In this document: positions 1 to 64,000 of the stretch, piece by piece
Numbering within the stretch: position 1 is the first letter of the stretch
Layout of the letters: every line of letters starts with the position of its first letter
DNA from: Candidatus Saccharimonadales bacterium
GTDB lineage: Bacteria > Patescibacteriota > Saccharimonadia > Saccharimonadales > 2-12-FULL-41-12
Direction of reading: 5' to 3'
Assembly: GCA_025451045.1 (NCBI GenBank)
Contig: JANWLD010000001.1
Span: 471,468 to 535,467, forward strand
Length of the DNA: 64,000 bases
Program-made: the position numbers and the translations under genes
The notes under the pieces: model-generated
Told to the model about the DNA's origin: nothing
Database searches by the model: none
What the model saw: the letters and a program-made list of their open reading frames with translations, nothing else

Positions 1-3000
1 CCGCTCAAAGCCCAAGTAGTTCTAACCAATCAAGTGACCGGCGAAGTTAAAGAACATGAGATTTATCTAGGCGACTTCCCATGGATGACCACTCGCGGTA
101 CCTTCGTAATCAACGGCGCCGAACGTGTCGTCGTAAGCCAGCTGATACGCTCAGCTGGCGTTTTTTTCACCAGCGAGCAGGCCTCTGCCGGGCACAACCT
201 GTACGGAGCGAAAGTTATTCCCGGCCGCGGCGCATGGCTGGAGTTTGAAACTGCTGCTAACGGCGCATTGTTCGTCAAAATTGACCGCAAGCGTAAGATT
301 CCGGTAACTACCTTGCTTCGCGCCCTTGGTATGAGTGAAGCCGAAATGAAAGAGGTCTTCAAGCATGTCGACCAAGCCGAAGTAAGCTATCTGGAAACTA
401 CGCTGGACAAGGATCCGTCAAAAACTTCCTCGGAAGCTTTGATTGAAGTCTACCGTCGCCTGCGTCCGGGTGATTTGGCAACCGTTGACAACGCCCGCAG
501 CCTGCTGGAAAACATGTTTTATAATTTCAAGCGCTTTGATTTTAGCCGGGTTGGCCGGTATAAGATTAACAAACGGTTGGACTTGGACGCGCCGAATACT
601 GTTGAAAACCGCGCCATGCGCCTTGAGGACTTAACTGCCATTATCAGCGAAGTCATCCGGCTAAACAACACGCAAGAACCAGCTGATGACATCGACAGTC
701 TGGCTAACCGCCGCGTAAAACTGGTAGGAGAACTGGTACAAAGACAGTTCCGTATTGGCCTGCTTCGTATGGAGCGCAATACGAAAGACCGGATGAGCAT
801 GAGTGAAATCGAAACTGTCACGCCCGGCCAGCTTATAAATGCCCGTCCGGTGGTCGCCGCGGTGCGCGAATTTTTCGCCAGCTCGCAACTATCTCAGTTT
901 ATGGACCAGATTAATCCGGTCAGTGAACTTGCCCACAAGCGTCGTCTAAGTTCTATGGGGCCGGGCGGGTTATCCCGTGAACGAGCCGGTTTTGAAGTCC
1001 GTGACGCGCATGCTACACATTACGGCCGTATCTGCGCCGTGGAAACACCGGAAGGCGCCAACATCGGCCTGGTACTAAACCTGGCCAACTATGCCCGTAT
1101 TAATGACTATGGTTTCATAGAAACCCCTTACCGAAAAGTTATAAGCGCCGTCACTCCAAAGGATGCGGCTGGACATATCGCCAGTATTGATTTGGAAGAT
1201 GAAAAAGGTAAAGTCATTGTCAAAGCCGGTTCAAAGATAAATGCCGCCGACGCCAAGAAATTGGCCGCCGTAAAAAGCCGGAAGACCTGGCCGGTCAAAT
1301 CCGTAGTAACTGACCAGATTGAATATCTTGATGCCGCCGAAGAAGACAAGGCAGTTATTGCCGGTGCTGGCAATGCTGTCGACGGCAAAGGCTATTTTGT
1401 TGATGAAAGGGTTGCCGCCCGTGTCCGCTTGCAGGTGGCTGAGACTGATGCCAACGACGCTACCCACATGGACGCTAGCAACAACCAGATTATTGGCTCA
1501 ATCGCCGGACTGATTCCGTTTATTGAAAGAGACCGTGTTGACCGTGCTTTGGTGGGTTCCAACCAGCAAAAACAGGCTGTACCGCTGGTCAGGCCTAAGG
1601 CGCCGATTATCGGTACCGGTCTTGAAGCCGCTGTTGCGCAAAACAGCGGACAGGTAGTTTATGCCGAAGAAGCCGGCGAAGTAGTCAAGGCTTCGGCTGA
1701 TGAAGTTGTCATTAACTACAAGAAACTAAAGAAAGTTACCTACAAACCGCTTCATTTTGTGCGTAGTAACGAGGGTACCTGTATCAACCAGCGGGTTGTT
1801 ATTTCAGCCAAGCAGAAAGTCAAAGCCGGCGATGTTTTGATAGAAGGCATGTCGATTGAGTCCGGCGAACTGGCCCTGGGCCGCGACTTACGAGTCGCCT
1901 TTATGCCGTGGGGCGGTTATAACTTTGAAGATGCCATAGTTATTTCAAGAAAACTGGTTGAAGACGATTCGCTGACTTCTATCCATATCGTTGACTACAT
2001 GACTGAAGTCCGCGAAACCAAATTGGGACCGGAAATAGTCACCGGAGATATTCCGAACGTATCCGAAGACGCCCTGCGTCATCTTGATGAAGAAGGCATT
2101 GTGCGAATCGGCGCTGAAGTGCATCCCGGCGATATTCTGGTAGGAAAGATTACGCCGAAAGGCGAACAGGAACTGTCAAGTGAGGAACGGTTGCTCCGAG
2201 CTATCTTTGGTGAAAAAGCCAAAGAAGTTCGTGATACTTCACAGCGCATGAGCAATGGCAAGCATGGCAAAGTCGTCGGCGTAAAGATATTCTCCCGCGA
2301 AAACGGCCACGAGCTCAAGGCCGGTGTGATTATGCAGATTCAGGTCTTCGTAGCGCAAATGCGCAAAATTCAGGTCGGTGACAAGCTGGCCGGACGACAC
2401 GGTAACAAGGGCGTTATTGCCCGTATATTGCCAGTCGAGGATATGCCATTTTCCGAAGATGGCGAACCGGTAGACATCGTGCTTAACCCTATGGGAGTAC
2501 CGTCTAGGATGAACTTGGGACAATTATTCGAAACGCACCTTGGTATGGCCGCCAAAGCCCTCGGTATGAAAGTCGCCACCCCCTCCTTCAATGGCTTACC
2601 GGTAAGCAAAATAAAGGAACTGTTAAAACAGGCAAAACTGCCGGAAGACGGCAAGCAGCAGCTTTATGATGGCCGGACCGGCGAAGCCTTTAAGGAAAAA
2701 ACAGTTGTCGGAAACATGTACATGCTGAAATTGACCCACATGGTAACTGACAAGATTCACGCTCGTTCGACCGGACCATACACTATGGTTACCCAGCAGC
2801 CGTTGGGCGGAAAAGCCCAAAACGGCGGCCAGCGCTTCGGTGAAATGGAAGTCTGGGCACTGGAAGCTTACGGCGCGGCCAATACGCTTCAGGAAATGCT
2901 GACTATCAAGTCTGATGATGTTTACGGTCGAAGCAAAGCTTACGAATCCATCATTAAACAGACCGAAATAGTCGGTCCTAAAGTACCGGAGAGTTTCAAC

Positions 3001-3264
3001 GTGTTGGTCAAAGAACTGCAAGGTTTGGGTCTGAAGGTTGATTTGATTGAAAAAGACCAAGTTGTTGACGCCGAAGACGTTCTAGCTGAAAACATCAAAG
3101 GTGAAGCCGAAGACCAGGCGGAAGTTGAAGTGCCGGCTCCGGAAGCCAGCAATGTCGACGTGTCTGAGGACGCGGCAGTGGATGAATATATGGTAATGGA
3201 ACTGGAAGATGATATTCCCGCAACAACCGCGGTATCTGATTCGGATGAAGGAGGAGAGGCTTAG
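1..3264 (+). CDS. rpoB: DNA-directed RNA polymerase subunit beta (5' end lies outside the window)
   Basis: Frame 1 is open from base 1, so the ORF-track Met at 34 is internal. The translation carries RpoB hallmarks (GTFVINGAERVVVSQL, HKRRLSSMGPGGL, GRHGNKGV, NPMGVPSRMN, RFGEMEVWALEAYGA) and ends in an acidic tail of about 70 aa. Confidence 0.97.
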   Translation, partial: PLKAQVVLTNQVTGEVKEHEIYLGDFPWMTTRGTFVINGAERVVVSQLIRSAGVFFTSEQASAGHNLYGAKVIPGRGAWLEFETAANGALFVKIDRKRKIPVTTLLRALGMSEAEMKEVFKHVDQAEVSYLETTLDKDPSKTSSEALIEVYRRLRPGDLATVDNARSLLENMFYNFKRFDFSRVGRYKINKRLDLDAPNTVENRAMRLEDLTAIISEVIRLNNTQEPADDIDSLANRRVKLVGELVQRQFRIGLLRMERNTKDRMSMSEIETVTPGQLINARPVVAAVREFFASSQLSQFMDQINPVSELAHKRRLSSMGPGGLSRERAGFEVRDAHATHYGRICAVETPEGANIGLVLNLANYARINDYGFIETPYRKVISAVTPKDAAGHIASIDLEDEKGKVIVKAGSKINAADAKKLAAVKSRKTWPVKSVVTDQIEYLDAAEEDKAVIAGAGNAVDGKGYFVDERVAARVRLQVAETDANDATHMDASNNQIIGSIAGLIPFIERDRVDRALVGSNQQKQAVPLVRPKAPIIGTGLEAAVAQNSGQVVYAEEAGEVVKASADEVVINYKKLKKVTYKPLHFVRSNEGTCINQRVVISAKQKVKAGDVLIEGMSIESGELALGRDLRVAFMPWGGYNFEDAIVISRKLVEDDSLTSIHIVDYMTEVRETKLGPEIVTGDIPNVSEDALRHLDEEGIVRIGAEVHPGDILVGKITPKGEQELSSEERLLRAIFGEKAKEVRDTSQRMSNGKHGKVVGVKIFSRENGHELKAGVIMQIQVFVAQMRKIQVGDKLAGRHGNKGVIARILPVEDMPFSEDGEPVDIVLNPMGVPSRMNLGQLFETHLGMAAKALGMKVATPSFNGLPVSKIKELLKQAKLPEDGKQQLYDGRTGEAFKEKTVVGNMYMLKLTHMVTDKIHARSTGPYTMVTQQPLGGKAQNGGQRFGEMEVWALEAYGAANTLQEMLTIKSDDVYGRSKAYESIIKQTEIVGPKVPESFNVLVKELQGLGLKVDLIEKDQVVDAEDVLAENIKGEAEDQAEVEVPAPEASNVDVSEDAAVDEYMVMELEDDIPATTAVSDSDEGGEA

Positions 3265-6200
3265 ATGAGACGATATACTAGCGGAACTAATATTGCGGAT
3301 TTTGACGCCGTAAGATTGGCCGTAGCCAGCGCCGACGATATATTGGACTGGAGTTACGGCGAGGTAACCAAGCCGGAAACCATCAATTATCGTACCCAGA
3401 AGCCGGAACGCGACGGCTTATTCTGTGAGCGCATCTTCGGCCCGGCTAAAGATATCAACCCGCATGACGCTAAATATAAGGGAGTAAGGTCGCGTGAAGC
3501 CGCTGTCGATAAGAACGGCGAGCTGGTGACCAAATCCATCGTCCGGCGTGAGCGCATGGGCCACATCAAACTGGCTAGTCCAGTCGCCCACATTTGGTTT
3601 TTACGCGGTACGCCGAGTGCCGTAGGCCTGCTTCTCGGCATGACCGTAAAGAGCCTAGAGCGCATAGCATATTTTGCCAGTTATATTATTAAATCTGTCG
3701 ACCGTGAAAAACGCGACAAACTGTTGGTTGACAAAGAAGCCGAGTTTGCTGCCGCCCAAGAGGCTATCAAAGCCCGCTATGAAAAAGAAGCCAAAGCCAA
3801 AGACGCCGATGTCAAAGCCTTGGCTGAGGCTCAGACCAAAGAGGTAGAAGAAGTCCAAGCGGCATTTGATGAATACAAAGAAATGGTTGTCGGGCTGGAA
3901 AAATTCCATCTGATAAGCGAGAACGATTATCGCGCGCTGCCTGACGAATTGCAAAGCCTGGTTACCGTCGGCATGGGCGGTTCTGCTCTGCAGGAACTTT
4001 TGGAAGAAATCGATTTAGCCAAGCTTATTAATAATCTGAATAAAGAAGCTGAAGAAGCCAAAGGCCAACGCAAGAAAAAAATTATGAAGCGTTTGCGCCT
4101 GCTTGAGAGCATGGAAAAGGCCGGTATCAAGCCGACCAGTATGTGCATCAGCGTCTTACCGGTTATCCCGCCGGACCTTAGGCCGATGGTGCAATTGACC
4201 GGCGGCCGGTTTGCTACATCCGACCTTAACGACCTCTATCGGCGTGTCATCAACCGTAATAACCGGTTGAAGAAACTTATTGACCTCAATGCTCCGGAAG
4301 TCATTCGGAGGAATGAACAGCGAATGCTTCAGGAAGCCGTTGATTCGCTAATTGACAACAGTAGCACCCGAAGCGGCCGTGCTGTTGCCGCTACCGGCCA
4401 AAGACGTCGTCTGAAGTCTTTGAGCGATATGCTAAAAGGCAAGCAAGGTCGGTTTCGACAGAACCTGCTTGGCAAACGTGTAGATTATTCCGGCCGTTCG
4501 GTGATTGTTGCCGGTCCGGAGCTTAAGATGTTCCAATGCGGCCTGCCAAAGATGATGGCTTTGGAACTGTTCAAACCTTTCGTTATCGGCCAATTAATTC
4601 AAAAAGAATTAGCGCACAATATCCGCAGCGCTACCAGGATGATAGAAATGAACGAAATTGCTGTCTGGGATGCTTTGGATGAAGTAATCAAAGACAAGTA
4701 CGTGCTACTTAACCGCGCGCCCAGTTTGCACCGCCTTTCTATCCAGGCTTTCCAGCCGGTATTGATTGAAGGTAAGGCCATTCAGCTGCACCCGTTGGTC
4801 TGTAAAGGTTTCAACGCCGACTTTGACGGTGACCAAATGGCGGTTCACCTGCCGCTTTCCAGCAAAGCGCAGGACGAAGCCCGCGATATAATGGCGGCTA
4901 ACAAAAACCTGCTCAAGCCGGCGGATGGTTCGCCGATTCTGCATATTGAACAGGACATAGTCCTGGGTTGTTACTACCTGACTTATGAAAGGCCCGACAG
5001 TAGCAAAAAAGTCAGAAACTACCAGAATATTGCTGAAGCCTTAATGGCATTCGATGGCGGCTACCTCAACCTCCAAGACCGCATAAAGATACGTTTCCGC
5101 GAAGAAGAAAAGGAAAGTACTTTCGGCCGTTTCCTATTCAACGAAATATTCCCGGACGATTTTAAGTTCCAGGATGAGGCTATGACTAAGAAGAAACTAG
5201 CCAACGTGATGGCTCAGGTTTATCAAAAATACGGCCAGGAAAAGAGCGCTGAAATAGCCGATGACTTAAAAACCCTTGGTTTTGAATACGCTACGCGTTC
5301 CGGCCTTTCAATGGGTATGAGTGACTTTGTCGATGTCAAGAACCTGCAAGAAACCTTGGATAAAGCCGAACAACGCGCGACTGCCGTTAGCGAACAGTAC
5401 GACGAAGGCTTTATTACTGATGATGAGCGTTACCGGTTGACGATTGAAACCTGGACTGATGCCGACTCGGAAATCCAGCAGGCACTTTCCAAACAGTTTA
5501 TCGGAGAAGACAATGCCATGTCGCTGGCAGTTACTTCCGGTGCGCGAGGATCAATCGTGCAGGTAAAACAGGTTATCGGTTCGGTCGGAATCCTTTCCGA
5601 TGCTACCGGACGAGCGATGGAATTGCCAATCAAGAGCAATTACCGTGACGGGCTTAACCCTCTGGAATACTTCACCTCAACTCGTGGTGCCAGAAAGGGT
5701 TTGATTGACACGGCACTAAAGACTGCCGACTCTGGTTATCTGACCCGAAGGCTTGTAGATGTCGCTCAAGACGTATTTACTACCGAGGAAGCCGCTGATG
5801 ACCCCGGATTTTCCATGTATAGGGCTGACGCTGCCGAAATCGGCGTAGATTACGCTTCACGGCTATATGGCCGTTATGCCGCGGAAACCATTGGCAGCTA
5901 TGTCAAAAAAGGCCAGCTTATCTCTGAAGAAGCCGCTAAACAGATTGAAGAAGATGCCAGCCTTGATGGCGTAAAGATAATGAGCGTACTGAGTTATGGC
6001 GGCGTACGAGGGGTTAATCCGAAGAGTTACGGCCTTGATCCGGCGACTGGCGAACTAGTGGCTGACCACAGCCCGATAGGCGTTATTGCCGCTCAAAGTA
6101 TCGGTGAGCCCGGTACCCAGTTGACGCTTCGTACATTCCACAGTGGTGGTGTTGCTGCCGCCGATGATATTACCCAGGGTCTGCCGCGTGTCGAAGAGCT

Positions 6201-7089
6201 TTTTGAAGTTCGCGTACCGAAAGGAAAAGCATTCTTATCGGACATACCCGGCAAAATCGAGGTTTCTGAGGAAAATGACCAATACGTTGTCCAGGTAACT
6301 GATGATGAAGCCAAAGCCGCTAAACTGACTATTGGCGATAGGAATGTCAATGTAGCTTCCGCCGGCGAAGTTGCCGTCGGCGATGTTGTAGCGTCCGGCG
6401 AAGGCGGTGAGAACCCGCTGATAGCACCGGTTGCCGGCAAGGTTTCCCTAACAAAAAAGAACATCACCATCACTCCTGCCGGTCAAAGCGTGGTCAAATA
6501 CGACATTCCAACCTACAAGCAATTGCAGGTCAAAGACGGTGATATCGTTGAACCTGGCGACCGTTTGACGAACGGTTCCATCAATCTTCATGATTTGATG
6601 CGGCTGAAGGGGGTCGAGGCTACCCAGCGTTACATCATGAACGAGATTCTTCGGATTTTTGCCAGCCAAGGTCAGAATATCGCCGATAAACACCTTGAAA
6701 TCATCGTGAAACAAATGTTTTCACGGGTTCAGATAGAAGACGCCGGCGATAGTGAGTTCGTAACTGGTGATATTGTCAGCAAACTGGCGGTAGTCGAAAC
6801 CAACGAAGCTTTAGCTAAAGCCAAGAAAAAATCGGCCGTATTCAACCAACTGTTGCTCGGCATAACCAAAGCATCCTTGAGTACTGACTCATTCCTATCT
6901 GCCGCATCCTTCCAGGACACCACGCGCGTGCTTATTGCGGCCGCGACTAGCGGAAAAGTTGACAGCCTGTTTGGACTGAAGGAAAACGTGATTTTGGGCC
7001 GCCGTATTCCGGTTGGTACAGGCGTTCTTGAAGACGAAGAAGAGGAGCTGGAAACGCAGGAGACAGTTAGTCTTGAGGAAAACAGGTAA
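3265..7089 (+). CDS. rpoC: DNA-directed RNA polymerase subunit beta'
   Basis: 1274-aa ORF whose ATG directly follows the rpoB TAG. It contains the catalytic [12 protein letters not shown] motif and RAPSLHRLS. Confidence 0.97.
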
Positions 7090-7174
7090 ATATGCTAAAG
7101 TTTACTCTTATGCAACAGATTAGAGACATATCTTCAGACCTCCTATACTTGAATTCGGCGAGGAGTGTCTGAAC

Positions 7175-7582
7175 GTGCCTACGATTAATCAGTTAGTTAG
7201 AAAACCACGAGCCAAAGCAAGCGGAAAAAGCAAATCGCCGGCTCTTCAGCGTGTAACCAATAACTTAAAGACTCGTCATTATGAAAAGCCCTCTCCATTC
7301 AAGCGGGGTGTTTGTGTCAAAGTAACCACCAAGACGCCAAAGAAACCTAACTCGGCTTTGCGTAAGGTCGCCCGTGTGCGCCTGACTAACGGTTATGAAG
7401 TTTGGGCTTATATCGGCGGCGAAGGCCACAACCTCCAGGAACACGCAGTCGTGCTTATTCGCGGCGGCCGAGTACCGGATTTACCCGGTGTGCGTTACCA
7501 CGTAGTCCGTGGCAATCTTGACTTGCAAGGCGTAGAGAACCGAAAACAGCGCCGTTCTAAATATGGAGCCAAAAAATCATAA
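7175..7582 (+). CDS. rpsL: 30S ribosomal protein S12
   Basis: GTG start with GAGGAG at 7160-7165. The translation [11 protein letters not shown]...[16 protein letters not shown] is unmistakably S12. Confidence 0.97.
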
Positions 7583-8061
7583 TGCCGCGGCATAAAACTA
7601 AATCTTTAGTAAGAGACATAGCACCGGACAGGGCCTATAACAGCGTAGCCGTACAGCGGCTTATTAACCGCGTAATGCAGGATGGCAAGAAACAGATGGC
7701 CGAACGGCTGGTTTACGGGGGTATGCAAAAAGCGGCCGATAAGCTGAAAGTCCAAAACCCGCTTGATGTATTTGAGCAAGCCATGGGTAATATTCGGCCC
7801 CATGTAGAAACCCGCTCACGCAGGGTAGGCGGTGCTAACTACCAGATTCCGTTCGAGGTCAAAGGCCAGCGACAAAACCACCTGACAACCATGTGGTTCG
7901 TCGAAGCCGCCCGAGCCCGAAAAGGTATGAGTATGGAAGACAGAATAGCCCAGGAATTGGTCGACGCTTATAACCAAACCGGCCCGGCAGTTAAGAAACG
8001 TGAAGATACCCACAAGATGGCTGATGCTAATAGGGCCTTCGCCCACTTCGCGAGGTATTAA
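7582..8061 (+). CDS. rpsG: 30S ribosomal protein S7
   Basis: TAATG overlap with rpsL. The 159-aa S7-like translation includes VETRSRRVGGANYQIPFEV. Confidence 0.97.
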   Translation: MPRHKTKSLVRDIAPDRAYNSVAVQRLINRVMQDGKKQMAERLVYGGMQKAADKLKVQNPLDVFEQAMGNIRPHVETRSRRVGGANYQIPFEVKGQRQNHLTTMWFVEAARARKGMSMEDRIAQELVDAYNQTGPAVKKREDTHKMADANRAFAHFARY

Positions 8062-8063
8062 GC

Positions 8064-8318
8064 ATGGCCTATTGTGAAGCTGCCCAAAAAGAGTGTCGTT
8101 ATCTAGATCAATTAGAGCTAATCAAAGAAAACACGGTTTTAATGCGTGCTACAAGTGATGGCGCTAAAGCTAAATCAGCTTCGGATGTCGAGAAGGGTCT
8201 TGATGGAGCAACTGACGAATTTATAGCAAATTGCTCGGACGACTATTGCGGTCTCGTAGGATTGGCTGTCGGTCGGGCCATGGTAAAACAAGCAGAGGCT
8301 ATTGGCCGAAGAATATAG
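8064..8318 (+). CDS. Hypothetical small acidic protein (84 aa), family C member 1, inserted between rpsG and fusA
   Basis: The ATG lies 2 nt after the rpsG stop, with GAGGT about 9 nt upstream inside the rpsG 3' end. By eye it is a paralog of ORF 19668-19961. GC looks lower than the flanks. No recognisable family. Confidence 0.55.
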   Translation: MAYCEAAQKECRYLDQLELIKENTVLMRATSDGAKAKSASDVEKGLDGATDEFIANCSDDYCGLVGLAVGRAMVKQAEAIGRRI

Positions 8319-8341
8319 TTTATTAATTAGGAAATCAAAAG

Positions 8342-10429
8342 GTGACAGAGAAGAAATATCCAATAGATAAAATCAGGAATATCGGTATCATTGCCCACAT
8401 TGACGCGGGTAAGACTACTACTACCGAAGGTATTTTGTACCGAACCGGACTGAAGCACAAAATCGGCGCTGTGCATGAAGGTGAAACTACCACCGACTGG
8501 ATGGCACAGGAGCGAGAGCGCGGTATCACTATCGTATCTGCCGCCGTGACCTGTTATTGGAAAGACCATCAGATTAATATTATCGACACACCCGGGCACA
8601 TTGACTTCACTGTTGAAGTCGAGCGTTCACTTCGTGTGCTGGATGGCGCGGTTACTGTCTTTGACGGCAAGATGGGCGTAGAGTCACAATCCGAAACAGT
8701 TTGGCGCCAGGCCGACAAGTACGGCGTACCGCGAATTTGTTTTATCAACAAAATCAACCAGACCGGCGGTGATTTTTATAAATCGCTTGATTCTATCCAT
8801 GCCAGACTTTCCAAGCATGCTTTTCCTATCCACTTGCCTATTGGTTTTGAGCAAAAGGTTAACGGTATTGTCGACTTGGTTAGCATGAAGGCTTACACCT
8901 ACAAAGAATTTACCGATAAGGAACTAACAGAAGGCGAAATTCCTGAGGATATGGCCGATAAGGTTAAAAAATACCGTTCACTTCTGATTGAAAATGCTGT
9001 GGCTGAAGATGAGCAGATGCTTGAAAAATACTTTGAAGTTGGCGAAGAAGGCCTATCCGAGGATGATGTCAAACAAGCTATCCGTACGGCTGTTTTAACC
9101 GGTAAGTTCTTTATCGTCAGCGGTGGTGACGGCCGGGGCGTAATCGTTGAAAAACTACTTGATATCGCCACCGAATATCTGCCAAGCCCAACCGACCGGG
9201 GAAGTACATGGGGAAAACATCCTAAAAACGATGATGAAGTTGAGCGCAAAGTTGACAGCGCGCAGCCGCTGGCTGGACTGGCCTTTAAGATTGCGACCGA
9301 CCCATTTGTCGGAAAATTGGCATATTTTAGGGTCTACTCGGGCAAATTAACAGCCGGCAGCTACGTCTTTAATAGCTCTACCGGTAATAAAGAGCGCATC
9401 GGCCGAATAGTTAGAATGCAGGCTGACAAACGTGAAGAAGTAAGTGAAGTCACTGCCGGTGATATTGCCGCTATCGTCGGACTTAAAGATACCACTACCG
9501 GACACACCCTTTCTGACCAGAACAACCCGATTGTGCTGGAAAGCATAACTTTCCCGGAACCTCCGGTGTCTATCGCGATTGAGCCAAAAACCAAAGCCGA
9601 CCAGGAGAAAATGAGCTTAGCATTGCAACGCCTGGCTGAAGAAGACCCGACTTTTAGAATCAAAGTGGATGAGGAAACTGGCCAGACTATCATCAGCGGC
9701 ATGGGTGAATTACACCTTGAAATTATCGTAGATAGGATGAAACGGGAATTCTCTGTGGAGGCTAACATTGGCCAGCCGCAGGTAGCTTATCGCGAGACTA
9801 TCCGCAAAGACGCCGTAGAAGTGCAGGGCAAATTTATTCGCCAATCCGGCGGCCGCGGACAATATGGCGATGTGTGGTTACGCCTTAGCCAGAATGAAGC
9901 TGGCCAAGGTTACGAGTTTATCAATTCCATTAAGGGCGGTGTTGTGCCGCAGGAATACATCAAACCGGTTGACGAAGGTATCAAAGAGGCCATGGCCAAC
10001 GGCGTATTGGCCGGTTATCCGGTAGTTGATGTTAAGGCAGAGCTTTATGACGGGAGTTACCATGATGTTGACTCTTCTGAGATGGCATTTAAAATAGCCG
10101 GTTCAATGGCGCTTCAAGAAGGCGTCAAAAAGGCCAACCCAGTGCTACTGGAACCAATCATGAAAGTTGTAGTTGTAACTCCGGAAGAGTTCATGGGTGA
10201 TGTTATTGGCGGCCTGAACTCTAAGCGGGGCAGGATCGAAACTATGGAGGACTTAGCCAATGGCATCAAGCAGATTACAGCTTTTGTACCATTAGGCGAA
10301 ATGTTCGGCTACACTACCGAGCTTCGAAGTTCGACCCAAGGGCGAGCCAGTTCCAGCATGGAGCTTGACCACTATGCCGACGTGCCGCCAAACGTAGCAG
10401 AAGCTATCATTGCCAAATCCGCAAAATAG
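8342..10429 (+). CDS. fusA: Elongation factor G
   Basis: GTG start. The translation carries the [10 protein letters not shown]-loop, DTPGHIDF and the full EF-G domain order across 695 aa. Confidence 0.97.
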
Positions 10430-10444
10430 TGGTATTTTATTGAC

Positions 10445-10732
10445 ATGAATGCTGAAAACAGTGGTGAACAAATGCGTATTTGTCCCTGGAAAGTAGCAAA
10501 AGCTCAAAAACCTCTAGTTATTGAAAATCCTTTAGCTGAATATCCTTCTATGAGAATGGTAGTTCCGGAAGGTGCCGATATAGCATGTGAATCGGACTGT
10601 CCTGGCGCGCGAAAAGAACGCAGGCACTTAGGCCCTATACCTTTGCCGATACAAAAAGAGATATGCCCTCTAAACGAAGTTATAGACGATGCAGGCGCGC
10701 ATAACGCCTCAATACTTAGCAGAAAAGATTAG
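10445..10732 (+). CDS. Questionable ORF (95 aa, 4 Cys) in the 300-bp spacer between convergent fusA and aroC
   Basis: Open frame only. There is no Shine-Dalgarno, the start sits inside a TTGACATG string, and the 3' end overlaps the aroC stop by 4 nt. No family recognised. Confidence 0.25.
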
Positions 10733-11811
10733 TTATTTTGGGCTTTGTGGCGCAGGTGATGGTCCATTATGACCAGGGCGCTCATCGCGTCGACTATGGG
10801 AATGGCACGGGGCAGGACACACGGGTCATGACGGCCGCGAGCTTCCAGCTCCACTGCATTTTCTTCCAAATCAATCGTTTCTTGCTTTTTTGCAATTGTT
10901 GAAACAGGTTTGATAGCTACGCGGAAGTAAATATCTTCGCCGTTGGTTATACCGCCTAGAGTGCCGCCAGCATAGTTGGTTTTGGTTTTGATTTTGCCTG
11001 AATCTACATAAAATTCGTCGTTGTGTTCACTACCGCGCATACCGACACCGTCAAAACCTGAACCAATTTCAAAACCTTTGACGGCATTAATGCTAAGCAT
11101 CGCTTTGCCCAGGTCTGCAGAAATTTTGTCAAAAACCGGCTCGCCAAGCCCGACTGGACAATTTTTAATAACTCCAAAAATAACACCGCCAATGGAATCA
11201 TCATCGGCTTTTACTTCTTCTATAAGTGCAATCATTTTTTTAGCCGCATCGCTATCAGGGCAACGGACGATGTTAGACTCTATCATATCCATAGTGATTT
11301 TTTTGTAGTCTATATCTGTCTTGATGTCACCGACTTGCTGGACAAAGCTTAATATCTCAATACCCAGTTTTTCCTTTAGGTATTTCTTGGCAATCGCCCC
11401 GGCGGCAACACGTGCTAACGTTTCGCGTGCGGAGGCTCGGCCACTGCCTCTCCAATCACGTATGCCGTATTTTTTCTGAAAGGTAAAGTCAGCATGACCC
11501 GGGCGATACAGTTTTTTAATTTCGGCGTAATCTTCCGGCTTTATATCCTCGTTATAGGCGATTAGCAGAATCGGCGTGCCGGTAGTAACGCCTTCATATA
11601 CGCCTGAGAGGATGCTTATTTTATCTTTCTCGGCTCGGGGAGTAGTGATTTTGCTCTGGCCCGGCTTGCGGCGGTCCAAATCTTTTTGGATCTCGGCCTC
11701 GGTTATTTTGATTCCGGCAGGGCAACCGTCAATAACACAGCCGACAGCACCGCCGTGCGATTCACCAAAGGTAGTTATTCTAAATAGTTGTCCAAAACTA
11801 TTTCCTGGCAT
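10729..11811 (-). CDS. aroC: Chorismate synthase
   Basis: 360-aa translation with an AroC-like N-terminus ([28 protein letters not shown]) and [12 protein letters not shown] near the C-terminus. TAATG overlap with aroD. Confidence 0.95.
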
Positions 11812-12485
11812 TATTTGCCTGCTCTTTCCATTATTTTTTCGAATTCAGTGCGGGTAATTTGGCCGGGTGCCGAAGCTTCTTCGCTACTTTCCGGTATAAA
11901 TATTAACTCGTTTCCCCACAGCGCGCCAAAAACTCGCGTAATTTCTCCCTCTTTACCCATACCCAGTACTATATGTTTTTGACCTGTTTCAAGGAAATCT
12001 TTTTTAATGTTAATAAGCCTAAGCGCGTCACTGGCTTGCTCACAGTATGTAGATAGCTTGCTGATATATGGTGAATACGACTTTATTTCTGAAACGATTT
12101 CCTGCAGCTTTGCGTCTGGCGGTGTGTTCTCATAGTTATGATAAGACCCGATTTTTTTGATATCTTTACCCTTTATATATGCCAAATCCTCAGTTTGGCA
12201 GGTTATGTCCAGGTCAACCAAGCAATCCTTCCCGGAAACTGCGTCTAAAACCTTAAATCTCTGCTCAGTCGGCATTTTAATCGGCTCCAGGTTTTGTCGC
12301 CGAAAGACTAAGACAACGCGGCCGGGAAATTTATAGACCAACTCTGGAGCAAAACTTGTTTCAAAAGCTTCTATATAATCAACCCAAACTTCGAAATAAC
12401 CATAGCTAGACTTGGATTGTTCGATAATGCTCAAAACTTCGGCTTTGCTTGGTTTTATAATCGGCAGGCAATACTTACTTTGCAT
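11811..12485 (-). CDS. aroD: 3-dehydroquinate dehydratase, type I
   Basis: 224 aa of AroD-like length and layout (SYHNYENTP, later [10 protein letters not shown]). It lies between aroE and aroC in one overlapping operon. Confidence 0.8.
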
Positions 12486-13308
12486 TCCTCAGCTCCATTA
12501 CGAAATTCCGCATCGCTTGCTCAGGCGCGTCATGTCCAGTGTAAAGTTTTACCTGCTCATAGCCCTGGCTCAAATACATTTCAATGCCGGAAATTGTCTG
12601 CGCGCCGACTTTTTCAGCCTCTTTAAGCAAAACAGTCTCAATTGGTGAATACACAGCGTCAAAAACTATTTGGTCGGGCGTAATGTCGCTAACATCAATA
12701 GGCATTTGATCTTCCTGTCCGACAAAGCCGACCGAAGTAGCATTGCAGACTATGTCTGCATTTTTAATATTTTCCTGCTCACTCAATGATGCATATTTGC
12801 AGTTGAATTTTTCGGCCAGAACCTTTGCTTTCTCAGGAGTACGGTTATAAATAGTTACGTCGCAGCCTTTGTGGGTTAGTCCATAGACAAAAGCCTTTGC
12901 CGCGCCGCCTGCACCGATTACCGCTACTTTTTTACCTTTCAGCTCGGTGATTGCCTCCAGAGGTTTAACCGCGCCGACCCAATCGGTGTTGTAACCGGTC
13001 AAAACCCCGTCATCATTAACCACCGTATTGACCGCGCCGATTGCTTGCGCGTGCTCATCAATTTTGTCCAGATATGGCATGACTATTTCTTTATGCGGCA
13101 TGGTGCAAGTAGCGCCGCGGATTCCCATAGCCCGAACGCCCTTTATAAAATCTTCAATGTTTTCTGCTTTAACCAAGCAGGAAAGATAAATAAACTGGTC
13201 GTCTATACCGAGCTCTTTATAGACTTTGTTATAAATAATAGGCCCGATAGATTGCTTTATTGGGTCGCCAATGCCCAGACAGATTTTTGTAGTCGAATTA
13301 ACTCTCAT
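12475..13308 (-). CDS. aroE: Shikimate 5-dehydrogenase
   Basis: 277 aa with the Rossmann motif VAVIGAGGAAKA and a TCTMPHK-type substrate motif. It overlaps both neighbouring genes. Confidence 0.9.
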   Translation of the reverse strand: MRVNSTTKICLGIGDPIKQSIGPIIYNKVYKELGIDDQFIYLSCLVKAENIEDFIKGVRAMGIRGATCTMPHKEIVMPYLDKIDEHAQAIGAVNTVVNDDGVLTGYNTDWVGAVKPLEAITELKGKKVAVIGAGGAAKAFVYGLTHKGCDVTIYNRTPEKAKVLAEKFNCKYASLSEQENIKNADIVCNATSVGFVGQEDQMPIDVSDITPDQIVFDAVYSPIETVLLKEAEKVGAQTISGIEMYLSQGYEQVKLYTGHDAPEQAMRNFVMELRNAK

Positions 13309-15002
13309 GCAATTTCCAATTTTTCCATTATCTCATCAATGGCTTGGTTTGGAGAAATGGCAGAGGTGTCAATAATGAAATCTGCGTTCCTATAATATTT
13401 ATCTTTTCTTTTCTCCCAGACTTCATCCAGCTCGCCCAGCAAGCTGGGCTGGGTACTTAACTCCGGACGGTTCTTGTCGGTCCTGATACGCTGGGACAGT
13501 ATTCCTGCGTCAGCTTTCAAAAGTATTGATATAGAGTCTGGTTTGAACAGTTCCACGTTAGCCTGGTCTAAAACTATCCCGCCGCCGGATGAAATAACTG
13601 AGTTTGTATGTTTGCTAAGTTGCCGACAAGCCGCGGTTTCCAATTTTCTGAAGTGTTCCCAGCCATTTTCGAGCACGATATCACGGACTTTTTGTCCGTG
13701 TTTTTTCTCCAGGTACAAATCCATATCAATAAAATCCATCTTAAGCCTCTGGGCCAGAATTCTGCCGACGGTGGTCTTGCCGCCGCCGCGCATACCAATG
13801 AGCAAAATGTTTGAAAACGATTTGCTCGTGCGTTTCACAGTCGCTATTTTGGCTAATTCGTCCCAGAAACCGGGGAAGGTTTTATTAACGACAGCCGGAT
13901 TCATAATTCGCATTCCGGGGATTTTTGTACCGGCAACGGCAAAAGACATAGCTATGCGATGGTCGCCATAAGGGTTGATTAATGCATTTTTGGGCTTTCC
14001 GCCAAGGATTGTCAGGCTGTCTTTAGTCGCCGAGGTTTCAATACCCATCTTGGCCAGTTCATTTTGTACGGCGACTACTCGCTCTGTTTCTTTGATGCGT
14101 AGCGAAGCTATACCGTCAATCGTTGTTACGCCCTCTGTGAAGGCGGCTAGGGCAGCCAGTGTCATCGCCTGGTCCGGAAAATCTTCGGCATTAATGTTGG
14201 CCGGTAACTTACCTCCGGTTAATAAATCGACAAATTTTTTATCTCCTTGCTTTGAATCGGGATTTAGCCCTTTGACTTTTGTTTTAGAATTCGTCAATGC
14301 ATTAATTGCAAAGAAATACGCCGCACTGGAATAGTCGTCCTCTACTTCGTAATCTTTCGCCTGGTATTTTTGCGGCTTAATCTCGTAGCGTTGATAATTG
14401 TCATTTTTAACCTTAACTCCAAAATAACCCATGATATCAATCGTCATATCAATATACGGTTTGGATATTTGTTTTCCTTTTACTTCTATGACCAAGCCCT
14501 TTTCAAGTTTCGGGGCAATTAACATCAATGCCGAAAGATATTGGCTGCTGACATCGCCTTTCAAAGTAACCTTATACTCAGTAGGTTCGGAGCTGATAAT
14601 TTTCAGCGGTAAAAACCCGTCTTTGCCGAGGTACTCGATGTTTGCTCCGAGCTGACGCAATGCATCAACCAAATCTTTAATCGGACGTTTTTGCAGGCTT
14701 GCCGCGCCGGTTATCGTTTGCACACCTGGAGAAATACATGCCAGAGCCGTCATGAACCTGGCAGTCAGGCCGGATTCATTAGCATCCAGCTTAGTATCAT
14801 TATTTTTTAATGCCATAAGACAGTTTTGCATCGCAACCGTGTCCTCGCTGTCGAGTAGGTTTTTAATCTCAAATTTATTTTCGCATAGCGTGGAAATCAA
14901 AAGAGCCCTAAGGCTGTAACTTTTCGACCCCGGAACTTTAACAGTCGTCTCAACCGGTTTGTCCAGCGGCGAGACGCTGATTATGTCCAAACTGTTTTTC
15001 AT
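13305..15002 (-). CDS. aroA: Bifunctional EPSP synthase (N-terminal ~390 aa) fused to shikimate kinase (C-terminal ~170 aa)
   Basis: The N-terminal part is AroA-like (VPGSKSYSLRAL, GDHRIAMSFAV). The C-terminal part carries the Walker A motif LIGMRGGGKTTVGR and a shikimate-kinase-like sequence. It is a single 565-aa frame. Confidence 0.9.
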   Translation of the reverse strand: MKNSLDIISVSPLDKPVETTVKVPGSKSYSLRALLISTLCENKFEIKNLLDSEDTVAMQNCLMALKNNDTKLDANESGLTARFMTALACISPGVQTITGAASLQKRPIKDLVDALRQLGANIEYLGKDGFLPLKIISSEPTEYKVTLKGDVSSQYLSALMLIAPKLEKGLVIEVKGKQISKPYIDMTIDIMGYFGVKVKNDNYQRYEIKPQKYQAKDYEVEDDYSSAAYFFAINALTNSKTKVKGLNPDSKQGDKKFVDLLTGGKLPANINAEDFPDQAMTLAALAAFTEGVTTIDGIASLRIKETERVVAVQNELAKMGIETSATKDSLTILGGKPKNALINPYGDHRIAMSFAVAGTKIPGMRIMNPAVVNKTFPGFWDELAKIATVKRTSKSFSNILLIGMRGGGKTTVGRILAQRLKMDFIDMDLYLEKKHGQKVRDIVLENGWEHFRKLETAACRQLSKHTNSVISSGGGIVLDQANVELFKPDSISILLKADAGILSQRIRTDKNRPELSTQPSLLGELDEVWEKRKDKYYRNADFIIDTSAISPNQAIDEIMEKLEIA

Positions 15003-15102
15003 CTATATCAATAATAATTCAAAAGTGTTGCCCGGAGAAGCTTTTAAGTCTTATGTGTCAATTGGTAACCAGATAACTACCGAACATAACGGAATTTAGA
15101 AC

Positions 15103-15131
15103 TTTACAAACTTCTTAAAATGCTCTAATAT
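15103..15131 (+). promoter_or_regulatory. Candidate sigma-70 promoter upstream of tuf
   Basis: TTTACA (15103-15108), a 17-nt spacer, then TAATAT (15126-15131), located in the 213-bp divergent spacer between the aro operon and tuf. Confidence 0.4.
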
Positions 15132-15215
15132 ACTTTGGTAATTCGCGTGGGTACTGTTCTGTATTCATGTTAAATATCGTTAAGTATCAATTTTACACAG
15201 GAGAATAAATAAAAG

Positions 15216-16397
15216 ATGGCAGACTTTGACAGAAGTAAACCGCACATTAACGTAGGTACCATGGGTCACGTTGACCACGGTAAAACCACACTGACAGCAG
15301 CTATTACAGCTGTACTTGCTAAGAAATTACCAAGTGACGTTAACAAACCTATCGCCTATGACCAGATTGACAACGCACCGGAGGAAAAGCAACGCGGTAT
15401 TACCATTGCGACCTCTCACCAGGAATATGAGAGTGAAAAACGCCACTACGCGCATGTTGACATGCCCGGACACGCCGACTACGTCAAGAACATGATTACC
15501 GGTGCCGCCCAGGTTGACGGTGCTATATTGGTCGTATCTGCCGCTGACGGCCCTATGCCTCAGACCCGCGAACACGTCTTGCTTGCCAAGCAGGTTGGCG
15601 TACCAAGTATTTTAGTCTTTATGAACAAAATGGACTTGGCTGACCCTGAGCTGGTGGAGCTTGTCGAAATGGACATCCGAGAACTGCTGAAGAAATATGA
15701 TTTTGACGAGAACGCTCCAATTATCAAAGGTTCCGCCACCAAAGCTCTTGAAGGTTCCGCCGATGACGAAAATGCCATTATGGAACTGGTTTCCAAGATG
15801 GACGAATACGTTCCGGAGCCAAAACGCGATTTGGACAAGCCGTTTTTGATGCCTATTGAAGATGTATTTTCTATCAAGGGCCGTGGTACCGTTGCTACCG
15901 GACGTATTGAAACCGGTGTAGTAAAGCTTAACGAAGAAGTAGAAATCGTCGGTGTCCGCGATACCAAAAAGACCGTTGTTACAGGGATTGAAGCGTTTAA
16001 GAAGAACCTTGACCAAGGCCAAGCTGGTGATAATGCCGGACTTTTGCTTCGAGGTATCGAACGAGATGACATCGAGCGAGGACAAGTACTTTGCAAACCG
16101 GGTTCCATTACCCCTCACACCGAGTTTGATTCCGAAGTTTATGTTTTGACAAAAGAAGAAGGCGGCCGACATACTCCGTTCTTCAAAGGCTACAAACCGC
16201 AATTTTACTTCCGAACCACTGACGTAACCGGAGAAGTCGAACTTCCGGCTGACAAAGAAATGGTCATGCCCGGTGACACCGTAACTTTCAAAGTTAAACT
16301 TCTTGCTCCTATCGCTATGGACCAAGGACTTCGATTCGCTATCCGCGAAGGCGGCCGAACTGTCGGCGCCGGCGTGGTCACTAAGATCAATAAGTAA
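15216..16397 (+). CDS. tuf: Elongation factor Tu
   Basis: 393 aa with [18 protein letters not shown] and NKMD. AGGAGA lies upstream. Confidence 0.98.
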
Positions 16398-16400
16398 TAC

Positions 16401-16736
16401 ATGGCAACATCATCCGAAACAAAAAATGACCCGAAACAGCGGATAAGAATCCGTCTAAAGGCTTATGACCACAAGGTAATTGACCAGTCTGCCAAACAGA
16501 TTGTCGATACCGCCATCAGAACCGGTGCTACCATTTCCGGTCCAGTACCATTGCCGACCCGTCGAAGCACTTTTACGGTAGTCAAGAGCCCTCATGTTTA
16601 CAAAAAAGGCCGGGAACAGTTTGAAATGCGTGTCCATAAACGCCTGATAGATGTGCTTGAACCTACCCCGAAGACGATTGATTCACTCATGAATCTCAGT
16701 TTACCCGCAGGGTGTGATGCTGAGATTAAGATGTAA
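16401..16736 (+). CDS. rpsJ: 30S ribosomal protein S10
   Basis: 111-aa S10 translation ([17 protein letters not shown]...). Confidence 0.97.
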
Positions 16737-16849
16737 TAGCTGCGACCCAGCACCAAAATCTTTAAATTCCATAATCTGATTACAGACTACTTCATTCAGG
16801 ATTTGGTGCTAGACAGGCGCCGAAATAAAGATGTAGAATTTACATCGCA

Positions 16850-16879
16850 TTGACAGAGGTTAGCGTAACGTGCTAATCT
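16850..16879 (+). promoter_or_regulatory. Candidate internal promoter ahead of rplC
   Basis: TTGACA (16850-16855), an 18-nt spacer, then TAATCT (16874-16879), inside an unusually long 262-nt rpsJ-rplC spacer. Confidence 0.4.
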
Positions 16880-16998
16880 GTAATGACTGTTAATAAAACA
16901 TCGCGCATGGCGCGTCATGGAAGGTCGCCTCTAACAGGGGTAGAAACCACCGACCGCCATGATTTTATTGTCAGCTTAAATTAAAGGAGCAAGTAAGC

Positions 16999-17610
16999 TT
17001 GAAAGCACTCATTACTCGAAAAATCGGTATGACCAGTATTACTGCCGAAGATGGCGGCGTAGCCGCTGTTACTCTGCTTTCAGCATCTGATAATGTCGTA
17101 ACTCAGCTAAAAAATACCGAATCCGACGGCTATCAGGCGGTCCAGCTCGGCTTTGAAGAGTCAAAGAAGCTCAGCAAGTCCTTACTTGGCCATCTCAAGC
17201 CAGCGAAAATGAATGCCAAGGTGACGAGAGAAATCCGCGTGGATGAAATTCCTGAAGAATTGAAGGTCGGCGAGAAAATCAGCGCCGACCTTTTCAGTGT
17301 AGGAGACAAAGTCGACGCTGTCGGTACCTCCAAAGGCAAGGGTTTTGCCGGCACTATCAAGCGCCATAACTTCCACCGCGGCCGCAAGACACACGGTGGC
17401 CGCAGCTATCGACGGCCGGGTTCCATCGGTTCGATGTATCCGCAAAAGATTTTCAAAGGCAAGAAAATGTCCGGCCACATGGGGGATGAGCGCGTAACCG
17501 TAAAGAACCTTAACATTGCGCTGGTTGACAACGAGAATAATGTCATTGGTGTTTACGGAGCTATACCCGGTCCTAAAAAGGGCGTAGTAGTGCTGAAAGG
17601 AACTGCCTAA
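16999..17610 (+). CDS. rplC: 50S ribosomal protein L3
   Basis: TTG start with AAGGAG at 16984-16989. The translation is L3-like (GKGFAGTIKRHNF). Confidence 0.95.
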   Translation: MKALITRKIGMTSITAEDGGVAAVTLLSASDNVVTQLKNTESDGYQAVQLGFEESKKLSKSLLGHLKPAKMNAKVTREIRVDEIPEELKVGEKISADLFSVGDKVDAVGTSKGKGFAGTIKRHNFHRGRKTHGGRSYRRPGSIGSMYPQKIFKGKKMSGHMGDERVTVKNLNIALVDNENNVIGVYGAIPGPKKGVVVLKGTA

Positions 17611-17611
17611 A

Positions 17612-18271
17612 ATGGCCAGCGTTACGTCTTATACTGCCGCAGGAGTCAAGTCTGGTGCTAAAGCTGCCTTGGATAAGAATGTATTTGGCCTAGAAGTCAA
17701 AAACCACGACCTGCTTGGATATGCCTACCAGTCTTATCTGGCTAATGGTCGGGTAAATCTCGCCAAGACTAAAACCAGAGGTGAAGTTGTCGGTAGTACC
17801 AAAAAGCCATGGAAGCAAAAAGGTACGGGCCGGGCACGTTTTGGTTCCCGATATAACCCTATCTGGCGCGGCGGAGGTATCACTTTCGGCCCGACCGGCA
17901 ATGAGAATTACACCAAGAAACTTAACCTTAAAGCCAAGCGTCTGGCTACCAAACAGGCTTTGAGTTTGGCTGCTACCGAAGATAGAATCAAAATTATCGA
18001 CAAATTTGACGGCGGCGATGGCAAAGTCAAGAAAACGGCGGCCCTGCTGAGTAAGATTGAAGCTAAAGGCAAGGTGTTGTTGGTGGTGGATAGCAAAGAC
18101 AAAATGATAAATCGCTCTACCGGTAATATCGCGGGCGTTAAAGTAACAACTGGAAAATATTTGAACGTTTACGACATTCTTAATTCAGACAACGTAGTTA
18201 TTACCAAGAAATCACTTGATGCCATTTCTGAGTGGCTGGCTGACAAGACCAAGAAAGCGGAGGCCAAATGA
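17612..18271 (+). CDS. rplD: 50S ribosomal protein L4
   Basis: 219-aa L4-like translation (KPWKQKGTGRAR) in the conserved operon position. Confidence 0.95.
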   Translation: MASVTSYTAAGVKSGAKAALDKNVFGLEVKNHDLLGYAYQSYLANGRVNLAKTKTRGEVVGSTKKPWKQKGTGRARFGSRYNPIWRGGGITFGPTGNENYTKKLNLKAKRLATKQALSLAATEDRIKIIDKFDGGDGKVKKTAALLSKIEAKGKVLLVVDSKDKMINRSTGNIAGVKVTTGKYLNVYDILNSDNVVITKKSLDAISEWLADKTKKAEAK

Positions 18272-18807
18272 GCAAAATCATGGCCTTAAAACCGCGGATG
18301 AGTGAAAAGACCTATGCGCAAAGCCATGCGACTAACACCTATACTTTTGATGTCCCTAAAAACGCTAATAAGCTAGAGGTTAGCCGAGCAGTGGCTGTGC
18401 AGTTCAAAGTAACTGTTGAAGACGTGCGGATTGCTATCCTCAAGGGTAAGCAAGCCCGTTCTATAAGGATCGGCGGTACCCGTAAAGTTATTACCGGTAA
18501 ACGTCCTGATATCAAGAAAGCTTATGTCCGGATAAAAAACGGTGAAACAATTCCTATTTTTGCCAGTATCGACGAAGCCGAGGAAAAGGCCAAAAAAGCC
18601 GAGGCTAAAGCAGCCAAGAAAGATTCGTCTGATAAACCGGCTAAAACTCCTGATAAATCTGCTGCAAAGGCTAAAACAGCAGCCGCTAAGAAGCCTGAAA
18701 AAACGCCTAAGAAAAACACCAAGCCGACTAAGACTGTCGTTGAAGAAAAGAAAGAAGAAATCCTGAAGCCGAAATCCCGATTCAATTTCCTCCGGAGGGG
18801 TAAATAG
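18268..18807 (+). CDS. rplW: 50S ribosomal protein L23 with ~80-aa K/A/E-rich C-terminal extension
   Basis: The first ~97 aa are L23-like and in the conserved position. The tail from about 18559 is low-complexity (AEEKAKKAEAKAAKK...). Confidence 0.9.
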   Translation: MSKIMALKPRMSEKTYAQSHATNTYTFDVPKNANKLEVSRAVAVQFKVTVEDVRIAILKGKQARSIRIGGTRKVITGKRPDIKKAYVRIKNGETIPIFASIDEAEEKAKKAEAKAAKKDSSDKPAKTPDKSAAKAKTAAAKKPEKTPKKNTKPTKTVVEEKKEEILKPKSRFNFLRRGK

Positions 18808-18809
18808 AT

Positions 18810-19664
18810 ATGCCGATTAAGACTTACAAACCGACTACTCCCGGCCGACGAGGCATGACTACGCAGGATTTTGACACCATTACCGCTAAAAAGCCGATCA
18901 AGTCACTTTTGGCTGTCAAAAAGCAAAAAAGCGGGCGCAATAACCAGGGCCGGATAACTACCCGGCACAAAGGCGGCGGCGCTAAGAAATTTTATAGGAT
19001 TGTCAATTTTAAATTGGCTGAGGAAGCAAAACTAAAGGTTGAGCAGATTGAGTACGACCCGAACCGCAGCGCCCGTATAGCACGAGTAAAGGACGAAAAT
19101 GGCGCATACCATTACATCTTGGCTTCTTCCAAGATGAAGCCGGGTAAGACCATCAAAGTCGGCGAAGAAGCGCCGATTGACAGCGGTAACCGTTTGAAAC
19201 TGGCTAATATCCCGATGGGCAGCACTGTCCATGCTATTGAGCTTGAACCGGGCCGCGGTGCGCAACTCGTCAGAAGCGCTGGCGCCAGCGCCCAGCTGAT
19301 GGCCAAAGACAATGGACAGGCACAACTACGTTTGCCAAGCGGCGAAGTAAGATTGGTGAACCTTAACTGTATGGCTTCTATTGGTGTAATTGGCAATGAG
19401 CAGCACCAGAACATCAAGGTTGGCAAAGCTGGCCGTAGCCGGCACAAAGGGATCCGTCCAAGCGTACGAGGTGTAGTAATGAATGCGGCCGACCACCCGC
19501 ACGGTGGTGGTGACGGCGGGCGTCACGGTATTGGCGGCGGTAAGAACCACGGCGCAGCTCCGAAAACGCCTTGGGGCCAGAAAACTCTCGGCTTTAAGAC
19601 CAGGCGCCGAAAGAGCACAACCAAATACATTCTAAAGAGTCGCCATGCGAGCAAGAGGAGATAA
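18810..19664 (+). CDS. rplB: 50S ribosomal protein L2
   Basis: 284 aa with L2 hallmarks (VMNAADHPHGGGDG). Confidence 0.97.
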   Translation: MPIKTYKPTTPGRRGMTTQDFDTITAKKPIKSLLAVKKQKSGRNNQGRITTRHKGGGAKKFYRIVNFKLAEEAKLKVEQIEYDPNRSARIARVKDENGAYHYILASSKMKPGKTIKVGEEAPIDSGNRLKLANIPMGSTVHAIELEPGRGAQLVRSAGASAQLMAKDNGQAQLRLPSGEVRLVNLNCMASIGVIGNEQHQNIKVGKAGRSRHKGIRPSVRGVVMNAADHPHGGGDGGRHGIGGGKNHGAAPKTPWGQKTLGFKTRRRKSTTKYILKSRHASKRR

Positions 19665-19667
19665 ATT

Positions 19668-19961
19668 ATGAACGGTGACTATACTTCTATTCATGAAATT
19701 GCTAGGTTGCATACAGAACCTTTTGTAAAGGGATTGGATGCTGGTTTAGAAGCAATAAAGCAGCGTGAAGAATTAAGCAGTCCTATTACTTTTGATGATG
19801 TGTCAGCTAGGTCAGATGTTTTTCACATTGCTACTAATAGATTGGCAATGAGCGACGAAATACCCGAGTCTTACGGGCAGACTAAATACGAAATCATGGG
19901 TATGGGAGTTATATCTGCTCTTGAAGAAGCCGCTATAAGAAGTAAAGGAAATGTAGGGTAA
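19668..19961 (+). CDS. Hypothetical small acidic protein (97 aa), family C member 2, inserted between rplB and rpsS
   Basis: AGGAG lies 8 nt upstream, inside the rplB 3' end. The ATG is 3 nt after the rplB stop and the stop is 4 nt before the rpsS ATG. By eye it is a paralog of ORF 8064-8318. Confidence 0.55.
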
Positions 19962-19965
19962 AGAA

Positions 19966-20241
19966 ATGAGCAGAAGCTTAAAAAAAGGACCGTTTGTAGA
20001 CCCGAAACTTGCTAAGAAAGTTGATGCCTTGGGCAAGGAAGACCGAACCGTGATTAAGACCTGGGCGCGATATAGCGCTATTCCTCCGGAATTCGTTGGG
20101 CGAACCATCGCCGTACATAACGGGAAGACCCATGTACCGGTGTTTATTACTGAGAATATGGTTGGACACAAACTGGGTGAATTCGCTCCGACCCGCAAAT
20201 TCCGAAGCCACGGCGGTAAGCTCGCGAAAGGACAAAGTTAA
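19966..20241 (+). CDS. rpsS: 30S ribosomal protein S19
   Basis: 91-aa S19 translation ([11 protein letters not shown]...HNGK). Confidence 0.97.
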
Positions 20242-20243
20242 TC

Positions 20244-20624
20244 ATGGTGATTAAAGCCAGTGCTAAAGGAGTTCGTATGAGCCCGCGCAAAGTCGGGGTC
20301 GTTGCCAGCTTGGTTCGCGGCAGAACCGTTGCCGATGCCGTTACTATCCTGGAACACACACCAAGGCGTTCCAGCTTGCCAGTTAAGAAGTTGATTGAGA
20401 GTGCAAAAGCTAATGCGACCAATAACCATAATTTGCAAGCTGAAGGCTTGAAATTGACCAGTATCACGGTAACTCCCGGTCCCCGGATTAAACGAATAAG
20501 ACCGGCTGCCCATGGCCGAGCCTTGCCTTTTGAAAGAAAATCCAGCCATATATTCGTAGAAGTTGAAGGCCAAGAGAAACCAGTCAAAAAACCAGCCGAC
20601 AAAGCCAAGAAGGAGGCCAAATAA
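20244..20624 (+). CDS. rplV: 50S ribosomal protein L22
   Basis: 126-aa L22-like translation in the conserved position. Confidence 0.95.
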   Translation: MVIKASAKGVRMSPRKVGVVASLVRGRTVADAVTILEHTPRRSSLPVKKLIESAKANATNNHNLQAEGLKLTSITVTPGPRIKRIRPAAHGRALPFERKSSHIFVEVEGQEKPVKKPADKAKKEAK

Positions 20625-21253
20625 TGGGCCAGAAAGTAAATCCGATTAGTTTCCGTCTTCAGGTAAACAAACACTGGAAGAGCAAATGGTTCGCTAATAA
20701 AAAAGACTATGCGGAGTATCTGACACAAGATTTGACGGTCAGGCGGATGATAGTCAAAGAACTGGGCTCCCGCGCGGCTATAAACAAAGTTGACATTGAA
20801 CGCTCGCCTAACTTGGCCACTGTTACCATCACCACGGCCAAAGCCGGTGTTGTTATCGGCAGAGGCGGTACAGGCGCCCAAATACTAAAAGACCGAATTG
20901 AGAAAATCTACGGCGTACCGGTCAGGATTAACATTGAAGAAATCAAAAAAGCGGAACTTTACGCGAAGCTTGTCGCTGAGAATATTGCCCATCAGCTGGA
21001 AAGAAGAATTTCCTTCCGCCGGGCTATTAAACAATCTGCGGCCGCGACCATGCGGGCTGGAGCAAAGGGTGTACGTATCGAAGTAGCCGGCCGTCTTAAT
21101 GGCGCGGATATGAGCCGCCGCGAAAAAGTGGTTGAAGGCAGCGTGCCATTACACACTTTGCGTGCCGATATCGATTACTCGGGTGTCAGGGCCCGCACTA
21201 ATGCCGGTATCATTGGCGTGAAAGTTTGGATTTATAAAGGAGAGGTGCTCTGA
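20624..21253 (+). CDS. rpsC: 30S ribosomal protein S3
   Basis: 209-aa S3 translation (MGQKVNPISFRL..., a KH domain, GRLNGADMSR). Confidence 0.97.
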   Translation: MGQKVNPISFRLQVNKHWKSKWFANKKDYAEYLTQDLTVRRMIVKELGSRAAINKVDIERSPNLATVTITTAKAGVVIGRGGTGAQILKDRIEKIYGVPVRINIEEIKKAELYAKLVAENIAHQLERRISFRRAIKQSAAATMRAGAKGVRIEVAGRLNGADMSRREKVVEGSVPLHTLRADIDYSGVRARTNAGIIGVKVWIYKGEVL

Positions 21254-21378
21254 TGTTCCGCTTCACTACACACCAGGTTATAGGTTACAGGTTACAGGTT
21301 ATAGTTAAGACAAACCATCTAGCCCCTTGCACCTATAGCCTGATCCCTAAAGCGACCGAAGGGAGCTTTCCATGCTGA
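21253..21378 (+). repeat. Family A structured repeat, copy A1 (divergent), containing an open 41-codon mini-cistron
   Basis: The ATG overlaps the rpsC TGA (TGATG). The frame is open to a TGA at 21376-21378, overlapping the rplP ATG (21372) by 7 nt. Peptide: [41 protein letters not shown]. It is homologous to the copies at 24072, 25606 and 29631. Confidence 0.85.
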
Positions 21379-21788
21379 TTCCGAAACGCCAGAAGCACCG
21401 ACGAGTGATGAAAGGTCGTATCAAAGGCCCTGCTACCAGTGGCAATACCATTGCCTTTGGCAGCTATGCGCTGCAGTCTATGGGCCAAGACCGGGTTACC
21501 AGCCGCCAGATAGAATCAGCTCGCCAGGCGATGACCCGCTATATCAAACGAGGCGGTAAGATCTGGATAAGGATTTTCCCTCATACTCCTGTTACTAAAA
21601 AACCGCTGGGCCTTAAGATGGGCGGCGGCAAAGGCTCTCCTGAATACTTTGTAGCAAAGGTACGCAAAGGTACAGTATTGTTTGAAATGCAAGGCGTTTC
21701 CGAGGAAACAGCCCGCGAAGCCATGAGGCTGGCTGCCCACAAATTACCGATAAAGACCAGGTTTATTGTCAGAGAGGGCGAAACATGA
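21372..21788 (+). CDS. rplP: 50S ribosomal protein L16
   Basis: 138-aa L16 translation ([11 protein letters not shown]...). Confidence 0.97.
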
Positions 21789-21919
21789 ATCCCGTAGTAG
21801 ATCTCCTAGAACTGAAGTTGAGCAAGCTGTTTTTGTATGGCCGAGTGTCGGTACGTTATTCAGTTTTGTATATTTTTAATCTTCCTTATGGAATAACTAG
21901 GAGGCTCACTACAGGATGA
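21785..21919 (+). repeat. Family B structured repeat, copy B1, containing an open 44-codon mini-cistron
   Basis: ATGA overlap with the rplP stop and ATGA overlap with the rpmC start. Peptide: [44 protein letters not shown]. Terminal arms 21791-21809 and 21897-21915 are complementary, and the 3' arm contains the rpmC AGGAGG. Confidence 0.85.
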
Positions 21920-22116
21920 AAATAGCCGAGATACGCAAATTAGAGACCAATCAACTGATAAAAAGCGTGGATGAAGTAAGGGTTGAAATAGCCAAACTGC
22001 GACGCAGTATCCATATGGGTGAAACCAGCAATGTCCGGATGATACGCGCCAAGCGCAAACAGCTAGCTCGTATGCTAACCGTTATGAGCGAACAACTTGA
22101 GAAGGAGAAAGTATAA
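21916..22116 (+). CDS. rpmC: 50S ribosomal protein L29
   Basis: 66-aa L29-like translation in the conserved position. Confidence 0.93.
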   Translation: MKIAEIRKLETNQLIKSVDEVRVEIAKLRRSIHMGETSNVRMIRAKRKQLARMLTVMSEQLEKEKV

Positions 22117-22509
22117 ATGGGTAAGACATTAGTAGGGACTGTAAGTTCAGTCGCGCCGAATAAGACCATAGTAATTGCTGTTAGTACCCGAAAAACCCAT
22201 CCTATTTACAAAAAACAGTACAAAGTCACTACTAAATTCATGGCTCATGACGAAGAAAATTCGTGTAAAGTCGGTGACCTTGTCAGCATTGTCGAAACGC
22301 GGCCGATTTCTGCTAGAAAACGCTTCAAATTGGAAAAGATTTTGGAACACGCAAGGTTGAGCAAAGATGATTTGAAGGTTATGAATACGGACGAACCCGA
22401 AAAGAAAGCAGACAAGCCGTCAGAAAAAGTGGAGAAGAAGGATTCAACCGAAAAAACTGAGGATAAAGCGGATAAAAAGGCTTCATCGGACAAGGAAAAG
22501 GGCAAATGA
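22117..22509 (+). CDS. rpsQ: 30S ribosomal protein S17 with K/D/E-rich C-terminal tail
   Basis: S17 core (GTVSS...KTIVIAV...YKKQYKV), followed by a low-complexity tail of about 50 aa. Confidence 0.93.
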
Positions 22510-22874
22510 TACAACAGGAATCCCGAGTACTGGTTTGTGATAACAGCGGCGCGAAAGAACTATTGTGCATTCGTGTACTTGGTGGCACTAAACGCCGCTA
22601 TGCCCGAGTTGGCGATATTATCGTAGCCACCGTGAAACAGGCCAACCCCAGCGGTAATGTCAAGAAAAAGACGGTCGTGAGGGCGGTAATCGTGCGAACC
22701 AAACATTCTATCAAGCGTAAAGATGGCTCGACCATTTCTTTTGACGATAACGCCGCGGTGATAATAGGTGAAGATAGACTACCGAGAGCTACCCGTATCT
22801 TTGGTCCGGTACCGCGTGAACTGCGGGACCAAGGCTACAGCAAGATAATTAGCTTAGCGCCGGAGGTACTATGA
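22506..22874 (+). CDS. rplN: 50S ribosomal protein L14
   Basis: 122-aa L14 translation ([17 protein letters not shown]). Confidence 0.97.
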
Positions 22875-23215
22875 GTAAGCTAATAGCTAATAAGGTGCAT
22901 AAAATCAGGCTGAAAAAAGGCGACAAAGTAATAGTATTGTCCGGTAAGTACAAGAGCGAAACTGGTACTGTCCAAGCTACCCACCCCAAAGAGAACAAAG
23001 TAACCGTCGAAGGTATAAATATCGTCAAAAAAGCAGTCAAGCCAAACCGTCAGCATCCGCAGGGAGCTATAGTTGAAATCACCAAACCGCTGTGGGTTAG
23101 CAAAGTAGCGATTGTCGAACCAACTAGCAAGAAACCCAGCCGCATCGGCTATAAGCTGTCCAAAGCGGGCGAGAAAACCCGCGTGTTTAAACGAAACGGA
23201 AAGGAGATAAAGTAA
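22871..23215 (+). CDS. rplX: 50S ribosomal protein L24
   Basis: 114-aa protein with a KOW-containing L24-like translation ([14 protein letters not shown]). Confidence 0.93.
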
Positions 23216-23796
23216 TGGCTGAAGCAACTAATACTACCGCACAAGATACTGTCCGCTTGAAAAAACTTTATAACGAGCAGATCTCCTCTGAGCTAAAAGA
23301 AGAACTTGGCCTTAAAAACATCCACCAAGTACCAAAACTGGAGAAGATAGTAGTTAACATCGGGCTTGGCAAGGCCAAGGACGACAAACGGATGTTTGAA
23401 GTAGCTAACAATACGCTTTTGAAAGTTACCGGCCAAAAAGCCCAGGAAACTTACGCCCGGATGAGCATCGCGACATTCAAACTGCGCGAAGGTAACAAAG
23501 TCGGCCTTAAGGTAACTTTGCGCGGAGAGCGGATGTACGAATTTTTAGACCGGCTTATCAACATCGTGTTACCGAGACTGCGTGATTTCCATGGAGTCAG
23601 CAATAAATCTTTCGATGGCCAGGGCAATTACAGTATCGGAATCGTTGAACAATCGATTTTCCCGGAATTATCCTTTGAAGAAACATCGGTACCGCACGGT
23701 ATGCAGTTGATAATCGTCACCGATTCGCATAACGTAGAGCACAATAAACAGCTATTAATTAAATTCGGTATGCCTTTCGAGAAAGGGGACAAATAG
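23215..23796 (+). CDS. rplE: 50S ribosomal protein L5
   Basis: 193-aa L5-like translation in the conserved position. Confidence 0.95.
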   Translation: MAEATNTTAQDTVRLKKLYNEQISSELKEELGLKNIHQVPKLEKIVVNIGLGKAKDDKRMFEVANNTLLKVTGQKAQETYARMSIATFKLREGNKVGLKVTLRGERMYEFLDRLINIVLPRLRDFHGVSNKSFDGQGNYSIGIVEQSIFPELSFEETSVPHGMQLIIVTDSHNVEHNKQLLIKFGMPFEKGDK

Positions 23797-24066
23797 ATGG
23801 CTAAGAAATCAATCGTTAACAGGGACGAAAAACGTAAGAAGATGATAGCTAAATATGCCAAAAAACGAGCTGAAATGAAACAGGCTGGAGACCTTGTCGG
23901 CCTTCATCTTCTGCCTCGTAATTCATCCCCTACCCGGTTCAAGAACCGCTGTAGTGAGACCGGCCGCCCGCGAGCCTACATGCGCACCTTCGGCTTATCG
24001 AGGATTTCTTTTAGGGAACACGCGTCAAAAGGTGAAATACCCGGAGTAACGAAAGGAAGTTGGTAA
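23797..24066 (+). CDS. rpsN: 30S ribosomal protein S14 (long, Cys-less form)
   Basis: 89-aa S14 translation ending ...GVTKGSW, with no CxxC pairs. Confidence 0.95.
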
Positions 24067-24071
24067 TATAG

Positions 24072-24191
24072 ATGTTCCGCTTCACTACACATCAGGTTAC
24101 AGGTTATAGGTTACAGGTTATAGCCAAGATAAACTTTCTAACCCCTAGCCCCTATAACCTAACCCCTAAAGCGACAGAAAGGAGCACCTAA
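24072..24191 (+). repeat. Family A structured repeat, copy A2, containing an open 39-codon mini-cistron
   Basis: The ATG lies 5 nt after the rpsN TAA, and the TAA at 24189-24191 abuts the rpsH ATG. Peptide: MFRFTTHQVTGYRLQVIAKINFLTPSPYNLTPKATERST. There is a perfect 10-bp stem between 24101-24110 and 24151-24160. Confidence 0.88.
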
Positions 24192-24587
24192 ATGGTATCC
24201 ACAGATCCAGTTTCAGACATGCTGACCAGGCTGCGCAATGCGATTGCCGTTGGCAAGGCTGATGTCAGTTTGCCACATTCGAACATCAAGCAGTCGGTCG
24301 CTGAACTGCTAAAGAAAAGCGGCTTCATCGACGAAGTAAAAGTTGACGGAACCGGCATTGATAAGAAAGTGCTGATAAAAATTAATCCAAAGAGCGAAAA
24401 CGCGCGCATTACCGAGATAGCGCGACTGAGCCGTCCCGGCCGGCGCTTGTACGCCAAGGCCAAGGACATTCCAGTGGTCATGCAGGGCCGCGGACTGGTC
24501 ATAATTTCTACCTCCAAAGGTATTATGACCGGTGAAGAAGCTAAAAAAGCCAAAATCGGCGGAGAGTTAATCTGCAAGGTTTATTAA
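24192..24587 (+). CDS. rpsH: 30S ribosomal protein S8
   Basis: 131-aa S8 translation (DPVSDMLTRLRNA). Confidence 0.97.
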   Translation: MVSTDPVSDMLTRLRNAIAVGKADVSLPHSNIKQSVAELLKKSGFIDEVKVDGTGIDKKVLIKINPKSENARITEIARLSRPGRRLYAKAKDIPVVMQGRGLVIISTSKGIMTGEEAKKAKIGGELICKVY

Positions 24588-25120
24588 TGAGTAGAATTGG
24601 AAAACAACCAGTCAAAATACCGTCAGGCGTCACAGTGGATGTGAAAGACGATGCGATAACTGTCAACGGTTCAAAGGGTTCGTTGACCCAATTCACTATG
24701 CCCCAGGTTAAGGTAGTTCAGGAAAATGATGAACTGGTTTTTCAGCCGAACGATGACGAGGCTCGCTCGAAGCAGGGTTTGATGCGGACACTTGTCCAAA
24801 ATATGGTTACCGGTGTTAGCGAAGGTTTCGAAAAGAAGCTGGAAGTCAACGGCGTCGGCTTTAGGGTCAACCTTGCCGGCCAAGATCTGAAGATGTATCT
24901 TGGATATTCGCACGAGGTTGTCTACAAGATCCCCGAAGGCATCAATGTCAAAGTCGAACAGAACATCATAACCGTCAGTGGTATCAGCCGCCAACAGGTC
25001 GGACAGGTTGCCGCCGAAATACGGTCATTGAAAAAGCCAGAACCCTACAAAGGCAAAGGCATAAAGTACGTAGACGAACGGATTATCCGAAAAAGCGGTA
25101 AGTCAGGCAAGGAAAAATAA
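24587..25120 (+). CDS. rplF: 50S ribosomal protein L6
   Basis: 177-aa L6 translation (MSRIGKQPVKIPSGV). Confidence 0.97.
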   Translation: MSRIGKQPVKIPSGVTVDVKDDAITVNGSKGSLTQFTMPQVKVVQENDELVFQPNDDEARSKQGLMRTLVQNMVTGVSEGFEKKLEVNGVGFRVNLAGQDLKMYLGYSHEVVYKIPEGINVKVEQNIITVSGISRQQVGQVAAEIRSLKKPEPYKGKGIKYVDERIIRKSGKSGKEK

Positions 25121-25255
25121 ATGAGTCCCGTAGTAGATCTCCAAGAACATTCGTTGAATAAACTGTATTTAACTGATAAGCTGTCTATCCATAGTCCAGC
25201 TTTATTAATTTCTAATGCTCTTTGCGGAGCAACTTGGAGGCTCACTACGGGATGA
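25121..25255 (+). repeat. Family B structured repeat, copy B2, containing an open 44-codon mini-cistron
   Basis: The ATG directly follows the rplF TAA, and the TGA overlaps the rplR ATG (ATGA). Peptide: MSPVVDLQEHSLNKLYLTDKLSIHSPALLISNALCGATWRLTTG. Terminal arms 25126-25145 and 25233-25252 are complementary. Confidence 0.85.
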
Positions 25256-25605
25256 GTAGATTAGTGTCAAAGCGTAATAACATAACCAGGAGAAAGAACC
25301 GGGTCAGAACCATGATCCGGACTAATTCAGGGCATCCCCGCTTATCCGTTAATATCAGTAACCGGCATATCCTAGCCCAGGTGATAGATGACAGCGCCCA
25401 TAAGACATTGATATCAGTCTCAACCGAAAAGCAGGCCTATAAAGGCAATATGACTGAAAAAGCCGGCTTGGTGGGCAAGGAAATTGCTGAAAAAGCCAAA
25501 GCCAAGAAAATCAAACAAGTTGTTTTAGACAGGGGCTCTAGACTGTATCATGGCCGTATCAAAGTCCTGGCAGACGCGGCCCGCGAGGAAGGATTGGTAA
25601 TATAG
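25252..25605 (+). CDS. rplR: 50S ribosomal protein L18
   Basis: The L18 translation starts MSRLVSKRNNITRRKNR. The ATG at 25252 is preferred over the track start at 25222 because it sits 11 nt after GGAGG, matching the homologous B1/rpmC junction. Confidence 0.93.
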   Translation: MSRLVSKRNNITRRKNRVRTMIRTNSGHPRLSVNISNRHILAQVIDDSAHKTLISVSTEKQAYKGNMTEKAGLVGKEIAEKAKAKKIKQVVLDRGSRLYHGRIKVLADAAREEGLVI

Positions 25606-25725
25606 ATGTTCCGCTTCACTACACATCAGGTTACAGGTTATAGGTTACAGGTTATAGCCAAGATAAACTTTCTAACCCCTAGCCCCTATAACCTAACCCC
25701 TAAAGCGAAAGAATGGAGCGCATAA
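25606..25725 (+). repeat. Family A structured repeat, copy A3, containing an open 39-codon mini-cistron
   Basis: The ATG directly follows the rplR TAG, and the TAA overlaps the rpsE ATG (TAATG). Peptide: MFRFTTHQVTGYRLQVIAKINFLTPSPYNLTPKAKEWSA. A 115-nt stretch is identical to A2. Confidence 0.88.
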
Positions 25726-26330
25726 TGGCTGAGATGAACAGAAGAAAAGATATTAAGCCGCTAGAGCTGGAAGAGAAGCAATTTGAAGAAAGGGTCGTGC
25801 ATATCGACCGCGTGGCCCGCGTGGTCAAAGGCGGACGGCGCTTCCGGTTCCGTGCCCTCGTGGTGGTAGGTGACAAGAAGGGACGGGTAGGCGTAGCTAC
25901 CGCCAAAGGCGCGGATGTTACCGCGGCCGTAGCCAAAGCAGTCGACGTGGCCAAGAAGAACCTGACTACTTTAGTACTTTATAAAGGCACTCTGCCGCAT
26001 GAAGTTCAGGCCAAAGTTGGCGGTTCGAACATTCTGTTGAAGCCTGCCAGCCCCGGAACCGGTATTATCGCCGGCGGCGTGGTACGTACGTTACTTGAAG
26101 TCGGCGGTGTCAGCAATGCCCTCTCCAAATCTCTCGGTTCGAGTAACAAGGTCAATACCGCCTATGCGACGCTGAAAGCGCTCAAAAGCGTAGTGCCAGC
26201 AGACAAGTGGATTACCAGAATCCAGACAAAAGCCAATAGTCCCAAGCTAAAAGCTAAAATAGAAAATCCGGAAAAGAAGACAGAGAAGAAAGTAACTGCC
26301 AAACCGAAAAAAACGGAAAGTAAGAAGTGA
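25725..26330 (+). CDS. rpsE: 30S ribosomal protein S5 with K-rich C-terminal tail
   Basis: S5 translation (VVHIDRVARVVKGGRRFRFRALVVVGD). The ATG at 25725 is preferred over the in-frame ATG at 25713, by analogy with the other family A junctions where GGAG precedes the start. Confidence 0.93.
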   Translation: MAEMNRRKDIKPLELEEKQFEERVVHIDRVARVVKGGRRFRFRALVVVGDKKGRVGVATAKGADVTAAVAKAVDVAKKNLTTLVLYKGTLPHEVQAKVGGSNILLKPASPGTGIIAGGVVRTLLEVGGVSNALSKSLGSSNKVNTAYATLKALKSVVPADKWITRIQTKANSPKLKAKIENPEKKTEKKVTAKPKKTESKK

Positions 26331-26803
26331 AATACAACCAGCTTAAGACCACCAGCAATAAACAACCAAAACGTTCTGGCCGCGGTATTGCTGCCGGTCG
26401 TGGCAAGACAGCCGGTCGTGGCACCAAAGGCCAGGGCGCACGCAAAAGCGGAGGTGTCCGACCAGGCTTCGAAGGCGGCCAGATGCCTCTTTATATGAGA
26501 CTTCCCAAGCTACGCGGCTTCAAATCGCACCGTCCGGCTACAGCCGTGGTTTATACCGGACAGCTTGAAAGTCTTGGCAAAGCCAAAGTGGACAGTAAAG
26601 TCTTAGCAGAAGCCGGTTTGATTGAAAATCCTTACCAAAAAGTAAAACTTGTAGTTAACGGTAAGATTTCCAAAAAAGTCGAAGTAAAGCTGTTTTCCGC
26701 CAGTAAGACGGCAGTTGATATGGTCAAGAAAGCCGGTGGCAGTTTCGCTCCAACCGAACAGCTGAAACGCCCAAAGAAACCTACAAAAGAGCCTGCCAAG
26801 TAG
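26327..26803 (+). CDS. rplO: 50S ribosomal protein L15
   Basis: GTG start overlapping the rpsE stop (GTGA). The translation is L15-like (RSGRGIAAGRGKTAGRGTKGQ). No L30 gene lies between S5 and L15. Confidence 0.95.
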   Translation: MKYNQLKTTSNKQPKRSGRGIAAGRGKTAGRGTKGQGARKSGGVRPGFEGGQMPLYMRLPKLRGFKSHRPATAVVYTGQLESLGKAKVDSKVLAEAGLIENPYQKVKLVVNGKISKKVEVKLFSASKTAVDMVKKAGGSFAPTEQLKRPKKPTKEPAK

Positions 26804-26850
26804 CCTACCGTCGGATAGGCTAATACTGTATACTAGTAACCAAATCATTT

Positions 26851-28320
26851 ATGAATTGGAAACTGATTTGGAAATCACTGGCAGATATCGACATGCGCAA
26901 AAAAGTCTTTGCGGTGCTCGGAATTATTGTCGTTTTTCGAATATTGGCCCACATTCCTATTCCGATAAGTAACCCTCAGGACGTACGCCAATTTCTTGAT
27001 TCGCTGTTCACGTCGGAGAATACGCCGCAGTTTTTAAGTTTCTTGAACGCCTTATCTGGCGGCGCGTTAGCGAAATTTTCCATCATGCTGGTAGGCTTGG
27101 GGCCCTATATTAATGCCAGTATCATTATGCAACTGTTGACCCGCGCCATCCCAAGGCTTGAAACCCTTAACAAAGAAGGCGAATACGGCCGCAAGAAAAT
27201 AAACCAAATGACCCGTATGCTGACCTTGCCGCTGGCAATAATCCAGTCCATCGGCGCAATTTACATCGTCAAACAGCAGGCCAGCCAGGTTTCGGGACTG
27301 GGTGATATCACAGCCAATGCCTCTCCTATGCAATGGGTGCTGATGGTGGCGGCGCTGACAGGCGGTTCTATGATTCTGATGTGGCTGGGCGAGCTGATTA
27401 CAGAGCAAAATATCGGCAATGGAATTTCTCTTTTAATTACGGTAGGCATAGTCAGCACTCTGCCGGGTCTGGCCGCGGGATTAGTTGGCGGTATTTTCAA
27501 TGGGGATAATAAATATGCCTTGCTAGGCCATCAGATACCGATTGATTACCACGCCTTAAAAATATTCGCTATCGTCACGGCCTTTGTAATACTTACCATC
27601 GTGATTGTCGTGAAGCTTAACGAGGCAGCGCGCAAGCTTACGGTGCATTATGCCAAACGGGTTCAGGGTAACCGGACTTATGGCGGCGTGACGACGGTGT
27701 TGCCGGTCAAGCTGATTGGCGCTGGTGTTGTGCCAATTATTTTCGCGGTGGCTTTTTTAAGCGTTCCAAGCTTTGTCGGGCAGATTTTTTCTTCCAGTCA
27801 TTCAGAAAATCTACAGCATATAGGGGCTACTCTCCTCCAGTGGTTCCAAACGCCGTCCGCCCAGACCTTTGCTAGCGGGGATTGGCATTCATATATCTAT
27901 CCTGCAACTTATTTTATCCTGGTTTTCCTCTTTACCTTCTTCTATACCAATATAACTTTCAATGCCAAGGAAATCGCCGAAAATCTGCAAAAACAAGGAG
28001 GTTTCATAGCCGATATACGTTCTGGCCCTCAGACCGAGAAATATCTCTCTCAGGTTGTAAATCGCCTGACGCTGTTTGGCGGTATAGCCATTGGTGTTTT
28101 GGCGGTAGTACCAATTGCCGCTGAGATATTCTTTGGCAACAACCTCGCCATCGGCGGTACCAGCGTATTGATTTTGGTATCAGTATCTCTTGAAACACTG
28201 CGGAAGGTCGAATCACAGGCACTGATGGTCACTTATAGCCAATATGACGGCGGTGACTTCTTCCAGCAAGTAGAGACGGAAGAAAAGAAAAAACGCCGCT
28301 TTTCCCTAAGAAGAAAATAA
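26851..28320 (+). CDS. secY: Preprotein translocase subunit SecY
   Basis: 489-aa polytopic membrane protein with SecY-like sequence (SGGALAKFSIMLVGLGPYINASIIMQLL). Confidence 0.96.
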   Translation: MNWKLIWKSLADIDMRKKVFAVLGIIVVFRILAHIPIPISNPQDVRQFLDSLFTSENTPQFLSFLNALSGGALAKFSIMLVGLGPYINASIIMQLLTRAIPRLETLNKEGEYGRKKINQMTRMLTLPLAIIQSIGAIYIVKQQASQVSGLGDITANASPMQWVLMVAALTGGSMILMWLGELITEQNIGNGISLLITVGIVSTLPGLAAGLVGGIFNGDNKYALLGHQIPIDYHALKIFAIVTAFVILTIVIVVKLNEAARKLTVHYAKRVQGNRTYGGVTTVLPVKLIGAGVVPIIFAVAFLSVPSFVGQIFSSSHSENLQHIGATLLQWFQTPSAQTFASGDWHSYIYPATYFILVFLFTFFYTNITFNAKEIAENLQKQGGFIADIRSGPQTEKYLSQVVNRLTLFGGIAIGVLAVVPIAAEIFFGNNLAIGGTSVLILVSVSLETLRKVESQALMVTYSQYDGGDFFQQVETEEKKKRRFSLRRK

Positions 28321-28333
28321 ACTGTAAAAAATG

Positions 28334-28362
28334 TTGCAATTCTGACCGGTGTTTGATATGAT
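28334..28362 (+). promoter_or_regulatory. Candidate promoter for infA-rpmJ-rpsM...
   Basis: TTGCAA (28334-28339), a 17-nt spacer, then TATGAT (28357-28362), with TG at 28354-28355 (extended -10 type). Confidence 0.4.
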
Positions 28363-28382
28363 GTGTGTCTAGTTATAGATTT

Positions 28383-28604
28383 ATGGCCAAAAACAAGGAA
28401 GTTATTGAACTCACCGGAAAGATAGTAGAAACCTTGCCCGGAACACAGTTCAAGGTTGAGCTTGAAAATGGCCATCAAATTATAGCTCACGTCGCCGGCA
28501 AGATGAGGAAGAATTACATCCGAATCGTCCCCGGAGACAGCGTTACGGTCGAGTTGACCCCTTACGATCTTACTAAGGGCAGAATCACCTACCGCAAAAC
28601 TTAA
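28383..28604 (+). CDS. infA: Translation initiation factor IF-1
   Basis: [31 protein letters not shown]... is canonical IF-1. The ATG at 28383 is preferred over the track start at 28365. Confidence 0.93.
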
Positions 28605-28670
28605 ATAATTTAAGCAGTGTGTTCGCTTTCGCTATACAGCGAACAGCGAATCCGTACGAAGGAACTTATA

Positions 28671-28787
28671 TTGAAGGTACGTGCTAGCGTTAAGAAAATC
28701 AGCCCCGACGACAAAATTGTCCGTCGCAAGGGGCGTTTATACGTTATTAATAAATTTAAGCCAAAGCATAAACAGAGGCAAGGCTAA
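28671..28787 (+). CDS. rpmJ: 50S ribosomal protein L36 (Cys-less variant); absent from the ORF track because it is under 60 aa
   Basis: TTG start with GAAGGA upstream. The translation is [38 protein letters not shown]. The TAA overlaps the rpsM ATG (TAATG). Confidence 0.9.
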
Positions 28788-29173
28788 TGGCTAGAATCGC
28801 CGGAGTCACCATCCCTAACGAAAAACAAGTTCAGATTGGCTTGCAGTATATTTACGGTATAGGCAAGAAGCATGCCGCGGATATCCTAGCTAAAGCCAAG
28901 ATTGATCCGACTGTACGAGTAAAGAATCTAACCGACAGCGAAGTCGGCAAAATTTCAGAGGTTATTGGCAATGATTACGTGGTTGAAGGCGAGCTTCAGC
29001 GCATAGTCACCGGCAATATCAAGCGCCTGAAAGACATCAACGCCTATCGTGGCCTGCGTCACAAAGCCAACCTGCCTAGCCGAGGGCAAAGGACTAAGAC
29101 TAACGCTAGGACCAGACGAGGCAAAAAAGTGACCGTCGGCGGCACGGCGAAGAAAGTAGCGGCAAAGACTTAA
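28787..29173 (+). CDS. rpsM: 30S ribosomal protein S13
   Basis: 128-aa S13 translation ([15 protein letters not shown]). Confidence 0.97.
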   Translation: MARIAGVTIPNEKQVQIGLQYIYGIGKKHAADILAKAKIDPTVRVKNLTDSEVGKISEVIGNDYVVEGELQRIVTGNIKRLKDINAYRGLRHKANLPSRGQRTKTNARTRRGKKVTVGGTAKKVAAKT

Positions 29174-29177
29174 GATT

Positions 29178-29630
29178 ATGGCAGAAACTGATACCAAAAC
29201 TAAGGAAGAAGTAACTACCGAAACTACGGACGTTGAAGCTAAACCGGCGGCCAAGCCGAAGAAGAAAAAGGTTAAACGCAATGTACCGCTGGGCCAAGTT
29301 CATGTACTGGCGACCTTCAATAACACCATCGTTACAGTTACTGACTCAAACGGCGGCGTGTTGACAAATTCTAGTGCCGGCGCTTGTGGCTTTCGCGGCA
29401 GCAAAAAAGGCACGGCTTATGCCGCGCAGGTTGCTGCTGAAAAAGCAGTTGAAGAAGCAAAACAACGTTTTGGACTTAGCAAAGTACATGTCTTTATCAA
29501 AGGTATCGGTCTGGGGCGCGAGGCAGCTGTCAGAGTTTTAGGTTCAGCTAACATCGCCGTCGAGTCCATACAGGACGTTACCGGCGTGCCGCATGGCGGC
29601 GTACGGCCGAGAAAGGCAAGAAGAGTCTAG
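29178..29630 (+). CDS. rpsK: 30S ribosomal protein S11 with ~30-aa charged N-terminal extension
   Basis: S11 core (GQVHVLATFNNTIVTVTD...GFRGSKKGT). Confidence 0.95.
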   Translation: MAETDTKTKEEVTTETTDVEAKPAAKPKKKKVKRNVPLGQVHVLATFNNTIVTVTDSNGGVLTNSSAGACGFRGSKKGTAYAAQVAAEKAVEEAKQRFGLSKVHVFIKGIGLGREAAVRVLGSANIAVESIQDVTGVPHGGVRPRKARRV

Positions 29631-29753
29631 ATGATGTTCCGCTTCACTACACATCAGGTTACAGGTTATAGGTTACAGGTTATAGCTAAGACAAACCCTC
29701 TAACCCCTAGCCCCTATAACCTAACCCCTAAAGCGACCGGAGGGAGCTTCTGA
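29631..29753 (+). repeat. Family A structured repeat, copy A4, containing an open 40-codon mini-cistron
   Basis: ATGATG directly follows the rpsK TAG, and the TGA overlaps the rpsD ATG (TGATG). Peptide: MMFRFTTHQVTGYRLQVIAKTNPLTPSPYNLTPKATGGSF. Confidence 0.88.
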
Positions 29754-30367
29754 TGGCTAGAGATACTCATTCGATAGTCAAGATGAGCCGCCGCGAAGGC
29801 TATGCATTGCATCCGAAGGCTCACAAGGCTTTGGTAAAGCGTTCTACTCCCCCGGGCCAACAAACCAGGGGTTACCGGAGCAAACCCAGCCAGTATTCTC
29901 TGCAGCTTCGTGAAAAACAGAAAGTGAAACGGCTCTACGGGTTGCTGGAAAAGCAGTTCAGAAACCTGATGAAAGAAGCATCCCGCAGCCAGGGCCAATC
30001 CGGCGAGGTACTGCTTAGACTGCTTGAACAACGGGCTGATAATGCTGTTTATAGGGCCGGATTTGCACCGAGCCGCCGAGCAGCCCGGCAGCTGGTCACC
30101 CACGGACATTTCATGCTTAACGGCACCCGCGTGGATGTACCTTCCATAAGGTTGAAAAGCGGCGATGTGCTGGTGCTGCGCGATAAATCGAAAAAATCTG
30201 AGTATTTCAAACAGTTTGATGATGTTAGCCCAGCGCCCGCCGAGTTTCCCGGCTGGCTCAAGGCCGATAGGAAGAAGTTTGAGATTAAAATAACCGGCGT
30301 ACCGGCTCGCGAGGAAGCCGAACCGGATATAGACGAGAAATTAATAGTCGAGTTTTACTCACGCTAA
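29753..30367 (+). CDS. rpsD: 30S ribosomal protein S4
   Basis: 204-aa S4 translation with an S4 domain (RADNAVYRAGFAPSRRAARQLVTHGH). Confidence 0.96.
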   Translation: MARDTHSIVKMSRREGYALHPKAHKALVKRSTPPGQQTRGYRSKPSQYSLQLREKQKVKRLYGLLEKQFRNLMKEASRSQGQSGEVLLRLLEQRADNAVYRAGFAPSRRAARQLVTHGHFMLNGTRVDVPSIRLKSGDVLVLRDKSKKSEYFKQFDDVSPAPAEFPGWLKADRKKFEIKITGVPAREEAEPDIDEKLIVEFYSR

Positions 30368-30386
30368 GAAGGAGATAACAGAACAA

Positions 30387-31334
30387 ATGTCAAAATCAAT
30401 ACACGTACCAGGAGTAGTCAAGACCGAGGAACATGGCAATAATCAGGCTACTTTCGTCATAGAACCACTACACAGTGGGTATGGCATGACCTTGGGTAAT
30501 AGCTTGAGACGCGTCTTGTTGTCTTCTATCGCCGGAGCGGCCGTTACGGCCTTTAAGGCCGAAGGTGCCAGCCATGAATTCACAACTTTGCCGGGAGTCA
30601 AAGAAGACATTGTAGAGATAATCTTAAACCTTAAAGGCGTGCGTTTCCGCGTTTTCTCCGATGAACCGCAGACTATCCGTTTGAGTAAGAAAGGCACTGG
30701 CACAGTCACTGCCAAAGATATCGACATCAATGCTGATGTAGAAGTTGTCAACAAAGACCAAGTTATTGCGCATGTTGATAGTGCTTCGTCCAGCATCAAC
30801 ATGGATATCATAGTCGAAAAAGGCCGTGGTTACCGTGCGATTGACGAATCCAGTAGCAAGAAAGTCATTTCGGACATGATCGCTATAGATTCAATTTTCA
30901 GTCCGGTCTTGAGGGTGCGTTACAAGGTGGAAAACACCCGTGTCGGCCAGATGACTGACCTCGACAAGCTTATTATAACTATCGAGACCGACGGCACGAT
31001 TACGCCGCGCGATGCTTTTGAAGAGGCTTCTGCTATTTTGGTAAACCAATATACTGCGCTAGCCGGACAGACTACCGTTGAACAGGGTACTCCACTAAGT
31101 GCAGGCACAGAAACTGCTGTCGAACCCGGCTCGTCCGATGATGCGCCTGCTCTGATGACTTCTATTGAAGATTTGAACCTGTCGGCTCGAACCACTAACG
31201 CTCTGGTTAATAATGACATCCACACGCTTAAGGATTTGTTTGCGCTTAGCGACATTGAGCTGAAAGAGCTAAAGGGCTTTGGCAGCAAAGCACTTGATGA
31301 AGTCAAAGAGAAAATGGCGGAGATGGAATTTTAA
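30387..31334 (+). CDS. rpoA: DNA-directed RNA polymerase subunit alpha
   Basis: 315-aa RpoA-like translation (GMTLGNSLRRVLLSS; a C-terminal domain with LSARTTNAL). Confidence 0.96.
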   Translation: MSKSIHVPGVVKTEEHGNNQATFVIEPLHSGYGMTLGNSLRRVLLSSIAGAAVTAFKAEGASHEFTTLPGVKEDIVEIILNLKGVRFRVFSDEPQTIRLSKKGTGTVTAKDIDINADVEVVNKDQVIAHVDSASSSINMDIIVEKGRGYRAIDESSSKKVISDMIAIDSIFSPVLRVRYKVENTRVGQMTDLDKLIITIETDGTITPRDAFEEASAILVNQYTALAGQTTVEQGTPLSAGTETAVEPGSSDDAPALMTSIEDLNLSARTTNALVNNDIHTLKDLFALSDIELKELKGFGSKALDEVKEKMAEMEF

Positions 31335-31337
31335 CAA

Positions 31338-31793
31338 ATGCATAGACACGGATACAAAGGTCGGAAATTCGGTCGGGAACGCGACCAGAGACAGGCGCTA
31401 ATGAAGAGCCTGGCCGATTCTTTGATTATCCATGAATCCATAGAAACGACTGTTGCCAAAGCTAAAGAGCTGGTTCCGTATACGGAAAAATTGATAACCA
31501 AGGCCAAAAAGGGCGACTTACACAGCCGTCGGCTGATAATCACTAAACTTCAGACTATTGGATCCGCCCATAAGCTGGTTGATGACATCGCCCCAAAGTT
31601 ATCAGGCCGCACCAGCGGACATTTGAAAATATCAAAGACAGTATCCCGGCGCGGTGATAATGCCCAGTTGGCAAAAGTGAGTTTTGTGGATGACTTGAAA
31701 GCCGTAAAGACATTACCAAAGCCATCCGTAACTCCTAAGAAAAAAACACCTGCCAAAACAGCGTCAAAGAAAACGGGAGCTAGCAAGAAATAA
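31338..31793 (+). CDS. rplQ: 50S ribosomal protein L17 with K/P-rich C-terminal tail
   Basis: L17 translation (MHRHGYKGRKFGRERDQRQALMKSLA). Confidence 0.95.
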   Translation: MHRHGYKGRKFGRERDQRQALMKSLADSLIIHESIETTVAKAKELVPYTEKLITKAKKGDLHSRRLIITKLQTIGSAHKLVDDIAPKLSGRTSGHLKISKTVSRRGDNAQLAKVSFVDDLKAVKTLPKPSVTPKKKTPAKTASKKTGASKK

Positions 31794-31795
31794 TT

Positions 31796-32236
31796 ATGAA
31801 AACTTATTCCGCTAAACCAACTGAAGTTACACGAAAATGGTATGTTTTGGATGCCAGCAAGCTTAACCTTGGCAGATTATCCACTCAGGCTGCCCAGTTG
31901 CTGATTGGCAAGGGCAAACCGATGTTTACCCATCATATCGACTGCGGCGATTATGTTATCGTTATCAATTCCGATAAGCTCAAAGTAACCGGCGATAAAC
32001 TGGATAAGAAAAAGTATTATCGCCATTCCGGCTATCCGGGCGGACTGCGCGAAGATACTTTGAAAGAAAAGATTGAAAAAGATTCAACCTGGGTTATAGA
32101 AAATTCCATCCGCGGTATGCTTCCGGTTAATAAATTGCGGGCTGGCAGGCTTGCCCGGCTTAAGGTTTACAAAGACGAAAACCACAACCATGCCGCACAG
32201 CAACCGGAAGTTTTTAATACAGAGAAGGCTAAATGA
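31796..32236 (+). CDS. rplM: 50S ribosomal protein L13
   Basis: 146-aa L13 translation (RKWYVLDASKLNLGRLST). Confidence 0.96.
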   Translation: MKTYSAKPTEVTRKWYVLDASKLNLGRLSTQAAQLLIGKGKPMFTHHIDCGDYVIVINSDKLKVTGDKLDKKKYYRHSGYPGGLREDTLKEKIEKDSTWVIENSIRGMLPVNKLRAGRLARLKVYKDENHNHAAQQPEVFNTEKAK

Positions 32237-32625
32237 AAGATTATTTTTACGGATTAGGAAGGCGCAAGAGTTCAACTGCCAGAGTCCGCGTCAAAAAGGG
32301 TAAAGGTGTAATCACGGTCAATGATAAGCCGGCGGAAGAGTATTTCGCGACCAGCCAGCTATTACTTCATGAGCTGGACAAGCCGTTTATTGCTCTTCAG
32401 CAGGAAAACAAGTATGACATTTCCGCCAAAGTCAGCGGCGGCGGCCATTCGGGGCAAATCGGGGCTATTCGCCTAGGTATTGCCAAAGCTCTTGTAGAAA
32501 TGAACACCGAGTTCAAAAATACACTTAGAAGGGCTGAATTACTTGGACGCGACCCGCGTGAGAAAGAACGCAAGAAATTTGGCCTCAAGGGTGCCCGCAA
32601 AAAACGACAGTTCACCAAGCGTTAG
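32233..32625 (+). CDS. rpsI: 30S ribosomal protein S9
   Basis: 130-aa S9 translation ending ...ARKKRQFTKR. Confidence 0.96.
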   Translation: MKDYFYGLGRRKSSTARVRVKKGKGVITVNDKPAEEYFATSQLLLHELDKPFIALQQENKYDISAKVSGGGHSGQIGAIRLGIAKALVEMNTEFKNTLRRAELLGRDPREKERKKFGLKGARKKRQFTKR

Positions 32626-32838
32626 CTTCTCGCATCCATGTCGCACTAATCTGTTGTTTGGCAAAGCCAAACATGCCATTAGTGCTTTCAAGCACATTAC
32701 TTTGTCAGCTTTTCCAGTGCTCGTGCATCGTACCATTTGTACGATTTACTCCGCGCTTCAAAGCTTTCGTGTACTGCACTTAAACATGAATCCGTGAAAC
32801 CAGGTTTTAGATAAATTTGAGGTATAATTAAGAAAAAT

Positions 32839-33864
32839 ATGAGTAAAAAACCAGTAATTCTAACCGGACTTAGGGCTAATAATGAACTTCATATTGGCAA
32901 TTACTTCGGCGCTCTTTTGCCGATGGTTGATATGGCAAAAAGCAAGTCGAGTGAGTACCAAATAAACTTATTTGTCCCTGACCTACACAGTATCACTACG
33001 GAAATAGATTATTCCAAACTACAAAAACAGATTTTAACTAACCTTAAAGTTTTTGTAGCCACAGGCCTGCCATTAGATGATTCTGATGTACACATTTACC
33101 GTCAAAGCCGTATTTCTGCGCATTCTGAATTAACTTGGATTTTGGATTGTTTCACCGGCTTTGGTGAGATGAGCCGCATGACCCAATTCAAAGACAAGAA
33201 AGATGAATCAAATGAAGTATCCGTAGGTTTGTTTAACTACCCTGTGATGATGGCGGCGGATATTTTGCTTTATGGAGCTGAGTACGTTCCCGTCGGCGAT
33301 GACCAAACCCAGCATTTGGAGTTTACCCGCGACATAGCCCAAAGAATAAACAACAAATTTGGCGATATTTTTGCCGTCCCGAAGCCTGTAGCCGAACAGC
33401 ATAAATTCTTTGCCAAAGATCAAGGCCTTAGAATAAAAGACTTGGCTAATCCGGACAAGAAAATGAGCAAAAGCGCCGATTCAGACAAAGGCGTGATATT
33501 TTTGCAGGATAGTCCGGACGCCGCAAAAGGTAAAGTAATGTCAGCTACAACCGACAGCCTTAATAAAGTCCAATATGATACCGAAAACCAACCCGGTGTA
33601 TCTAATTTGCTTGAAATTTATGGACTTATCAAGGGCAAAACCGCCAAAGAGGCTGAAGCAGATTTTGCCGGCCAGACTCAGTACGGCGAGTTCAAGCAAG
33701 CTGTTGCTGATGAAGTTGCTTCATTCTTGGAGAATTTCCAATCGAAACTGGCTGAAGTTAACGAACAGGCTATTATGGACAAGCTCGAAGCATCTGAAAC
33801 GGAGATGAATACTCAGGCTAGCCAGACTCTCCTAAAAGTGCAAAAAGCTATCGGTTTAAGGTAA
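32839..33864 (+). CDS. trpS: Tryptophan--tRNA ligase
   Basis: Class I motifs HIGNYFGA and KMSKS. The 341-aa length is TrpRS-like. Confidence 0.92.
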   Translation: MSKKPVILTGLRANNELHIGNYFGALLPMVDMAKSKSSEYQINLFVPDLHSITTEIDYSKLQKQILTNLKVFVATGLPLDDSDVHIYRQSRISAHSELTWILDCFTGFGEMSRMTQFKDKKDESNEVSVGLFNYPVMMAADILLYGAEYVPVGDDQTQHLEFTRDIAQRINNKFGDIFAVPKPVAEQHKFFAKDQGLRIKDLANPDKKMSKSADSDKGVIFLQDSPDAAKGKVMSATTDSLNKVQYDTENQPGVSNLLEIYGLIKGKTAKEAEADFAGQTQYGEFKQAVADEVASFLENFQSKLAEVNEQAIMDKLEASETEMNTQASQTLLKVQKAIGLR

Positions 33865-33868
33865 GGAT

Positions 33869-34726
33869 TTGGACAGACAAAGGCTAGATTATCTGGTTGC
33901 GCGGAAATTGGGCGTTAGTCGCTCGTTGGCTGTGAATCTGATTGAGGCGGGCAAAGTAAGAATTGACGGCCAAATAAAAAACAAGACGAGCGTCAAAATA
34001 AGCCAAGACGCGAATCTTGAAATTGAAGAAACCGTCCAGCCTAAGTCCGCCGGTTTAAAACTCGAAACAATTTTTGAAGATGATAATTGCGTAGTGATAA
34101 ATAAACCGGCCGGCATTCTGGCTCATTCCAAAGGGGCTTTTTCTACTGAAGCCACGGTTGCTTCCTGGCTTTTGCCAAAGACCCAAGGTTTTGAAAAGAA
34201 TAATAACCGAGCTGGTATAGTCCATAGGTTAGACCGTGGTACCAGCGGGGTTATGTTGTGTGCTAAGAACCCGGAAGCTTTGGCATATTTACAAAAGCAA
34301 TTTTCGACCCGCAAGGTCAATAAAACCTATATAGCCTTGATTAAAGGAATAATTGAACCGGCGGAAGCGGTTATCGACATACCAATAGAGCGAAACCCCA
34401 AAGACCCGAAACGGTTTAAAGCCGGCAGTAACGGCAAGCCAGCGTTAACTCGGTACAAAGTTATCAAGAGGTTTTCAAAGAATAGTACTGAATTTAGTCT
34501 ACTTGAACTGGCTCCGAAAACCGGCCGGACACATCAGCTGAGAGTACACATGGCCTATATGAAACATCCTATCCTCGGCGATGATTTTTACGGCGGCCTA
34601 AATGCCGACAGATTGTACTTGCATGCGTCTGAGCTTGAGATAACTTTGCCGGGTGGTAATCGGCAAAGTTTTACTTCACCCTTGCCGCCCGCGTTTTCTG
34701 CGCCTAAAATATCAAGCAATGGATAA
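33869..34726 (+). CDS. RluA-family pseudouridine synthase with N-terminal S4 domain (RluD-like)
   Basis: TTG start. The translation has the HRLDRGTSGVM catalytic motif and RTHQLRVH. Confidence 0.88.
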   Translation: MDRQRLDYLVARKLGVSRSLAVNLIEAGKVRIDGQIKNKTSVKISQDANLEIEETVQPKSAGLKLETIFEDDNCVVINKPAGILAHSKGAFSTEATVASWLLPKTQGFEKNNNRAGIVHRLDRGTSGVMLCAKNPEALAYLQKQFSTRKVNKTYIALIKGIIEPAEAVIDIPIERNPKDPKRFKAGSNGKPALTRYKVIKRFSKNSTEFSLLELAPKTGRTHQLRVHMAYMKHPILGDDFYGGLNADRLYLHASELEITLPGGNRQSFTSPLPPAFSAPKISSNG

Positions 34727-35573
34727 ACTTTTGTCACATCCGTCTACGAAGGACGGAATTAAGCGGATTATTAACAGTCCTCCTCACGGGATAGGGATTG
34801 AGGGCGCTTCCGGCAGCGGTAAGAAATATCTTGCTAAATATATCGCCGCTGAGTTGCTTGGGATAGCTGATATTGACTCTCACCCCTACAGCAGGATAAT
34901 CAATTCGGCTGACAAGATAGGTATTGAAGAAATCCGCGAAGCTATAACTTTTTTATCGCTCAAAATTCCCGGAGAAAGCAGGTACAAAAGATGCCTGATG
35001 TTCTGGTCATTCGAAAAATTAAGCCGGCCTGCCCAGAACGCACTACTCAAATCCTTAGAAGAGCCGCCAGCGGATACTCTGATAATAATTACTACCGATT
35101 CCAAAAGTAATCTTCTGCCAACCACAGCTTCACGGCTTTCTTGGCTTAGCGTATTGCCGGTTTCGGAAGATGAAGCTATCAGCTATTTTGCTACGGATTT
35201 TGACAAAAGCCTTATTAAAAAAGCCTGTGCGCTCAGCGGCGGCAAGCCGGGAATGTTAAGCCAGCTTTTAAATGATTATGACAAGCATCCGTTCGCGCAA
35301 TCGATAGAATCGGTGAAAGAAATGCTGAAGCTGGATCGGTTTGAACGCATAGCGGAAGTTAATAAACTTACCAAGGATAAGGAATTCGATGTTAATCTTT
35401 ATCTGTTGTCATTATCAAAAGTCTTGGAAGCTATGATGAAAAAGCGTCTGGATAACGGCCGTATAGACCGCAAAATGCTTGGTGATTTGAAAAAGGTGCT
35501 GACCGCGGAGAAATTCCAAAAATACAATACCAACCAGAAACTGCTTTTGACTGATATATTCTATAACTTATAA
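34719..35573 (+). CDS. holB: DNA polymerase III delta'-like clamp-loader subunit
   Basis: The ATG at 34719 overlaps the upstream gene by 8 nt; the track start at 34653 is unlikely. The sequence has a GASGSGKK P-loop-like motif, SRPAQNALLKSLEEPP and TASRL. Confidence 0.7.
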   Translation: MDKLLSHPSTKDGIKRIINSPPHGIGIEGASGSGKKYLAKYIAAELLGIADIDSHPYSRIINSADKIGIEEIREAITFLSLKIPGESRYKRCLMFWSFEKLSRPAQNALLKSLEEPPADTLIIITTDSKSNLLPTTASRLSWLSVLPVSEDEAISYFATDFDKSLIKKACALSGGKPGMLSQLLNDYDKHPFAQSIESVKEMLKLDRFERIAEVNKLTKDKEFDVNLYLLSLSKVLEAMMKKRLDNGRIDRKMLGDLKKVLTAEKFQKYNTNQKLLLTDIFYNL

Positions 35574-35600
35574 AGCTCTCGGATGCTATAATTAACAGGT

Positions 35601-36260
35601 ATGTATGAATTAATCTTGCTCGTGGCCTTCGCGGCTGTAGCTTACCGGGCTTACACCATTGACGAAACCGAAACCGAAGACTTGCCCCACAAGATAAGTA
35701 CCAGGGTCGGACGGCTTTGGGATGTTGTTCATCAAGGTATGCGCGAAAACCGCTTGGTTCGGGCCGAAAAAGCCCTGTTGGCGATTCTTAAGATAGACGA
35801 AAAAAACGCGGCGGCTTATAACCGTCTTGGTATTCTCTATGCCAAACAAAAAGAGTATAAAGACGCCATTGATTGTTTTGAGATTGCCTGCAGTATTGAG
35901 CCTTCGCCCTCAAGCTTGCACAACCTAGGGTTGATTTATTATGAAACTGAAAATTACGAACGCTCGGTAACAGCATTTGAAGAAGCTTTGAAGCTAGATG
36001 ACACTATGGCCGCCAGGCACATAGCACTGGCCAAGGCTTTGGAGTACATGGGACATGACAAGCTTATGGTCACGCACCTGGAAAAAGCTGTTGAAATGGA
36101 GCCGACCAAAGAATCATATAAGTTGCTAATAAACGGCTATCGCAAGATAAGCGAACCGGAAAAAGCTGACATGCTTGAAGACAAGCTTTCAAAACTAATC
36201 ACTTCTTCTTCAACCAAGAAGCGTTTCCGGGTACAGCGGGCTAAAAGAGTAGTTATCTAG
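35601..36260 (+). CDS. TPR-repeat protein with N-terminal membrane anchor
   Basis: 219 aa with a hydrophobic N-terminus and TPR-like repeats (AAAYNRLGILYAKQKEYKDAIDCFEIA...). Confidence 0.8.
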   Translation: MYELILLVAFAAVAYRAYTIDETETEDLPHKISTRVGRLWDVVHQGMRENRLVRAEKALLAILKIDEKNAAAYNRLGILYAKQKEYKDAIDCFEIACSIEPSPSSLHNLGLIYYETENYERSVTAFEEALKLDDTMAARHIALAKALEYMGHDKLMVTHLEKAVEMEPTKESYKLLINGYRKISEPEKADMLEDKLSKLITSSSTKKRFRVQRAKRVVI

Positions 36261-36271
36261 TAAAACTCATT

Positions 36272-36535
36272 TTAGCCCATCCACTTCCAAAGAGGCAGCA
36301 TGTATCTAGACCAACTCCTGGCAGTCTTTCTGCGGATTAAACCGAAGCTTATAGCGACACCGGGAACAAATAAATAAAGGCCGATTAAAAAAGTTATATA
36401 AAACGCATAAGCCGGCAAAGCGAATAACACTACGCCGCTAATTATCAGTATCAAACTGCCAGCTATACAGTGAAACAGGGCGGCCAACTTTATCAAAGTA
36501 TAGTCCACATATCTTGGACGTGTTTTATCGCGCAT
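36272..36535 (-). CDS. Small membrane protein (87 aa, ~3 TM segments)
   Basis: The ORF has hydrophobic segments but no family was recognised. It is the only sizeable ORF in this interval. Confidence 0.55.
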   Translation of the reverse strand: MRDKTRPRYVDYTLIKLAALFHCIAGSLILIISGVVLFALPAYAFYITFLIGLYLFVPGVAISFGLIRRKTARSWSRYMLPLWKWMG

Positions 36536-36641
36536 CTTAGCTACATTATACCCGATGAGTGTTGCGGATTAACCATTTAATATCATATAGGTTATAGTTT
36601 TATAATTTTTATCTCGTTGTATTTATTTTATGCTTATTTTT

Positions 36642-36670
36642 TTGACACTTAATTCAGTTATGGAATAAAT
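36642..36670 (+). promoter_or_regulatory. Candidate promoter for the glutamine synthetase gene
   Basis: TTGACA (36642-36647), a 17-nt spacer, then ATAAAT (36665-36670), in an AT-rich 167-bp divergent spacer. Confidence 0.4.
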
Positions 36671-36702
36671 TAAGCTTGTTAAGCTAACGAGAGGGTTTAA
36701 AT

Positions 36703-38127
36703 ATGCAAGAACAAACAAATTTAAAAAAATTCTTAAAGCTATCTTATGGCGAGCTTGAACAGCGGAACCTGAAAGCACGTTTGATAACCAACCCCTCTCA
36801 AGCTCAGAAAGAACACACAGCTACCCTTAAAAAAGAAGAAAGCATAAAAGCTGTTACTGTTTATTTCTGTAACATAGAGGGTCGGTTGCATATGCTGGAT
36901 TACGACAAAAAGTTTCTGCTTAAATCAATGGATAACCTGACGTTTGACGGCTCGTCTATCAGGGGTTTTAGCGAGCTTCATGAATCCGATCTGCGTTTGT
37001 CCATAGACTGGACAAGTTTTACTTATCTGCCTACGGACGTATTCGGCCCGGGCAAAGTGGCTGTTTTTGCCAATATTGCCGATAAAGACGGCAAGGCTTA
37101 TGTCTCGGATTTTAGGGGTAGGTTACAAGATTATGCTAGGAAAATTAAATCAAGTAAAGGCCTAGAAGGCTTCATGGCTCCAGAGATAGAAGGGTTCGTG
37201 CTGGAAGGCGTTGACGTCGAGCAATCCTACAACAACCCGGAAGGTTTCAAGCCGATAACTACAGGCGGATACTATCATACGCTTCCTTTGGACAAGCTGC
37301 GTGTTTTCATAGATAACGTTGGAGAAGTATTGCGAGCTATGGGTTTTCAAAACGAAAAAGACCATCCGGAAGTTGCTCCGTCGCAGTTTGAAAGCAACTT
37401 TTCCTACACCGACATAGTAAGGGCTTGCGACCAAGTGTTGCTTTATAAGCTTGTTTGTCGCCAGATAGCCCACACCATGGGTATGACTGCTACTTTTTTG
37501 CCCAAGCCGATACAAGGGCTGAACGGAAATGGTATGCATATCAATTTTTCTCTGGCAAAAAAAGGCAAAAATATACTATACGACAAAAAAGGTTCGGACA
37601 ATCTTTCGAAAGAAGGCTGGGAGATTATCAGCAAAATACTCAACCGGGCGACGGAAATATCTCTTGTACTCAATTCAAGCGTGAACTCATACCGCCGGCT
37701 GGATCCAAACTATGAAGCGCCAAACCAAATTAAAGTTTCAGCTAATGACCGCGGTTCGATGGTGCGCGTTCCACTTGGCAACGAGCGCTCCGCGCGGATT
37801 GAAATTCGTTCGGTTTCCCCCGATGCCAATCCTTATCTGCTGCTTTATACTGTCATGAAAATCGCAACAGAGGATAAGACTCCGCAGGCGAGTGACCGCC
37901 GCCAAAGATTGCGGGTACTGCCGGGTAACATCAATGACGCTATCCGTCAGTTTAGAGCCAGCGAATTTACTACTAATTTGATGGGCCGCGAAACTAAAGA
38001 TAAATATTTGGAGTACAAGGTTGCTTCCGCCTATCGCAATCCGAAAGAACTCGGCGAGATTATAAAAGAAGCAGAAATCTTATACCACCACGAAGTTACC
38101 AACCAGTACATTTGGAGCAAATTCTAA
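36703..38127 (+). CDS. glnA: Glutamine synthetase family protein
   Basis: 474 aa with GS catalytic-domain sequence (HPEVAPSQFE, KPIQGLNGNGMHINFSL, NSYRRL, R[IV]E.R). Confidence 0.85.
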   Translation: MQEQTNLKKFLKLSYGELEQRNLKARLITNPSQAQKEHTATLKKEESIKAVTVYFCNIEGRLHMLDYDKKFLLKSMDNLTFDGSSIRGFSELHESDLRLSIDWTSFTYLPTDVFGPGKVAVFANIADKDGKAYVSDFRGRLQDYARKIKSSKGLEGFMAPEIEGFVLEGVDVEQSYNNPEGFKPITTGGYYHTLPLDKLRVFIDNVGEVLRAMGFQNEKDHPEVAPSQFESNFSYTDIVRACDQVLLYKLVCRQIAHTMGMTATFLPKPIQGLNGNGMHINFSLAKKGKNILYDKKGSDNLSKEGWEIISKILNRATEISLVLNSSVNSYRRLDPNYEAPNQIKVSANDRGSMVRVPLGNERSARIEIRSVSPDANPYLLLYTVMKIATEDKTPQASDRRQRLRVLPGNINDAIRQFRASEFTTNLMGRETKDKYLEYKVASAYRNPKELGEIIKEAEILYHHEVTNQYIWSKF

Positions 38128-38181
38128 TCTAAAAACTAATATATAAAGCAAAACAGCAATACTTATGGTAAAAATAGAGTA

Positions 38182-38904
38182 ATGCTGCCTAAAAAATGTC
38201 CTGCTTGCAAGCAAAAAACTTTATCTTACGACAATGAATATGTATTTTGCACTAGCTGCAGCATCTATAAAAAGCCGCTGAAAATTACTCAAAAACCTTT
38301 AGCTTGGGCTAATAAACGATACTGGTGGTGGCGTCTTCCAATTTTTGCGTGGTTTATCGTAATGTTCATAGATAACTTACACAATCTCGAATTTGCGTTT
38401 AACCGATTAGGCAACCCATTTTCTGCACTAGATTTTGGTATTCATGAACTCGGACACATAATTTTCTCGCCTTTCAGTGAATTTATGCACATACTTGGCG
38501 GCTCGCTGTTCCAATGTCTTTTCCCTTTGCTCTGGCTAATTGGTTTCTTACAAAAGAAGTGGTATTTTGCTGCTGCGATGTGCTGGTGCTGGCTTGGACT
38601 AAACTTATTTGATGTTGCTATTTATGTAGCCGATGCTCGCGCAAGGTTACTGCCTTTATCTATAGGTCTCGGGATTTTTGGCATAGACCCAACGGATACA
38701 GACGCAGCCTATGACCATGCTCATGATTGGTATCAGCTACTCAGTAGAACTAATCATCTAAATTCAGATTTGGCAATTGCCCATGGCCTTCGTATAGCCG
38801 CTTCGATAGTTTTCATAATTGGGTTGACGCTAGGAGGTATCCTGCTCCTTCAGATGTTAATTAGCTCAATTCAGAGACTATCAAAGAGTGCTAAAAAACT
38901 GTAG
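38182..38904 (+). CDS. Polytopic membrane protein with N-terminal zinc-ribbon (CPACK...CTSC) and an HELGH motif (possible intramembrane metalloprotease)
   Basis: 240-aa ORF with CxxC...CxxC at the N-terminus, GIHELGHIIF in a hydrophobic context, and several TM segments. The functional call is tentative. Confidence 0.75.
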   Translation: MLPKKCPACKQKTLSYDNEYVFCTSCSIYKKPLKITQKPLAWANKRYWWWRLPIFAWFIVMFIDNLHNLEFAFNRLGNPFSALDFGIHELGHIIFSPFSEFMHILGGSLFQCLFPLLWLIGFLQKKWYFAAAMCWCWLGLNLFDVAIYVADARARLLPLSIGLGIFGIDPTDTDAAYDHAHDWYQLLSRTNHLNSDLAIAHGLRIAASIVFIIGLTLGGILLLQMLISSIQRLSKSAKKL

Positions 38905-38934
38905 AATACAATTAACACCTTAAGCATAAAAACT

Positions 38935-40383
38935 ATGGAACCAAACTCAAACCTACCCGAAACTAATAATAATCCTGTTTCTAATCCATCAGAGCATGCC
39001 AACCATTCTGCTAATCCTCAGGCATTTAGCCATGAAAAAATCATCACGCCAATCAACAGTGATATTAAGCCTGAAGAACCAACAACTCCTGTTGGAGTTG
39101 CCCCGGTACCGGCAAACAATTTGCCATCAACCACGCCAGCTCTTACGCAGCCTGCACAGCCTTCAACAGCGGCTGAACCCATGCCGCCCACTAACTCTGC
39201 TCAGCAGGAGCCGGAGTGGAAGCCGACAAATTCTTTGCGTAAAAACTTACTGGAAGCTCTATTTGTTTTTACTATAGCTGCCGCTGCAGGTGCCGTATTT
39301 CATCTTTGGTACAGATTAGTTGTCAAAATATTGCCCAACTCAGTATCTTTCTGTAGTAATACCGACCATAATGCAATCAGTTTCGCATGTCACGGAACGC
39401 TATTCGGCAACTTTTTTACCTTTATTACGCTGTTCTCGTTCGCTAGTTATTTAAGTTATCGCTTGCTCAAGAAAAGTAACACGCTAGCTTTTTACTATGG
39501 CGGTTTTTTCGTTGCCTCGTTGTTTTTTCTTGAAACGGCTTTGGTTTTTGACTTCCAGGCAACCTACAAATTACGCTGGCTGTTTGTGAATAGCCCCCTT
39601 TGGAATAATTGGCTAACTCCTGCGTTGGTGTCAGGTATATTCACGCTGGCTTTTTATGCACTCATTAAATACACGGTGCCCTTAGTCAAAACGATACTTG
39701 GCTTTCTATACGTTGGGATAATTGCTTTGTCATTAATATTCATGCCCAGCTTAGTTAATAATTTTGTTAGCCAGCAAAGCAATAAAGGCAGCCAGGAAGT
39801 CGAAAATCAGGTTATTGAAAATGTCAAAAATTCTGACATTAAGCTCTACGCACCAAAAAACTACCCCGGCCCATTAAAATTGAGCTCTGTGCAGGCTTTG
39901 ATTGCCAATCCTGATTTAATCCCGCGTTATGAGCTTTTTTATAATTTTTCAAACCTGCATTCGAACCAGTCCTGGGACACAATTGTGCATATCTATAAAG
40001 GGTCAGCGAATGACTTTAACCCACCGGCTAATTGTGGTGACGGTTCGCCAAGTTCTGAAAAATATAAATCAACGCTTACATATCCTTGTAAGGTCGTATT
40101 AAAAACAAAACGAGGCCGTGCGGTATACGGTTATCTGTCACCATCTAAGCTGCAATATTATAAAATTGACCCAAATTCAGATGACATTAAGAAAATACAG
40201 CCAGATATTTTCTATATTCCCATGGGTGAGGATGTAATTAGCTTTAGTGACCCAGCTAGCAATGAAGATGATAAAAGTCCGCTTACACCGGCAGTTATTA
40301 AAGAATTTGTTGATAGCCTCGAGCCTTTAACTAGCACTGAGCTCGAGCAGTTTATTAATCACTACATATTGCTGAAAAGTTAG
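38935..40383 (+). CDS. Hypothetical membrane protein with Pro/Thr/Asn-rich N-terminal region
   Basis: 482-aa ORF with a low-complexity N-terminal region of about 100 aa, then 5-6 hydrophobic helices and a C-terminal soluble domain. No family recognised. Confidence 0.8.
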   Translation: MEPNSNLPETNNNPVSNPSEHANHSANPQAFSHEKIITPINSDIKPEEPTTPVGVAPVPANNLPSTTPALTQPAQPSTAAEPMPPTNSAQQEPEWKPTNSLRKNLLEALFVFTIAAAAGAVFHLWYRLVVKILPNSVSFCSNTDHNAISFACHGTLFGNFFTFITLFSFASYLSYRLLKKSNTLAFYYGGFFVASLFFLETALVFDFQATYKLRWLFVNSPLWNNWLTPALVSGIFTLAFYALIKYTVPLVKTILGFLYVGIIALSLIFMPSLVNNFVSQQSNKGSQEVENQVIENVKNSDIKLYAPKNYPGPLKLSSVQALIANPDLIPRYELFYNFSNLHSNQSWDTIVHIYKGSANDFNPPANCGDGSPSSEKYKSTLTYPCKVVLKTKRGRAVYGYLSPSKLQYYKIDPNSDDIKKIQPDIFYIPMGEDVISFSDPASNEDDKSPLTPAVIKEFVDSLEPLTSTELEQFINHYILLKS

Positions 40384-40463
40384 TGTTACGAAGACCTATA
40401 GTTCTTCGAGCGTATTCACAGAAATAAACAAAAGCACCTTTTCTATAAACTTAAAAGCTCGAA

Positions 40464-40500
40464 CCAAACTAAAAACACCCTAACGGGTGCTTTAGTTTGG
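40464..40500. terminator. Long perfect hairpin (candidate bidirectional terminator) overlapping the tRNA-Tyr CCA end
   Basis: CCAAACTAAA (40464-40473) pairs with TTTAGTTTGG (40491-40500), with an inner CACCC/GGGTG stem. It lies between the convergent membrane-protein gene and tRNA-Tyr. Confidence 0.55.
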
Positions 40501-40583
40501 TGCAGGGTGTAGGATTCGAACCTACGAAGGCATAAGCCATCAGATTTACAGTCTGACGTGTTTGACCGCTTCACTAACCCTGC
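40498..40583 (-). tRNA. tRNA-Tyr (anticodon GTA), CCA encoded
   Basis: A hand fold of the reverse complement gives acceptor GCAGGGT/ACCCTGC, anticodon arm TCAGA-CTGTAAA-TCTGA, a long variable arm, T-arm GTAGG-TTCGAAT-CCTAC, and ACCA at the 3' end. Confidence 0.9.
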
Positions 40584-40656
40584 CCAGTAGTAGACTTTTG
40601 AGTATAATTGCTTTAAGCAATTATAAAGTAAAACTTTTCAAAAGCTCACTACTGGG
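40583..40656 (+). repeat. Family B-type imperfect hairpin, copy B3 (non-coding), in the tRNA-Thr/tRNA-Tyr spacer
   Basis: The 5' arm CCCAGTAGTAGACTTTTGA (40583-40601) and 3' arm TCAAAAGCTCACTACTGGG (40638-40656) reproduce the B1/B2 stem core GTAGTAGA / CTCACTAC. The interior carries the palindrome TATAATTGC...GCAATTATA. Confidence 0.75.
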
Positions 40657-40681
40657 CCTGCTAGTTATTAACTTGTTAATA

Positions 40682-40758
40682 TGGAGCCACCTGTCGGATT
40701 CGAACCGACGACCTACTGTTTACAAAACAGCCGCTCTAACCAACTGAGCTAAGGTGGC
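40682..40758 (-). tRNA. tRNA-Thr (anticodon TGT), CCA encoded
   Basis: The reverse complement GCCACCTTAGCTCAGTTGGTTAGAGCGGCTGTTTTGTAAACAGTAGGTCGTCGGTTCGAATCCGACAGGTGGCTCCA folds as a canonical cloverleaf. Confidence 0.92.
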
Positions 40759-40805
40759 AAATTCAATTTATAACAGTTGTAAATTGTAGCAAAAACAGCA
40801 AATTA

Positions 40806-40835
40806 TTGCTAGATTAATGGGTAAAGCACTATACT
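40806..40835 (+). promoter_or_regulatory. Candidate promoter for the LAGLIDADG-like ORF / tRNA-Thr(GGT)
   Basis: TTGCTA (40806-40811), an 18-nt spacer, then TATACT (40830-40835). Confidence 0.3.
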
Positions 40836-40859
40836 GACTTGGGGTATGCTATATCAATA

Positions 40860-41444
40860 ATGATAACAAGAAATACTTTAATTAAACTATATATCGAAGA
40901 TAAACTATCAATGACGGAGATAGCTAAAAAGCTTGGCTGTTCGGTTCACAAAATTACCTACTGGATGGATATTTACGAAATAAAAAGAAGAAGCATAAGC
41001 GAAGCCATTTATCAGAAAAATAATCCAAATGGCGATCCATTTAAAATTGCTACAATTAAATCCATAAAAAAAGCAAAATTATATGGGCTGGGTATAGGTT
41101 TATATTGGGGTGAAGGTACTAAAGCAAGTAAAAATTCTGTTAGGCTGGGGAATTCCGACCCTATGTTGTTGAATATTTTTATCAAATTTCTTCAAGAATG
41201 TTTTAATGTTGATAAAAAAGATTTAAGATTTGGACTGCAGATTTTTTCTGATATTGATCCAACCGATGCGTTAAAATATTGGTCAAGTGAGCTTGACGCA
41301 AAACTTTCACAATTTTATAAGGTTCACGTTACTATATCGGGGTCTGTTGGCACCTATCGTCACAAAAGCAAGTATGGAGTCGTTACAATTTATTTTAATA
41401 ATAAAAAGCTACGGGATATACTTGTGGGCATGTTGCCGCGATAG
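40860..41444 (+). CDS. HTH + LAGLIDADG-like homing-endonuclease-family protein (free-standing)
   Basis: The N-terminal sequence LSMTEIAKKLGCSVHKITYW is HTH-like. LYGLGIGLYWGEGTK resembles a LAGLIDADG motif, followed by an LLNIFIKFL-type helix. The ATG at 40860 is chosen over the track TTG at 40839. The stop lies 10 nt inside tRNA-Thr(GGT). Confidence 0.65.
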   Translation: MITRNTLIKLYIEDKLSMTEIAKKLGCSVHKITYWMDIYEIKRRSISEAIYQKNNPNGDPFKIATIKSIKKAKLYGLGIGLYWGEGTKASKNSVRLGNSDPMLLNIFIKFLQECFNVDKKDLRFGLQIFSDIDPTDALKYWSSELDAKLSQFYKVHVTISGSVGTYRHKSKYGVVTIYFNNKKLRDILVGMLPR

Positions 41445-41511
41445 CTCAGTTGGTAGAGCGTTTGCATGGTAAGCAAAAGGTTCCCGGGTTCAAATCCCGG
41501 TCGCGGCTCCA
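41435..41511 (+). tRNA. tRNA-Thr (anticodon GGT), CCA encoded
   Basis: GCCGCGATAGCTCAGTTGGTAGAGCGTTTGCATGGTAAGCAAAAGGTTCCCGGGTTCAAATCCCGGTCGCGGCTCCA folds as a cloverleaf. By my hand fold there is one extra nucleotide in the variable region. Confidence 0.85.
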
Positions 41512-41555
41512 TTGTTTACAGATAAGCATTAATCTGTTAAACTTTTAAACTCAAT

Positions 41556-41759
41556 ATGGCAAAAAGCGACAAACGAAAACTTGTTGGTATGGTGTCCGAA
41601 GAAACCGGACACAGGACTTACTATACCCGCAAAAATGTCGTTAATACTCCCGACAAGCTTGAATTGCGCAAATACGACCCAATTGCCCGAAAACATGTTT
41701 TATACGTTGAAACCAAGAAAAACTTAGGCCGCAACGAAGTTAAACCCCGCAAGAAATAA
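41556..41759 (+). CDS. rpmG: 50S ribosomal protein L33 (Cys-less form, basic C-terminal extension)
   Basis: The L33 pattern is present: ...[35 protein letters not shown]. Confidence 0.88.
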
Positions 41760-41770
41760 TTCGAATTTAC

Positions 41771-42514
41771 CTAAACGCGCTGAGGATTTGTGTCGTGTCC
41801 CAGCTCGGATAATGTTTCAATGACCTCTTCTTTGTCCAGATTTTCAAGCTTTAGGTGGTCTTTAAGCGCTATCACGTAACCCTGTATCATGTGTTTCATA
41901 TGTATGGCATCTTTACGCCAAAGATAATTGACAGAGAAGTGATCTTGGCTAGTCAGACCCCTAATAGCTATATGAAGCGAACCGAAAAACGGCCCCACGT
42001 TAGCTGTTATATTCAATATTTCTTCAACCTGTATACTCAGCGTTTTACTAGACCAAAAAAAATTCCTTTGAGTAAAGGTCAGTTTTCTTCTATCGAGGGT
42101 TATGGTATCGGGGAAGAGGGTCAAAGGGAAGATAGTAGTCGCTTCAGCCATTATCTCATGGGATTGTCTGACTATAGTTTTTATTTCCTCGCGCGTTGCT
42201 TCATTAGGGTCGGTACTTTGAATGACAGGTTTGTTTTGGTCGTCAGTAGAATTAATAGTATAAGGCCAAGCTATCGATTCGGCGGAGCCATCGGACATTT
42301 CAGTACGTGCCGACAAGCCAATCTCTTTTGTCAGTAATTCTCTGACTTGGAAAAAACTACGGGTTGCCAAGTTGCCAATTTTCTTTCTGGCACCTGGGAC
42401 TTTCAAATAATAATTAAGCGAACGAGGGCTCAAGTGGGCGCGCAGCCTAGTGTGTCGGCTCTTGTTTACAGTTTGTTTACTGTTCATCGCTACTGCCCTC
42501 CGCAATACATACAT
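41771..42514 (-). CDS. Hypothetical protein, possible bacterial PH-like (DUF304-type) C-terminal domain
   Basis: 247-aa ORF. The segment DTITLDRRKLTFTQRNFFWSSKTLSIQVEEILNI...GSLHIAIRG resembles bPH-domain repeats, which is only a weak call. The start may instead be the internal MNSKQ. Confidence 0.6.
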   Translation of the reverse strand: MYVLRRAVAMNSKQTVNKSRHTRLRAHLSPRSLNYYLKVPGARKKIGNLATRSFFQVRELLTKEIGLSARTEMSDGSAESIAWPYTINSTDDQNKPVIQSTDPNEATREEIKTIVRQSHEIMAEATTIFPLTLFPDTITLDRRKLTFTQRNFFWSSKTLSIQVEEILNITANVGPFFGSLHIAIRGLTSQDHFSVNYLWRKDAIHMKHMIQGYVIALKDHLKLENLDKEEVIETLSELGHDTNPQRV

Positions 42515-42573
42515 TATACCCTATTTAATAGGAATTTAAGAATAAAGTCCTATAAATTGATTGCGCGCCTTTT

Positions 42574-42650
42574 TGGCAGGAGTGGAGGGAATCGAACCCC
42601 CGACCTACGGTTTTGGAGACCGTCGCTCTAGCCAACTGAGCTACACTCCT
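42574..42650 (-). tRNA. tRNA-Trp (anticodon CCA), CCA encoded
   Basis: The reverse complement AGGAGTGTAGCTCAGTTGGCTAGAGCGACGGTCTCCAAAACCGTAGGTCGGGGGTTCGATTCCCTCCACTCCTGCCA folds as a canonical cloverleaf. Confidence 0.92.
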
Positions 42651-42765
42651 ATCAAAAAAACACGAGCCAAGACTGAGCCTAAATTCATTAACAATTGTAT
42701 CAGACCGCCCGAGCGGCCCGTTTAAATTGTGTTAATTCCTCTGATTTGTTATAAAATAACTTAAT

Positions 42766-43434
42766 ATGCAGAGCAAGACGCTGGCAAAAAAGCCATTTTT
42801 ATTGATTTTGTACGGATACCCGGGTTCAGGAAAATCCACTTTTGCCCGGCAGTTCGCTGGCGAAGTTCAAAACACCATCCATATCAACACTGACAAAGTT
42901 CACAAGGAACTGGGCCGCGAATTGAAAAGAAAAGGCGTTGATAACTTGGATATTTACGACCCTTTGGTTGAATACATGACTCGAGAGTATGTAAAAAGCG
43001 GTTTTAATGTCATTTTGGATATGCCGATGAGCAAGAAATCCGAGCGTCGCCGGATCCAAAACCTATCCAAAGACTTGAACGTTAAAATAGTGATGGCTTG
43101 GTTGCAGATAGACGCGGATAGCGCCTTTGATAGGCTGAAAAAGCGCGATAAACGAAAGATAAACGACAAATACGCCCGAAATTATACTCGAAGTGAGTTT
43201 GAGTCCGCGGTTAATTCCAGCCAGAATCCTAACGGCGAAGATTATGTTGTTATTAGCGGCAAGCACGCCTTTAATACCCAGAAGCTGGCAGTCACGAAAC
43301 GGCTGCGGGAAATGGGTATTGTCGGTTCCGAGTTCGCGATAAATAGAAGTATTAAACCGGAGCTGGTAAATCTTATTCCGCAAACATTGCGCGGCCGAGG
43401 TGATATCAAGCGCCGCGATATTTCAATTCGTTAA
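42766..43434 (+). CDS. P-loop kinase (AAA_33 / zeta-toxin-like fold family)
   Basis: Walker A motif LYGYPGSGKSTFARQF. The 222-aa length is typical of small nucleotide or metabolite kinases. Confidence 0.75.
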   Translation: MQSKTLAKKPFLLILYGYPGSGKSTFARQFAGEVQNTIHINTDKVHKELGRELKRKGVDNLDIYDPLVEYMTREYVKSGFNVILDMPMSKKSERRRIQNLSKDLNVKIVMAWLQIDADSAFDRLKKRDKRKINDKYARNYTRSEFESAVNSSQNPNGEDYVVISGKHAFNTQKLAVTKRLREMGIVGSEFAINRSIKPELVNLIPQTLRGRGDIKRRDISIR

Positions 43435-44134
43435 AACTGTGGCCTCTTCTGAAGTAATTGTAAAAAATATCGGCACGGTAAAGATTTTTCGCCGCAAGGG
43501 GCTTAAAAATATCAGGCTAACGCTGGGCCATGACGGCATTATCCGGCTTAGTATCCCTTGGTATGTACCCCGTTCAGCTGGCCTCAGGTTTTTAAACTCT
43601 AAGCACGAGTGGATAAAGAAACATCAAAAACAACCGCCAGCTGGCTGGCAGGACGGCCAAAAGCTGGCCAATACCTACACTCTGAAAATTATCAATACGG
43701 ACAAAAAACTGGCCGGCACGGCTTTGCTCAATGATACTTTTGAAGTCCACGTACCTAAAAACTTAAGCGAACTCCAGACCCGCCAGCTTATAGACAAGCG
43801 GGTAGTCGCTTTCTTAAAGACCCAGTGTGAGCTTAACCTTGTCCCGACGCTGAAAGATATAGCTGCGCAAAACGGCCTCAAGGTAAACGGGGTACGGATA
43901 AAAAAGCTTAAATCACGCTGGGGCAGCTGTAATCAGAATAAGATAATTAACCTGAACGTCATGCTGGTCAACCTGCCGGCTGATTTGGCCAAATACGTAT
44001 TGGCGCATGAACTGGCTCACACTAAACATTTGAACCATGGAAAAGAGTTCTGGCAGATGGTTGAAAAAATCTTTCCCGACTATCAAAACCGCCGCAAACT
44101 TCTTAAACAGTACAATCCTGCCGGATTTTTCTAA
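43400..44134 (+). CDS. YgjP/DUF45-family zinc metallohydrolase (HExxH)
   Basis: The sequence WGSCNQNKIINLNVMLVNLP...LAHELAHTKHLNHGKEFW...PDYQNRRKLL matches the DUF45 pattern. The true start may be the GTG at 43439 rather than 43400. Confidence 0.8.
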   Translation: MISSAAIFQFVKTVASSEVIVKNIGTVKIFRRKGLKNIRLTLGHDGIIRLSIPWYVPRSAGLRFLNSKHEWIKKHQKQPPAGWQDGQKLANTYTLKIINTDKKLAGTALLNDTFEVHVPKNLSELQTRQLIDKRVVAFLKTQCELNLVPTLKDIAAQNGLKVNGVRIKKLKSRWGSCNQNKIINLNVMLVNLPADLAKYVLAHELAHTKHLNHGKEFWQMVEKIFPDYQNRRKLLKQYNPAGFF

Positions 44135-44176
44135 AGCTTAAGCTATAATAAGCTTAAGTGAATTGAACTAACTTGT

Positions 44177-45802
44177 ATGGACCCGGAAAAATTATTTTTT
44201 TTAGATAAAAAAGTAGTCAAAAGCGATCGTACGGTCAGCTTGCTTTTTTCGTTGGCGATTACGGTACTGTTGGTATTAGTAGAGCGTGGTACCGTAGAAA
44301 CCTATTCTTTTTCTTATCCGATATTTTGGTTTAACGCGGTTGTCTTTACCTGTCTCGGCATTGTCCAGTTTTTTTGGAACCCTTATAGCAAGAACAAGGT
44401 GCTGGCCTATAGTTTTATTTACGCGATTTGTGGCGCGCTGACCAGTGTATTCATCATTGGTTTTTTGACCCCCTTGGTTTTCTTGGCTTGGCTGTTTTTG
44501 GTTATAACTACCTCAATTTATTTCAAACATTCGGTCTGGTATAGCATGTACGGGGTGTTTGTCTTGAGCGTAGCCGCGTGGGTCATAAAAGAATATGACA
44601 AATTATCTTACGGCAACATCGTGATTGTTGTCTGCGCGGCCGCATTTGTTGGCCTTATCAGCTCTTTTGTTGCCTCAATCTGGGATTTGTATAATCGAGG
44701 GGCCAAACAGCTAAGCACTACTCAAGCCAGCGAAAAATTGGTTTCCGAGCGCCTGGGCAGCCTGATAAACAGTATGATTGACGGCGTGATTGCTACGGAT
44801 GAAGAAGGGCGCATAGCCATTTATAATGGCGCGGCGCTTAACATTTTAGACCTCAACATTGATTTGCATAACAAGACTTTTGCCGCTGCCGGACAGTTTG
44901 TGGACAATAATAATCAAAACATCGATATAGACAATTTCATCAAGAACACTAAGGTACAGGTTATAAATCGAGATTTAAGGCTTAAATATGCCGATGGCAG
45001 CTTGATAAACCTGTATATAAGTATTTCCCCGGTTCATCTTGGCTTCGGCAGAACCGGCGCAAAAGGTTTCGTCGTACTGTTTCGCGACATCACGCGCGAA
45101 AAATCACTGGAAGAAGAAAGGGATGAATTTATCAGCGTGGTTAGCCATGAACTGAGGACGCCTATCGCCATAGCTGAAGGCGAAGTCGGCAATGCCGAAT
45201 ATCTGGCGGATGACAAGTCTGGTAAATCCATACAGATGAAAGACGCGCTTAAACAAGCGCATGATCAGATACTTTTTCTTAGCAATATGATAAACGACCT
45301 GTCTACATTATCCCGCGCGGAACGAGGGGCTCTTAATTTAGATGTTGAAGCTGTGGATTGCAATGAACTTATCAAAGAACTTGAGGTTGACTATACCCCG
45401 GAGGCCGAGAAAAAGGGCCTGAAACTGGAAGTCAGGACTGATTCTGCCGTTGGCAAGCTTAAATCAAGCAAGCTTTATGTTCGGGAAATTTTGCAGAATT
45501 TTATAACCAATGCCATAAAATACACCGAAAAAGGTTCGGTCAGCCTGATAGTGAAACCATATGAAAAAGGCGTGCTTTTTGAGGTAACAGATACAGGTAT
45601 AGGTATCAGTCGAGGCGACCAGGAAAAAGTTTTTGACAAGTTTTTTAGAAGCGAAGATTTTCGTACCCGGGCAACCAACGGCACCGGATTAGGGCTATAT
45701 GTAACCATGAAGCTGGCCCGCCTAATCAAAGCCAAAATTGAACTGAAAAGTGAAATAAACAAAGGCTCGACCTTTTCAATCAGGATTCCCCACCTTGATT
45801 GA
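44177..45802 (+). CDS. Membrane sensor histidine kinase (TM region, PAS-like, HisKA, HATPase_c)
   Basis: H-box VVSHELRTPI, an N-box/G-box region (NAIKYT, DTGIGIS, GTGLGL), and an N-terminal multi-TM region. Confidence 0.9.
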   Translation: MDPEKLFFLDKKVVKSDRTVSLLFSLAITVLLVLVERGTVETYSFSYPIFWFNAVVFTCLGIVQFFWNPYSKNKVLAYSFIYAICGALTSVFIIGFLTPLVFLAWLFLVITTSIYFKHSVWYSMYGVFVLSVAAWVIKEYDKLSYGNIVIVVCAAAFVGLISSFVASIWDLYNRGAKQLSTTQASEKLVSERLGSLINSMIDGVIATDEEGRIAIYNGAALNILDLNIDLHNKTFAAAGQFVDNNNQNIDIDNFIKNTKVQVINRDLRLKYADGSLINLYISISPVHLGFGRTGAKGFVVLFRDITREKSLEEERDEFISVVSHELRTPIAIAEGEVGNAEYLADDKSGKSIQMKDALKQAHDQILFLSNMINDLSTLSRAERGALNLDVEAVDCNELIKELEVDYTPEAEKKGLKLEVRTDSAVGKLKSSKLYVREILQNFITNAIKYTEKGSVSLIVKPYEKGVLFEVTDTGIGISRGDQEKVFDKFFRSEDFRTRATNGTGLGLYVTMKLARLIKAKIELKSEINKGSTFSIRIPHLD

Positions 45803-45811
45803 GATGACCGG

Positions 45812-45840
45812 TTGACAGGGGCTGTATGGTGGTGTATATT
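45812..45840 (+). promoter_or_regulatory. Candidate promoter upstream of secE
   Basis: TTGACA (45812-45817), a 17-nt spacer, then TATATT (45835-45840). Confidence 0.45.
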
Positions 45841-45855
45841 GACTAGACAACGGAC

Positions 45856-45879
45856 AGCTACCTTTATAGGTAGTTTTTT
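45856..45879 (+). terminator. Intrinsic-terminator-like hairpin plus T6 (HK terminator and/or secE leader attenuator)
   Basis: CTACCT (45858-45863), loop TTAT, AGGTAG (45868-45873), then TTTTTT (45874-45879). Confidence 0.55.
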
Positions 45880-45894
45880 AAATTTAGAGGATGT

Positions 45895-46296
45895 ATGGCC
45901 GCCCCAAAGAAGAAGCCAGCCAGTAAAAAATCGACCAAGCCAACCATGCGAGAGTTGGCTAAGTCGAGTAGTTCGCCAAAAAAGCGGACGCTAAAGGAGA
46001 AAAGTTCATCAAGTCTTCGCCCCCTGAAACGTCTTAGGAGGAAGTCAGACAAAAAGCGCAAGTTGCCAAAACTACCGGATAACCGCCTTGGCCGGATATT
46101 GGATAAAATACTGTTTGCTTTACCTCGCTATTTTAAGAATTCCTGGAAAGAAATCCGCCTGACTACATGGCCGGGCCGCCGTGAAACCATCCGATTGACC
46201 TTTGCGGTCTTTATTTTTTCAACAGTCTTCGCGGTTTTTGTAGCTGTCCTGGATTTCGGGCTCGATAAATTGTTTAAACATCTGGTAACCAAATAA
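45895..46296 (+). CDS. secE: Preprotein translocase subunit SecE with ~70-aa K/S/R-rich N-terminal extension
   Basis: The C-terminal segment FKNSWKEIRLTTWPGRRETIRLTFAVFIFSTVFAVFVAVLDFGL is SecE-like, and the gene lies immediately upstream of nusG. Confidence 0.88.
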   Translation: MAAPKKKPASKKSTKPTMRELAKSSSSPKKRTLKEKSSSSLRPLKRLRRKSDKKRKLPKLPDNRLGRILDKILFALPRYFKNSWKEIRLTTWPGRRETIRLTFAVFIFSTVFAVFVAVLDFGLDKLFKHLVTK

Positions 46297-46308
46297 GAAA
46301 GGCGCAAT

Positions 46309-46851
46309 ATGGCTAAACGATACGACGAAACAAAGAACTGGTACGCGATACACACTTACAGCGGCTATGAAGAAAAAGTGGCCGAAAGTATCCGCCAGCG
46401 GGCAGAAAGCCTTGATATGGCTGACAAGATTTTTGAAGTGCTGGTACCCAAAGAAAAAATGATTGAGATTAAAAACGGCAAGCGCAAAGTCGTTGAAAAA
46501 CGAATTTTCCAAGGTTACGTACTGGTACATATGAAGTTGACTGAGGATGCTTGGTATATCGTGCGCAACACGCCAAATGTTACCGGCTTTGTCGGTACCG
46601 GAATCGACCCTACGCCTATAAGCGAAGACGAGCTGGAAAAAATCCACAAACGAATGGGTCTAGACCAGCCAAAGCACAAAATCGACCTTAAAAAAGGCGA
46701 AGTTGTCAGTATTGTCGACGGGCCGTTCAAAGGTTTTGACGGTTCTATCAACGAAATTGACGAAACTAAAGGCAAACTTAAGGTGCTGGTCAACATGTTT
46801 GGCCGCGAAACCCCGGTGGAACTTGATACATTGCAGGTAAAGAAGGTCTAG
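46309..46851 (+). CDS. nusG: Transcription termination/antitermination factor NusG
   Basis: 180 aa, starting WYAIHTYSGYEEKV and ending in a KOW domain (GEVVSIVDGPFKGFDGSI). Confidence 0.95.
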   Translation: MAKRYDETKNWYAIHTYSGYEEKVAESIRQRAESLDMADKIFEVLVPKEKMIEIKNGKRKVVEKRIFQGYVLVHMKLTEDAWYIVRNTPNVTGFVGTGIDPTPISEDELEKIHKRMGLDQPKHKIDLKKGEVVSIVDGPFKGFDGSINEIDETKGKLKVLVNMFGRETPVELDTLQVKKV

Positions 46852-46852
46852 G

Positions 46853-47059
46853 ATGAAGGGAGAGATACTAGAAACACTAAAGCAGATAGAAGTAAAACCT
46901 TTGGGAGACAGCATGATAGTCTGCGCAGCCGGAGGAGCCGGCATTGTCGGAGAAACCACGGGTAGTACTCTCGCCACGGTATTCGGCGCTTTAGGAGGCG
47001 CAGCCATTGGGGCTAAATTTGAAATTAGTAGACAAAGGAGTTATATCTATGGCAGATAA
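46853..47059 (+). CDS. Small glycine-zipper hydrophobic protein (68 aa) between nusG and rplK
   Basis: The ATG lies 1 nt after the nusG TAG, with GAAGG about 9 nt upstream. The stop overlaps the rplK start by 11 nt. The core CAAGGAGIVGETTGSTLATVFGALGGAAIGAKF has repeated GxxxG. Confidence 0.55.
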   Translation: MKGEILETLKQIEVKPLGDSMIVCAAGGAGIVGETTGSTLATVFGALGGAAIGAKFEISRQRSYIYGR

Positions 47060-47477
47060 GAAAGTAATAAAAGCGAACTTAAAAATGCGCATCCCGGCCG
47101 GCAAGGCTAGCGCTGCGCCTCCCGTCGGTAGTACATTGGGACAATATGGTGTAAATATGATGGACTTTATAACCCCTTTCAATGACCAGACCAAGGAGAT
47201 GAAAGGCGTTTTGACAGCTCATATCACTATTTATGACGACCGAAGCATGGATTTTAGGGTTGTCAGCGAAGCAGTTGACGAGCAAATCCGTGCTAAGTTG
47301 AATATACAAAAAGGCTCCGGCAAGCCCAATACCGAGAAAATTGCCAAGAAACTGTCCGATGCCGATTTAACCGCAATTGCCGAGAACAAGGCCAAAGACA
47401 TGAATACCGACGACATTGACGCGGTTAAAAAGATGGTCGCCGGCACCGCCCGCAGTATGGGCGTAGAAATAGGATAG
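47049..47477 (+). CDS. rplK: 50S ribosomal protein L11
   Basis: MADKKVIKANLKMRIPAGKASAAPPVGSTLGQYGVNMMDF is canonical L11. AAGGAG lies at 47034-47039, so the track start at 47007 is rejected. Confidence 0.95.
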   Translation: MADKKVIKANLKMRIPAGKASAAPPVGSTLGQYGVNMMDFITPFNDQTKEMKGVLTAHITIYDDRSMDFRVVSEAVDEQIRAKLNIQKGSGKPNTEKIAKKLSDADLTAIAENKAKDMNTDDIDAVKKMVAGTARSMGVEIG

Positions 47478-47534
47478 TAAATAAATTTGTGGGAGTCCGC
47501 CGTGGCGGACGCAAGCACCACGAAAGGAGAAACC

Positions 47535-48596
47535 ATGGCGGAAGCCAAAAAGACAGCTAAAAGCGGACAGCTAAAAGCGGACAGTAAAAAAACTAAAAAG
47601 ATAGAGAAGTTAAAACCCGGAGCAAAAGAAAAACTAAAGAAAGCCTCGGGAAAAGTAGAAACCTCTGTTAAAGAAGAAAAGCTAACAGATAAGGCCGTAA
47701 AAAAAGCAGTAGTATCTGACACCGCAGAGGCAGAAAAACTCGCCACAGAGCCTGAAAACCCGCCAAAAACGGCAAAGGCGGGCAAAAGAAGCGCTAAATC
47801 CATAGCTGATGCAGAGGAAAAACAGGCTAAAGAAGAACGAAAGAAAGAAGATACGCCCGAAGAACTCTCCAAGCTTAAAATCCAGCAGAAACCGCCGCGT
47901 TCAAAACTGGAACGCCGCAGTAAGAATTATCGTGAAAAAGCCAAACTTATAGATAAGTCCAAAGATTATAAGCTTGAGGAAGCACTGGATTTAGCCTGTA
48001 AAACTTCTTCGGTCAAATTTGATGCCACAATTGAGCTGCACATCAGGTTGAATGTCGATCCTAAGCAAGCTGACCAGAACATTCGTGACAGTATAGTCCT
48101 GCCTGCCGGCAGCGGCAAAAGTGTCCGGATTGCAGTTTTTGCCGACGAGATAAATGCCAAAAAAGCCAAATCGGCCGGTGCTGAGATAGTCGGCGAAGAT
48201 GAGATCACCAATCTTATAGACAAAGGCCAGATTGAATTTGACGTTTTAATAGCTATGCCTAACCTGATGGTTAAACTGGCTAAGTACGCCAAAGTCCTGG
48301 GGCCTAAAGGCTTAATGCCCAATCCGAAAAGCGGCACCGTCACAGCGGATGTAGCCAAAGCGGTCGAGCAAGCCAAGGCCGGCAAGATTGAATACCGGGT
48401 AGATGGCGGCGGCATAATACACACCGGTATCGGCAAAGTCAGTTTCGGGACAAAAAAACTGCAAAATAACGCTCAAGTGCTAATAAGCTCGATTAAGCAA
48501 AATAAACCGGCATCCATTAAAGGCAGTTATATGCTTTCGATTTATGCGACGACAACCATGGGACCGTCGATTCCGGTCGAACTTTCGGGTTTGTAA
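47535..48596 (+). CDS. rplA: 50S ribosomal protein L1 with ~125-aa K/E/A-rich N-terminal extension
   Basis: The L1 core begins near ...RSKNYREKAKLIDKSKDYKLEEALDL...DPKQADQNIR. The ATG at 47535 follows AAAGGAG, and the GTG at 47487 is the track alternative. Confidence 0.9.
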   Translation: MAEAKKTAKSGQLKADSKKTKKIEKLKPGAKEKLKKASGKVETSVKEEKLTDKAVKKAVVSDTAEAEKLATEPENPPKTAKAGKRSAKSIADAEEKQAKEERKKEDTPEELSKLKIQQKPPRSKLERRSKNYREKAKLIDKSKDYKLEEALDLACKTSSVKFDATIELHIRLNVDPKQADQNIRDSIVLPAGSGKSVRIAVFADEINAKKAKSAGAEIVGEDEITNLIDKGQIEFDVLIAMPNLMVKLAKYAKVLGPKGLMPNPKSGTVTADVAKAVEQAKAGKIEYRVDGGGIIHTGIGKVSFGTKKLQNNAQVLISSIKQNKPASIKGSYMLSIYATTTMGPSIPVELSGL

Positions 48597-48651
48597 TAAT
48601 TACATTACGGTAGCTGGACGATAAACGGTACAATTGTAAATAGCCGATATT

Positions 48652-49368
48652 ATGGGAGTTTATAGCAATACAGAAATCAGACAGGCTTTGAAAGAGGGGC
48701 ATATACTTTGCACGCCCTTTGATCCGAAACATGTATCCCATGCCAGCTTGGACGTCACGCTAGGCTATTATTACTACCGTACTGAACGGATGAGCGGCAA
48801 GCTAATGTATAACCCTTTTGATGAAGTCGACGTCGCGCGCTACTTTGACGGCGCGCTCAAGGCCGTACCGCACGGCGATTGGTGCGTTAAAAACGGTTTT
48901 GCCCCGCAAAAAGGCATTCCAAAAAACCACCCGGTTATCCCGATAAAGCCGGGCGAGCGGATACTTGCCCATACGCATGAGTTCTTCGGTATCAAACCGC
49001 CCGGGGCTTATGAGATAAAATCTCGCTCCAGTTGGGGGCGCAATGGCATAGCCGTTTGTTTTGATGCCGGCTGGGTAGACCCCGGCTATATCAACCGCCT
49101 GACACTTGAGATTTTCAACCTGAACCAGAACGAACTGGTTTTACTGCCGGTTGGCGAACGCATTGGCCAAGCGATATTTCATCATACCGGTGAAGTTGAC
49201 GGGAACTACGGCGAAGGCCGGCACGGCGGTTTTAGCGGTAAATACCAATCCGGTACAAATTTGGATAAATTGATAAAAAACTGGAAGCCGGAGCTGATGT
49301 TGCCGAAGGCTTATTTGGATAAGCGGTCGCTACCGCAGAAGATAAAAGGCCTAAACTCATATGAATAG
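48652..49368 (+). CDS. dcd: dCTP deaminase / dUTPase-superfamily protein
   Basis: The N-terminus NTEIRQALKEGHILCTPFDPKHVSHASLDVTLG is dCTP-deaminase-like. At 238 aa it is longer than typical Dcd proteins. Confidence 0.75.
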   Translation: MGVYSNTEIRQALKEGHILCTPFDPKHVSHASLDVTLGYYYYRTERMSGKLMYNPFDEVDVARYFDGALKAVPHGDWCVKNGFAPQKGIPKNHPVIPIKPGERILAHTHEFFGIKPPGAYEIKSRSSWGRNGIAVCFDAGWVDPGYINRLTLEIFNLNQNELVLLPVGERIGQAIFHHTGEVDGNYGEGRHGGFSGKYQSGTNLDKLIKNWKPELMLPKAYLDKRSLPQKIKGLNSYE

Positions 49369-49576
49369 AAGCCATACCGATATTCTATTGCCGACTGCAA
49401 ACTGCAATTTACGGACTGCAAAGTCATCACTGTTCGTCAATGTAACTACTGTTATACTTCCTCTCATTGCTGGCTTTTCGTCACATAACTTGAAGTTTTC
49501 GCAAAGGAAAAGAATACCGGATGACTCCTAGACTTCTCCCCGCAAAAGCCAGTAAAATGGGTGGGAGGAGTTAGTT

Positions 49577-51877
49577 ATGGCGGAAAAAAAGGGAACATTC
49601 ATCGTCTTGGAAGGTACCGACGGTGCCGGCAAGTCTACCCAATTTCGTTTGCTTTCGGATAAACTCAAGAAAAACGGCTATAAGGTCGAGCAGTTCCAAT
49701 TTCCGCAGTACGACGAGCCGTCCAGCTACTTTATAAAACAGTATTTAGCCGGCAATCTTGGCTCATCCGAAGAGATTGGCCCGTATACCGCTTCTATGTT
49801 TTTCGCGCTTGATAGGTTCCGGGCGGCTGTAAAAATTCAAAAGGCATTAGACGAGGGTAGGGTCGTCATTGCCGATCGCTTCACCGGCTCCAACATGGCT
49901 CATCAGGGGGTATTGTTTGATAATGCCGAGCAACGCCGAGGCTTTTTCATTTGGCTGGATCAGATAGAGTTTGAAATGTTTAAAATACCGCGGCCTGACA
50001 TATCACTGGTGCTTCGAGTACCGGCCGAAGTCGCGGCTAAGAATGTCGACAAACGCGGTAATAAAAAGGATATCCATGAGCGCAGCCTGAAGCATATGCA
50101 AAGGTCTGTAGAGGTTTATGATAACCTTTGCCAGTTGTTTCCCAAAGACTTCAAACAGATTGACTGCGCGCGCTCCGGCGAGATATTGGACGAAAAACTG
50201 ATAAGCGACCGGGTTTGGGAAACAGCTTTGGCTTACATTCCAGACGGTGAAAAATTAAAAAAAAAGATAAACGGAAATATTAAACAAGATAATGCTTATT
50301 TATCAAAAGACGGCGGCGTTACAAGGATTACCGAAGAAGGGCATCGTTATCTTGAACCGCTGCTGACTAACAGTAGGAGCGATGTCTACGCTTTTACCGA
50401 CAAGCTATCATCCCAGACCATTGCCGCCGCCATGGCCCGGCTGAGCCGCCGCGGTGATGATATGCGCGTAACCTTGTTGGATGAGTTCGCAAGCGTAGCC
50501 GGCAAGGACGAGCAGCTGCTTAAACGCGTAATTACCGCGTACGGCGATGATTCCGTGCAACAACTGGTCGGCCAGCATGTAGTGGTAGAAAATGCGAGTA
50601 ACTTGCTGACCAAGAAGCTTGAATGGGGCCGCCTAGCCGCTTATCTGGAACAATCAACCCGCTATATCTATTTTGATAAGAAAAATGAGCTAGGGAACTA
50701 TCGATACCATCGCCTGCCCTACCTCAAAAAAGACATCGAGAAAACTTATAACGCTACGCTGGACAGGATTTTCGATATTTACTCAAATATGGTAGCAAAA
50801 TTGACTGATTACGTTCGTCAACATTCGTCTGTCCCGGAGGATGAGCGTGATATCGCTTGGAAAGGCGCGACCCGTGCCCAAGCCTGCGATGCTGCCCGCT
50901 CGGTTTTGCCTGTCGCTACGACTGCCACAGTTGGTATATTTGCTTCAGGCCAAGCCCTGGAAAGCTTGATTATGCACCTGCTCAGCGATGAATTGGCCGA
51001 ATCCCACGAAGTCGGACGACTGCTTTTAGCCGAAGGGCGTAAAGTCGTCCCGGCCTTTTTAGAGCGGGTTGATATTAACGAACGCGGCGTTCTGGCCATG
51101 GGCTACCGTGCCTTCACCCGAGAAAATACGAAAGATATAGCCAATGAACTTTTGCCAAACAAGATAAGCGGCGATTTTGACAGTGTCAATTTATCAGATG
51201 TCTGGCCAAAGAATGAGCTGGATATAGTCCCTGATATCTTATACGAACACAGCTCGCTTTCACTGAATGAGATAAAAGACGAGGTAGAAAAGCTATCGAT
51301 TGCCAAGAAGAAAAAAGTCATTCAAAGCTACATTGGCGAGCGATATAACCGCCGGCACAAACCCGGCCGGGCGTTTGAAAAAATACATTATTCGTGGGAT
51401 ATCCTGTGCGATTACGGTATTTTCCGTGATTTGCAAAGGCATCGTATGGTTGACGACCTCGAGTGGCAAATGTTGACGCCGCGCTATGGCTATGAAGTCC
51501 CTGAGCTGGTCGTTGACGCGGGACTAACAGAAGCGTTTGAAAAATGTTTTGACCTAAGCCTTTCGCTTTATAGCCTGATGCAGAAGAATGGCTATGAGCA
51601 GGAAGCGCAGTACGCGACTCTGCTAGGCCACCGGATGCGCTGGAAAATGACTTTCAACGCCCGTGAGGCGTATCATTTTATAGAGTTGCGAAGTAGTCCG
51701 CAGGGACATCCGGCTTACCGCAAAATTGCCCAACAAATCTATGAAAAAATCGCCGAAGTCCATCCGATAATCGCCGACGGGATGAAGTTTATCAATCAGG
51801 ACGAAAACGCCGAATTAACCCGTTTGGCCGCCGAACGCTACACCCAGAAAAAACTCGCCCAACTCGATATGGGTTGA
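49577..51877 (+). CDS. Fusion protein: thymidylate kinase (N-terminal ~215 aa) + flavin-dependent thymidylate synthase ThyX (long, ~550 aa)
   Basis: The Tmk part carries FIVLEGTDGAGKSTQ and DRF. The ThyX part carries LQRHRMV...TPRYG, ELRSSPQGHPAYR, and an upstream degenerate ThyX-like half (...EQSTRYIYF). It is one uninterrupted 766-aa frame. Confidence 0.85.
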   Translation: MAEKKGTFIVLEGTDGAGKSTQFRLLSDKLKKNGYKVEQFQFPQYDEPSSYFIKQYLAGNLGSSEEIGPYTASMFFALDRFRAAVKIQKALDEGRVVIADRFTGSNMAHQGVLFDNAEQRRGFFIWLDQIEFEMFKIPRPDISLVLRVPAEVAAKNVDKRGNKKDIHERSLKHMQRSVEVYDNLCQLFPKDFKQIDCARSGEILDEKLISDRVWETALAYIPDGEKLKKKINGNIKQDNAYLSKDGGVTRITEEGHRYLEPLLTNSRSDVYAFTDKLSSQTIAAAMARLSRRGDDMRVTLLDEFASVAGKDEQLLKRVITAYGDDSVQQLVGQHVVVENASNLLTKKLEWGRLAAYLEQSTRYIYFDKKNELGNYRYHRLPYLKKDIEKTYNATLDRIFDIYSNMVAKLTDYVRQHSSVPEDERDIAWKGATRAQACDAARSVLPVATTATVGIFASGQALESLIMHLLSDELAESHEVGRLLLAEGRKVVPAFLERVDINERGVLAMGYRAFTRENTKDIANELLPNKISGDFDSVNLSDVWPKNELDIVPDILYEHSSLSLNEIKDEVEKLSIAKKKKVIQSYIGERYNRRHKPGRAFEKIHYSWDILCDYGIFRDLQRHRMVDDLEWQMLTPRYGYEVPELVVDAGLTEAFEKCFDLSLSLYSLMQKNGYEQEAQYATLLGHRMRWKMTFNAREAYHFIELRSSPQGHPAYRKIAQQIYEKIAEVHPIIADGMKFINQDENAELTRLAAERYTQKKLAQLDMG

Positions 51878-51982
51878 GTCGCAAGGCCAAAGGTGTTAAA
51901 ATATTGATAGTTACCCGAAGACAGCGACGTTGTGAAAACACTTGAAAAAGTCGCCGAGGCGAATAAATAAGCTCTCAATAAG

Positions 51983-52008
51983 TCTTTGGTTTACGCCAAA
52001 GATTTTTT
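51983..52008 (+). terminator. Hairpin plus T6 in the rplJ leader (candidate L10-leader attenuator)
   Basis: TCTTTGG (51983-51989), loop TTTACG, CCAAAGA (51996-52002), then TTTTTT (52003-52008), located 65 nt upstream of the rplJ ATG. Confidence 0.55.
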
Positions 52009-52072
52009 AATGGTAACTGCTTTTGACCAAGGTCGAAGTCACAAGTTAACAGATAAAAGGAGAAGCCGCACT

Positions 52073-52603
52073 ATGGCTTTAACTAAGCTCAAAAAAGAAG
52101 AGGTTGTGCGTGAAGTCAGCGAATTGCTGGATTCTTCAAAATTGACGGTAATTGCCAACTATCAAGGCACCAGCGTCAAACAGCTTCAAACCTTAAGAAA
52201 AGATGCGAAAGACGGCGGCACGAAGGTAAAAGTGCTCAAAAACCGCTTAGTCATCAAGGCCTTGCAGTCCCAGGATAAATACAAAGCGATTGATACGGTG
52301 AAGTTTAACCAACAGCTTATTTATGCTTTTAACTCTGAGGATGAAGTCGCACCGGCTCAAGCTTTTGCAAATTTTGCGAAGAAGCACCAAAGCTTGGAAT
52401 TCGTGGGCGCAATCTCAGAAGACGGCCAGTTTATGGAAGCTGGCGATGTCAAACAATTGGCGGCATTGCCAAGCAAGGATCAGTTGCGCGGACAGCTGGT
52501 GGGGCTATTTAGCGCTCCGCAAAGAGGACTGGTAACAGTCCTTTCCGGCAATATCCGCGGTGTTTTAAATGTATTAAACGCACGTTCGGAAAATATAAGT
52601 TAA
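52073..52603 (+). CDS. rplJ: 50S ribosomal protein L10
   Basis: The ATG at 52073 follows AAAGGAG, and the L10-like translation begins MALTKLKKEEVV. The track start at 51986 is rejected. Confidence 0.93.
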   Translation: MALTKLKKEEVVREVSELLDSSKLTVIANYQGTSVKQLQTLRKDAKDGGTKVKVLKNRLVIKALQSQDKYKAIDTVKFNQQLIYAFNSEDEVAPAQAFANFAKKHQSLEFVGAISEDGQFMEAGDVKQLAALPSKDQLRGQLVGLFSAPQRGLVTVLSGNIRGVLNVLNARSENIS

Positions 52604-52620
52604 TCAAATAAGGAGAAAAT

Positions 52621-53082
52621 ATGGCAGACGAAGAAGTAAAAACTGAAGAAAAAAAGGCCGAAGAGCCGAAAAAGGACTCTGCGAAAGTAGAAGTTCCAAA
52701 AGAATTCGCAGATATTACCAAGCAGCTTGACAAGATGAGCGCGTTGGAAATCAGCAAATTCGTAAAGTTTTTAGAAGAATATTGGGGTGTCAGTGCCGCA
52801 GCTCCTGCTGCAGCGGTTGCCGCAGCTCCTGCTGGCGGCGGTGAAGGCGAAGGCGCGGCTGAGGAAGCCAAGAATGAATATGACATCAACCTGAAAGATG
52901 CCGGCGCCCAAAAAGTCGCGGTTATCAAGGCTGTTAAAGATATCACCGGTCTAGGATTGGGTGAGGCCAAAGCCATGGTTGATGGCGCGCCAAAGGTAAT
53001 CAAAGAAAAAGCACCAAAAGATGAAGCCGAAGCAGCCAAGAAGACCTTGGAAGAAGCCGGTGCTACGGTAGAACTTTCTTAA
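52621..53082 (+). CDS. rplL: 50S ribosomal protein L7/L12 with charged N-terminal extension
   Basis: The C-terminal domain [32 protein letters not shown]... and an Ala/Gly hinge are canonical. Confidence 0.95.
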
Positions 53083-53221
53083 GATTTAAAATATTGTTTA
53101 TTTTTCCACAGAATTTAGTGTTGACACTTTGACTTCTATGGTCTAAAGGTGCTACTGTAACCACAGTAAGTGGGGATAAAAAACGAAGTAAAATAGAGGC
53201 CCAGAAACAAACGGTAAAGAA

Positions 53222-53731
53222 ATGGCGGACGTACCTGACAAACAAGTAAAAAGATTGCGTTCCTTGATATCCGAGGCTGAGACAAGCTTGGCAGCGGCAA
53301 AGGAGCTTATATTGAGTTTGCTCGGCGATGACGTCGAAGCTACTACCGCTACGGTAGAAGAAAACATCGGCAAGATTATCGAAGGAGTTTTCGACGGGCA
53401 GAATATGGTCGGCAGTGACGGCAAGACATATCCCGTACCGGCTAACTACGCCAGTAAATCCAAGCTTGTTCAGGGCGATATCTTGAAATTGACCATTGCC
53501 GATGACGGAACCTTTCTTTACAAGCAGATCGGGCCGATACCGCGCAAACAAGTGGTTGGCAAGCTGGAACTTCAAGAAGGACACTATTTTGTCAAAGTAG
53601 CCGATAAGCAGTACAGAGTGCTTTTGGCCAGTGTTACTTATTTCAAGGCCAAGCCCGGCGATCAAGTTAGCGTCAACGTGCCCCAAGATGACAAAGACGC
53701 CGAGTGGGCCGCGCTGGAAGCCGCTTTATAA
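53222..53731 (+). CDS. Hypothetical protein (169 aa) downstream of rplL
   Basis: A same-strand ORF with non-repetitive, protein-like composition. The Shine-Dalgarno is weak and no family was recognised. It is preferred over the antisense ORF at 53063-53686. Confidence 0.6.
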   Translation: MADVPDKQVKRLRSLISEAETSLAAAKELILSLLGDDVEATTATVEENIGKIIEGVFDGQNMVGSDGKTYPVPANYASKSKLVQGDILKLTIADDGTFLYKQIGPIPRKQVVGKLELQEGHYFVKVADKQYRVLLASVTYFKAKPGDQVSVNVPQDDKDAEWAALEAAL

Positions 53732-53777
53732 CCTTTTTACAACAGCGTAAAAATACTAAAAGTTTATAATAGGTTCT

Positions 53778-55169
53778 ATGTCATCAGGGACCCTGTATAG
53801 GAAATACCGTTCAAAAACTTTCGCTGAGGTTATCGGCCAGGAACATATAACTACTACTCTTGAAAATTCTATAAAAAACAGTTCGTTTGCCCACGCTTAT
53901 CTTTTGACAGGCCCGCGCGGGGTCGGCAAAACTTCCGTGGCCCGCTTGTTCGCTTACGCTATTAACAATATAAGCTACGAAGATGGCGGGCAGACCTATA
54001 GCGATATTATAGAAATTGACGCGGCTTCTAACCGCCGTATTGACGAAATTCGTGAACTCAGGGAAAAAGTAGCCATCGCGCCATCGGCGCTGAAGTACAA
54101 AGTTTATATCATAGACGAAGTTCACATGCTGACCAAAGAAGCTTTCAACGCGCTGCTTAAGACGCTCGAAGAACCCCCGGAATATGTCGTTTTTGTTTTG
54201 GCTACCACCGATTTCCATAAAGTACCGGATACTATAACCAGCCGCTGCGTTAGATTCGCGTTTTCTTCGATAACCAAGGAAAGCATAAAGAAACACTTAA
54301 CTGGAATTGCCAACAAAGAAAAAATAGACATAGACCCGGAAGCGCTTGATATTATCGCTGATAATTCCGACGGTAGCTTTCGCGATGCTATTTCGCTTTT
54401 AGACCAGTTTAAAAACAGCGGTAAAAAAATCAAAGCTGATTATGTTGCCAAAGTCCTGGGCTTAAGTCCAAAAAAAGAAATTGCCGCCTTGATAAAACAC
54501 GTTGAAAATTCACAAGCCAAAAAAATTGTCGAAAGCTTGGCTGGGCTAAAGCAGGGCGGCGCAAATGACGACCAGATAGTAAAACAGCTTATTAACTATC
54601 TGCGACTATGCTTATTAAATGAGGAAAAAACTGTACTTGATAGGCCTACGATACTTAGCTTGATAGAAAATCTGCTTAAAATCGATAGTTATTCGAATAC
54701 TGCGCTTGCGACAGAAATCATCCTGATAGAAGCTTGTAAATACGAGCAACCCGCCAAGAATGATTCAATAAAAATCTCTGCTCAAGACAAAACAGATGAT
54801 ATTATCCTAGACCCACAAAAGACAAAAACAACAAAACCCGCGAAAGCCGTGCCAAAAGACGATTTTTGGCAGTCAGTGCTGGAAAACTTGAAGGAAAACA
54901 ACAATACGTTGTACGCGATTGCCCGTATGGCTGACGCTAAAATTGACGGTGATAGCTTGGAACTTTATTTTAAATTTCCCTTCCACTATAAACAAATGAA
55001 ACTAGAGAAGAACTTCCTGCAGATGGAAAAAAGCGTCAAATCTTTGGATAGCAAAATTGCCAAGTTGACAATCCATCTAAACGCGTCCGGCGAAGCCCCT
55101 GAAAGCTCCGAGGACTCAATAAACAGCATAAGCAATATTTTCGGGCCCAGTGAAGTGTTAGAATCTTAA
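53778..55169 (+). CDS. dnaX: DNA polymerase III subunit gamma/tau
   Basis: GPRGVGKTS Walker A motif, DEVHML, the SRC motif (TSRCVRF), and AAA+ clamp-loader layout. Confidence 0.93.
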   Translation: MSSGTLYRKYRSKTFAEVIGQEHITTTLENSIKNSSFAHAYLLTGPRGVGKTSVARLFAYAINNISYEDGGQTYSDIIEIDAASNRRIDEIRELREKVAIAPSALKYKVYIIDEVHMLTKEAFNALLKTLEEPPEYVVFVLATTDFHKVPDTITSRCVRFAFSSITKESIKKHLTGIANKEKIDIDPEALDIIADNSDGSFRDAISLLDQFKNSGKKIKADYVAKVLGLSPKKEIAALIKHVENSQAKKIVESLAGLKQGGANDDQIVKQLINYLRLCLLNEEKTVLDRPTILSLIENLLKIDSYSNTALATEIILIEACKYEQPAKNDSIKISAQDKTDDIILDPQKTKTTKPAKAVPKDDFWQSVLENLKENNNTLYAIARMADAKIDGDSLELYFKFPFHYKQMKLEKNFLQMEKSVKSLDSKIAKLTIHLNASGEAPESSEDSINSISNIFGPSEVLES

Positions 55170-55177
55170 AGTACGAA

Positions 55178-56545
55178 ATGGCCACACCCAACGACCCGAA
55201 AATACCACCTCAAAATACTGATGCCGAAGCAAGTTTGCTCGGCTCGATATTGATTGACAGCGACGCGATTGTCAAAGTCGCCGATATTATAAATGAAAAT
55301 GATTTTTATGATGAACGCCACCAAGAAATCTACAAAGCTCTTAAGACGCTTTATGCCAACCACAGCCCGATAGATGTCTTGACGCTGTCCAACCAGCTGA
55401 AAAACAGCGACAGTCTCAAATCGGTCGGCGGAGCCGAATACCTTACTGAACTTACTAATTTTGTTCCATCGGCCGCCCACGCCGTGGAATACGCCCAAAT
55501 TGTTTCATCTAAAGCTATACGGCGGCGGATAATTAAGGCTAGCCAGGAGATTATAGAGCTAGGTTTTTATGAAGACGATTCTATCCAGAGCCTGATTGAA
55601 ACGGCTGAGAGCAAGCTATTTAATGTCAGCTCCGATCACATTAAACAGGATGTAGTCAGCTTGGAGAATATATTAAGCGAAAGTTTCGAGCGGCTTGATG
55701 AACTCCATAAAGACAAAGGCACTATCCGCGGTATTCCGACCGGCTTTAAAGATTTGGATAATATACTTGCCGGCTTTCAACGCAGCGATTTATTTATTTT
55801 GGCGGCTCGTCCAAGCATGGGCAAAACCGCGCTATCGCTTAACCTCGCCCATAACGTCGCTGTTAAATCATCCCAGCCAGTGCTGTTGTTTAGCTTAGAG
55901 ATGAGCAAGGAACAGCTGGTTGACCGCCTGTTGGCCGCGGAAGCTGGCGTTGACGCGTGGAATTTGCGAACCGGTAATCTCGCGGATGCGGATTTTGAAA
56001 AAATCGGGCATGCAATGGGCACGCTTAGCGAAGCGCCAATTTACATTGACGACAGTCCCGGAATAACGGTCAGCGATCTCAGGACCAAAGCCCGCCGGGA
56101 AGCCCATAAACGGCCGCTTGGCTTGGTTATTGTCGACTATCTTCAGCTAATGAGCGGCGGCACCCGGTTCTCCGGCGATAGCGGCAACCGCGTGCAGGAA
56201 ATTTCGGAAATTTCCCGCGGCCTCAAAGGGATTGCCCGCGAACTTAACGTTCCGTTGTTAGCCATTTCCCAGCTTAGCCGTTCTGTAGAAAGCCGCCACC
56301 CGCAGATACCGCAATTAGCCGATTTGCGTGAATCAGGCTCTATTGAACAAGATGCTGATGTCGTAGCCTTTATGTACCGCGAAGAATATTACAATCCCGA
56401 AACGGAGAATAAGAAAAATATCGCGGAAATTTTTATTAAAAAACACCGAAACGGGCCAACGGGAGCCATAGAACTTATTTTTGACCGGCAAAAGCAACGA
56501 TTTAGAAGTATTGATAGGAAACACTCGACGCCTTTTGATGCATAA
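55178..56545 (+). CDS. dnaB: Replicative DNA helicase
   Basis: PPQNTDAEASLLGSIL at the N-terminus, the Walker A motif ARPSMGKTA, and SQLSR. Confidence 0.95.
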   Translation: MATPNDPKIPPQNTDAEASLLGSILIDSDAIVKVADIINENDFYDERHQEIYKALKTLYANHSPIDVLTLSNQLKNSDSLKSVGGAEYLTELTNFVPSAAHAVEYAQIVSSKAIRRRIIKASQEIIELGFYEDDSIQSLIETAESKLFNVSSDHIKQDVVSLENILSESFERLDELHKDKGTIRGIPTGFKDLDNILAGFQRSDLFILAARPSMGKTALSLNLAHNVAVKSSQPVLLFSLEMSKEQLVDRLLAAEAGVDAWNLRTGNLADADFEKIGHAMGTLSEAPIYIDDSPGITVSDLRTKARREAHKRPLGLVIVDYLQLMSGGTRFSGDSGNRVQEISEISRGLKGIARELNVPLLAISQLSRSVESRHPQIPQLADLRESGSIEQDADVVAFMYREEYYNPETENKKNIAEIFIKKHRNGPTGAIELIFDRQKQRFRSIDRKHSTPFDA

Positions 56546-56581
56546 GCCAAGCCAAAGTTCTGATACAATAAATTAATATTT

Positions 56582-57958
56582 ATGACTAAAAATCAAAAAA
56601 AACCGACAGTTTTAAGTATGGGCGGCGTACTGCCAAAAAAATCCAAATTACCCCATACGCCAACAAAAACTATTGTCGAGTCCCAAGATGTTAGACCGAC
56701 CCGATTAAAAAGGCCAAACCTGCGCGAACATACAAAAACCGGTACCCAGATTCTCAAAAACCTATCAAGAAAACCCAAACGCGGTTTTAAATTTAAGATT
56801 TCCTCGACGCTGTCATATATAAAGGACCGGATTTTTTATATCCTGATACCGCTTTTTATTGCGGGGCTTTATCTATTTAATATTAATCATTTCCCGCCTT
56901 TTCGACCTTCGGATGCCGCAGTTGACTATAATTCGCTCTCTGACATTACCTCAGTGCTGTTTTTGCCGGTTAAAGTTTGTCTGTTCTTGCTTTACAAGCT
57001 TCATAGTGACTTCCAAATGAATACCCGATTGCTGTCCGCGGCTTTGATGCTTATATCGGTCTTTTGTTTTTACAAACTGCTAAGTTCTTGGGTCAGTTGG
57101 CGAATGTCGGTTCTTGCTACATTGCTTTATTCCACTTCAAGCTGGGCGTTGTTTCAAGTTAGACAAGATGAAAGCTCGGCTTTTATGCTCGCGTTTATCC
57201 CTGTTTTGCTTTATTTAGGCCAGTGGTTTATTCGCACTGATTCAAGAATTGCCAGGATTTTTATTGCTATCGCGCTAGTCCAATTTATCTTTATCCCCGG
57301 TGCTATCTGGTTTCTGCTGGTTTCGGTAATATTAGGCGCTATTTATTTTGGCAAAAACCTGCCAGTTGGCATTTTTATACTGCCTTTGCTGGCAGTGTCG
57401 GCAACTCTTGCCGGATACGCCTGGTTGATATATGTATTATCACTAGACAGTATTTCACTGTTTGCCAAAACAGCCGGCCTTGGAATCGGTGGTTTACCCT
57501 CGTTAAGCATTATTAAGGCTAATATCGTTGAGCTACCCAGCCAGCTATTTTATGGAGGGCTGAATGACAGTTCGATGTGGCTGCCGACAACCCCAATAAT
57601 CGACTGGGTATCGGCAGTTTTTCTGCTGGCTGGCTTTGTTTATCTTTATAGATCAGTCGTAAACCCCGTTAGAAAAACAATCATGTCCTTGTTTTTCCTA
57701 TTGGCGCTTGTACTTATTTTTATCAACGGGGCACTGTACATCTCGCTGTTATTGCCGTTGGTTTATATTATGATGGCCCTGGGAATCACCTATCTGACAG
57801 ATCGATGGCTATCGATATTTCCTAACAACCCGTTAGCCCGAGCATTTGGCCTGGCTTTAGTTTTTGCAATTGTGTTTTTAGTCTGTGCTTACCATGTCGA
57901 AAGATATTTTATCGGCTGGCCAAAAACCGATGACTACCACCAAATATACAAAAGTTAA
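56582..57958 (+). CDS. Polytopic membrane protein (possible GT-C-type glycosyltransferase) with basic N-terminal region
   Basis: 458 aa with about 10 hydrophobic helices. The family call is tentative. Confidence 0.75.
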   Translation: MTKNQKKPTVLSMGGVLPKKSKLPHTPTKTIVESQDVRPTRLKRPNLREHTKTGTQILKNLSRKPKRGFKFKISSTLSYIKDRIFYILIPLFIAGLYLFNINHFPPFRPSDAAVDYNSLSDITSVLFLPVKVCLFLLYKLHSDFQMNTRLLSAALMLISVFCFYKLLSSWVSWRMSVLATLLYSTSSWALFQVRQDESSAFMLAFIPVLLYLGQWFIRTDSRIARIFIAIALVQFIFIPGAIWFLLVSVILGAIYFGKNLPVGIFILPLLAVSATLAGYAWLIYVLSLDSISLFAKTAGLGIGGLPSLSIIKANIVELPSQLFYGGLNDSSMWLPTTPIIDWVSAVFLLAGFVYLYRSVVNPVRKTIMSLFFLLALVLIFINGALYISLLLPLVYIMMALGITYLTDRWLSIFPNNPLARAFGLALVFAIVFLVCAYHVERYFIGWPKTDDYHQIYKS

Positions 57959-57990
57959 TCTGTTACAATTAAAGGCGTAAAGGAGACAAT

Positions 57991-58284
57991 ATGAACAGAT
58001 TTGATCAAGCTAAAATGCTGATGAAGGTTAAAAAAATGCAAAAAGAATTGCAGAAAGAAATTATTACTGTTTCAGCAGGCGATGAAGCCGTGACAGTCGA
58101 GATTAATGGCGAACAGAAAATCAAAAAGATACATATTAACCCGGACAAAGTCGACTTGGATGATATAGGCGAGCTTGAGAAGTGGGTGGAAGAAGCCGTG
58201 AAAAACGCTATTTCCAAAAGCCAAAAATACGCGGCCGAAAAGATGCAGCCGATGATGGGCATGTTGGGAAACCTGGGACTCTAA
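57991..58284 (+). CDS. ybaB: YbaB/EbfC nucleoid-associated protein
   Basis: 97 aa with a YbaB-like pattern (MQKELQKE...VTVEINGEQKIKKIHINP). Confidence 0.88.
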   Translation: MNRFDQAKMLMKVKKMQKELQKEIITVSAGDEAVTVEINGEQKIKKIHINPDKVDLDDIGELEKWVEEAVKNAISKSQKYAAEKMQPMMGMLGNLGL

Positions 58285-58307
58285 ACTGTCGGAGATAACC
58301 CGCTAAC

Positions 58308-58907
58308 ATGCTTCCTAAAGCCTTGACCAATCTAGTTGACGCACTTTCACAGCTACCCGGAGTAGGGCCGCGCACAGCTGAGCGCTACGCGTATTATCTG
58401 TTCAAAACCCAGAAAAAAGCGGCTTCGGATATTGTCGAAGCGCTCTCAGGGCTCAAGGAAGGTATTACCGTCTGCCCGGTTACTTACGAATTAATATCTA
58501 GTGATCGAAAATTATCGCCGATTTATGATGATAAAAATCGGGACAAAACAACCGTAGCCATAGTAGAAGATATGTTTGATGTAGTTGCGCTGGAACAGAC
58601 CAAGGCATATTCGGGCACGTACCATGTACTGGGCGGATTGATTTCGCCGATAGACAACATGACGCCTGAAATGCTACATATCCCAGAGCTCGTAAAAAGG
58701 GTTATCGCGGACAAGGTCAAAGAAATTATTATCGCGACTAATGCCACCATTGAAGGAGAATCAACCGCGCACTACATTCAAAAACAGTTGGAAGGCAAAA
58801 AAATTAAAATTACCCGGCTGGCCCAAGGATTGCCGATAGGCTTGGATATCGAATATGCCGACCAGATAACTCTATCCCGGGCACTAGAAGGCAGAAGGGC
58901 CGTATGA
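58308..58907 (+). CDS. recR: Recombination protein RecR (zinc-finger cysteines largely absent)
   Basis: An HhH N-terminus (LSQLPGVGPRTAERYAY) and a Toprim region (VAIVEDMFDVVALE). Only one Cys remains where the C4 finger normally sits. Confidence 0.9.
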   Translation: MLPKALTNLVDALSQLPGVGPRTAERYAYYLFKTQKKAASDIVEALSGLKEGITVCPVTYELISSDRKLSPIYDDKNRDKTTVAIVEDMFDVVALEQTKAYSGTYHVLGGLISPIDNMTPEMLHIPELVKRVIADKVKEIIIATNATIEGESTAHYIQKQLEGKKIKITRLAQGLPIGLDIEYADQITLSRALEGRRAV

Positions 58908-59902
58908 AAACACTCCAATCATTAATTAATGAAGCCAAGAAGATAGTCGTTTTGCAGGCTGACAATCCGGATGGCGACAGTTTGGCTTCGTCTTTGGCTT
59001 TGGAGGCGATTTTGTCCGATATGGACAAAGACGTAATCCTTTATTGCGGCGTGGATATGCCGGGATATTTACGCTATATGAAAGGCTCAGACCGGGTGGT
59101 CAAGATTCTGCCGAAGACTTTTGACTTGTCAATAATCGTTGATACCAGCTCGCTCTTACTACTGGAAACTTTGCAAAAATCAAATGAGCTCGGCTGGCTC
59201 AAAACTAAACCATGCATCATCATCGACCATCATGCTACGGAAAGTACTATAGACTTCGCGGCTGTTGAGCACATCAAACCGGCCGTGTCGACCGGGGAGT
59301 TGATTTACGATTTGTGCAAAGATAACGATTGGCCGCTGCCCTTGGACGCGGCTGAACATATCGCCAGTTCAATCATGAGCGATAGCCTCGGGTTCATCAG
59401 TGAAAGCACGTCTGCTGACAGCATGCGGATAATTGCCGAATTGATGGATAAGGGCGTAAGCCTGGCCAAGCTTGATGCCGCGCGCCGTGAGTATCAGAAA
59501 AAACAGCCGGAGTTACTCACCTACAAGTCTGAATTATTGAAAAGAGTAAAATATTCCGAAGACAAAGCGGTGGCTTACATAACTATACCTTGGAAAGAAA
59601 TCGAAAAATACAGCCCGCTTTATAATCCCTCGATGCTGGTAATTGACGAAATGCGGCAGGTAATAGGCGTAAAGGTAGCAGTCGCGCTTAAAAGCTATCC
59701 GGACGGCAGAGTTACAGCCAAGCTAAGAGCAAATTATGGCTTTCCAGTTTGCGACAAAGCGGCAGAACAATTCGGCGGTGGCGGACATCCTTATGCCAGC
59801 GGCTTTAGGGTAACCGACGGTTCATCGACAGATGATGTATTGGCTAAATGCCTGCAGGCTATTTCCGATGAATTGGCCAAAGCCAAAAAGGATAATCAGT
59901 GA
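58904..59902 (+). CDS. DHH/DHHA1 phosphoesterase (NrnA-like oligoribonuclease/pAp phosphatase)
   Basis: DNPDGDSLASSLAL, IIIDHH and the GGGHPYASG motifs are present. Confidence 0.85.
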   Translation: MKTLQSLINEAKKIVVLQADNPDGDSLASSLALEAILSDMDKDVILYCGVDMPGYLRYMKGSDRVVKILPKTFDLSIIVDTSSLLLLETLQKSNELGWLKTKPCIIIDHHATESTIDFAAVEHIKPAVSTGELIYDLCKDNDWPLPLDAAEHIASSIMSDSLGFISESTSADSMRIIAELMDKGVSLAKLDAARREYQKKQPELLTYKSELLKRVKYSEDKAVAYITIPWKEIEKYSPLYNPSMLVIDEMRQVIGVKVAVALKSYPDGRVTAKLRANYGFPVCDKAAEQFGGGGHPYASGFRVTDGSSTDDVLAKCLQAISDELAKAKKDNQ

Positions 59903-61272
59903 AACTCTATAATAGTTTGGCCAAAAAGATAGAAGAGTTTAAGCCAGTCAAAGACGGTTTTATTAGCATTTACACCTGTGGGCCGACAGTGTATGAACGG
60001 GCGCACATAGGCAATCTGGCTTCATTTATCTATGTCGATACACTGCGACGAGCGCTATCGGCTGCGTTTCCAAATTCAAAGATTAAGCACGTTATGAATA
60101 TAACTGACGTAGACGACAAAACCATCAAACGAAGCCAGGAAGAATATCCTAGCTTAGAACCAATGGCAGCGCTGAAAAAGCACACTAAACACTACGAAGA
60201 CTTATTTATGCAGGACATGCAGGCAGTAGGCGTTGATTTGGAAGATATAAAATTTGTCCGGGCTACTGAATATGTCTCACAAATACAACAATTAATCCAG
60301 CAGCTACTCGACGTAGGCGTGGCCTACGTTTCCGATGATGGTATTTACTTTTCAATTGCTGAGTATAAAAAATCCGGAAAAACCTACGGACAATTAGTAG
60401 AGATTACAGTCGAGAGTATTGGCGAATCGCGGATTGACAACGACCAGTATGATAAAGATAATGCGCATGATTTTGTGCTATGGAAAAAACAAAAAACCGG
60501 TGAGCCTGCCTGGGACTTTGACATAAACGGCCAAAATATAGTTGGCAGGCCGGGTTGGCATATAGAGTGCTCGGCAATGAGTACGGGTGAGTTGGGTCAG
60601 CCCTTTGATGTCCATACCGGCGGTGTTGACCTAAAATTTCCGCATCACGAGAACGAGATAGCCCAAAGTACCGCCGCAGCCAACAAAGAGCATCTAGCCA
60701 AATTCTTCATCCACAACGAACACATACTGGTGGATGGCAAAAAAATGGCTAAGTCAGAAAACAATTTTTACACTTTAGAAGACATTAAGAAAAAAGGCTT
60801 TGACCCCTTAGCTTTCCGTTTAATGGTACTTCAGTCGCACTATCGTAGCCAGATGCATTTTAGCTGGGAGAACCTTGAAGCCGCCCAAAACCGCCTAAAC
60901 TATTTGAGGGCATGGGCCGACTTATCATATCAGCATGATGTCATACGACAGATTATGTCGGCATCAGCCCAGGACTACGCTAGTGAAACCAACGACGACC
61001 TTAGAGCTTATAACATTTTTCTACTAATTGAATCTAATGCTGATAAAGCGCCGAAAGTTGAGCTGTTGCATAAAGCAGACGCATTGTTGAGCTTAGGACT
61101 TTCTGGCAGCACGGACATCACTGACGCGCAAAAGAAACTTATAAATGAACGCGAGAAAGCCAGGGATAGCCAAGATTGGACCCACTCTGATGAGCTCCGC
61201 GATGTTTTGAAAAACCAAGGCATAGGTATTAAAGACACTGATAATGGCACTATCTGGTTCAGGACTGTCTAG
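59899..61272 (+). CDS. cysS: Cysteine--tRNA ligase
   Basis: CGPTVYERAHIGN (HIGH-type), KMAKS, and WHIECSAM. Confidence 0.93.
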   Translation: MKLYNSLAKKIEEFKPVKDGFISIYTCGPTVYERAHIGNLASFIYVDTLRRALSAAFPNSKIKHVMNITDVDDKTIKRSQEEYPSLEPMAALKKHTKHYEDLFMQDMQAVGVDLEDIKFVRATEYVSQIQQLIQQLLDVGVAYVSDDGIYFSIAEYKKSGKTYGQLVEITVESIGESRIDNDQYDKDNAHDFVLWKKQKTGEPAWDFDINGQNIVGRPGWHIECSAMSTGELGQPFDVHTGGVDLKFPHHENEIAQSTAAANKEHLAKFFIHNEHILVDGKKMAKSENNFYTLEDIKKKGFDPLAFRLMVLQSHYRSQMHFSWENLEAAQNRLNYLRAWADLSYQHDVIRQIMSASAQDYASETNDDLRAYNIFLLIESNADKAPKVELLHKADALLSLGLSGSTDITDAQKKLINEREKARDSQDWTHSDELRDVLKNQGIGIKDTDNGTIWFRTV

Positions 61273-62351
61273 TTATCGGTTTTAGCCGCGCGGTTTGAAT
61301 AATAGTTCGATAACAGTATTCTTATACAGCCGGCTACCGGGATAGCGACAAACGCTCCCATAATACCGCCCAAGCTAGCGCCTATTAGTGCCGCTACAAA
61401 GACCGTCAAAGGCGTTAAACTGTTAGTTTTTGATTGTACGTAAGGTTGAATGGTGAGATTTTCAACTTGCTGGTAGACGACAAAAAATATGCCCATGGTA
61501 ATCGCCAGAGGCAGTGATACCAAAAGACAGGCCAACACCACGATTACCGCGCCTATAGTGGCTCCAATAAGAGGCAGCAAGCCGAATAACATGATAATGC
61601 CGGCCAAAGCTACGGCGTTTATGGATACGTTGAATATATTGCTTGCCACAAGCAGGCCTATTAATGCGAAGAAGCCGGCAATGAAGGCCACTATGACCTG
61701 GCCGTTTACATAATTCGTAACAACCCTATACATTTTTTTTGCCAGTTCTTTGCGCGGATGCCTTTTGTCCTTCGGTTGGATAGCGATGATTTTATCAAAC
61801 CAAGCCGGACCTTCGATAAGCATCATAAAAGTCAGTACCAGTACCGTGATGGTAGAAATAACCGCTGTTCCTACGGCTCCGGCTGTTGAAAGAACCGGCT
61901 GGCCGACATCTTTGAATTTATTGCTAAAATCCTCTGTCAGGCTATCAACCTGATCATTAAGGTGGTTTCGGTCAATAAAGCGGCTAAATGCTGAGTCATC
62001 GGCCGTAAAATTCTGTACGGTCTGCGGCACGTCCTTAATAAAATCAGCTGTCTGCCTTACCAGCGGTGGAATTACCAAAGCAAAAAATGTAATTAGAAGC
62101 GTCAATACTATCACGTATGCGATACCGGTAGCGCGTACCCGGCTGCCGCTTTTTAACTGCTTGGATATCCAGCTAACAGCAGGGTTAAGGGCAAGCGCCA
62201 AGAAAAAGGCTATGAAGATAAGAATAAGCGCTGATGATATGGCTTTTATTAAACCTATCAGGATAATGGCTAAGAAAACTATAACTATCGTCCGGACAAT
62301 CGTACGCGAATCAACGCTAATTCTGACGTGTTTGTCTTTGTCTCCGTTCAT
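61269..62351 (-). CDS. AI-2E family transporter (PerM/UPF0118)
   Basis: 360-aa polytopic protein with typical family sequence features. It is convergent with cysS, overlapping it by 4 nt. Confidence 0.85.
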   Translation of the reverse strand: MNGDKDKHVRISVDSRTIVRTIVIVFLAIILIGLIKAISSALILIFIAFFLALALNPAVSWISKQLKSGSRVRATGIAYVIVLTLLITFFALVIPPLVRQTADFIKDVPQTVQNFTADDSAFSRFIDRNHLNDQVDSLTEDFSNKFKDVGQPVLSTAGAVGTAVISTITVLVLTFMMLIEGPAWFDKIIAIQPKDKRHPRKELAKKMYRVVTNYVNGQVIVAFIAGFFALIGLLVASNIFNVSINAVALAGIIMLFGLLPLIGATIGAVIVVLACLLVSLPLAITMGIFFVVYQQVENLTIQPYVQSKTNSLTPLTVFVAALIGASLGGIMGAFVAIPVAGCIRILLSNYYSNRAAKTDN

Positions 62352-62397
62352 TTGTTAATATTTTGACCCATTGGTCTGATTAGTGCAAGTGGTGTGG

Positions 62398-63522
62398 TCA
62401 ATCAAGGTATATCTCAAGTAGCTTGGAGCCGATAATGTCTACGTCAAAAGCTTTTACCAGTTCTTGTTGCTCGGCATGTATTTTGCTGGCAAGAGTCTTA
62501 TTCTTGATTAGTTTGTCGAGCTTGTCGCTTAGCTCTATTGGATTTTTCGGGTCGAATAGGCAATCTTCTAATCCAGCGAGTACGCTAGAATAACCGGGGT
62601 TATTTCCGGCAAGTACTACACCGGCGTTCGCCGCCATCGCTTCAATCAGGACTATACCAAAACTTTCACCGGACAGGGCAGGAAAGACTGCGAAATCAGC
62701 CAAGTTTAAGAACTTCACTTTGTCTTTTTCACTAACAAAACCATGCATGGTAGTGATATTTTTCAACTTTGTCGAATTTATAAAATCCTCTAGTTTTTTC
62801 CGCTCAGTGCCATCACCGCAAATATGCAATTTTATATTCGAAGGACCATTTTCTTCAACGAGGTTGTTCACAGCTTTCAACAGCTCCATACAGCCTTTGC
62901 GCGGTACTAATCGGCCCAGGAATACAATATTTATAACCCCATCGTCTTTTTTGCCCTCGCTTTTAAATTTGGACAAGTCGACCGGATTTGGCAAAACTTG
63001 ACTGTCTATGCCATAAACCTGTTTGGCAAATTTTTGCGCCGGAGCTGAAACGCTTAAAAATTTATCAAACTTCTTTAGGCTAAATCTAAGTGTTTTAGCG
63101 AGTAATTTGTTGCCAAAATATTGTAGTTTGCCTACTGGCAGTACATGAAAGGTTGCTATTATCTTTGTCTTATCATCTGCAAAACGCACTACTCTTCCTG
63201 CTAAAAACGGGCTGTATGGCATCTGGACATGCAAAATATCAAACTTTTCTTTCAGTAAAACTCGTTTTATCTCAGTTTTAGAAGCAGGCAAAGGAGTCGA
63301 GAGAGTGTTTCCATTAAAACGAACCTTTAAGTTTTTAGACAGCGGAAGGAGGCCTTTTATATCAGTTCTGGTCGTCTGACCCGTTAGATAACGTACTTCA
63401 TGCCCCTGCTTTTTAAGCCACCCGCCAAGAGTAAGGACATATTGTTGTACACCGTCAGGCTTATCCATTCCGTCATCGATTATAAAGCCTACTTTTAAGC
63501 TCTTATTGGTGCTTTTTTTCAT
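62398..63522 (-). CDS. Glycosyltransferase family 4 (GT-B)
   Basis: 374 aa with the C-terminal ESFGIVLIEAMAANAGVV motif typical of GT4. Confidence 0.88.
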   Translation of the reverse strand: MKKSTNKSLKVGFIIDDGMDKPDGVQQYVLTLGGWLKKQGHEVRYLTGQTTRTDIKGLLPLSKNLKVRFNGNTLSTPLPASKTEIKRVLLKEKFDILHVQMPYSPFLAGRVVRFADDKTKIIATFHVLPVGKLQYFGNKLLAKTLRFSLKKFDKFLSVSAPAQKFAKQVYGIDSQVLPNPVDLSKFKSEGKKDDGVINIVFLGRLVPRKGCMELLKAVNNLVEENGPSNIKLHICGDGTERKKLEDFINSTKLKNITTMHGFVSEKDKVKFLNLADFAVFPALSGESFGIVLIEAMAANAGVVLAGNNPGYSSVLAGLEDCLFDPKNPIELSDKLDKLIKNKTLASKIHAEQQELVKAFDVDIIGSKLLEIYLD

Positions 63523-64000
63523 AAGCCAGCTGATAAAGTTTTACATACTGGGCCACTATATTACTGTAGCTGTATTTTTCCACTTCATTTTTGGCCCAAT
63601 TCAACCAATGTTCGCGCAAGCCGTCGTCCGAAGCCATCAATAGCAAGCGCCGGGCAAATTCCTTAGTATCTTTGGGGCTAACCAATGAAATCTGGCCGCT
63701 GCCGGTCAGCACGCTTTCATAACCGGCGTTAGAACCTGCTACAGTTACACAGCCGGCGGCCATCGCTTCGAGCAGGACTATACCGAAGCTTTCACCGTAC
63801 ATTGCCGGAGAACAAAAAACATCGGAAGTCTGTAACAACCGGATTTTTTCAGCGTCGTCAATATGGCCTAAAAAGTCAATATTGCTAATCTTAGCTTGTT
63901 TTATCTGCTCTTTCAGATTGTCCTTTTCCGGGCCTTCGCCGACTATCAGCAGACGGTACTGTTTGTGGACTTGATTGATTATCCCGAAAGCTTCTATCAG
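63503..64000 (-). CDS. Glycosyltransferase family 4, paralog (5' end outside the window)
   Basis: The frame stays open to base 64000, upstream of the track Met at 63838. It carries the GESFGIVLLEAMAAGCV motif and overlaps the downstream GT4 gene by 20 nt. Confidence 0.85.
   Translation of the reverse strand: MIEAFGIINQVHKQYRLLIVGEGPEKDNLKEQIKQAKISNIDFLGHIDDAEKIRLLQTSDVFCSPAMYGESFGIVLLEAMAAGCVTVAGSNAGYESVLTGSGQISLVSPKDTKEFARRLLLMASDDGLREHWLNWAKNEVEKYSYSNIVAQYVKLYQLAYEKKHQ

Follow-up and report, generated by a model that had tools for sequence, protein, structure and literature searches.

The two 135-nt repeats at the rplP/rpmC and rplF/rplR junctions of the window (the whole 64,000-nt stretch of DNA that was analysed), called B1 and B2, are very probably insertions of a mobile element. 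In the fuller reading, the element is MITE-like and carries a pass-through ORF that would relay ribosomes to the downstream gene and so preserve translational coupling; judged from the sequence comparisons described below, this statement as a whole was given a probability slightly better than even (about 0.55). From the same comparisons we infer the actual translation, the coupling and the transposase type.

Two junction repeats and their empty sites

The coordinates of the repeats were re-checked. As the preliminary description had reported, B1 (21785-21919) and B2 (25121-25255) were each 135 nt long, aligned without gaps and contained one 44-codon ORF apiece on the + strand; the same positions delimit these pass-through ORFs, that of B1 running from a duplicated ATG to a TGA overlapping the rpmC ATG. 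The nucleotide identity was 95/135, and the ORF peptides shared 22/44 residues. Both repeats lay in the S10/spc ribosomal-protein cluster on the + strand, B1 between rplP (L16, 21372-21788) and rpmC (L29, 21916-22116), and B2 between rplF (L6, 24587-25120) and rplR (L18, 25252-25605). The assignment of rplP was based on PF00252 homologues and on synteny with L044, the closest relative fetched (L16 92% identical); L16 matched proteins named Candidatus Saccharimonadales, and ATG 25252 was taken as the true start of rplR according to the L044 alignment. The sharing of ATGA tetranucleotides was also confirmed: the ATG of B1 overlapped the rplP stop (21785-21788), and the ORF stops overlapped the downstream starts (21916-21919 and 25252-25255). 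The ATG of B2 immediately followed the rplF TAA (TAA-ATG, 25118-25123). The 17-mer TCCCGTAGTAGATCTCC and the 20-mer GGAGGCTCACTACRGGATGA occurred only in B1 and B2 in the 64 kb with up to 3 mismatches, with 0.10 and 0.00 matches expected, respectively, and the similarity of the two repeats is beyond chance.

Three points had been missed in the preliminary description, two of them in the anatomy. The conserved ends of B1 and B2 were mutual inverted repeats (TCCCGTAGTAGATCTCC... against ...GGAGGCTCACTACRGGA), and a short direct repeat of 4 bp was present on both sides, TGAA for B1 and TGAG for B2. Both elements comprised 127 nt, T-CCCGTAGTAGATCTCC ... GGAGGCTCACTACRGG-A, and their terminal inverted repeats were imperfect; the hexamers at their edges were ATGAAT/ATGAAA (B1) and ATGAGT/ATGAGT (B2). 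The B1 element proper was placed at 21790-21916 (+ strand; T + CCCG...CAGG + A) by the empty sites in L044 and L045, the terminal Y/R rule described below and the 4-bp repeat. Its left target-site duplication, TGAA at 21786-21789, includes the rplP stop TGA and forms the duplicated ATG with the host A at 21785, and the right one (TGAA, 21917-21920) remakes the rpmC ATG with the final A of the element (21916) and gives the ORF-ending TGA. The 5' inverted-repeat arm (21791-21809) consisted of CCCGTAGT, an AGA loop and TCTCCTAG, while the 3' arm (21897-21915) contained GGAGG at 21900-21904, 11 nt 5' of the rpmC ATG. A small subterminal hairpin, TTCC TTAT GGAA (21882-21893), adjoined the 3' arm and covaried with GCTC..GAGC of B2 and with GTTGC..GCAAC or GTCGC..GCGAC of other copies.

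The B2 element proper (25126-25252, + strand, 127 nt) lay between rplF and rplR, and its site was empty in L044. It was flanked by TGAG at 25122-25125, where the duplicated ATG (25121-25123) abuts the rplF TAA, and by TGAG at 25253-25256, where the rplR ATG (25252-25254) and the ORF stop TGA (25253-25255) overlap. The arms of B2 were located at 25127-25145 and 25233-25251, with GGAGG at 25236-25240, and its subterminal hairpin, GCTC TTTGCG GAGC, at 25217-25230. The third point missed is that the ATGA overlaps of B1 and B2 exist because the insertion duplicated its target; in the case of B1 the native rplP/rpmC overlap was doubled.

The comparison with relatives was in agreement with insertion. 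In L044, rplP and rpmC overlapped by ATGA with the element absent (GAATC ATGAAA ATCGCG), and rplF and rplR overlapped by TAATG, the empty site reading GGC TAATGAGTAGG. The rplP/rpmC junction was empty in L045 and L046 too, both of which stop short of rplF/rplR. In addition, the start of orn was filled in L014, L048 and L002, whereas L049, L050 and L047 (the last with 88% Orn identity) had no element there. The repeat flanking the element at orn was TGAG in L002 and TGAA in L014 and L048, matching each gene's own second codon. Repeated independent insertion at a hot spot therefore seems more likely than ancient retention. The genes orn, gap and uvrA each bore the element in different genomes, with arms 73-93% identical compared with 38% at the third codon positions of the adjacent genes. 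Copies inside one genome had arms 93-97% identical and centres only 40% identical.

A dispersed family and its target sites

The copies were gathered by an exact 22-nt end pattern, and the sample is small and skewed to well-kept perfect ends. The scan for the end pattern gave 8 metagenome loci, and a relaxed pattern gave 35 loci in species-representative genomes. These 43 related loci came from more than 25 assemblies, and several genomes held 2-4 exact-end copies. The loci were labelled as Patescibacteria/CPR (Saccharibacteria, Uhr-, Zambryski-, Lloyd-, Kaiser- and Nomurabacteria) or plain 'bacterium', with the sole exception of L034, a 'Bordetella' locus that looks mis-binned. A scan of viral contigs for the element ends gave 0 matches.

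There were 45 unique copies of 100-130 nt. The left and right flanking hexamers matched at 211/270 positions, compared with 112 when the pairs were permuted. Every copy had a pyrimidine abutting the left edge of the element and a purine abutting its right edge, and this Y...R rule was kept in both orientations. Hexamer positions 2-5 matched in 34-40 of the 45 copies, with 14-17 mismatches at the outer positions and 5-11 at the inner ones. The duplications varied among copies, including TGAA, TGAG, TATA, CTTG and TCAA. The most economical reading of these flanks would be that the element is Y-CCCG...CGGG-R and duplicates 4 bp of its target; under this reading (B1 element 21790-21916), the rpmC start codon takes its A from the final base of the element. 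A duplication of 6 bp or 5 bp was judged less likely, given the mismatches at the outer positions and the extra base, which would switch ends with orientation; a 6-bp duplication that has decayed at its ends keeps some probability.

Structural features typical of a MITE were found, namely terminal inverted repeats, a target-site duplication, short length without a transposase gene (the pass-through ORF of 43-45 codons being the sole ORF), and dispersed copies with presence/absence polymorphism. Judged by structure, the element fits the definition of a MITE, for which no autonomous partner was found. Solo ends, long-range end pairs and recurring proteins were checked in the 356 kb of fetched loci, and no autonomous element or transposase with matching ends was detected; the proteins that recurred across loci were syntenic housekeeping genes only. 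In L021, an apparent variant of about 290 nt turned out to be a tRNA region duplicated in inverted orientation and containing an N gap, and was set aside as a probable assembly artefact.

The target differed between subfamilies. Those with C...G ends were intergenic, at hexamers of the GYNNRC type, and some copies were in tandem with a common hexamer (L004, L005, L015 and L033). A CRISPR-like array, an integron attC site and a dif/Xer site were considered for the abutted ends and rejected, as only the short repeat was found in single copies and the target lacked arms. In L016 and L029, the element adjoined a duplicated 3' end of tRNA-His or tRNA-Gly. Simple cut-and-paste does not explain the tandem and tRNA-adjacent copies outside the Saccharibacteria.

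For the Saccharibacteria-type copies, all 17 unique ones lay exactly between two ATGNNN hexamers at a gene start. An 18th such copy, L048, which was found through gene orthology and not through the pattern, also lay between ATGNNN hexamers. The duplication in these copies was TGAA or TGAG without exception. Both orientations occurred: 15 of the 17 pattern-found copies and L048 were opposite to those of the window. GGAG(G) was present 11-12 nt 5' of the true ATG in both orientations. A -10-like box was located 13-18 nt 5' of the duplicated ATG in 7 copies, indicating leaderless transcripts or very short leaders, and an SD or an upstream stop codon was found there in others. The context 5' of the duplicated ATG keeps the original initiation signals of the gene.

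Reading frame, peptide and terminal stem

The frame of the duplicated ATG was free of stops in 10 of the 17 unique copies, compared with 2.15 expected from shuffling of the centres (Poisson-binomial P=6e-6), and the sense frames +1 and +2 were open in 0/17. The frames of the flipped element were open in 6/17 copies against 3.28 expected (P=0.09) and in 4/17 against 2.68, so that the enrichment there was not significant. The value of (length+6) mod 3 was 2 in 13/17 copies, with lengths of 119, 122, 125 and 128 nt, and in those copies the ORF ends on a TGA overlapping the true ATG (ATGA). None of the copies with a gene-fusing length was open, all of them containing stops. The 62-nt centres of the 122-nt copies had a mean identity of 30.6%, close to the 27.6% of shuffled centres, and 8 unique copies were exactly 122 nt long despite these saturated centres. 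The near-constant length suggests a constraint beyond the reading frame. Since the centres are saturated yet frame and openness were retained, selection against stops and frameshifts in the orientation of the gene is indicated, which would imply selection on the frame and the lack of stops rather than on the peptide. L048 (121 nt) had a broken ORF, which brings the open ORFs to 10/18; stops or a shifted frame were found in 8 of the 18 start-codon copies, ahead of the essential-looking gap, uvrA and orn. The relay through the element is therefore not strictly needed, and the repeat-borne GGAG may suffice in such cases.

The peptide behaved differently from the frame. The 20 related ORFs and 5 database peptides had in common only the residues encoded by the repeats, M[NS]PVV[SD].. 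and ..R[SL]TTG*; the ends of the ORF peptides were M[NS]PVV[SD]LQ.. and ..SWRSTTG* or ..RRLTTG*, and the peptide differed between the two orientations of the element. Between B1 and B2, the Nei-Gojobori method gave Sd 11 and Nd 29 with a dN/dS of 0.80 (0.64 for the centre), and the lowest conservation was at codon position 2 (0.44 identity), contrary to what a constrained protein would show. A profile search of the kind the preliminary description had proposed, run against 5.8 billion proteins, returned 5 matches, one of them B1 itself, all through the repeat-encoded ends. Exact look-ups of the B1 peptide and of the L16 protein of the window matched no record. The leading idea of that description, a conserved micro-protein family of the S10/spc operons, could draw on the two ORFs of equal length with 50% identity and on the 5 similar peptides called in public data. 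It is contradicted by the conservation confined to the repeat-encoded ends, by centres close to shuffled sequence, by the dN/dS of 0.64-0.80 with its weak second codon position, by the change of peptide with orientation, by the orthologous junctions without the element, and by the stops or frameshifts in 8/18 copies; a micro-protein family was accordingly considered hardly credible.

The terminal stem was predicted to be about 20 bp long, with an MFE of -38.5 kcal/mol for B1 and -50.5 kcal/mol for B2 (z -2.6 and -5.5, respectively). It consisted of an 8-bp outer helix (CCCGTAGT/ACTACGGG), a conserved 3x3 mismatch (AGA/CTC) and an inner helix of about 8 bp, which was subfamily-specific, while the centre of the element was variable. 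The predicted stem covered the element-borne GGAGG together with the A and U of the true AUG; these two bases of the downstream ATG paired with the final two bases of the upstream flank, and the duplicated ATG remained outside the stem. As the search pattern dictated the outer 11 nt of each arm, their invariance is uninformative. The 8 inner-helix positions, which the pattern left free, were paired in 76% of cases compared with 34-49% in slid controls (44 copies). Moreover, both sides were changed at 8/8 pairs between subfamilies, and the covariation score was 0.291 compared with 0.118, a value of 0.291 being reached in 0/500 shuffles. Paired transposon ends also predict covariation of the arms, so this covariation alone is no argument for a function as RNA. 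In the commoner orientation, opposite to that of the window, the mRNA stem had C.A mismatches where the window orientation had G.U, so that optimisation of the structure as RNA is not obvious. The centre was rejected as a structured RNA, with z-scores of about 0 or positive. No match in Rfam was obtained at the gathering score in the whole window or at E<=1 in 21200-25800, and a promoter and terminator scan gave no site within the B1 and B2 elements.

The preliminary description had also considered an obligatorily translated structured spacer. Part of this idea held, as the reading frame and its openness were strongly enriched and the predicted stem hides the SD and the start. The spacer is part of a dispersed mobile element, though, and is not specific to S10/spc, and 'obligatory' is too strong a word because broken copies exist. 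Stops or frameshifts in orthologous junction elements had been named as grounds for refuting the proposal, and these were half borne out: the junctions of relatives were empty of the element, and 8/18 of the related copies were broken.

Proposed ribosome relay, alternative explanations and known systems

In the relay reading, the subfamily with T...A ends enters start codons at A|TGAR. The left TGAR, together with the A of the host, retains the original initiation context, or the stop of the upstream gene, and opens an ORF into the element; the final A of the element and the right TGAR remake the ATG of the gene and create the TGA that ends the ORF (ATGA). Ribosomes due to start the gene, or just off rplP or rplF, might then initiate at the duplicated ATG and read 43-45 codons across the element, melting the stem of about 20 bp over GGAGG and AUG. 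They would terminate on the true start and re-initiate there. In this way the native coupling of rplP to rpmC and of rplF to rplR would be preserved, and leaderless genes would still be expressed after the insertion.

A similar arrangement was seen in Family A, which is unrelated but belongs to the same operon and has ORFs of about 40 codons ending at or overlapping the next start (TGATG, TAATG, TAA-ATG). These ORFs independently hint at the same solution. The copies of Family A were 86-97% identical to the reference copy (77% for the S3|L16 copy), and given this high identity its open ORFs say little alone. None of the window's four Family A elements was present in L044. A broader reading would see a Patescibacteria-wide, translationally transparent hairpin family that homes to A|TGAR at start codons, those of leaderless genes and ATGA operon junctions included, and remakes the ATG with its final base. 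It would stay in frame and stop-free to let ribosomes through to the gene, have ends selected long after insertion and serve as a portable, possibly regulatory coupling module instead of junk; this was held to be possible, with somewhat less than even chances.

The insertion might also be an inert MITE with an incidental ORF, which survives at start codons only through its own, suitably spaced GGAG, the downstream gene being translated independently and the hairpin acting at most as an RNase III or stability site in the manner of Correia or ERIC elements. The position of GGAG(G) 11-12 nt before the true ATG in either orientation and the ORFs broken in 8/18 copies are consistent with this, and the predicted stem of about 20 bp with its internal loop resembles RNase III substrates, for which Correia elements are a precedent (PMC10969869). 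Nevertheless, an inert MITE leaves unexplained why the excess of open frames (10/17 compared with 2.15) is seen specifically in the sense frame that the duplicated ATG sets. Neither the frame bias of 13/17 with length steps of 3 nor the placement of SD and AUG inside the stem is accounted for, and GGAG was wholly missing from other subfamilies. An inert MITE was thus judged unlikely, although it keeps a real share of the probability. A long-retained hairpin domesticated for cis-regulation of translation before housekeeping genes, for instance by serving as a thermometer, by binding a protein or by sensing ribosome flux, would explain the conserved ends, and it agrees with the occupation of orn, gap and uvrA in different genomes, with arms (73-93%) far more similar than the neighbouring third codon positions (38%), and with the contrast of arms (93-97%) and centres (40%) within one genome. 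It was regarded as improbable in view of the patchy presence, nearer relatives too having cleanly empty sites (L047, 88% Orn identity), the TGAG repeat of L002 against the TGAA of L014 and L048, which favours independent insertions, the missing Rfam match, the unstructured centre and the lack of any ligand- or protein-binding motif.

Two further alternatives concern how the element moves or is removed. Site-specific recombination instead of DDE transposition would change the account of movement and not that of the role after insertion, and was rated quite unlikely. The abutted ends in tandem copies (11-nt arm, 6 nt, 11-nt arm) resemble the core site of a tyrosine recombinase, the tandem copies of L004, L005, L015 and L033 have a common hexamer, and a duplicated tRNA-His or tRNA-Gly 3' end lies beside the element in L016 and L029. 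Against this, the target flanks beyond the 4-6 nt repeat were unlike the arms, the repeats differed from copy to copy (TGAA, TGAG, TATA, CTTG, TCAA), as from a staggered cut, and no integrase was found near the elements in the fetched loci. Excision at the RNA level, that is, an intron-like removal at the direct repeats that would restore the ATGA junction, was considered very improbable. The stem would bring the ends together and some copies interrupt an apparent tRNA 3' end, but no ribozyme or intron family was matched, the variable centre has no conserved catalytic core, and splicing would leave the enrichment of open frames without reason.

The element resembles bacterial MITEs in its length of 100-130 nt, imperfect terminal inverted repeats, short direct repeat, dispersal, empty sites and lack of transposase coding. 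It differs from them in that only about 30 nt per end were conserved, the centres being unrelated even within one genome, and in that the Saccharibacteria subfamily inserts at one precise place, the start codon. In the literature searched, no description of the element or of MITEs in Saccharibacteria or Patescibacteria was found; searches with the motif strings matched primers only, and MITE surveys mentioned neither Patescibacteria nor insertion at start codons. Rickettsia palindromic elements (RPEs) are mobile palindromes that are tolerated in translated sequence by staying open in frame (PMC10969869), and the present element would work somewhat like them. RPEs, however, sit within host ORFs, are read into the host protein and code for a peptide that is conserved, whereas here a separate upstream ORF stops on the host ATG, none of the gene-frame copies is open, and the peptide is unconserved.

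Correia elements in Neisseria and ERIC/IRU elements in Enterobacteria are hairpins of 100-150 nt that are co-transcribed with adjacent genes, occur also in operons and have inverted repeats that influence mRNA processing or expression (PMC10969869). The likeness lies in being transcribed hairpin elements in operons. The target duplication of Correia elements is TA, and promoters, IHF sites and cleavage by RNase III are known in them, whereas the duplications here were TGAA, TGAG, TATA, CTTG and others, and the ends were CCCGTAGT...; there was no sequence similarity to either family. Neither Correia nor ERIC/IRU elements have been described as duplicating a start codon or bearing a coupled pass-through ORF. 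The rebuilt start codon, the separate coupled ORF and the unrelated centres distinguish this element from MITEs, RPEs and Correia/ERIC alike.

Translational coupling by overlapping stop and start codons, as well as upstream ORFs that open RNA structure, is established in ribosomal-protein operons and in phage MS2. The present case is similar in the ATGA overlaps at the ORF ends and in the downstream SD and AUG, which lie in a predicted stem that an upstream ribosome would open. It differs in that the ORF comes with a mobile insertion and recurs at unrelated genes, instead of having evolved within a single operon. REP/REPIN sequences, mobilised by RAYT, are also intergenic hairpin doublets of inverted repeats of about 100 nt with GTAG. 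REPINs are not known to make target-site duplications, whereas a target duplication is present here, and no RAYT-like protein recurred across the fetched loci (356 kb).

If the relay is true, a transposable element can colonise the tightest sites of a minimal genome without breaking expression, for instance the 5' ends of leaderless genes and, inside ribosomal-protein operons, the junctions at which stop and start codons overlap. It would do so by duplicating the start codon and bringing along a pass-through ORF whose frame is preserved. It would also be a concrete case of selection for translatability alone, with the peptide unselected. For annotation, the ORFs of 43-45 codons do not constitute a protein family, and beside such elements the wrong start may be picked by gene callers. 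The signature YCCCGTAGT...ACTACGGGR can be used for cataloguing this mobile element of Patescibacteria.

Abutted, solo and shortened copies of the element

Copies of the B1/B2 element family were also found in tandem or directly abutted, at L004 979-1194, L005 1062-1277, L015 7228-7364 and L033 7212-7340 (L-numbers denote loci fetched from other assemblies). At these four loci, one hexamer (GCAAGC, GTATAC) was common to the neighbouring copies, so that an 11-6-11 palindromic junction was formed, which looks like a recombinase core site. In L015, the full copy was followed by a solo end. Furthermore, a 46-nt mini version, consisting of the two arms only and flanked on both sides by GTCAAC, was observed at about 1535-1592 of L026.

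Surroundings of the element: tRNA ends, possible short leaders and doubtful contigs

At the Uhrbacteria-type loci (L029 3040-3530 and L016 3769-4045), the element had a partial T-arm-like sequence on one side and, on the other, a duplicate of a tRNA 3' end, namely GTCTGCCGCTCCA after tRNA-Gly and GTTGACCGCTCCA after tRNA-His. In L029, this arrangement constituted a 199-nt tandem repeat. This arrangement suggests that tRNA 3' ends are targeted or that the element belongs to a larger mobile unit.

TATAAT-like boxes were located 13-18 nt upstream of the start codon, which in the filled loci (L002, L003, L007/L014, L019, L027, L037 and L039) was the duplicated ATG, the left copy of the host start codon made by insertion; the same was observed at the empty sites L047 and L049. 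With this spacing, leaders in many Saccharimonadales genes would be absent or no more than a few nucleotides long.

At L021 6075-6366, an inverted duplication begins with CCCGTAGTAAA and takes in a tRNA 5' end and a run of N; it probably arose in assembly and does not represent a longer form of the element. In addition, the element and flanks of L034 (CAZHJU010000074.1), labelled 'uncultured Bordetella sp.', showed about 99% identity to the Saccharibacteria contig L021, and the L034 contig was probably mis-binned.

Family A and other features of the ribosomal-protein operons

A second type of junction element in the window, Family A, was about 115-130 nt long and present in four copies, at S3|L16 (21241-21372), S14|S8 (24060-24191), L18|S5 (25594-25725) and S11|S4 (29622-29753), none of which occurred in the relative L044. 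Family A replaced the native spacer and SD and supplied its own GGAGC. It contained an ORF of about 40 codons ending at, or overlapping, the next start (for instance, 21253-21378 and 29631-29753), and its centre was a hairpin of the GGTTAYAGG / CCTATAACC type.

Between rplB and rpsS, the window contained a 97-aa ORF (19668-19961); in the relative L045, this position was occupied by a 106-aa ORF with no Pfam match, and the ORF may be an extra conserved gene within the S10 operon of this lineage. The ORF at the rplW (L23) position (18268-18807) encoded 179 aa, compared with 120 aa in L045, and carried Lys/Ala-rich repeats belonging to repeat families D2 and D6. The segment 51897-52017, which precedes the rplJ region, matched the Rfam L10_leader with 45.3 bits, barely above the gathering score of 44 bits.

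Follow-up and report, generated by a model that had tools for sequence, protein, structure and literature searches.

Repeated elements with the geometry of coupled mini-cistrons at ribosomal protein gene junctions of a Saccharimonadales bacterium

The Rickettsia palindromic element (RPE) has been described as selfish DNA that is tolerated since it is in frame (Ogata et al., 2000; PMC10969869). In that source, RPEs are portrayed as palindromic selfish repeats of ~100-150 nt that occur in a small, gene-dense genome, are patchily distributed among relatives and persist through an open frame that encodes a peptide without known function. The ~120-nt element described here, which we call family A, resembles RPEs as portrayed there in each of these respects. 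It differs from them in that the RPEs of this account are in-frame fusions within genes, whereas family A forms an intergenic cistron with its own start, Shine-Dalgarno (SD) sequence and stop, and in that the two are unrelated in sequence and come from different phyla. Indeed, family A does not insert in frame inside host genes, and only the stop codon of one copy (c1) enters the downstream gene, rplP, by 7 nt and in another frame. The RPE is the nearest concept to family A.

Other small repeats offer further points of comparison. ERIC/IRU, Correia and REP/BIME/REPIN elements are, like family A, imperfect palindromes that are co-transcribed within operons, occur in multiple copies and vary between strains, and some ERIC copies carry ORFs (PMC10969869). 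However, these elements occupy spacers that are not translated, in one orientation or the other, and exert their effects by stabilising mRNA or by RNase III/E cleavage; no description credits any of them with restoring stop/start coupling, and none has sequence similarity to family A. REP and REPIN sequences have a short palindrome behind a GTAG tetranucleotide and are usually accompanied by a RAYT gene; this assignment was rejected for family A, which lacks the GTAG-plus-palindrome arrangement and has no Y1 transposase among the window ORFs scanned. Family A shares its size, multiple copies and empty orthologous sites with classical MITEs, and an unrelated sister family (family B, below) shares with them ~20-bp terminal inverted repeats and a 5-bp duplication. 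Family A departs from MITEs in its variable 3' ends, in one copy that carries donor flank and in the lack of a target-site duplication of fixed length, and perhaps also in its termini, which are complementary over only 5 of 6 nt. Finally, overlapping or abutting stop and start codons with an SD inside the upstream cistron, as in family A, are found in known coupled pairs such as rpmI-rplT, phage f1 VII/IX and MS2 coat/lysis (PMC12548453), and family B adds to this likeness an SD that is buried in a helix. The difference is that in family A the upstream cistron is a mobile insert without evident product function.

Few known gene arrays are as conserved or as tightly packed as the S10-spc-alpha operons. 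The stretch of DNA analysed here (the window, 64 kb from a Saccharimonadales bacterium) carries the rpoBC, str, S10, spc, alpha and L13-S9 arrays, and its gene order has no rpmD between rpsE and rplO. Seven lineage-specific inserts in one such array are unexpected, and six of the seven are repeats, every one of which constitutes a coupled mini-cistron. Family A accounts for four of these repeats (c1 to c4; Table 1), which are 118-125 nt long and 85-98% identical to one another. A 29-nt core pattern of the family occurs at exactly four sites in the window, against zero expected from shuffles. The original prediction had placed four ~120-nt copies at r-protein junctions, and all four are found where it put them, in sense orientation on the + strand; neither repeat finding nor nhmmer revealed a further copy in the 64-kb window.

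Table 1. Positions and junction features of the family A copies, the parts of copy c2, the related element on contig L025 and the two family B copies. Hyphens within codon strings mark abutting codons.
Feature	Position	Strand	Junction	Codons	5' end or composition	3' end or flank
Family A, c1	21253..21378	+	rpsC-rplP	41 (open frame)	ATG overlaps rpsC stop (TGATG)	stop 7 nt inside rplP; rplP ATG at 21372
Family A, c2	24072..24191	+	rpsN-rpsH	39	rpsN TAA, then TATAG, then ATG	own TAA abuts rpsH ATG at 24192 (TAA-ATG)
Family A, c3	25606..25725	+	rplR-rpsE	39	TAG-ATG	TAATG, overlapping rpsE ATG at 25725
Family A, c4	29631..29753	+	rpsK-rpsD	40	TAG-ATGATG	TGATG, overlapping rpsD ATG at 29753
5' module of c2	24071..24093	+			hairpin GATGT / ACATC, loop TCCGCTTCACTAC; holds mini-ORF start codon	
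Interior imperfect hairpin of c2	24095..24164	+			left arm (GGTTAYA)x4; right arm CTAACCC-like heptamers	
3' module of c2	24168..24191	+			AAAGCGACAGAAAGGAGC, then CACCTAA	
L025 element	L025:2477-2599		rpsK-rpsD	40	total length as c4	
Family B, copy 1	21785..21919	+	rplP-rpmC	44 (mini-cistron)		flanking direct repeat ATGAA (rpmC start)
Family B, copy 2	25121..25255	+	rplF-rplR	44 (mini-cistron)		flanking direct repeat ATGAG (rplR start, 25252)

All four window copies, as well as a fifth element from another lineage (on contig L025), have the geometry of a translationally coupled cistron, with a start near the upstream stop and a stop near the downstream start on one mRNA strand. The reading of the copies as stop/start-coupled mini-cistrons of 39-41 codons agrees with the sequence both in the geometry of the junctions and in the presence of a single open frame. 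The element was also correctly proposed to supply the downstream SD, as a GGAG lies 6-7 nt upstream of the next ATG at every one of the four junctions. Two gene starts were corrected: the rpsE start at 25725, which is the TAATG of the original prediction, matches the N-termini of relatives, the mechanical ORF start at 25713 not being the true one, and rplR begins at 25252 and not at the TTG at 25222.

With S8 homologues as the entry point, we obtained the corresponding operon from relatives. In four of them (L042, L043, L045 and L047), whose neighbouring proteins are 80-92% identical to those of the window, three of the four junctions measure 0-9 nt; the fourth, rplR-rpsE, measures 0 nt in three of these relatives and 26 nt in L043 by its called rpsE start. 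No family A element is present at the four orthologous junctions of these relatives or at rpsN-rpsH of L051-L055, where the junction is empty. In the closest S8 relatives (87-89%) the rpsN-rpsH junction is 1 nt long and empty. These tight, empty junctions indicate that the window copies are insertions and not ancestral sequence; they are lineage-specific and absent from close relatives.

Scans of genome and metagenome contigs with an exact 18-mer from the 5' end of the element (GTTCCGCTTCACTACACA) yielded one other family A DNA copy, on the 4.4-kb contig L025, so that the DNA evidence for the family comes from two lineages, the window genome and L025. The proteins of L025 are 68-77% identical to those of the window, and its GC content is 57% as against 46%. 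The first 28 nt of its element are identical to c4 and to the 5' end of c2, and its 3' module is that of the window copies (GCGACTGAAAGGAGC, with the 3' end GCGACNGAAAGGAGC). The interior is completely different from that of the window copies, yet it also forms a hairpin. In the relatives of L025 (L056, L057, L059 and L060, with S4 proteins 90-96% identical to that of L025) the rpsK-rpsD junction is 3-22 nt long and empty. Since these close relatives lack the element, the rpsK-rpsD junction gained it independently in the two lineages. Neither nhmmer nor a six-frame peptide HMM, each run over ~60 loci, detected diverged family A copies.

The existence of the L025 element bears on whether the repeated junction sequences could be produced by misassembly or chimerism. 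The host is known from metagenome-type assemblies, and its exact S8 protein occurs on one 538-kb contig only, which is the kind of setting where such an artefact would be sought. However, the flanks of every copy are unique, its substitutions are its own and its reading context is intact, the related element on L025 comes from an independent data set, and related ORFs are found in Logan, JGI, ENA and NCBI assemblies. We consider the chance of an artefact to be negligible.

Over 114 aligned nt, c2 differs from c3 at 2 positions and from c4 at 7, and c1 differs from the other copies at 12-17; family A has multiplied recently within the window genome. The 15 nt upstream of c2 and c3 are common to both (TTGGTAATATAGATG). 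Comparison with relatives identifies TTGGTAAT as native at the ends of both rpsN (..GSW-stop) and rplR (..GLVI-stop), and the ATAG following it as native to rplR only. The 5-nt TATAG spacer of c2 is thus the tail of rplR, carried over from a c3-type donor. This transfer of donor flank points to recombination through microhomology, and suggests that copying proceeded by recombination or microhomology and not by clean cut-and-paste. Complementarity between the termini is limited to TGTTCC / GGAGCA (5/6), ATG alone is common to both flanks, and there is no clean target duplication beyond this ATG; c4 is flanked by an imperfect AGATG/TGATG pair and the L025 element by a duplicated TAATG. The original prediction held that the 3' ends are tuned to each junction. 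They do differ between copies, and the apparent tuning is at least partly native junction sequence together with co-copied flanking bases. Among those window ORFs that were compared with Pfam there is no transposase, recombinase or Y1 transposase.

Family A is composed of three modules: a 5' module, an interior hairpin and a 3' module. The 5' module, ATGTTCCGCTTCACTACACAYCAGG, can form a small hairpin in which GATGT and ACATC enclose the loop, and in c2 the 18-mer lies within it at 24074-24091. The interior is an imperfect hairpin whose arms are built of heptamers in tandem, with, in c2, a perfect 10-bp core that pairs AGGTTATAGG (24101-24110) with CCTATAACCT (24151-24160). Its stability is modest, with z-scores of -0.8 to -2.7 (a range of -2.3 to -2.7 is also obtained for the window copies), and the antisense strand folds better. 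The 3' module consists of AAAGCGACNGAANGGAGC and 5-7 variable nt that are different in every copy; in c2 it places the GGAG at 24181-24184, 7 nt before the rpsH ATG, and the mini-ORF stop TAA at 24189-24191. The unpaired probability of the family A SD is 0.31-0.50, compared with 0.19-0.67 at native junctions, so that its sequestration is no stronger than that of native sites.

This modular design raises the question of whether family A is a domesticated cis-acting RNA, in which the ends and the hairpin serve the host as an mRNA signal (a site for RNase III or other processing, a stabiliser, or a regulator site at the four junctions) and the frame is secondary. In L025 a different hairpin replaces the interior but the 5' and 3' modules are kept, every copy is in sense orientation, and coordinated changes in both arms of c1 produce a 12-bp stem in a new register, all of which would be expected of such a signal; Correia and ERIC elements are known to act in this manner (PMC10969869). 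Operon function evidently does not need the element, as close relatives lack it at all four junctions. In addition, the hairpin is weak and more stable on the antisense strand, it has no match in Rfam, and a role at the RNA level alone would leave the uniquely open frame and the stop/start geometry unexplained. We therefore regard a domesticated RNA signal as unlikely.

The open frame is more than a trivial feature of the copies. The other five frames of family A contain 2-6 stops each, and stops per sense frame are distributed as 0, 4 and 4, as 0, 4 and 3, and as 0, 4 and 5 in the window copies. In dinucleotide shuffles, frame 0 stays open in 5-8% of cases for the window copies and in 22% for the L025 element. 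Multiplying these shuffle fractions and those of the two family B copies (below), which are largely independent sequences, gives a joint chance of ~1e-4 to 1e-5 for the open frames. Furthermore, unit 3 of the heptamer array retains a C that averts an in-frame TAG in both arm variants. The family A frame is selected or filtered for openness.

One could still suppose that the ORF is incidental and untranslated, the element being a mobile repeat on whose GGAG the downstream genes start de novo. The element does bring a well-spaced SD, the window copies are young and thus provide few independent observations of an open frame, and the source annotation did not call the mini-ORFs. Against this, the open frame recurs in the family A window copies, in the L025 interior, in both family B copies and in eight database clusters described below, and the left ATG sits at a native start served by an SD, so that initiation there is hard to avoid. 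An untranslated, incidental frame is accordingly considered very unlikely.

Whether the encoded peptide itself matters is a separate issue. The interior peptide of L025 is unrelated to that of the window copies, although length and ends agree. Over the 28-nt 5' end there are no synonymous changes between the window and L025; the first 30 nt of rpsD, for the same two lineages, show 9 differences with an identical peptide. Among the window copies pN/pS is 0.65-1.3, and the codon index of the mini-ORFs is 0.63-0.69, which is lower than in any real gene (0.71-0.84) and level with out-of-frame controls (0.57-0.68). The peptide is probably a by-product and not a selected product. The four family A peptides have no Pfam or NCBIfam profile match at E<=10, and neither they nor the L025 peptide have an exact entry in a collection of 15 billion proteins. 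A word-based protein search with the c4 peptide likewise returned no match.

The peptide does have relatives beyond the window. The c4 peptide, used as query in an exhaustive HMMER search, identified eight further ORFs of 39-42 aa that are 55-72% identical over the full length; each is known from protein sequence and represents one 50%-identity cluster, and their source contigs, up to 73 kb long, are in Logan, JGI, ENA and NCBI. Family A thus extends to at least eight more clusters of 39-42-aa ORFs, bearing in mind that databases show only those copies that were called as ORFs, which introduces an ascertainment bias. The peptide alignment contains one indel, with the consensus ..RF..HQV.GYRLQV......L.P..YNL.PKA.GGS, and the eight clusters have in common the motif HQV.GYRLQV...L.P..YNL.PK. 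Judging from their N-termini, these other members do not keep the exact 18-mer.

These clusters provide an argument for a microprotein gene family, in which the ~40-aa peptide would be functional, for example as a ribosome-associated factor encoded in multiple copies in r-protein operons. Full-length identity with almost no indels, a uniquely open frame and conservative substitutions (Y/F, Q/E/K and S/T) are what such a family would display. However, the conserved residues follow DNA motifs, four AGGTT and four CCTA, that recur with a 7-nt spacing and are read in all three codon phases, and because of this we read the peptide conservation as probably acting at the level of nucleotides; the motif in the eight clusters could equally reflect selection on the peptide. 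The C-terminal G-G-S is merely the translated SD, the L025 variant lacks the motif entirely, and one cluster (P0255) is frameshifted near the C-terminus and still ends at 42 aa. A pN/pS near 1, codon usage like that of non-coding sequence, the lack of the family in close relatives and the missing Pfam and NCBIfam matches also speak against a functional peptide. We find a microprotein family quite unlikely.

We favour, with moderate confidence, an account in which family A is a palindromic repeat of Saccharimonadales, small and non-autonomous, that spreads by copy-and-insert, enters tightly coupled stop/start junctions at the start codon and is tolerated there by virtue of carrying a complete translational-coupling cassette. 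The left ATG of each copy occupies the position of the native start codon and inherits the native upstream SD together with the coupling to the upstream stop, and the right end rebuilds the SD, spacer, ATG and stop at or near the displaced start codon. Ribosomes that finish the upstream r-protein gene would re-initiate on the mini-ORF, and translation through it would keep the interior hairpin melted. The C-rich, G-poor right arm, being translated, would stay covered, which may bar the loading of Rho, if the host has Rho. The ribosomes would then end on or beside the next AUG and re-initiate there. A single coupled junction would in this way be turned into two, with no change to the stoichiometry of the operon. 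Coupling is known to proceed by either of two routes, re-initiation or RNA unfolding (PMC12548453). SD sequestration was rejected as the main mechanism of family A, since its SD is no less likely to be unpaired than those of native junctions, and termination-reinitiation is favoured for the same reason.

Family B follows a similar plan with an unrelated sequence. Its two copies are 135 nt each and have terminal inverted repeats of ~20 bp, matching at 15 of 20 positions. The 5-bp direct repeats on either side correspond to the opening 5 nt of the gene that was displaced. Insertion at a start codon is clear in this family, and duplication of that start codon creates the mini-cistron. The 44 codons are open in one frame only, which shuffles reproduce in 3-4% of cases for each copy. 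Folding is strong (z down to -5.8), and the SD of the next gene lies in the closing helix with an unpaired probability of 0.11. Family B is a convergent design with family A and supports the mini-cistron principle. An 8-nt sequence common to the two families (TCACTACA) was rejected as a sign of kinship, as its occurrence is at about chance level.

These findings suggest that selfish DNA may colonise essential operons by keeping the hand-over of ribosomes intact and not by avoiding genes, which extends the Rickettsia idea of selfish DNA inside genes to the junctions between genes. The inserts also constitute a natural experiment on how much extra sequence translational coupling tolerates. In practical terms, ORFs of 39-44 codons of this kind are inconsistently called, break short-read assemblies of CPR genomes and may be mistaken for new small proteins. 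A more far-reaching proposal is that families A and B are widespread Patescibacteria elements that actively target start codons at coupled junctions and bring their own coupling cassette, mobilised by machinery that recognises the hairpin-loop module of the 18-mer. We regard this proposal as doubtful; if the targeting is active, the element would amount to a compact, portable module for intercistronic coupling.

The 18-mer matches exactly at 16 loci in 596 Gb, which is about the chance expectation, and the matches in the genome and metagenome contig scans other than L025 have only the 18-mer in common with family A. At least 14 distinct families, spread over several phyla, have it as the loop of a hairpin, with stems that differ from case to case; these loci include a match to the Flavo-1 RNA, VCR-type integron attC-like sites (assigned by eye) and an 82-nt satellite in a Cloacimonadota MAG. 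Exact 18-mer matches were absent from viral contigs, and BLAST of the 5' module against plasmids returned nothing informative. Mobilisation of the Y1/IS200 type was also considered and rejected: one Y1_Tnp gene adjoins the 18-mer hairpin in one locus (L003), with no recurrence in ten other neighbouring ORFs.

The original prediction also recognised no described family with this architecture, and searches of Rfam, Pfam, NCBIfam and the literature retrieved none; the literature, searched by sequence and by topic, contained no prior description of family A. Rfam gave no match on the elements when the whole window was scanned at gathering thresholds, and at E<=10 the elements matched only chance-level miRNA, snoRNA and frameshift-element models. 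Flavo-1 RNA (RF01705) was discarded because the whole family A element does not match it, and self-cleaving ribozymes and a preQ1-like hairpin were discarded for want of covariance model support. Integron attC sites have a consensus in which R'' (RYYYAAC) and R' (GTTRRRY) boxes stand in order around an imperfect palindrome. The arms of family A present GTT...AAC on both strands, which by eye is the wrong order of boxes, and this assignment was set aside. Palindromes of heptamer repeats like the interior of family A are also seen in viral contigs.

The two copies of family A (a ~120-nt repeat forming coupled mini-cistrons at r-protein gene junctions) that lie at rpsN-rpsH and rplR-rpsE, termed c2 and c3, share more than the element itself. 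A 15-nt upstream flank is common to both (window 24060-24191 versus 25606-25725), and the ATAG that precedes c2 is foreign to rpsN-rpsH, its native place being the end of rplR. One of the two was therefore copied from the other, taking flanking bases with it.

The same operons carry a second, sequence-unrelated repeat, family B, whose two copies occupy junctions that are empty in relatives. Both copies fold strongly (z of -2.7 and -5.8), have terminal inverted repeats of ~20 bp and are flanked by 5-bp direct repeats (ATGAA, ATGAG) that represent a duplication of the downstream start codon region. Each forms a 44-codon mini-cistron, with the Shine-Dalgarno sequence of the next gene buried in its closing helix. 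Family B has no match in Rfam or Pfam. A 97-codon ORF between rplB and rpsS, annotated as a gene in the source (P0242), may represent a coupled insert of a third type; the corresponding junction in relatives measures 3-10 nt and does not contain it, and searches of Pfam and NCBIfam with this ORF returned no match. The rpsJ-rplC junction looks like an insertion hot spot in this clade.

Outside the window, the 18-mer GTTCCGCTTCACTACACA, part of the 5' end of the family A element, occurs as a hairpin loop on stems that are unrelated between cases (loci among L001-L041). These hairpins lie within attC-like cassette arrays in Gammaproteobacteria, in an 82-nt tandem satellite in Cloacimonadota, in Flavobacteria, where one caps a Flavo-1 RNA hit, and also in Planctomycetota and other groups. 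Nearly all are intergenic, and in most cases where the flanks could be judged the 18-mer is on the strand of the flanking genes. One hairpin is 98 nt from an IS200-like Y1 transposase gene (PF01797), an adjacency that is probably coincidental, as no such gene recurs among ten other ORFs neighbouring 18-mer hairpins. Heptamer arrays of the form (AGGTTAY)n are numerous in viral contigs (50 pattern matches), and several are palindromes with arms of complementary heptamer repeats. These share the building style of the family A interior but lack its 5' and 3' modules.

Features at r-protein junctions, in other window genes and at loci fetched from other genomes, metagenomes and viral sets (L-numbers).
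Feature	Position	Strand	Detail
Family B copy	window 21785-21919		rplP-rpmC, 135 nt
Family B copy	window 25121-25255		rplF-rplR, 135 nt
97-codon ORF	window 19668-19961		3-nt gap to rplB, 4-nt gap to rpsS
rpsJ-rplC spacer	window 16737-16998		262 nt
rpsJ-rplC spacers, relatives	L043:2705-3421, L045:2682-3335, L049:1200-3020		differing unannotated ORFs, 217, 238 or 606 aa
18-mer examples	L002:2002-2019, L007:2611-2628, L008:1173-1190, L012:274-291, L014:3410-3427, L026:4936-4953, L032:3421-3438		
Y1 transposase gene	L003:1805-2167	minus	120 aa
Viral heptamer arrays	L088:1231-1297, L103:4335-4421 and 6752-6826, L104:1384-1469, L108, L087		
Long r-protein genes	window 18268-18807, 22117-22509, 29178-29630, 47487-48596		
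Thymidylate kinase-ThyX fusion	window 49577-51877		766 aa
EPSP synthase-shikimate kinase fusion	window 13305-15002	minus	565 aa
L10 leader (RF00557)	window 51897-52017		upstream of rplJ; Rfam, barely over gathering score

Several r-proteins of the window exceed the length found in close relatives, which may reflect either true extensions or wrongly called starts: L23 (179 versus 124 aa), S17 (130 versus 104 aa), S11 (150 versus 134 aa) and the L1-containing ORF, which spans 369 aa with its Pfam domain confined to residues 172-360. Two further genes are fusions. Among r-protein regulatory RNAs, Rfam recognises only the L10 leader in the window.

Follow-up and report, generated by a model that had tools for sequence, protein, structure and literature searches.

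In a 64-kb stretch of Saccharimonadales DNA (hereafter, the window), a segment of about 120 nt that contains a hairpin built from tandem heptads lies between the genes of ribosomal proteins S14 and S8 and is read from end to end by an open frame. This arrangement raises the question of whether the segment is kept for its RNA structure, for its peptide, or for neither. We consider it likely that the segment belongs to a non-autonomous repeat family (family A) that spreads by copying and serves as a 'ribosome relay', colonising the stop/start junctions of coupled Saccharimonadales operons.

Repeat cassettes in the S10-spc-alpha operon

Family A is represented in the window by four copies on the + strand (about 120 nt each, starting near 21253, 24072, 25606, and 29634), which occupy the junctions S3/L16, S14/S8, L18/S5, and S11/S4. 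The copy under study, A2 (24067..24191), extends from the S14 stop (24064-24066) to the S8 ATG (24192), and its open frame of 39 codons (24072..24191, translated as MFRFTTHQVTGYRLQVIAKINFLTPSPYNLTPKATERST and a stop) ends in a TAA that abuts the ATG of S8. At 24181..24184, 7 nt ahead of the ATG of S8, the element supplies a GGAG Shine-Dalgarno sequence for this gene; the conserved 3' box AAAGCGAC lies before it. A1 (21253..21371) fills the space between S3 (stop TGA, 21251-21253) and L16 (ATG 21372) with a 41-codon ORF (21253-21378, + strand) that starts on the S3 stop (TGATG) and stops within the ATGCTGA of L16. A3 (25606..25724) lies between L18 (stop TAG, 25603-25605) and S5 (native ATG 25725), and its ORF (25606-25725, + strand) overlaps the S5 start (TAATG). 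A4 (29631..29752) lies between S11 (stop 29628-29630) and S4 (ATG 29753), and its ORF (29631-29753, + strand) overlaps the S4 start (TGATG). The 120-nt 'gaps' and the ORFs in them lack annotation, and no record of the exact product was found when the A2 ORF was sought as a called gene.

Two further cassettes on the + strand form family B, which is alike in design and unrelated in sequence to family A. B1 (21785..21915) joins L16 to L29 through a 44-codon ORF with ATGA on both sides, and B2 (25121..25251) joins L6 to L18 (native ATG 25252). Family B has terminal inverted repeats of 20-21 nt (76-80% match), which in B1 comprise 21 nt and place a 5' CUCC opposite a 3' GGAGG. Its frame 0 contains no stops, whereas the two others hold 7/2 and 6/5, and B1 and B2 differ at 10/18/12 sites by codon position. 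Together, the S10-spc-alpha operon in the window holds six repeat cassettes and one ORFan gene; no similarity was found between orf84 and orf97. Within the window, six of 22 tight junctions inside the ribosomal cluster are occupied vs none of ~16 outside it (Fisher p = 0.027), and ribosomal-protein operons hold 9 of the 12 independent insertions overall.

Beyond the window, family A totals 13 copies in 8 assemblies, and since these additional copies were found via exact 5'-arm patterns, the conservation of the 5' arm looks inflated. Using the metagenome pattern CATCAGGTTACAGGTTA, about 12 of the 120 matches listed were useful, most being an unrelated and very common gut-bacterial gene. The copies in other assemblies are located at L24/L5, L23/L2, L22/S3, L18/S5, S3/L16, atpD/atpC, rfbD/rfbA, and one more junction. 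Seven of seven further intra-operon fillers (L113, L170, L131) follow this design, their heptads being different or absent. All of these cassettes (family A: 13/13; family B: 2/2; other fillers: 7/7) lie in sense orientation between co-oriented genes of one operon. The heptads themselves are widespread: at least 120 stretches, drawn from many phyla, contain the exact 24-mer of the family A arm. Of 35 generic heptad hairpins from other phyla, by contrast with the cassettes, 22 are closed in every frame.

Hairpin, open frame, and the conflict between them

In each of the four window copies, a run of tandem YAGGTTA heptads leads into an arm that is imperfectly complementary to it. In A2, the 5' arm (24093..24123) consists of tandem CAGGTTA and TAGGTTA heptads, followed by an apical loop (24124..24137) and a 3' arm (24138..24169) of degenerate complementary heptads (CTAACCC, CTAGCCC, CTATAAC). 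The original prediction described this core as an extended hairpin, and all of its positions and strings were exact on re-examination. A 10-bp stem joins 24101..24110 (AGGTTATAGG) to its perfect reverse complement at 24151..24160 (CCTATAACCT); it is extended outward by GGTT (24095-24098) with AACC (24161-24164) and inward by GGTTA (24116-24120) with TAACC (24139-24143). An inverted-repeat search recovered the same 10-nt stem at 100% match, together with a second register (24115-24123 with 24152-24160) that is available because of the heptad periodicity. Tandem Repeats Finder bore out the predicted 5' array (period 7, 4.0 copies at 24093-24120), found similar heptad arrays in A1, A3, and A4 (period 7, 4.0 copies, 90% matches in all four window copies), and resolved 24138-24169 of A2 as a degenerate period-7 CTAACCC array (72% matches). 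The 16-mer AGGTTACAGGTTATAG has 13 matches vs 0.35 expected. As had been predicted, the arms do not differ among A2, A3, and A4, and the loop holds all four core differences between A4 and A2, although the two copies do differ in the 3' tail beyond that core; in A1, the heptad order is permuted, and A-to-G transitions make up three of its six 3'-arm changes.

Compared with dinucleotide shuffles, the core of the window copies has a better fold (z -2.4 to -3.4), whereas the fold of the complete ORF-length segment is only marginally better (z -1.25 to -2.23). Family A copies each fold as a hairpin (z -1.6 to -5.7), and across families with different heptads the hairpin potential is clear in every copy (z -2.2 to -5.7) except L126, an old copy at atpD/atpC in which the hairpin has been largely lost and the ORF and coupling are kept. 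The substitution pattern had been taken to point to selection on the hairpin, a claim that the larger set of copies does not support. Covariation among the 13 copies was 0.080 vs 0.071 in shuffled alignments (90 of 500 shuffles were as high), which is the very outcome, no covariation once more copies are aligned, that had been named in advance as refuting it. Compensated changes were seen at 2 of 21 pairs, not above controls (13 copies with periodic arms, hence limited power), and the RNAalifold consensus retains only the invariant AGG:CCU triplets (-3.7 kcal/mol). Selection on the hairpin could nevertheless escape a column-wise covariation test, since the arms are periodic.

These data bear on a model in which the hairpin benefits the host as an RNase III/RNase E site, a 3'-exonuclease barrier, or a protein-binding site, so that the stem-loop would segment or stabilise the ribosomal-protein transcript and the ORF would be the price of lying between coupled genes. 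We regard this model as unlikely, even though each copy folds better than its shuffles, fillers with unrelated heptads also form hairpins at ribosomal-protein junctions in several genomes, and a few lineage-specific arm changes are matched (C-G to U-A at columns 46/79; CGAGG/CCUCG in copy L180). The enrichment of copies in the ribosomal-protein cluster adds to this side, and their concentration in such operons could reflect a host-level function rather than neutrality. However, covariation does not rise above that of the shuffles, the consensus fold reaches only -3.7 kcal/mol, the heptads differ between families and therefore offer no common protein-binding motif, the hairpin of L126 decayed while its ORF and coupling persisted, and Rfam covariance models gave no match at E ≤ 1 in 15000-33000. 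In addition, the element is absent from relatives whose S8 is 81-89% identical, and its positions differ among genomes. A scan for promoters and terminators found no site in the copies and no run of T behind the hairpin.

In 13 of 13 family A copies (8 assemblies), the ATG overlaps the upstream stop or lies 0-5 nt from it (TGATG, TAG-ATG, or ATGA), and the ORF of 38-41 codons ends on the downstream start (TAATG, TGATG, ATGA, TAGTG, or TAA-ATG). GGAG precedes the downstream start in all copies except L126. The prediction that the frame is kept open held for the full set: frame 0 contains no stop in any of the 13 copies, vs 1-5 stops in each of the two other frames (77 in total), and all eight stop triplets inside the A2 ORF are out of frame. 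Indels leave the frame intact. In L180, +1 and +2 insertions offset each other; its C-terminal part is shifted in frame, and yet the end still falls on the downstream start. If substitutions were random, an open frame in all six independent contrasts would have a probability of 0.005. In-frame stops are selected against.

The peptide is not conserved, as had also been proposed. Ratios of pN/pS were 0.62-1.53 in 11 comparisons of family A copies, and mean pairwise differences were 0.28, 0.29, and 0.32 at codon positions 1, 2, and 3; because pN/pS is near 1 and the three positions are equally variable, the peptide is taken to be free of selection. A dN/dS well below 1, which had been named as the sign of protein-level constraint, was not seen in any of the 11 comparisons. 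For A1 vs A2, an earlier hand count of 4 synonymous and 10 non-synonymous changes gave way to 6.0 and 13.0 (Nei-Gojobori, pN/pS 0.66), and the conclusion drawn from it is unchanged. That the copies form a genuine multi-copy gene for a functional small protein of 39-41 aa is very improbable. The frame is open throughout, the start is plausible, and a HQVTGYRLQV motif recurs among the translations, but this motif is merely the translation of DNA heptads that occur untranslated in many phyla. The near-neutral substitution ratios, the equal variation of codon positions, and the frame-shifted C-terminal part of L180 that still ends at the downstream start also weigh against a protein product. No homologue was found among predicted proteins; for the 40-aa A4 product, none sharing words was present among 5.8 billion clusters. 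Selection appears to act only on the openness of the frame and on coupling, not on the peptide.

With a 7-nt period, a perfect hairpin and an open frame exclude each other. A strand exactly complementary to (AGGTTAC)n reads (GTAACCT)n, which contains a TAA every 7 nt and visits all three frames within 21 nt, so three consecutive perfectly complementary heptads force an in-frame TAA. When the exact complement was swapped in for the real 3' arm, 1-2 in-frame stops arose in every copy. In the 3' arm of A2, the stop triplets fall in frames 1, 2, -, 1, and 2, and the sole in-frame position reads TAT. The T-variant heptads are never located where TAG would be in frame, which is consistent with stop avoidance, although the five placements are too few for significance. 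Stop avoidance is the cause of only part of the arm mismatches, because untranslated heptad hairpins of other phyla also have imperfect arms. The minus strand folds better than the plus strand (whole segment z -3.3), because the A-to-G changes that would keep a wobble pair on the plus strand would make TGA or TAG; the arm changes that are allowed leave the plus strand with an A.C mismatch and give the minus strand a G.U pair. A minus-strand function was considered and dropped, the better fold being attributed to stop avoidance. Because a 7-nt period visits all three frames, the cassettes show, in a clean and natural form, how structure trades off against reading frame.

Empty sites and a possible route of spread

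Eight related operons (L241-L252; S8 81-89% identical) contain no family A or B copies. In three of these (L241, L242, and L244), for which junction sequences were compared, the S3/L16, S14/S8, L18/S5, S11/S4, L16/L29, and L6/L18 genes are spaced 0-26 nt apart, most of them 0-1 nt; the other related operons were judged from gene tables, which show the same tight spacing. Because these junctions are empty in related operons, the family A copies are recent insertions rather than ancient regulators. The earlier suggestion of a REP/MITE-like element adapted to coupled translation fits these data, given the empty sites in relatives and an ORF that spans the distance between the upstream stop and the downstream start. 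Related genomes contain a comparable number of fillers, with different heptads.

The flanks of two window copies are informative about the route. A2 and A3 share an identical 12 nt upstream (TTGGTAATATAG). Within A2 there are also 5 nt, TATAG, whose only native location is the end of L18, which indicates that A2 was copied from the A3 locus. On the evidence of these flanks, we suggest that spread may occur by copying through microhomology. A transposase acting in trans may also be responsible; no transposase, RAYT, or related autonomous element was found among the 20 non-ribosomal ORFs of the 64-kb window. Family A shows no clear terminal inverted repeats; all that its ends offer is a sub-terminal CGCTT/AAGCG pair of 5 bp (77% paired). 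The only candidate target-site duplication is ATG on both sides in family A and ATGA on both sides in family B, which could equally reflect selection for a start codon at both ends. No viral contigs with the 5'-arm pattern were found.

Proposed relay explanation and known counterparts

In the relay explanation, the ATG of the element would take the place of the resident start and thereby use the old Shine-Dalgarno sequence of the resident gene and the ribosomes that terminate upstream. A frame of ~39 codons, stop-free and otherwise free to vary, would then run through the heptad hairpin, the 3' box (AAGCGAC...GGAG) would bring a fresh Shine-Dalgarno sequence, and the stop of the element would overlap or abut the resident ATG. 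Ribosomes on this mini-cistron would open up the hairpin, together with, in some copies, a helix in which the new Shine-Dalgarno sequence is hidden. They would keep the inserted RNA covered and then re-initiate on the resident gene, so that expression of an essential operon would be barely disturbed. From the sequence layout we infer that the mini-ORF is translated and that re-initiation occurs, and likewise that insertion is neutral for expression. The insert seems to be tolerated thanks to its own start codon, an open and meaningless frame, and a ribosome-binding site for the next gene. The hairpin and heptads are probably not a host function; they would be the selfish or mechanistic part of the element itself, reflecting the slippage tendency of heptamers and perhaps a structure used in copying.

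The masked Shine-Dalgarno sequence also raises an alternative, that the cassette tunes the translation ratio of the adjoining cistrons. Here, the downstream Shine-Dalgarno sequence would be hidden either in a local stem or in a helix with the 5' end of the cassette, and only ribosomes on the mini-ORF would expose it. The Shine-Dalgarno sequence is predicted to pair with the 5' end in A1-A3 and L131a (partly in L113 and L180) and to lie in a local stem in L188, a strong local stem precedes the downstream start in L126, and the 20-21 nt terminal stem of family B sets CUCC opposite GGAGG. Nevertheless, this sequence is largely unpaired in A4, L060, L147, and L149, ribosomal proteins are needed 1:1, and direct overlaps suffice in relatives; tuning therefore strikes us as quite unlikely. 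A conserved outer helix masking the family A Shine-Dalgarno sequence was considered and rejected: it is found in only some copies and is missing from the RNAalifold consensus.

For the relay explanation, the closest known analogue is the mycobacterial MIRU, which inserts at start codons and carries an ORF coupled to the gene with a -4 nt spacing (Supply et al. 1997, summarised in PMC12548453 and PMC3184786). Like family A, MIRUs are short repeats (40-100 bp) in gene sense between genes of one operon, with filled and empty sites in relatives and a small ORF whose ends overlap both flanking genes; they are thought to be coupled to the resident gene, with insertion having little effect on expression (PMC12548453; PMC3184786). 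Family A shows all the defining features of a MIRU-like class (sense intercistronic site, overlapping small ORF, filled and empty sites), a likeness drawn by description rather than by sequence alignment. The two differ in that family A has a Saccharimonadales host (by S8 homologues), one unit per junction in all copies instead of tandem VNTR arrays, a heptad-repeat hairpin core, its own Shine-Dalgarno sequence, and a concentration in the S10-spc-alpha ribosomal-protein operon.

Rickettsia palindromic elements (RPE), reportedly described by Ogata et al. in 2000, are palindromic mobile repeats that survive in translated sequence by keeping the frame open. They are fused in frame into a host protein, whereas family A forms a separate mini-cistron between proteins. 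MITEs and operon repeats such as Correia/NEMIS, ERIC/IRU, RUP, and BOX resemble family A as non-autonomous, multi-copy elements of ~100-150 nt with a long RNA stem-loop and filled and empty sites, and some such repeats carry ORFs, ribosome-binding sites, or start codons (e.g., Neisseria REP2; PMC3184786). However, terminal inverted repeats are not clear in family A (family B has them), and classic MITEs are not complete start-ORF-Shine-Dalgarno-stop cistrons fitted to both neighbours. REP/BIME elements are imperfect palindromes of 20-40 nt after a conserved GTAG, with a RAYT in the genome, whereas the family A hairpin is ~75 nt and heptad-built, with no GTAG 5' of it and no RAYT in the 64-kb window. 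Heptamer repeats are known in bacteria (STRR of heterocystous cyanobacteria; TAACTGA, PMC4679880; GGGAATC and GGGGAYT, PMC4692102) as tandem 7-nt units that are enriched between the genes of several phyla, in some cases as inverted pairs, often near start codons, and that vary between close relatives. Family A contains the 3-4 or more tandem 7-nt units that define heptamer SSR/STRR, but inside an ORF-bearing cassette, and heptamer arrays are not reported packaged with an ATG, open frame, Shine-Dalgarno sequence, and overlapping stop. Synthetic bicistronic designs share the short leader ORF that contains the Shine-Dalgarno sequence of the gene and has an overlapping stop/start, following the logic that a translated short ORF delivers ribosomes and clears inhibitory structure at the downstream start (PMC12548453); these are engineered, whereas family A is natural and mobile.

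A broader and more tentative possibility is that mobile 'ribosome-relay cassettes' are a diverse modular class in Saccharimonadales, and perhaps in other CPR, that actively targets stop/start junctions in those operons that are expressed most strongly. In such a class, the heptad hairpin might serve copying (by a single-strand transposase or by microhomology template switching), and some members might have been co-opted for processing or stabilisation of ribosomal-protein mRNA. CPR genomes are minimal, and few regions of any bacterial genome are as conserved and as densely packed as the S10-spc-alpha operon. Given six cassettes in the operon of the window and comparable fillers in relatives, even this operon would be open to selfish DNA that mimics a coupled cistron. 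The MIRU principle would now extend to a distant phylum and provide a natural counterpart of engineered bicistronic designs. In practice, the cassettes can mislead predictions of operons, ribosome-binding sites, and small proteins, and they would constitute polymorphic markers within phylogenomic marker loci. If the class is real, selfish DNA in minimal genomes would have a way of life that is new and unlike that of MITEs and REPs.

Family A at ribosomal-protein gene junctions

The tuf-S10-spc-alpha ribosomal-protein superoperon lies at 15.2–32.6 kb of the window on the + strand and has no L30, the absence of which is usual in CPR bacteria. The next relatives of the S8 protein are 65–89% identical and annotated as Saccharimonadales or Patescibacteria. 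Four + strand copies of family A, a repeated insert of about 120 nt with a heptad hairpin core, were found in the window: A1 (21253–21371) between S3 and L16, A2 (24067–24191) between S14 and S8, A3 (25606–25724) between L18 and S5, and A4 (29631–29752) between S11 and S4. Compared to A2, identity is 97% for A3, 86% for A4, and 77% for A1. Homology runs from an ATG to GGAGC, a few bases ahead of the next gene's ATG, and each copy is an ORF of 39–41 codons that fills the exact gene junction, its ATG overlapping or abutting the upstream stop and its stop overlapping or abutting the downstream ATG.

All coordinates and strings of the A2 hairpin in the original prediction were exact, including the perfect stem in which AGGTTATAGG (24101–24110) is fully complementary to CCTATAACCT (24151–24160). 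Using Tandem Repeats Finder, the 5' arm was recovered as a period-7 array (CAGGTTA, 4.0 copies, 90% matches; 24093–24120) and the 3' arm as a degenerate one (CTAACCC; 24138–24169), with the same pair of arrays at three further places in the window. Because the arms are heptad-periodic, a second register pairs 24115–24123 with 24152–24160.

Eight related operons, fetched via S8 homologues 81–89% identical, lack copies of both family A and family B, the latter a cassette family unrelated to A. For three of these operons (L241, L242, and L244), compared base by base, the counterparts of the six filled window junctions span 0–26 nt, mostly 0–1 nt, and gene tables of related operons show equally tight spacing. 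Because the relatives' junctions stand empty, the window copies are lineage-specific insertions exactly at stop/start junctions. A2 and A3 share 12 identical upstream nucleotides (TTGGTAATATAG). The native L18 ends in ...TTGGTAATATA(G/A), and S14 of relatives ends in ...TTGGTAA immediately before S8. Since the A2 flank matches the native end of L18 and not that of S14, A2 is a copy from the A3 locus carrying 5 nt of L18 flank, with the crossover presumably within chance microhomology. No transposase was found in the 64-kb window.

Peptide, reading frame, and structure

The original prediction held that the peptide is not under selection and that the frame is kept open, and both claims were borne out. 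The pN/pS ratio ranged from 0.62 to 1.53 in 11 comparisons, mean pairwise differences between copies at codon positions 1, 2, and 3 were 0.28, 0.29, and 0.32, and no homologue of the ORF product was found among predicted proteins: the peptide is not selected. The reading frame is selected. Not one of the 13 copies has a stop in frame 0, against totals of 41 and 36 for the two remaining frames; indels are in frame, and under random substitutions at the observed divergences the probability that all six independent contrasts stay open is 0.005. In the fetched locus L180, +1 and +2 insertions alter the C-terminal peptide, and the ORF still ends on TAATG.

Structure is present. Each core folds on the + strand (z −1.6 to −5.7; window copies −2.4 to −3.4 against dinucleotide shuffles), folding of the whole segment is marginal in the window (z −1.25 to −2.23), and an explicit 21-pair model has 74% of cells paired compared to 26–44% in slid controls. 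The consensus fold retains only invariant AGG:CCU triplets (−3.7 kcal/mol). Selection on the hairpin, which had also been predicted, gained no support from covariation, which did not exceed shuffles across the 13 copies (90 of 500 as high), and double changes affect only two pairs of the model. In L126, an old atpD|atpC copy, the 3' arm is replaced by (CTGTTCA)4 and the hairpin is mostly lost (z −1.6), with ORF and overlap kept. That the hairpin itself is functional for the host has a low probability; in its favor, copies concentrate in the ribosomal-protein cluster, which could mean host benefit. In the window, six of 22 tight junctions are occupied there versus none of about 16 elsewhere (p = 0.027), and overall the cluster holds nine of 12 independent insertions. 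This enrichment could also be target preference or local copying.

The selected frame bears on the form of the hairpin. The strand exactly complementary to (AGGTTAC)n reads (GTAACCT)n, in which TAA recurs every 7 nt and thus strikes all three frames within 21 nt, so that a perfect hairpin of at least three heptads cannot be read through. When the real 3' arm was swapped for its exact complement, 1–2 in-frame stops arose in every copy. Stop triplets in the A2 3' arm lie at ORF positions 68 and 89 (frame 1) and 75 and 96 (frame 2); position 82, the would-be in-frame stop, is TAT, and the heptad containing it also forms the perfect 10-bp stem. Changes from A to G that keep wobble pairs would yield TGA or TAG, and the permitted changes give an A.C mismatch on the mRNA strand and a G.U pair on the other. 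For this reason the minus strand folds better than the plus strand, and a minus-strand function is not needed. Untranslated heptad hairpins of other phyla likewise have imperfect arms; stop avoidance therefore decides which arm mismatches occur, not that mismatches exist.

Family B, other fillers, and distribution

Family B has two 131-nt copies, B1 (21785–21915) between L16 and L29 and B2 (25121–25251) between L6 and L18. Each has a 44-codon ORF with frame 0 stop-free (7/2 and 6/5 stops in the other frames), and B1 and B2 differ at 10/18/12 sites by codon position. ATGA, the native overlap in duplicate, stands on either side, and in the 20–21-nt terminal inverted repeat the 5' CUCC pairs with the 3' GGAGG used by the resident gene. 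No B copy was found in any fetched locus beyond the window. Seven further junction inserts, or fillers (113–229 nt), occur in a SPRUCE-438-type operon and contig L131, at S3|L16, L5|S14, S14|S8, S8|L6, L23|L2, L3|L4, and L2|S19. All seven carry an ORF of 37–76 codons that bridges upstream stop and downstream start, most with a GGAG-like Shine-Dalgarno site ahead of that start; their heptads are ATTTACA/TGGTAAA, CTTTTTA, ACAGTTY, CATCAGT, or none, and family A has a 5' or 3' module in common with two of them. The seven lie in ribosomal-protein operons of Saccharimonadales-like contigs, in L113 (2722–3872, oriented coordinates, − strand), L170 (7166–7280 and 9426–9575), and L131 (2188–2319 and 4274–4400). 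Counting A, B, and others, 22 of 22 intra-operon fillers fit the stop-to-start open-ORF rule.

Species genomes of many phyla contain the exact 5'-arm 24-mer, in at least 120 stretches; among the matches listed are Cyanobacteria, Bacteroidota, Acidobacteriota, Chloroflexota, Patescibacteria, Rickettsiales, and Vibrio. Many of these occurrences are plain heptad arrays, and in many an imperfect complementary arm follows. The heptad hairpin is therefore a generic, widespread motif, consistent with published reports that heptameric repeats are over-represented in bacteria (PMC4692102; PMC4679880). YAGGTTA-type hairpins with an imperfect arm were seen in Rickettsiales, Yanofskybacteria, Nomurabacteria, Nostoc, Acidobacteriota, Bacteroidales, and others (loci L008, L011, L014, L031, L042, L059, L061, L084, L087, L088, L094, L096, L111, L114, L116, and others), and 22 of 35 heptad hairpins of other phyla are closed in all frames. 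Among the matches listed, family A flanks are limited to two loci of Ca. Saccharimonadales SPRUCE 438 and six metagenome contigs with similar-looking flanking genes. Including the window, the family comprises 13 copies in eight assemblies; the other junctions are L24|L5, L23|L2, L22|S3, L18|S5, S3|L16, rfbD|rfbA, atpD|atpC (occupied twice, by apparently orthologous copies), and one more.

Among known elements the mycobacterial MIRU comes nearest, an intercistronic repeat whose small ORFs overlap flanking genes and which is thought to insert at start codons, coupling ORF to gene (PMC12548453; PMC3184786). However, family A is not MIRU by taxon or organization: it forms no tandem arrays and has a heptad hairpin and its own Shine-Dalgarno site. 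It falls outside the REP definition and is no clear-cut MITE, family B being nearer to one. The literature searched contains no description of such elements in Saccharibacteria.

Other spacers and a proposed ribosome relay

Other features of the window were recorded. A 97-aa ORFan (19668–19961) is squeezed between L2 and S19, 3–4 nt from either, where relatives have 3–10 nt; it has no Pfam match, its sole database match is its own sequence, and it shows no similarity to an 84-aa ORF (8064–8318) between S7 (stop 8061) and fusA (8342). The S10|L3 gap (262 nt; 16737–16998) has a promoter-like site (16810–16839) and is a variable spot, since relatives have an extra gene of 217–606 aa or a shorter gap there. 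The L1 ORF (47487–48596; 369 aa) confines its L1 domain to residues 172–360, and its N-terminal extension includes tandem repeats of 14 and 20 nt (47552–47589 and 47725–47765). L23 (18268–18807) has Lys/Ala-rich repeats and 179 aa, compared to 124 aa in several relatives and up to 171 aa in one. Apparent fusions join thymidylate kinase to ThyX (766 aa; 49577–51877) and, in a minus-strand shikimate-pathway block, EPSP synthase to shikimate kinase (565 aa; 13305–15002, minus strand). The 85-nt rpoC|S12 spacer contains a 26-codon ORF (7092–7172) starting 3 nt past the rpoC stop and ending 2 nt before the S12 start, with a CCUCC...GAGGAG stem around the S12 Shine-Dalgarno site; it may be a further spacer of the relay type.

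Based on sequence, we propose that family A is a ribosome relay, in which its own ATG would take the place of the resident gene's former start and exploit that gene's earlier Shine-Dalgarno site. Ribosomes would read the meaningless frame, opening the hairpin and, in A1–A3, L131a (from contig L131), and family B, also the helix masking the new Shine-Dalgarno site; they would then stop on the resident ATG, past the fresh GGAG, and re-initiate. The relay would also cover the C-rich 3' arm with ribosomes, possibly shielding it from Rho or nucleases. With ribosomes relayed to the resident gene, inserting 120 nt would be nearly neutral for an essential, coupled operon.

Follow-up and report, generated by a model that had tools for sequence, protein, structure and literature searches.

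A MITE-like element inserted at start codons of a ribosomal-protein operon in a Saccharimonadales bacterium may act as a translational relay

Two palindromic elements, B1 and B2, interrupt the ribosomal-protein operon in the 64,000-nucleotide stretch of a Candidatus Saccharimonadales genome that we analysed (hereafter the window), one in front of the L29 gene (rpmC) and the other in front of the L18 gene (rplR). Both are insertions of a small mobile DNA element. We consider it probable that the family to which they belong, here called Family B, is a non-autonomous MITE-like element of the ultra-small CPR bacteria (Patescibacteria) whose Saccharibacteria subfamily acts as a translational relay. 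The coordinates of the elements and their parts are given in Table 1. The identities of the neighbouring L16, L29, L6 and L18 were confirmed by Pfam. B1 and B2 align without gaps over 135 nt, with near-identical ends and diverged middles, and no promoter or terminator consensus sites were found inside them.

Table 1. Positions in the window of the Family B and Family A elements and of their parts
Feature	Position	Strand	Remark
B1, 5' target copy ATGAA	21785..21789	+	Ancestral L29 start codon, now start of the B1 mini-ORF
B1, element, 127 nt, TCCCGTAGTAGA...CTCACTACAGGA	21790..21916	+	Covariance model match, 97.2 bits
B1, arms	21790-21809 and 21897-21916		
B1, GGAGG in 3' arm	21900..21904	+	11 nt 5' of rpmC ATG (21916); partner 21802-21806
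B1, mini-ORF, 44 codons, ends ...RRLTTG	21785..21919	+	TGA overlaps rpmC ATG (ATGA)
B2, 5' target copy ATGAG	25121..25125	+	Ancestral L18 start codon, now start of the B2 mini-ORF
B2, element, 127 nt, TCCCGTAGTAGA...CTCACTACGGGA	25126..25252	+	Covariance model match, 110 bits
B2, arms	25126-25145 and 25233-25252		
B2, GGAGG in 3' arm	25236..25240	+	11 nt 5' of rplR ATG; partner 25138-25142
B2, mini-ORF, 44 codons, MSPVVDLQEH...WRLTTG	25121..25255	+	TGA overlaps rplR ATG at 25252
Third, short Family B member, 74 nt, CCCAGTAGTAGA...CTCACTACTGGG	40583..40656	+	Covariance model match, 41.1 bits, E ~3e-6
Family A copy	21253-21371		S3/L16 junction
Family A copy	24072-24191		S14/S8 junction
Family A copy	25606-25724		L18/S5 junction
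Family A copy	29631-29752		S11/S4 junction

The insertion was recognised from related genomes in which the sites are empty. L16 proteins at least 90% identical to that of the window were found on three other contigs, which come from relatives that are not very close (73-80% identity of the rplP DNA). On the contig that carries the whole operon (L001), the L16/L29, L6/L18, S3/L16, S14/S8 and L18/S5 junctions are all uninterrupted, as are the L16/L29 and S3/L16 junctions on L053 and the S3/L16 junction on L054. The empty L16/L29 site on L001 and L053 reads ...GGGAGGGCGAATCATGAAAA, and the empty L6/L18 site on L001 reads ...AAGGATAAGTAATTATGAATCGT. At the L16/L29 junction, the empty form ...GGGCGAATC-ATGAA-AA corresponds to the filled form ...GGGCGAAAC-ATGAA-[TCCCG...CAGG]-ATGAA-AA in the window, and B2 is likewise bordered by ATGAG on either side. 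A symmetric reading fits all copies, in which the element extends from TCCCG to CGGGA and the target duplication is the 4-bp TGAA or TGAG (5 bp with the shared A). For elements of the T...A type inserted at the target A|TGAR, the terminal A and the duplicated TG remake the ATG of the interrupted gene; in B1 the final base A and the duplicated TG rebuild the start codon of rpmC. The old ATG and the old Shine-Dalgarno sequence (SD) are left upstream of the element, the latter being GAGGG for L29 and AAGGA for L18. The old ATGAA in front of B1 retains its overlap with the rplP stop codon (ATGA) and is still preceded by the ancestral GAGGG, and the old ATGAG in front of B2 abuts the rplF stop codon (TAAATG). 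Short direct repeats flank every copy; they are ATGAA or ATGAG in 19 of 19 copies of the subfamily of B1 and B2, and elsewhere they include the 4-bp CCTG at the third copy in the window, GTTGA and GCATG.

Relatives of B1 and B2 are spread over many CPR lineages. A scan of one genome per species with the pattern CCCGTAGTAG-N95-120-CTCACTACRGG gave 35 loci, almost all of them in CPR MAGs (labelled Saccharibacteria, Paceibacterota, Zambryskibacteria, Wolfebacteria, Kaiserbacteria, Uhrbacteria, Nomurabacteria or plain Patescibacteria), and a narrower pattern gave 16 metagenome loci, which makes about 50 relatives in all. Since many copies share descent, these counts are not numbers of independent events. 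The patterns demanded intact outer arms; decayed copies were therefore invisible to them, and the conservation of the arms results in part from ascertainment. All copies have the termini YCCCGTAGT...ACTACGGGR in common. Further common features are the outer stem, the mismatch triple AGA/CUC and an inner helix whose sequence varies by subfamily yet stays complementary (GATCTCCAAG/CTTGGAGG, AAAATGGCATT/GATGCCATTT, CCGAGCGCG/GCGCTCGG and AACTGCGAT/ATCGCAGT are examples), and the general anatomy is 5'-YCCCGTAGT(AGA)-variable helix-branched core-variable helix'-(CUC)ACTACGGGR-3'. The subfamilies other than that of the Saccharibacteria have no SD in their arms; those of them that are located at start codons show no conservation of frame, yet they persist.

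A covariance model built from the Saccharibacteria subfamily detected the short third member in the window. It lies between the genes for tRNA-Tyr and tRNA-Thr, both on the - strand, has neither an SD nor an ORF context, and contains a compensating A/T insertion in the outer stem. The model also detected several further copies on contigs L047 and L048, clustered on single contigs. With three copies in the 64-kb window and three genome assemblies that have two or three copy-bearing contigs each, the family occurs in multiple dispersed copies. As is expected for MITEs, the units are small (74-140 nt), their only ORF has 44 codons and gives no Pfam match, and they end in terminal inverted repeats, of which the outer 10-11 nt were imposed by the search pattern. 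Target duplications (TGAA, TGAG and CCTG) and empty sites (on L001 and L053) are present as well. No transposase-bearing unit with the termini of the family, and thus no autonomous partner, was found in the 446 kb examined. Since a CPR-wide family shares these termini and the flanking repeats, the stem is primarily a terminal inverted repeat, that of a MITE-like element, and a GGAGG in one arm therefore forces CCUCC on the other.

Size variants with the same termini were observed, namely a unit of 282 nt, the longest seen, whose inverted repeat of 23 nt is perfect (L013, 6075-6378), and a 75-nt unit (L041, 2930-3004). Three contigs carry labels from outside the CPR. In L024, labelled Bordetella sp., the element agrees exactly with that of the Saccharibacteria contig L013, as do ~12 nt of flanking sequence at either end, and the CPR element is also present in L011 and L020, which bear the label Spirochaetia; such contigs probably come from CPR bacteria and were mis-binned. 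Neither the Family B nor the Family A pattern matched in the viral contigs scanned, and a phage origin was rejected on this ground. The unit is small, its termini are inverted, its target is duplicated and the downstream start codon is complete, which led us to discard elements of the IS200/IS605 and REP/RAYT types, integron attC sites, group I introns and translational bypass as explanations. Rfam gave no match to Family B, either at the gathering score or at E-values up to 10, and in the relatives the corresponding positions lack the element; a cis-regulator of Rfam or an autoregulatory leader of ribosomal-protein genes was thereby rejected. Searches of the literature for the element by name, context and sequence words found no description, and the family appears to be undescribed.

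The terminal stem had been proposed in a preliminary description of this DNA, which was made from the letters of the window. Recomputation of the B2 arms gave the same gap-free pairing, with 16 Watson-Crick, 2 G-U and 2 A-C pairs. The B1 stem equals that of B2 except for one extra C-A mismatch and a U-A pair in place of an A-U pair of B2, so that both the compensatory swap and the C-A mismatch of B1 that had been pointed out are present in the aligned stems. In the predicted folds both elements are closed by the terminal stem. The predicted minimum free energy is -50.5 kcal/mol for B2 (z = -6.3; 0 of 200 shuffles folded as well) and -38.5 kcal/mol for B1 (z = -2.1; 4 of 200), of which the stem alone gives -28.3 and -22.5 kcal/mol, respectively, and the predicted unpaired probability of GGAGG is at most 0.03. 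When the 5' arm was masked in the folding model, GGAGG re-paired elsewhere and the SD was not cleanly freed. Thermodynamic modelling alone therefore cannot settle the mechanism.

Covariation of the termini, which had been proposed from the two window copies, held up among 42 distinct arm pairs from other genomes. Paired cells amounted to 86.9% as compared with 66.0% in shuffles, double-change cells numbered 188 as compared with 54, and the covariation score reached 0.528, whereas shuffles gave 0.121 and slid partners no more than 0.13; the outer 10-11 nt of each arm were set by the search pattern, and the covariation evidence comes from pair 1 and pairs 13-20 only. A 4-bp hairpin adjoining the 3' arm showed compensatory changes at all four pairs. 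The SD and its partner also change together, CCUCC/GGAGG being replaced by CCCCC/GGGGG in four copies and by CCUCA/UGAGG in one. The earlier suggestion that the CUCC of the 5' arm pairs with the GGAG(G) before the downstream ATG is thus supported for this subfamily, by the predicted fold and by the co-change.

CCUCC/GGAGG arms were found only in the Saccharibacteria subfamily, which comprises 19 distinct copies in MAGs labelled Saccharibacteria or Saccharimonadales. Every one of the 19 is inserted on an ATGAA or ATGAG with which a real gene begins, and in seven copies the ATGA also holds the stop codon of the upstream gene. The interrupted genes include those for GAPDH, an aminoacyl-tRNA synthetase and glycosyltransferases as well as def, nusG (after secE), secY, dprA and rsmD. 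The element together with the duplication measures 125, 128, 131 or 134 nt, that is, 2 mod 3, in 16 of the 19 copies. A mini-ORF of 43-45 codons whose TGA stop codon overlaps the real ATG, beginning 1 nt into it, is present in 12 copies, including B1 and B2, and in the remaining 7 of 19 the mini-ORF ends early, after 15-25 codons; full read-through is therefore not obligatory. The core of the element cannot be aligned among the copies, and it contains 17 stop codons in the mini-ORF frame as compared with 41 and 45 in the other two sense frames. It is open in the mini-ORF frame in 12 of the 19 copies but in the other sense frames in only 2 and 0, and among shuffled cores the mean was 2.4 open copies, with none of 2000 shuffles exceeding 9. 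The distance from GGAGG to the ATG is fixed at 11 nt in both element orientations, a spacing within the range of the other genes of this operon.

The encoded peptide shows no conservation. Between B1 and B2, 36 of the 85 core bases differ (9, 16 and 11 at the first, second and third codon positions), and the changes in the core codons are 22 non-synonymous and 5 synonymous, whereas the arms differ at 3 of 42 bases. Pfam searches with the products of the two mini-ORFs gave no match. Profile searches with the B peptide in both orientations, among 5.8 billion proteins, returned the window's own ORF and four homologues only, and these four are not called as genes elsewhere. A peptide family was rejected on these results.

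Relative to the interrupted gene, B1 and B2 are oriented opposite to all 17 other copies of the subfamily (L003-L051 compared). The orientation bias is strong, and in the AAAATGGCAT subfamily 8 of 8 copies have the window orientation. A TATAAT-like box was observed 7-12 nt before the old ATG at seven loci (L006, L018, L021, L026, L028, L031 and L035). This suggests that the interrupted genes there are leaderless or have short leaders, in which case the mini-ORF would be at the very 5' end of the transcript.

As we read the pattern of frame and stop codons, only ribosomes that pass in a single frame and finish on the real start codon would account for it. From the frame and stop-codon statistics only, we infer that the mini-ORF is translated and that translation of the downstream gene may depend on it. 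Since each window copy is an intact 44-codon ORF, the 5' arm represents codons 2-8 of a mini-cistron and not an untranslated spacer. In the proposed relay, a ribosome would start at the old ATG, either by reinitiation after the overlapping or abutting upstream stop codon or via the old SD. Translation of the ~44 codons would then unwind the ~20-bp stem, which would otherwise bury the new SD as well as the ATG itself. Termination at the TGA that overlaps the real ATG (ATGA) would finally allow the same ribosome or a fresh 30S subunit to initiate the synthesis of L29 or L18. The peptide would have no function of its own, and the copies with early stop codons would still have their 5' arm opened. 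Since the SD-less subfamilies show no conservation of frame, the relay would be an adaptation of one lineage and not a property of the whole family.

This mechanism differs from the one first proposed, in which a ribosome that terminates on the upstream cistron, or reads through it, melts the stem and exposes the SD. Dependence of the downstream gene on a ribosome arriving from upstream is still the most economical reading, but the ribosome at the stop codon would not be the one that opens the stem. The helicase of the ribosome is located at roughly +11 nt from the P site, so that no more than roughly the initial 5-7 nt of the arm would be within reach of a ribosome halted at the stop codon of rplP or rplF. 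Since such a ribosome would open only the first few pairs, the clamp would need the mini-ORF, and a ribosome translating it, to work. The idea of coupling is plausible, but the origin and the actor given in the preliminary description are wrong.

A layout of the same kind was found in a second palindromic element of the same operon. Family A is ~120 nt long (GGTTAYAGGTTAYAGG...CCTATAACCTAACCCC), is unrelated to Family B, and is present in four copies, all absent from the relatives. The copies contain mini-ORFs of 39-41 codons that abut or overlap the upstream stop codon and the downstream ATG, and they end in GGAGC. Homologues of the Family A mini-ORF are located between rpiB and rpe (L055 and L056) and after pilM (L057), with overlaps of 1 or 4 nt. 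Since Family A has the same layout in an unrelated sequence, the design of the mini-cistron recurs.

Apart from the insertions, the L30 gene is absent between those for S5 and L15 (rpsE ends at 26330 and rplO starts at 26327), which is typical of CPR genomes. S17 (22117-22509) has a Lys/Glu/Asp-rich C-terminal tail of ~45 residues and consists of 130 aa as compared with 102 aa in L001, being 28 residues longer. An L10 leader (RF00557) was detected at 51897-52017 with 45.3 bits, just above the gathering threshold of 44.

It is unlikely that Family B is a purely selfish MITE. On this explanation the stem would be a terminal repeat recognised by a transposase, or a DNA hairpin formed in transposition, and CCUCC/GGAGG and the mini-ORF would be by-products without translational effect. 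The same termini and a covarying inner helix are indeed found in the SD-less subfamilies and in the copy between the tRNA genes, and the left and right ends of a transposon would be expected to co-vary because one protein binds both. The structure is kept in both orientations. Moreover, the stem shows no excess of G-U on the sense strand, since outside the constant AGA/CUC triple G-U was counted 11 times and A-C 10 times; the stem itself therefore provides no RNA-specific signal. However, binding by a transposase explains neither the length of 2 mod 3 nor the depletion of stop codons in the mini-ORF frame only of an otherwise unalignable core. It is also difficult to reconcile with the restriction of GGAGG to the Saccharibacteria subfamily, at a fixed distance from the regenerated ATG, and with the location of 19 of 19 copies exactly on the start codons of housekeeping genes.

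A role in RNA processing or stability is rather improbable as the main explanation, although such a role may act together with the relay. The ~20-bp stem would be cut by RNase III or would guard mRNA ends, and would thereby divide the ribosomal-protein mRNA into segments, and cleavage of the stem by RNase III or protection of mRNA ends has been reported for Correia and ERIC elements. The stem of Family B is long, nearly perfect and co-transcribed, and members of the family are also located between tRNA genes, where processing is the rule. The sense strand also folds better than the antisense strand, a result that speaks for the relay as well. In 18 of the 19 subfamily copies the sense RNA is the more stable, by 5.5 kcal/mol on average as compared with 1.7 kcal/mol in coding-sequence controls (p = 0.004), a gain to which the shared mismatch triple contributes part, and for the core alone the sense strand folds better in 15 of 19 copies. 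A processing element would nevertheless leave the constraints on frame and stop codons, and the SD, unexplained.

The preliminary description had regarded the element as a built-in switch for L29 and L18, and in this form the proposal is not supported. A cis-regulatory RNA that evolved in the host to set the stoichiometry of these two proteins would agree with the position within a ribosomal-protein operon and with the sequestration of the SD in a strong predicted stem, and the six insertions formed by the four A copies, B1 and B2 in the 64-kb window all lie in this 13-kb operon. However, the same junctions are empty in three related genomes, which already contradicts such a switch, and elsewhere the same element precedes unrelated genes, is bordered by target duplications and matches no Rfam leader. 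We therefore consider a switch evolved by the host to be very improbable. It is hardly conceivable that the repeat is a duplicated small gene for a functional 44-residue protein, since, in spite of the intact ORFs, their good start contexts and the conserved N and C termini (MxPVV...TTG), the conserved ends are merely the translated arms, the core is unconstrained as described above, and the reversed copies encode a different peptide.

The combination of a MITE-like element with a translational relay can be compared with several known repeats. ERIC/IRU, Correia/NEMIS, RUP and BOX elements are non-coding, ~100-150 bp long, and have inverted termini and a short target duplication; they form a long hairpin in the mRNA, are co-transcribed within operons and can alter the expression of neighbouring genes. 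Family B shares with them the size, the inverted termini, the duplication and the hairpin, but it has no sequence similarity to them and matches nothing in Rfam, and to our knowledge none of them targets start codons, regenerates an ATG by its terminal base or keeps a full-length frame. Rickettsia palindromic elements are likewise palindromic and mobile, occur in reduced genomes and survive in expressed regions by means of an open frame. They are placed in frame within genes, whose protein product then includes them, whereas Family B, which also keeps its frame open, forms a separate mini-cistron at a gene boundary. REP and REPIN sequences are extragenic palindromes without target duplication, whereas direct repeats flank Family B, and the GTAG in its termini is a resemblance only.

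Mycobacterial interspersed repetitive units (MIRUs) of actinobacteria are direct repeats of 46-101 bp, often in tandem, and lack both a terminal inverted repeat and a hairpin. In contrast, Family B is a single palindromic unit that has inverted termini, duplicates its target and hides an SD within its own stem, its sequence is unrelated, and it belongs to another phylum; no tandem arrays of Family B were seen. In both cases, apparently mobile short repeats are located at start codons in operons and carry a small ORF, and the arrangement of start-codon insertion and an internal ORF coupled at -4 was found in 12 of the 19 subfamily copies. According to a 2025 review (PMC12548453), which cites Supply et al. 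1997, MIRUs are mobile repeats that insert at start codons so that their internal ORF and the interrupted gene are coupled at -4, and this coupling is read there as limiting the damage to expression. MIRUs are the closest known analogue. In E. coli rpmI-rplT, MS2 coat-lysis and phage f1 VII-IX, a helix holds the SD and AUG of the downstream gene, and its second strand belongs to the translated upstream ORF (PMC12548453). The unfolding by translation resembles that proposed for Family B, and the 4-nt overlap of stop and start is shared. Family B differs from these systems in that a single portable element carries the complete arrangement, the SD and the upstream ORF as well as the two strands of the helix, which thus did not evolve in place.

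Thus, two known kinds, a MITE and translational coupling, are combined in the proposed element. It is possible, and we put this forward only tentatively, that Family B represents an undescribed superfamily of MITEs of Patescibacteria that rebuild start codons, and that one of its lineages, together with the unrelated Family A, forms self-contained translational relay cassettes, each with a frame-locked mini-cistron, an SD of its own and a stem that masks this SD. If this is true, such a cassette can colonise even the ribosomal-protein operon of a 0.5-Mb genome, tightly coupled as it is, and leave it unbroken, and the expression of the interrupted gene would become strictly dependent on upstream translation. 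The feature is a mobile element and not a regulatory invention for L29 and L18, and its design would allow it to reside within essential, translationally coupled operons. Since the family is spread over many CPR classes, it also matters for the annotation of CPR genomes, in which the mini-ORFs now and then appear as hypothetical genes and operons are broken up by the elements. The natural copies vary in whether the mini-ORF is intact or truncated, in orientation, and in the presence or absence of the SD, and they would provide a ready series of variants for testing models of unfolding and reinitiation.
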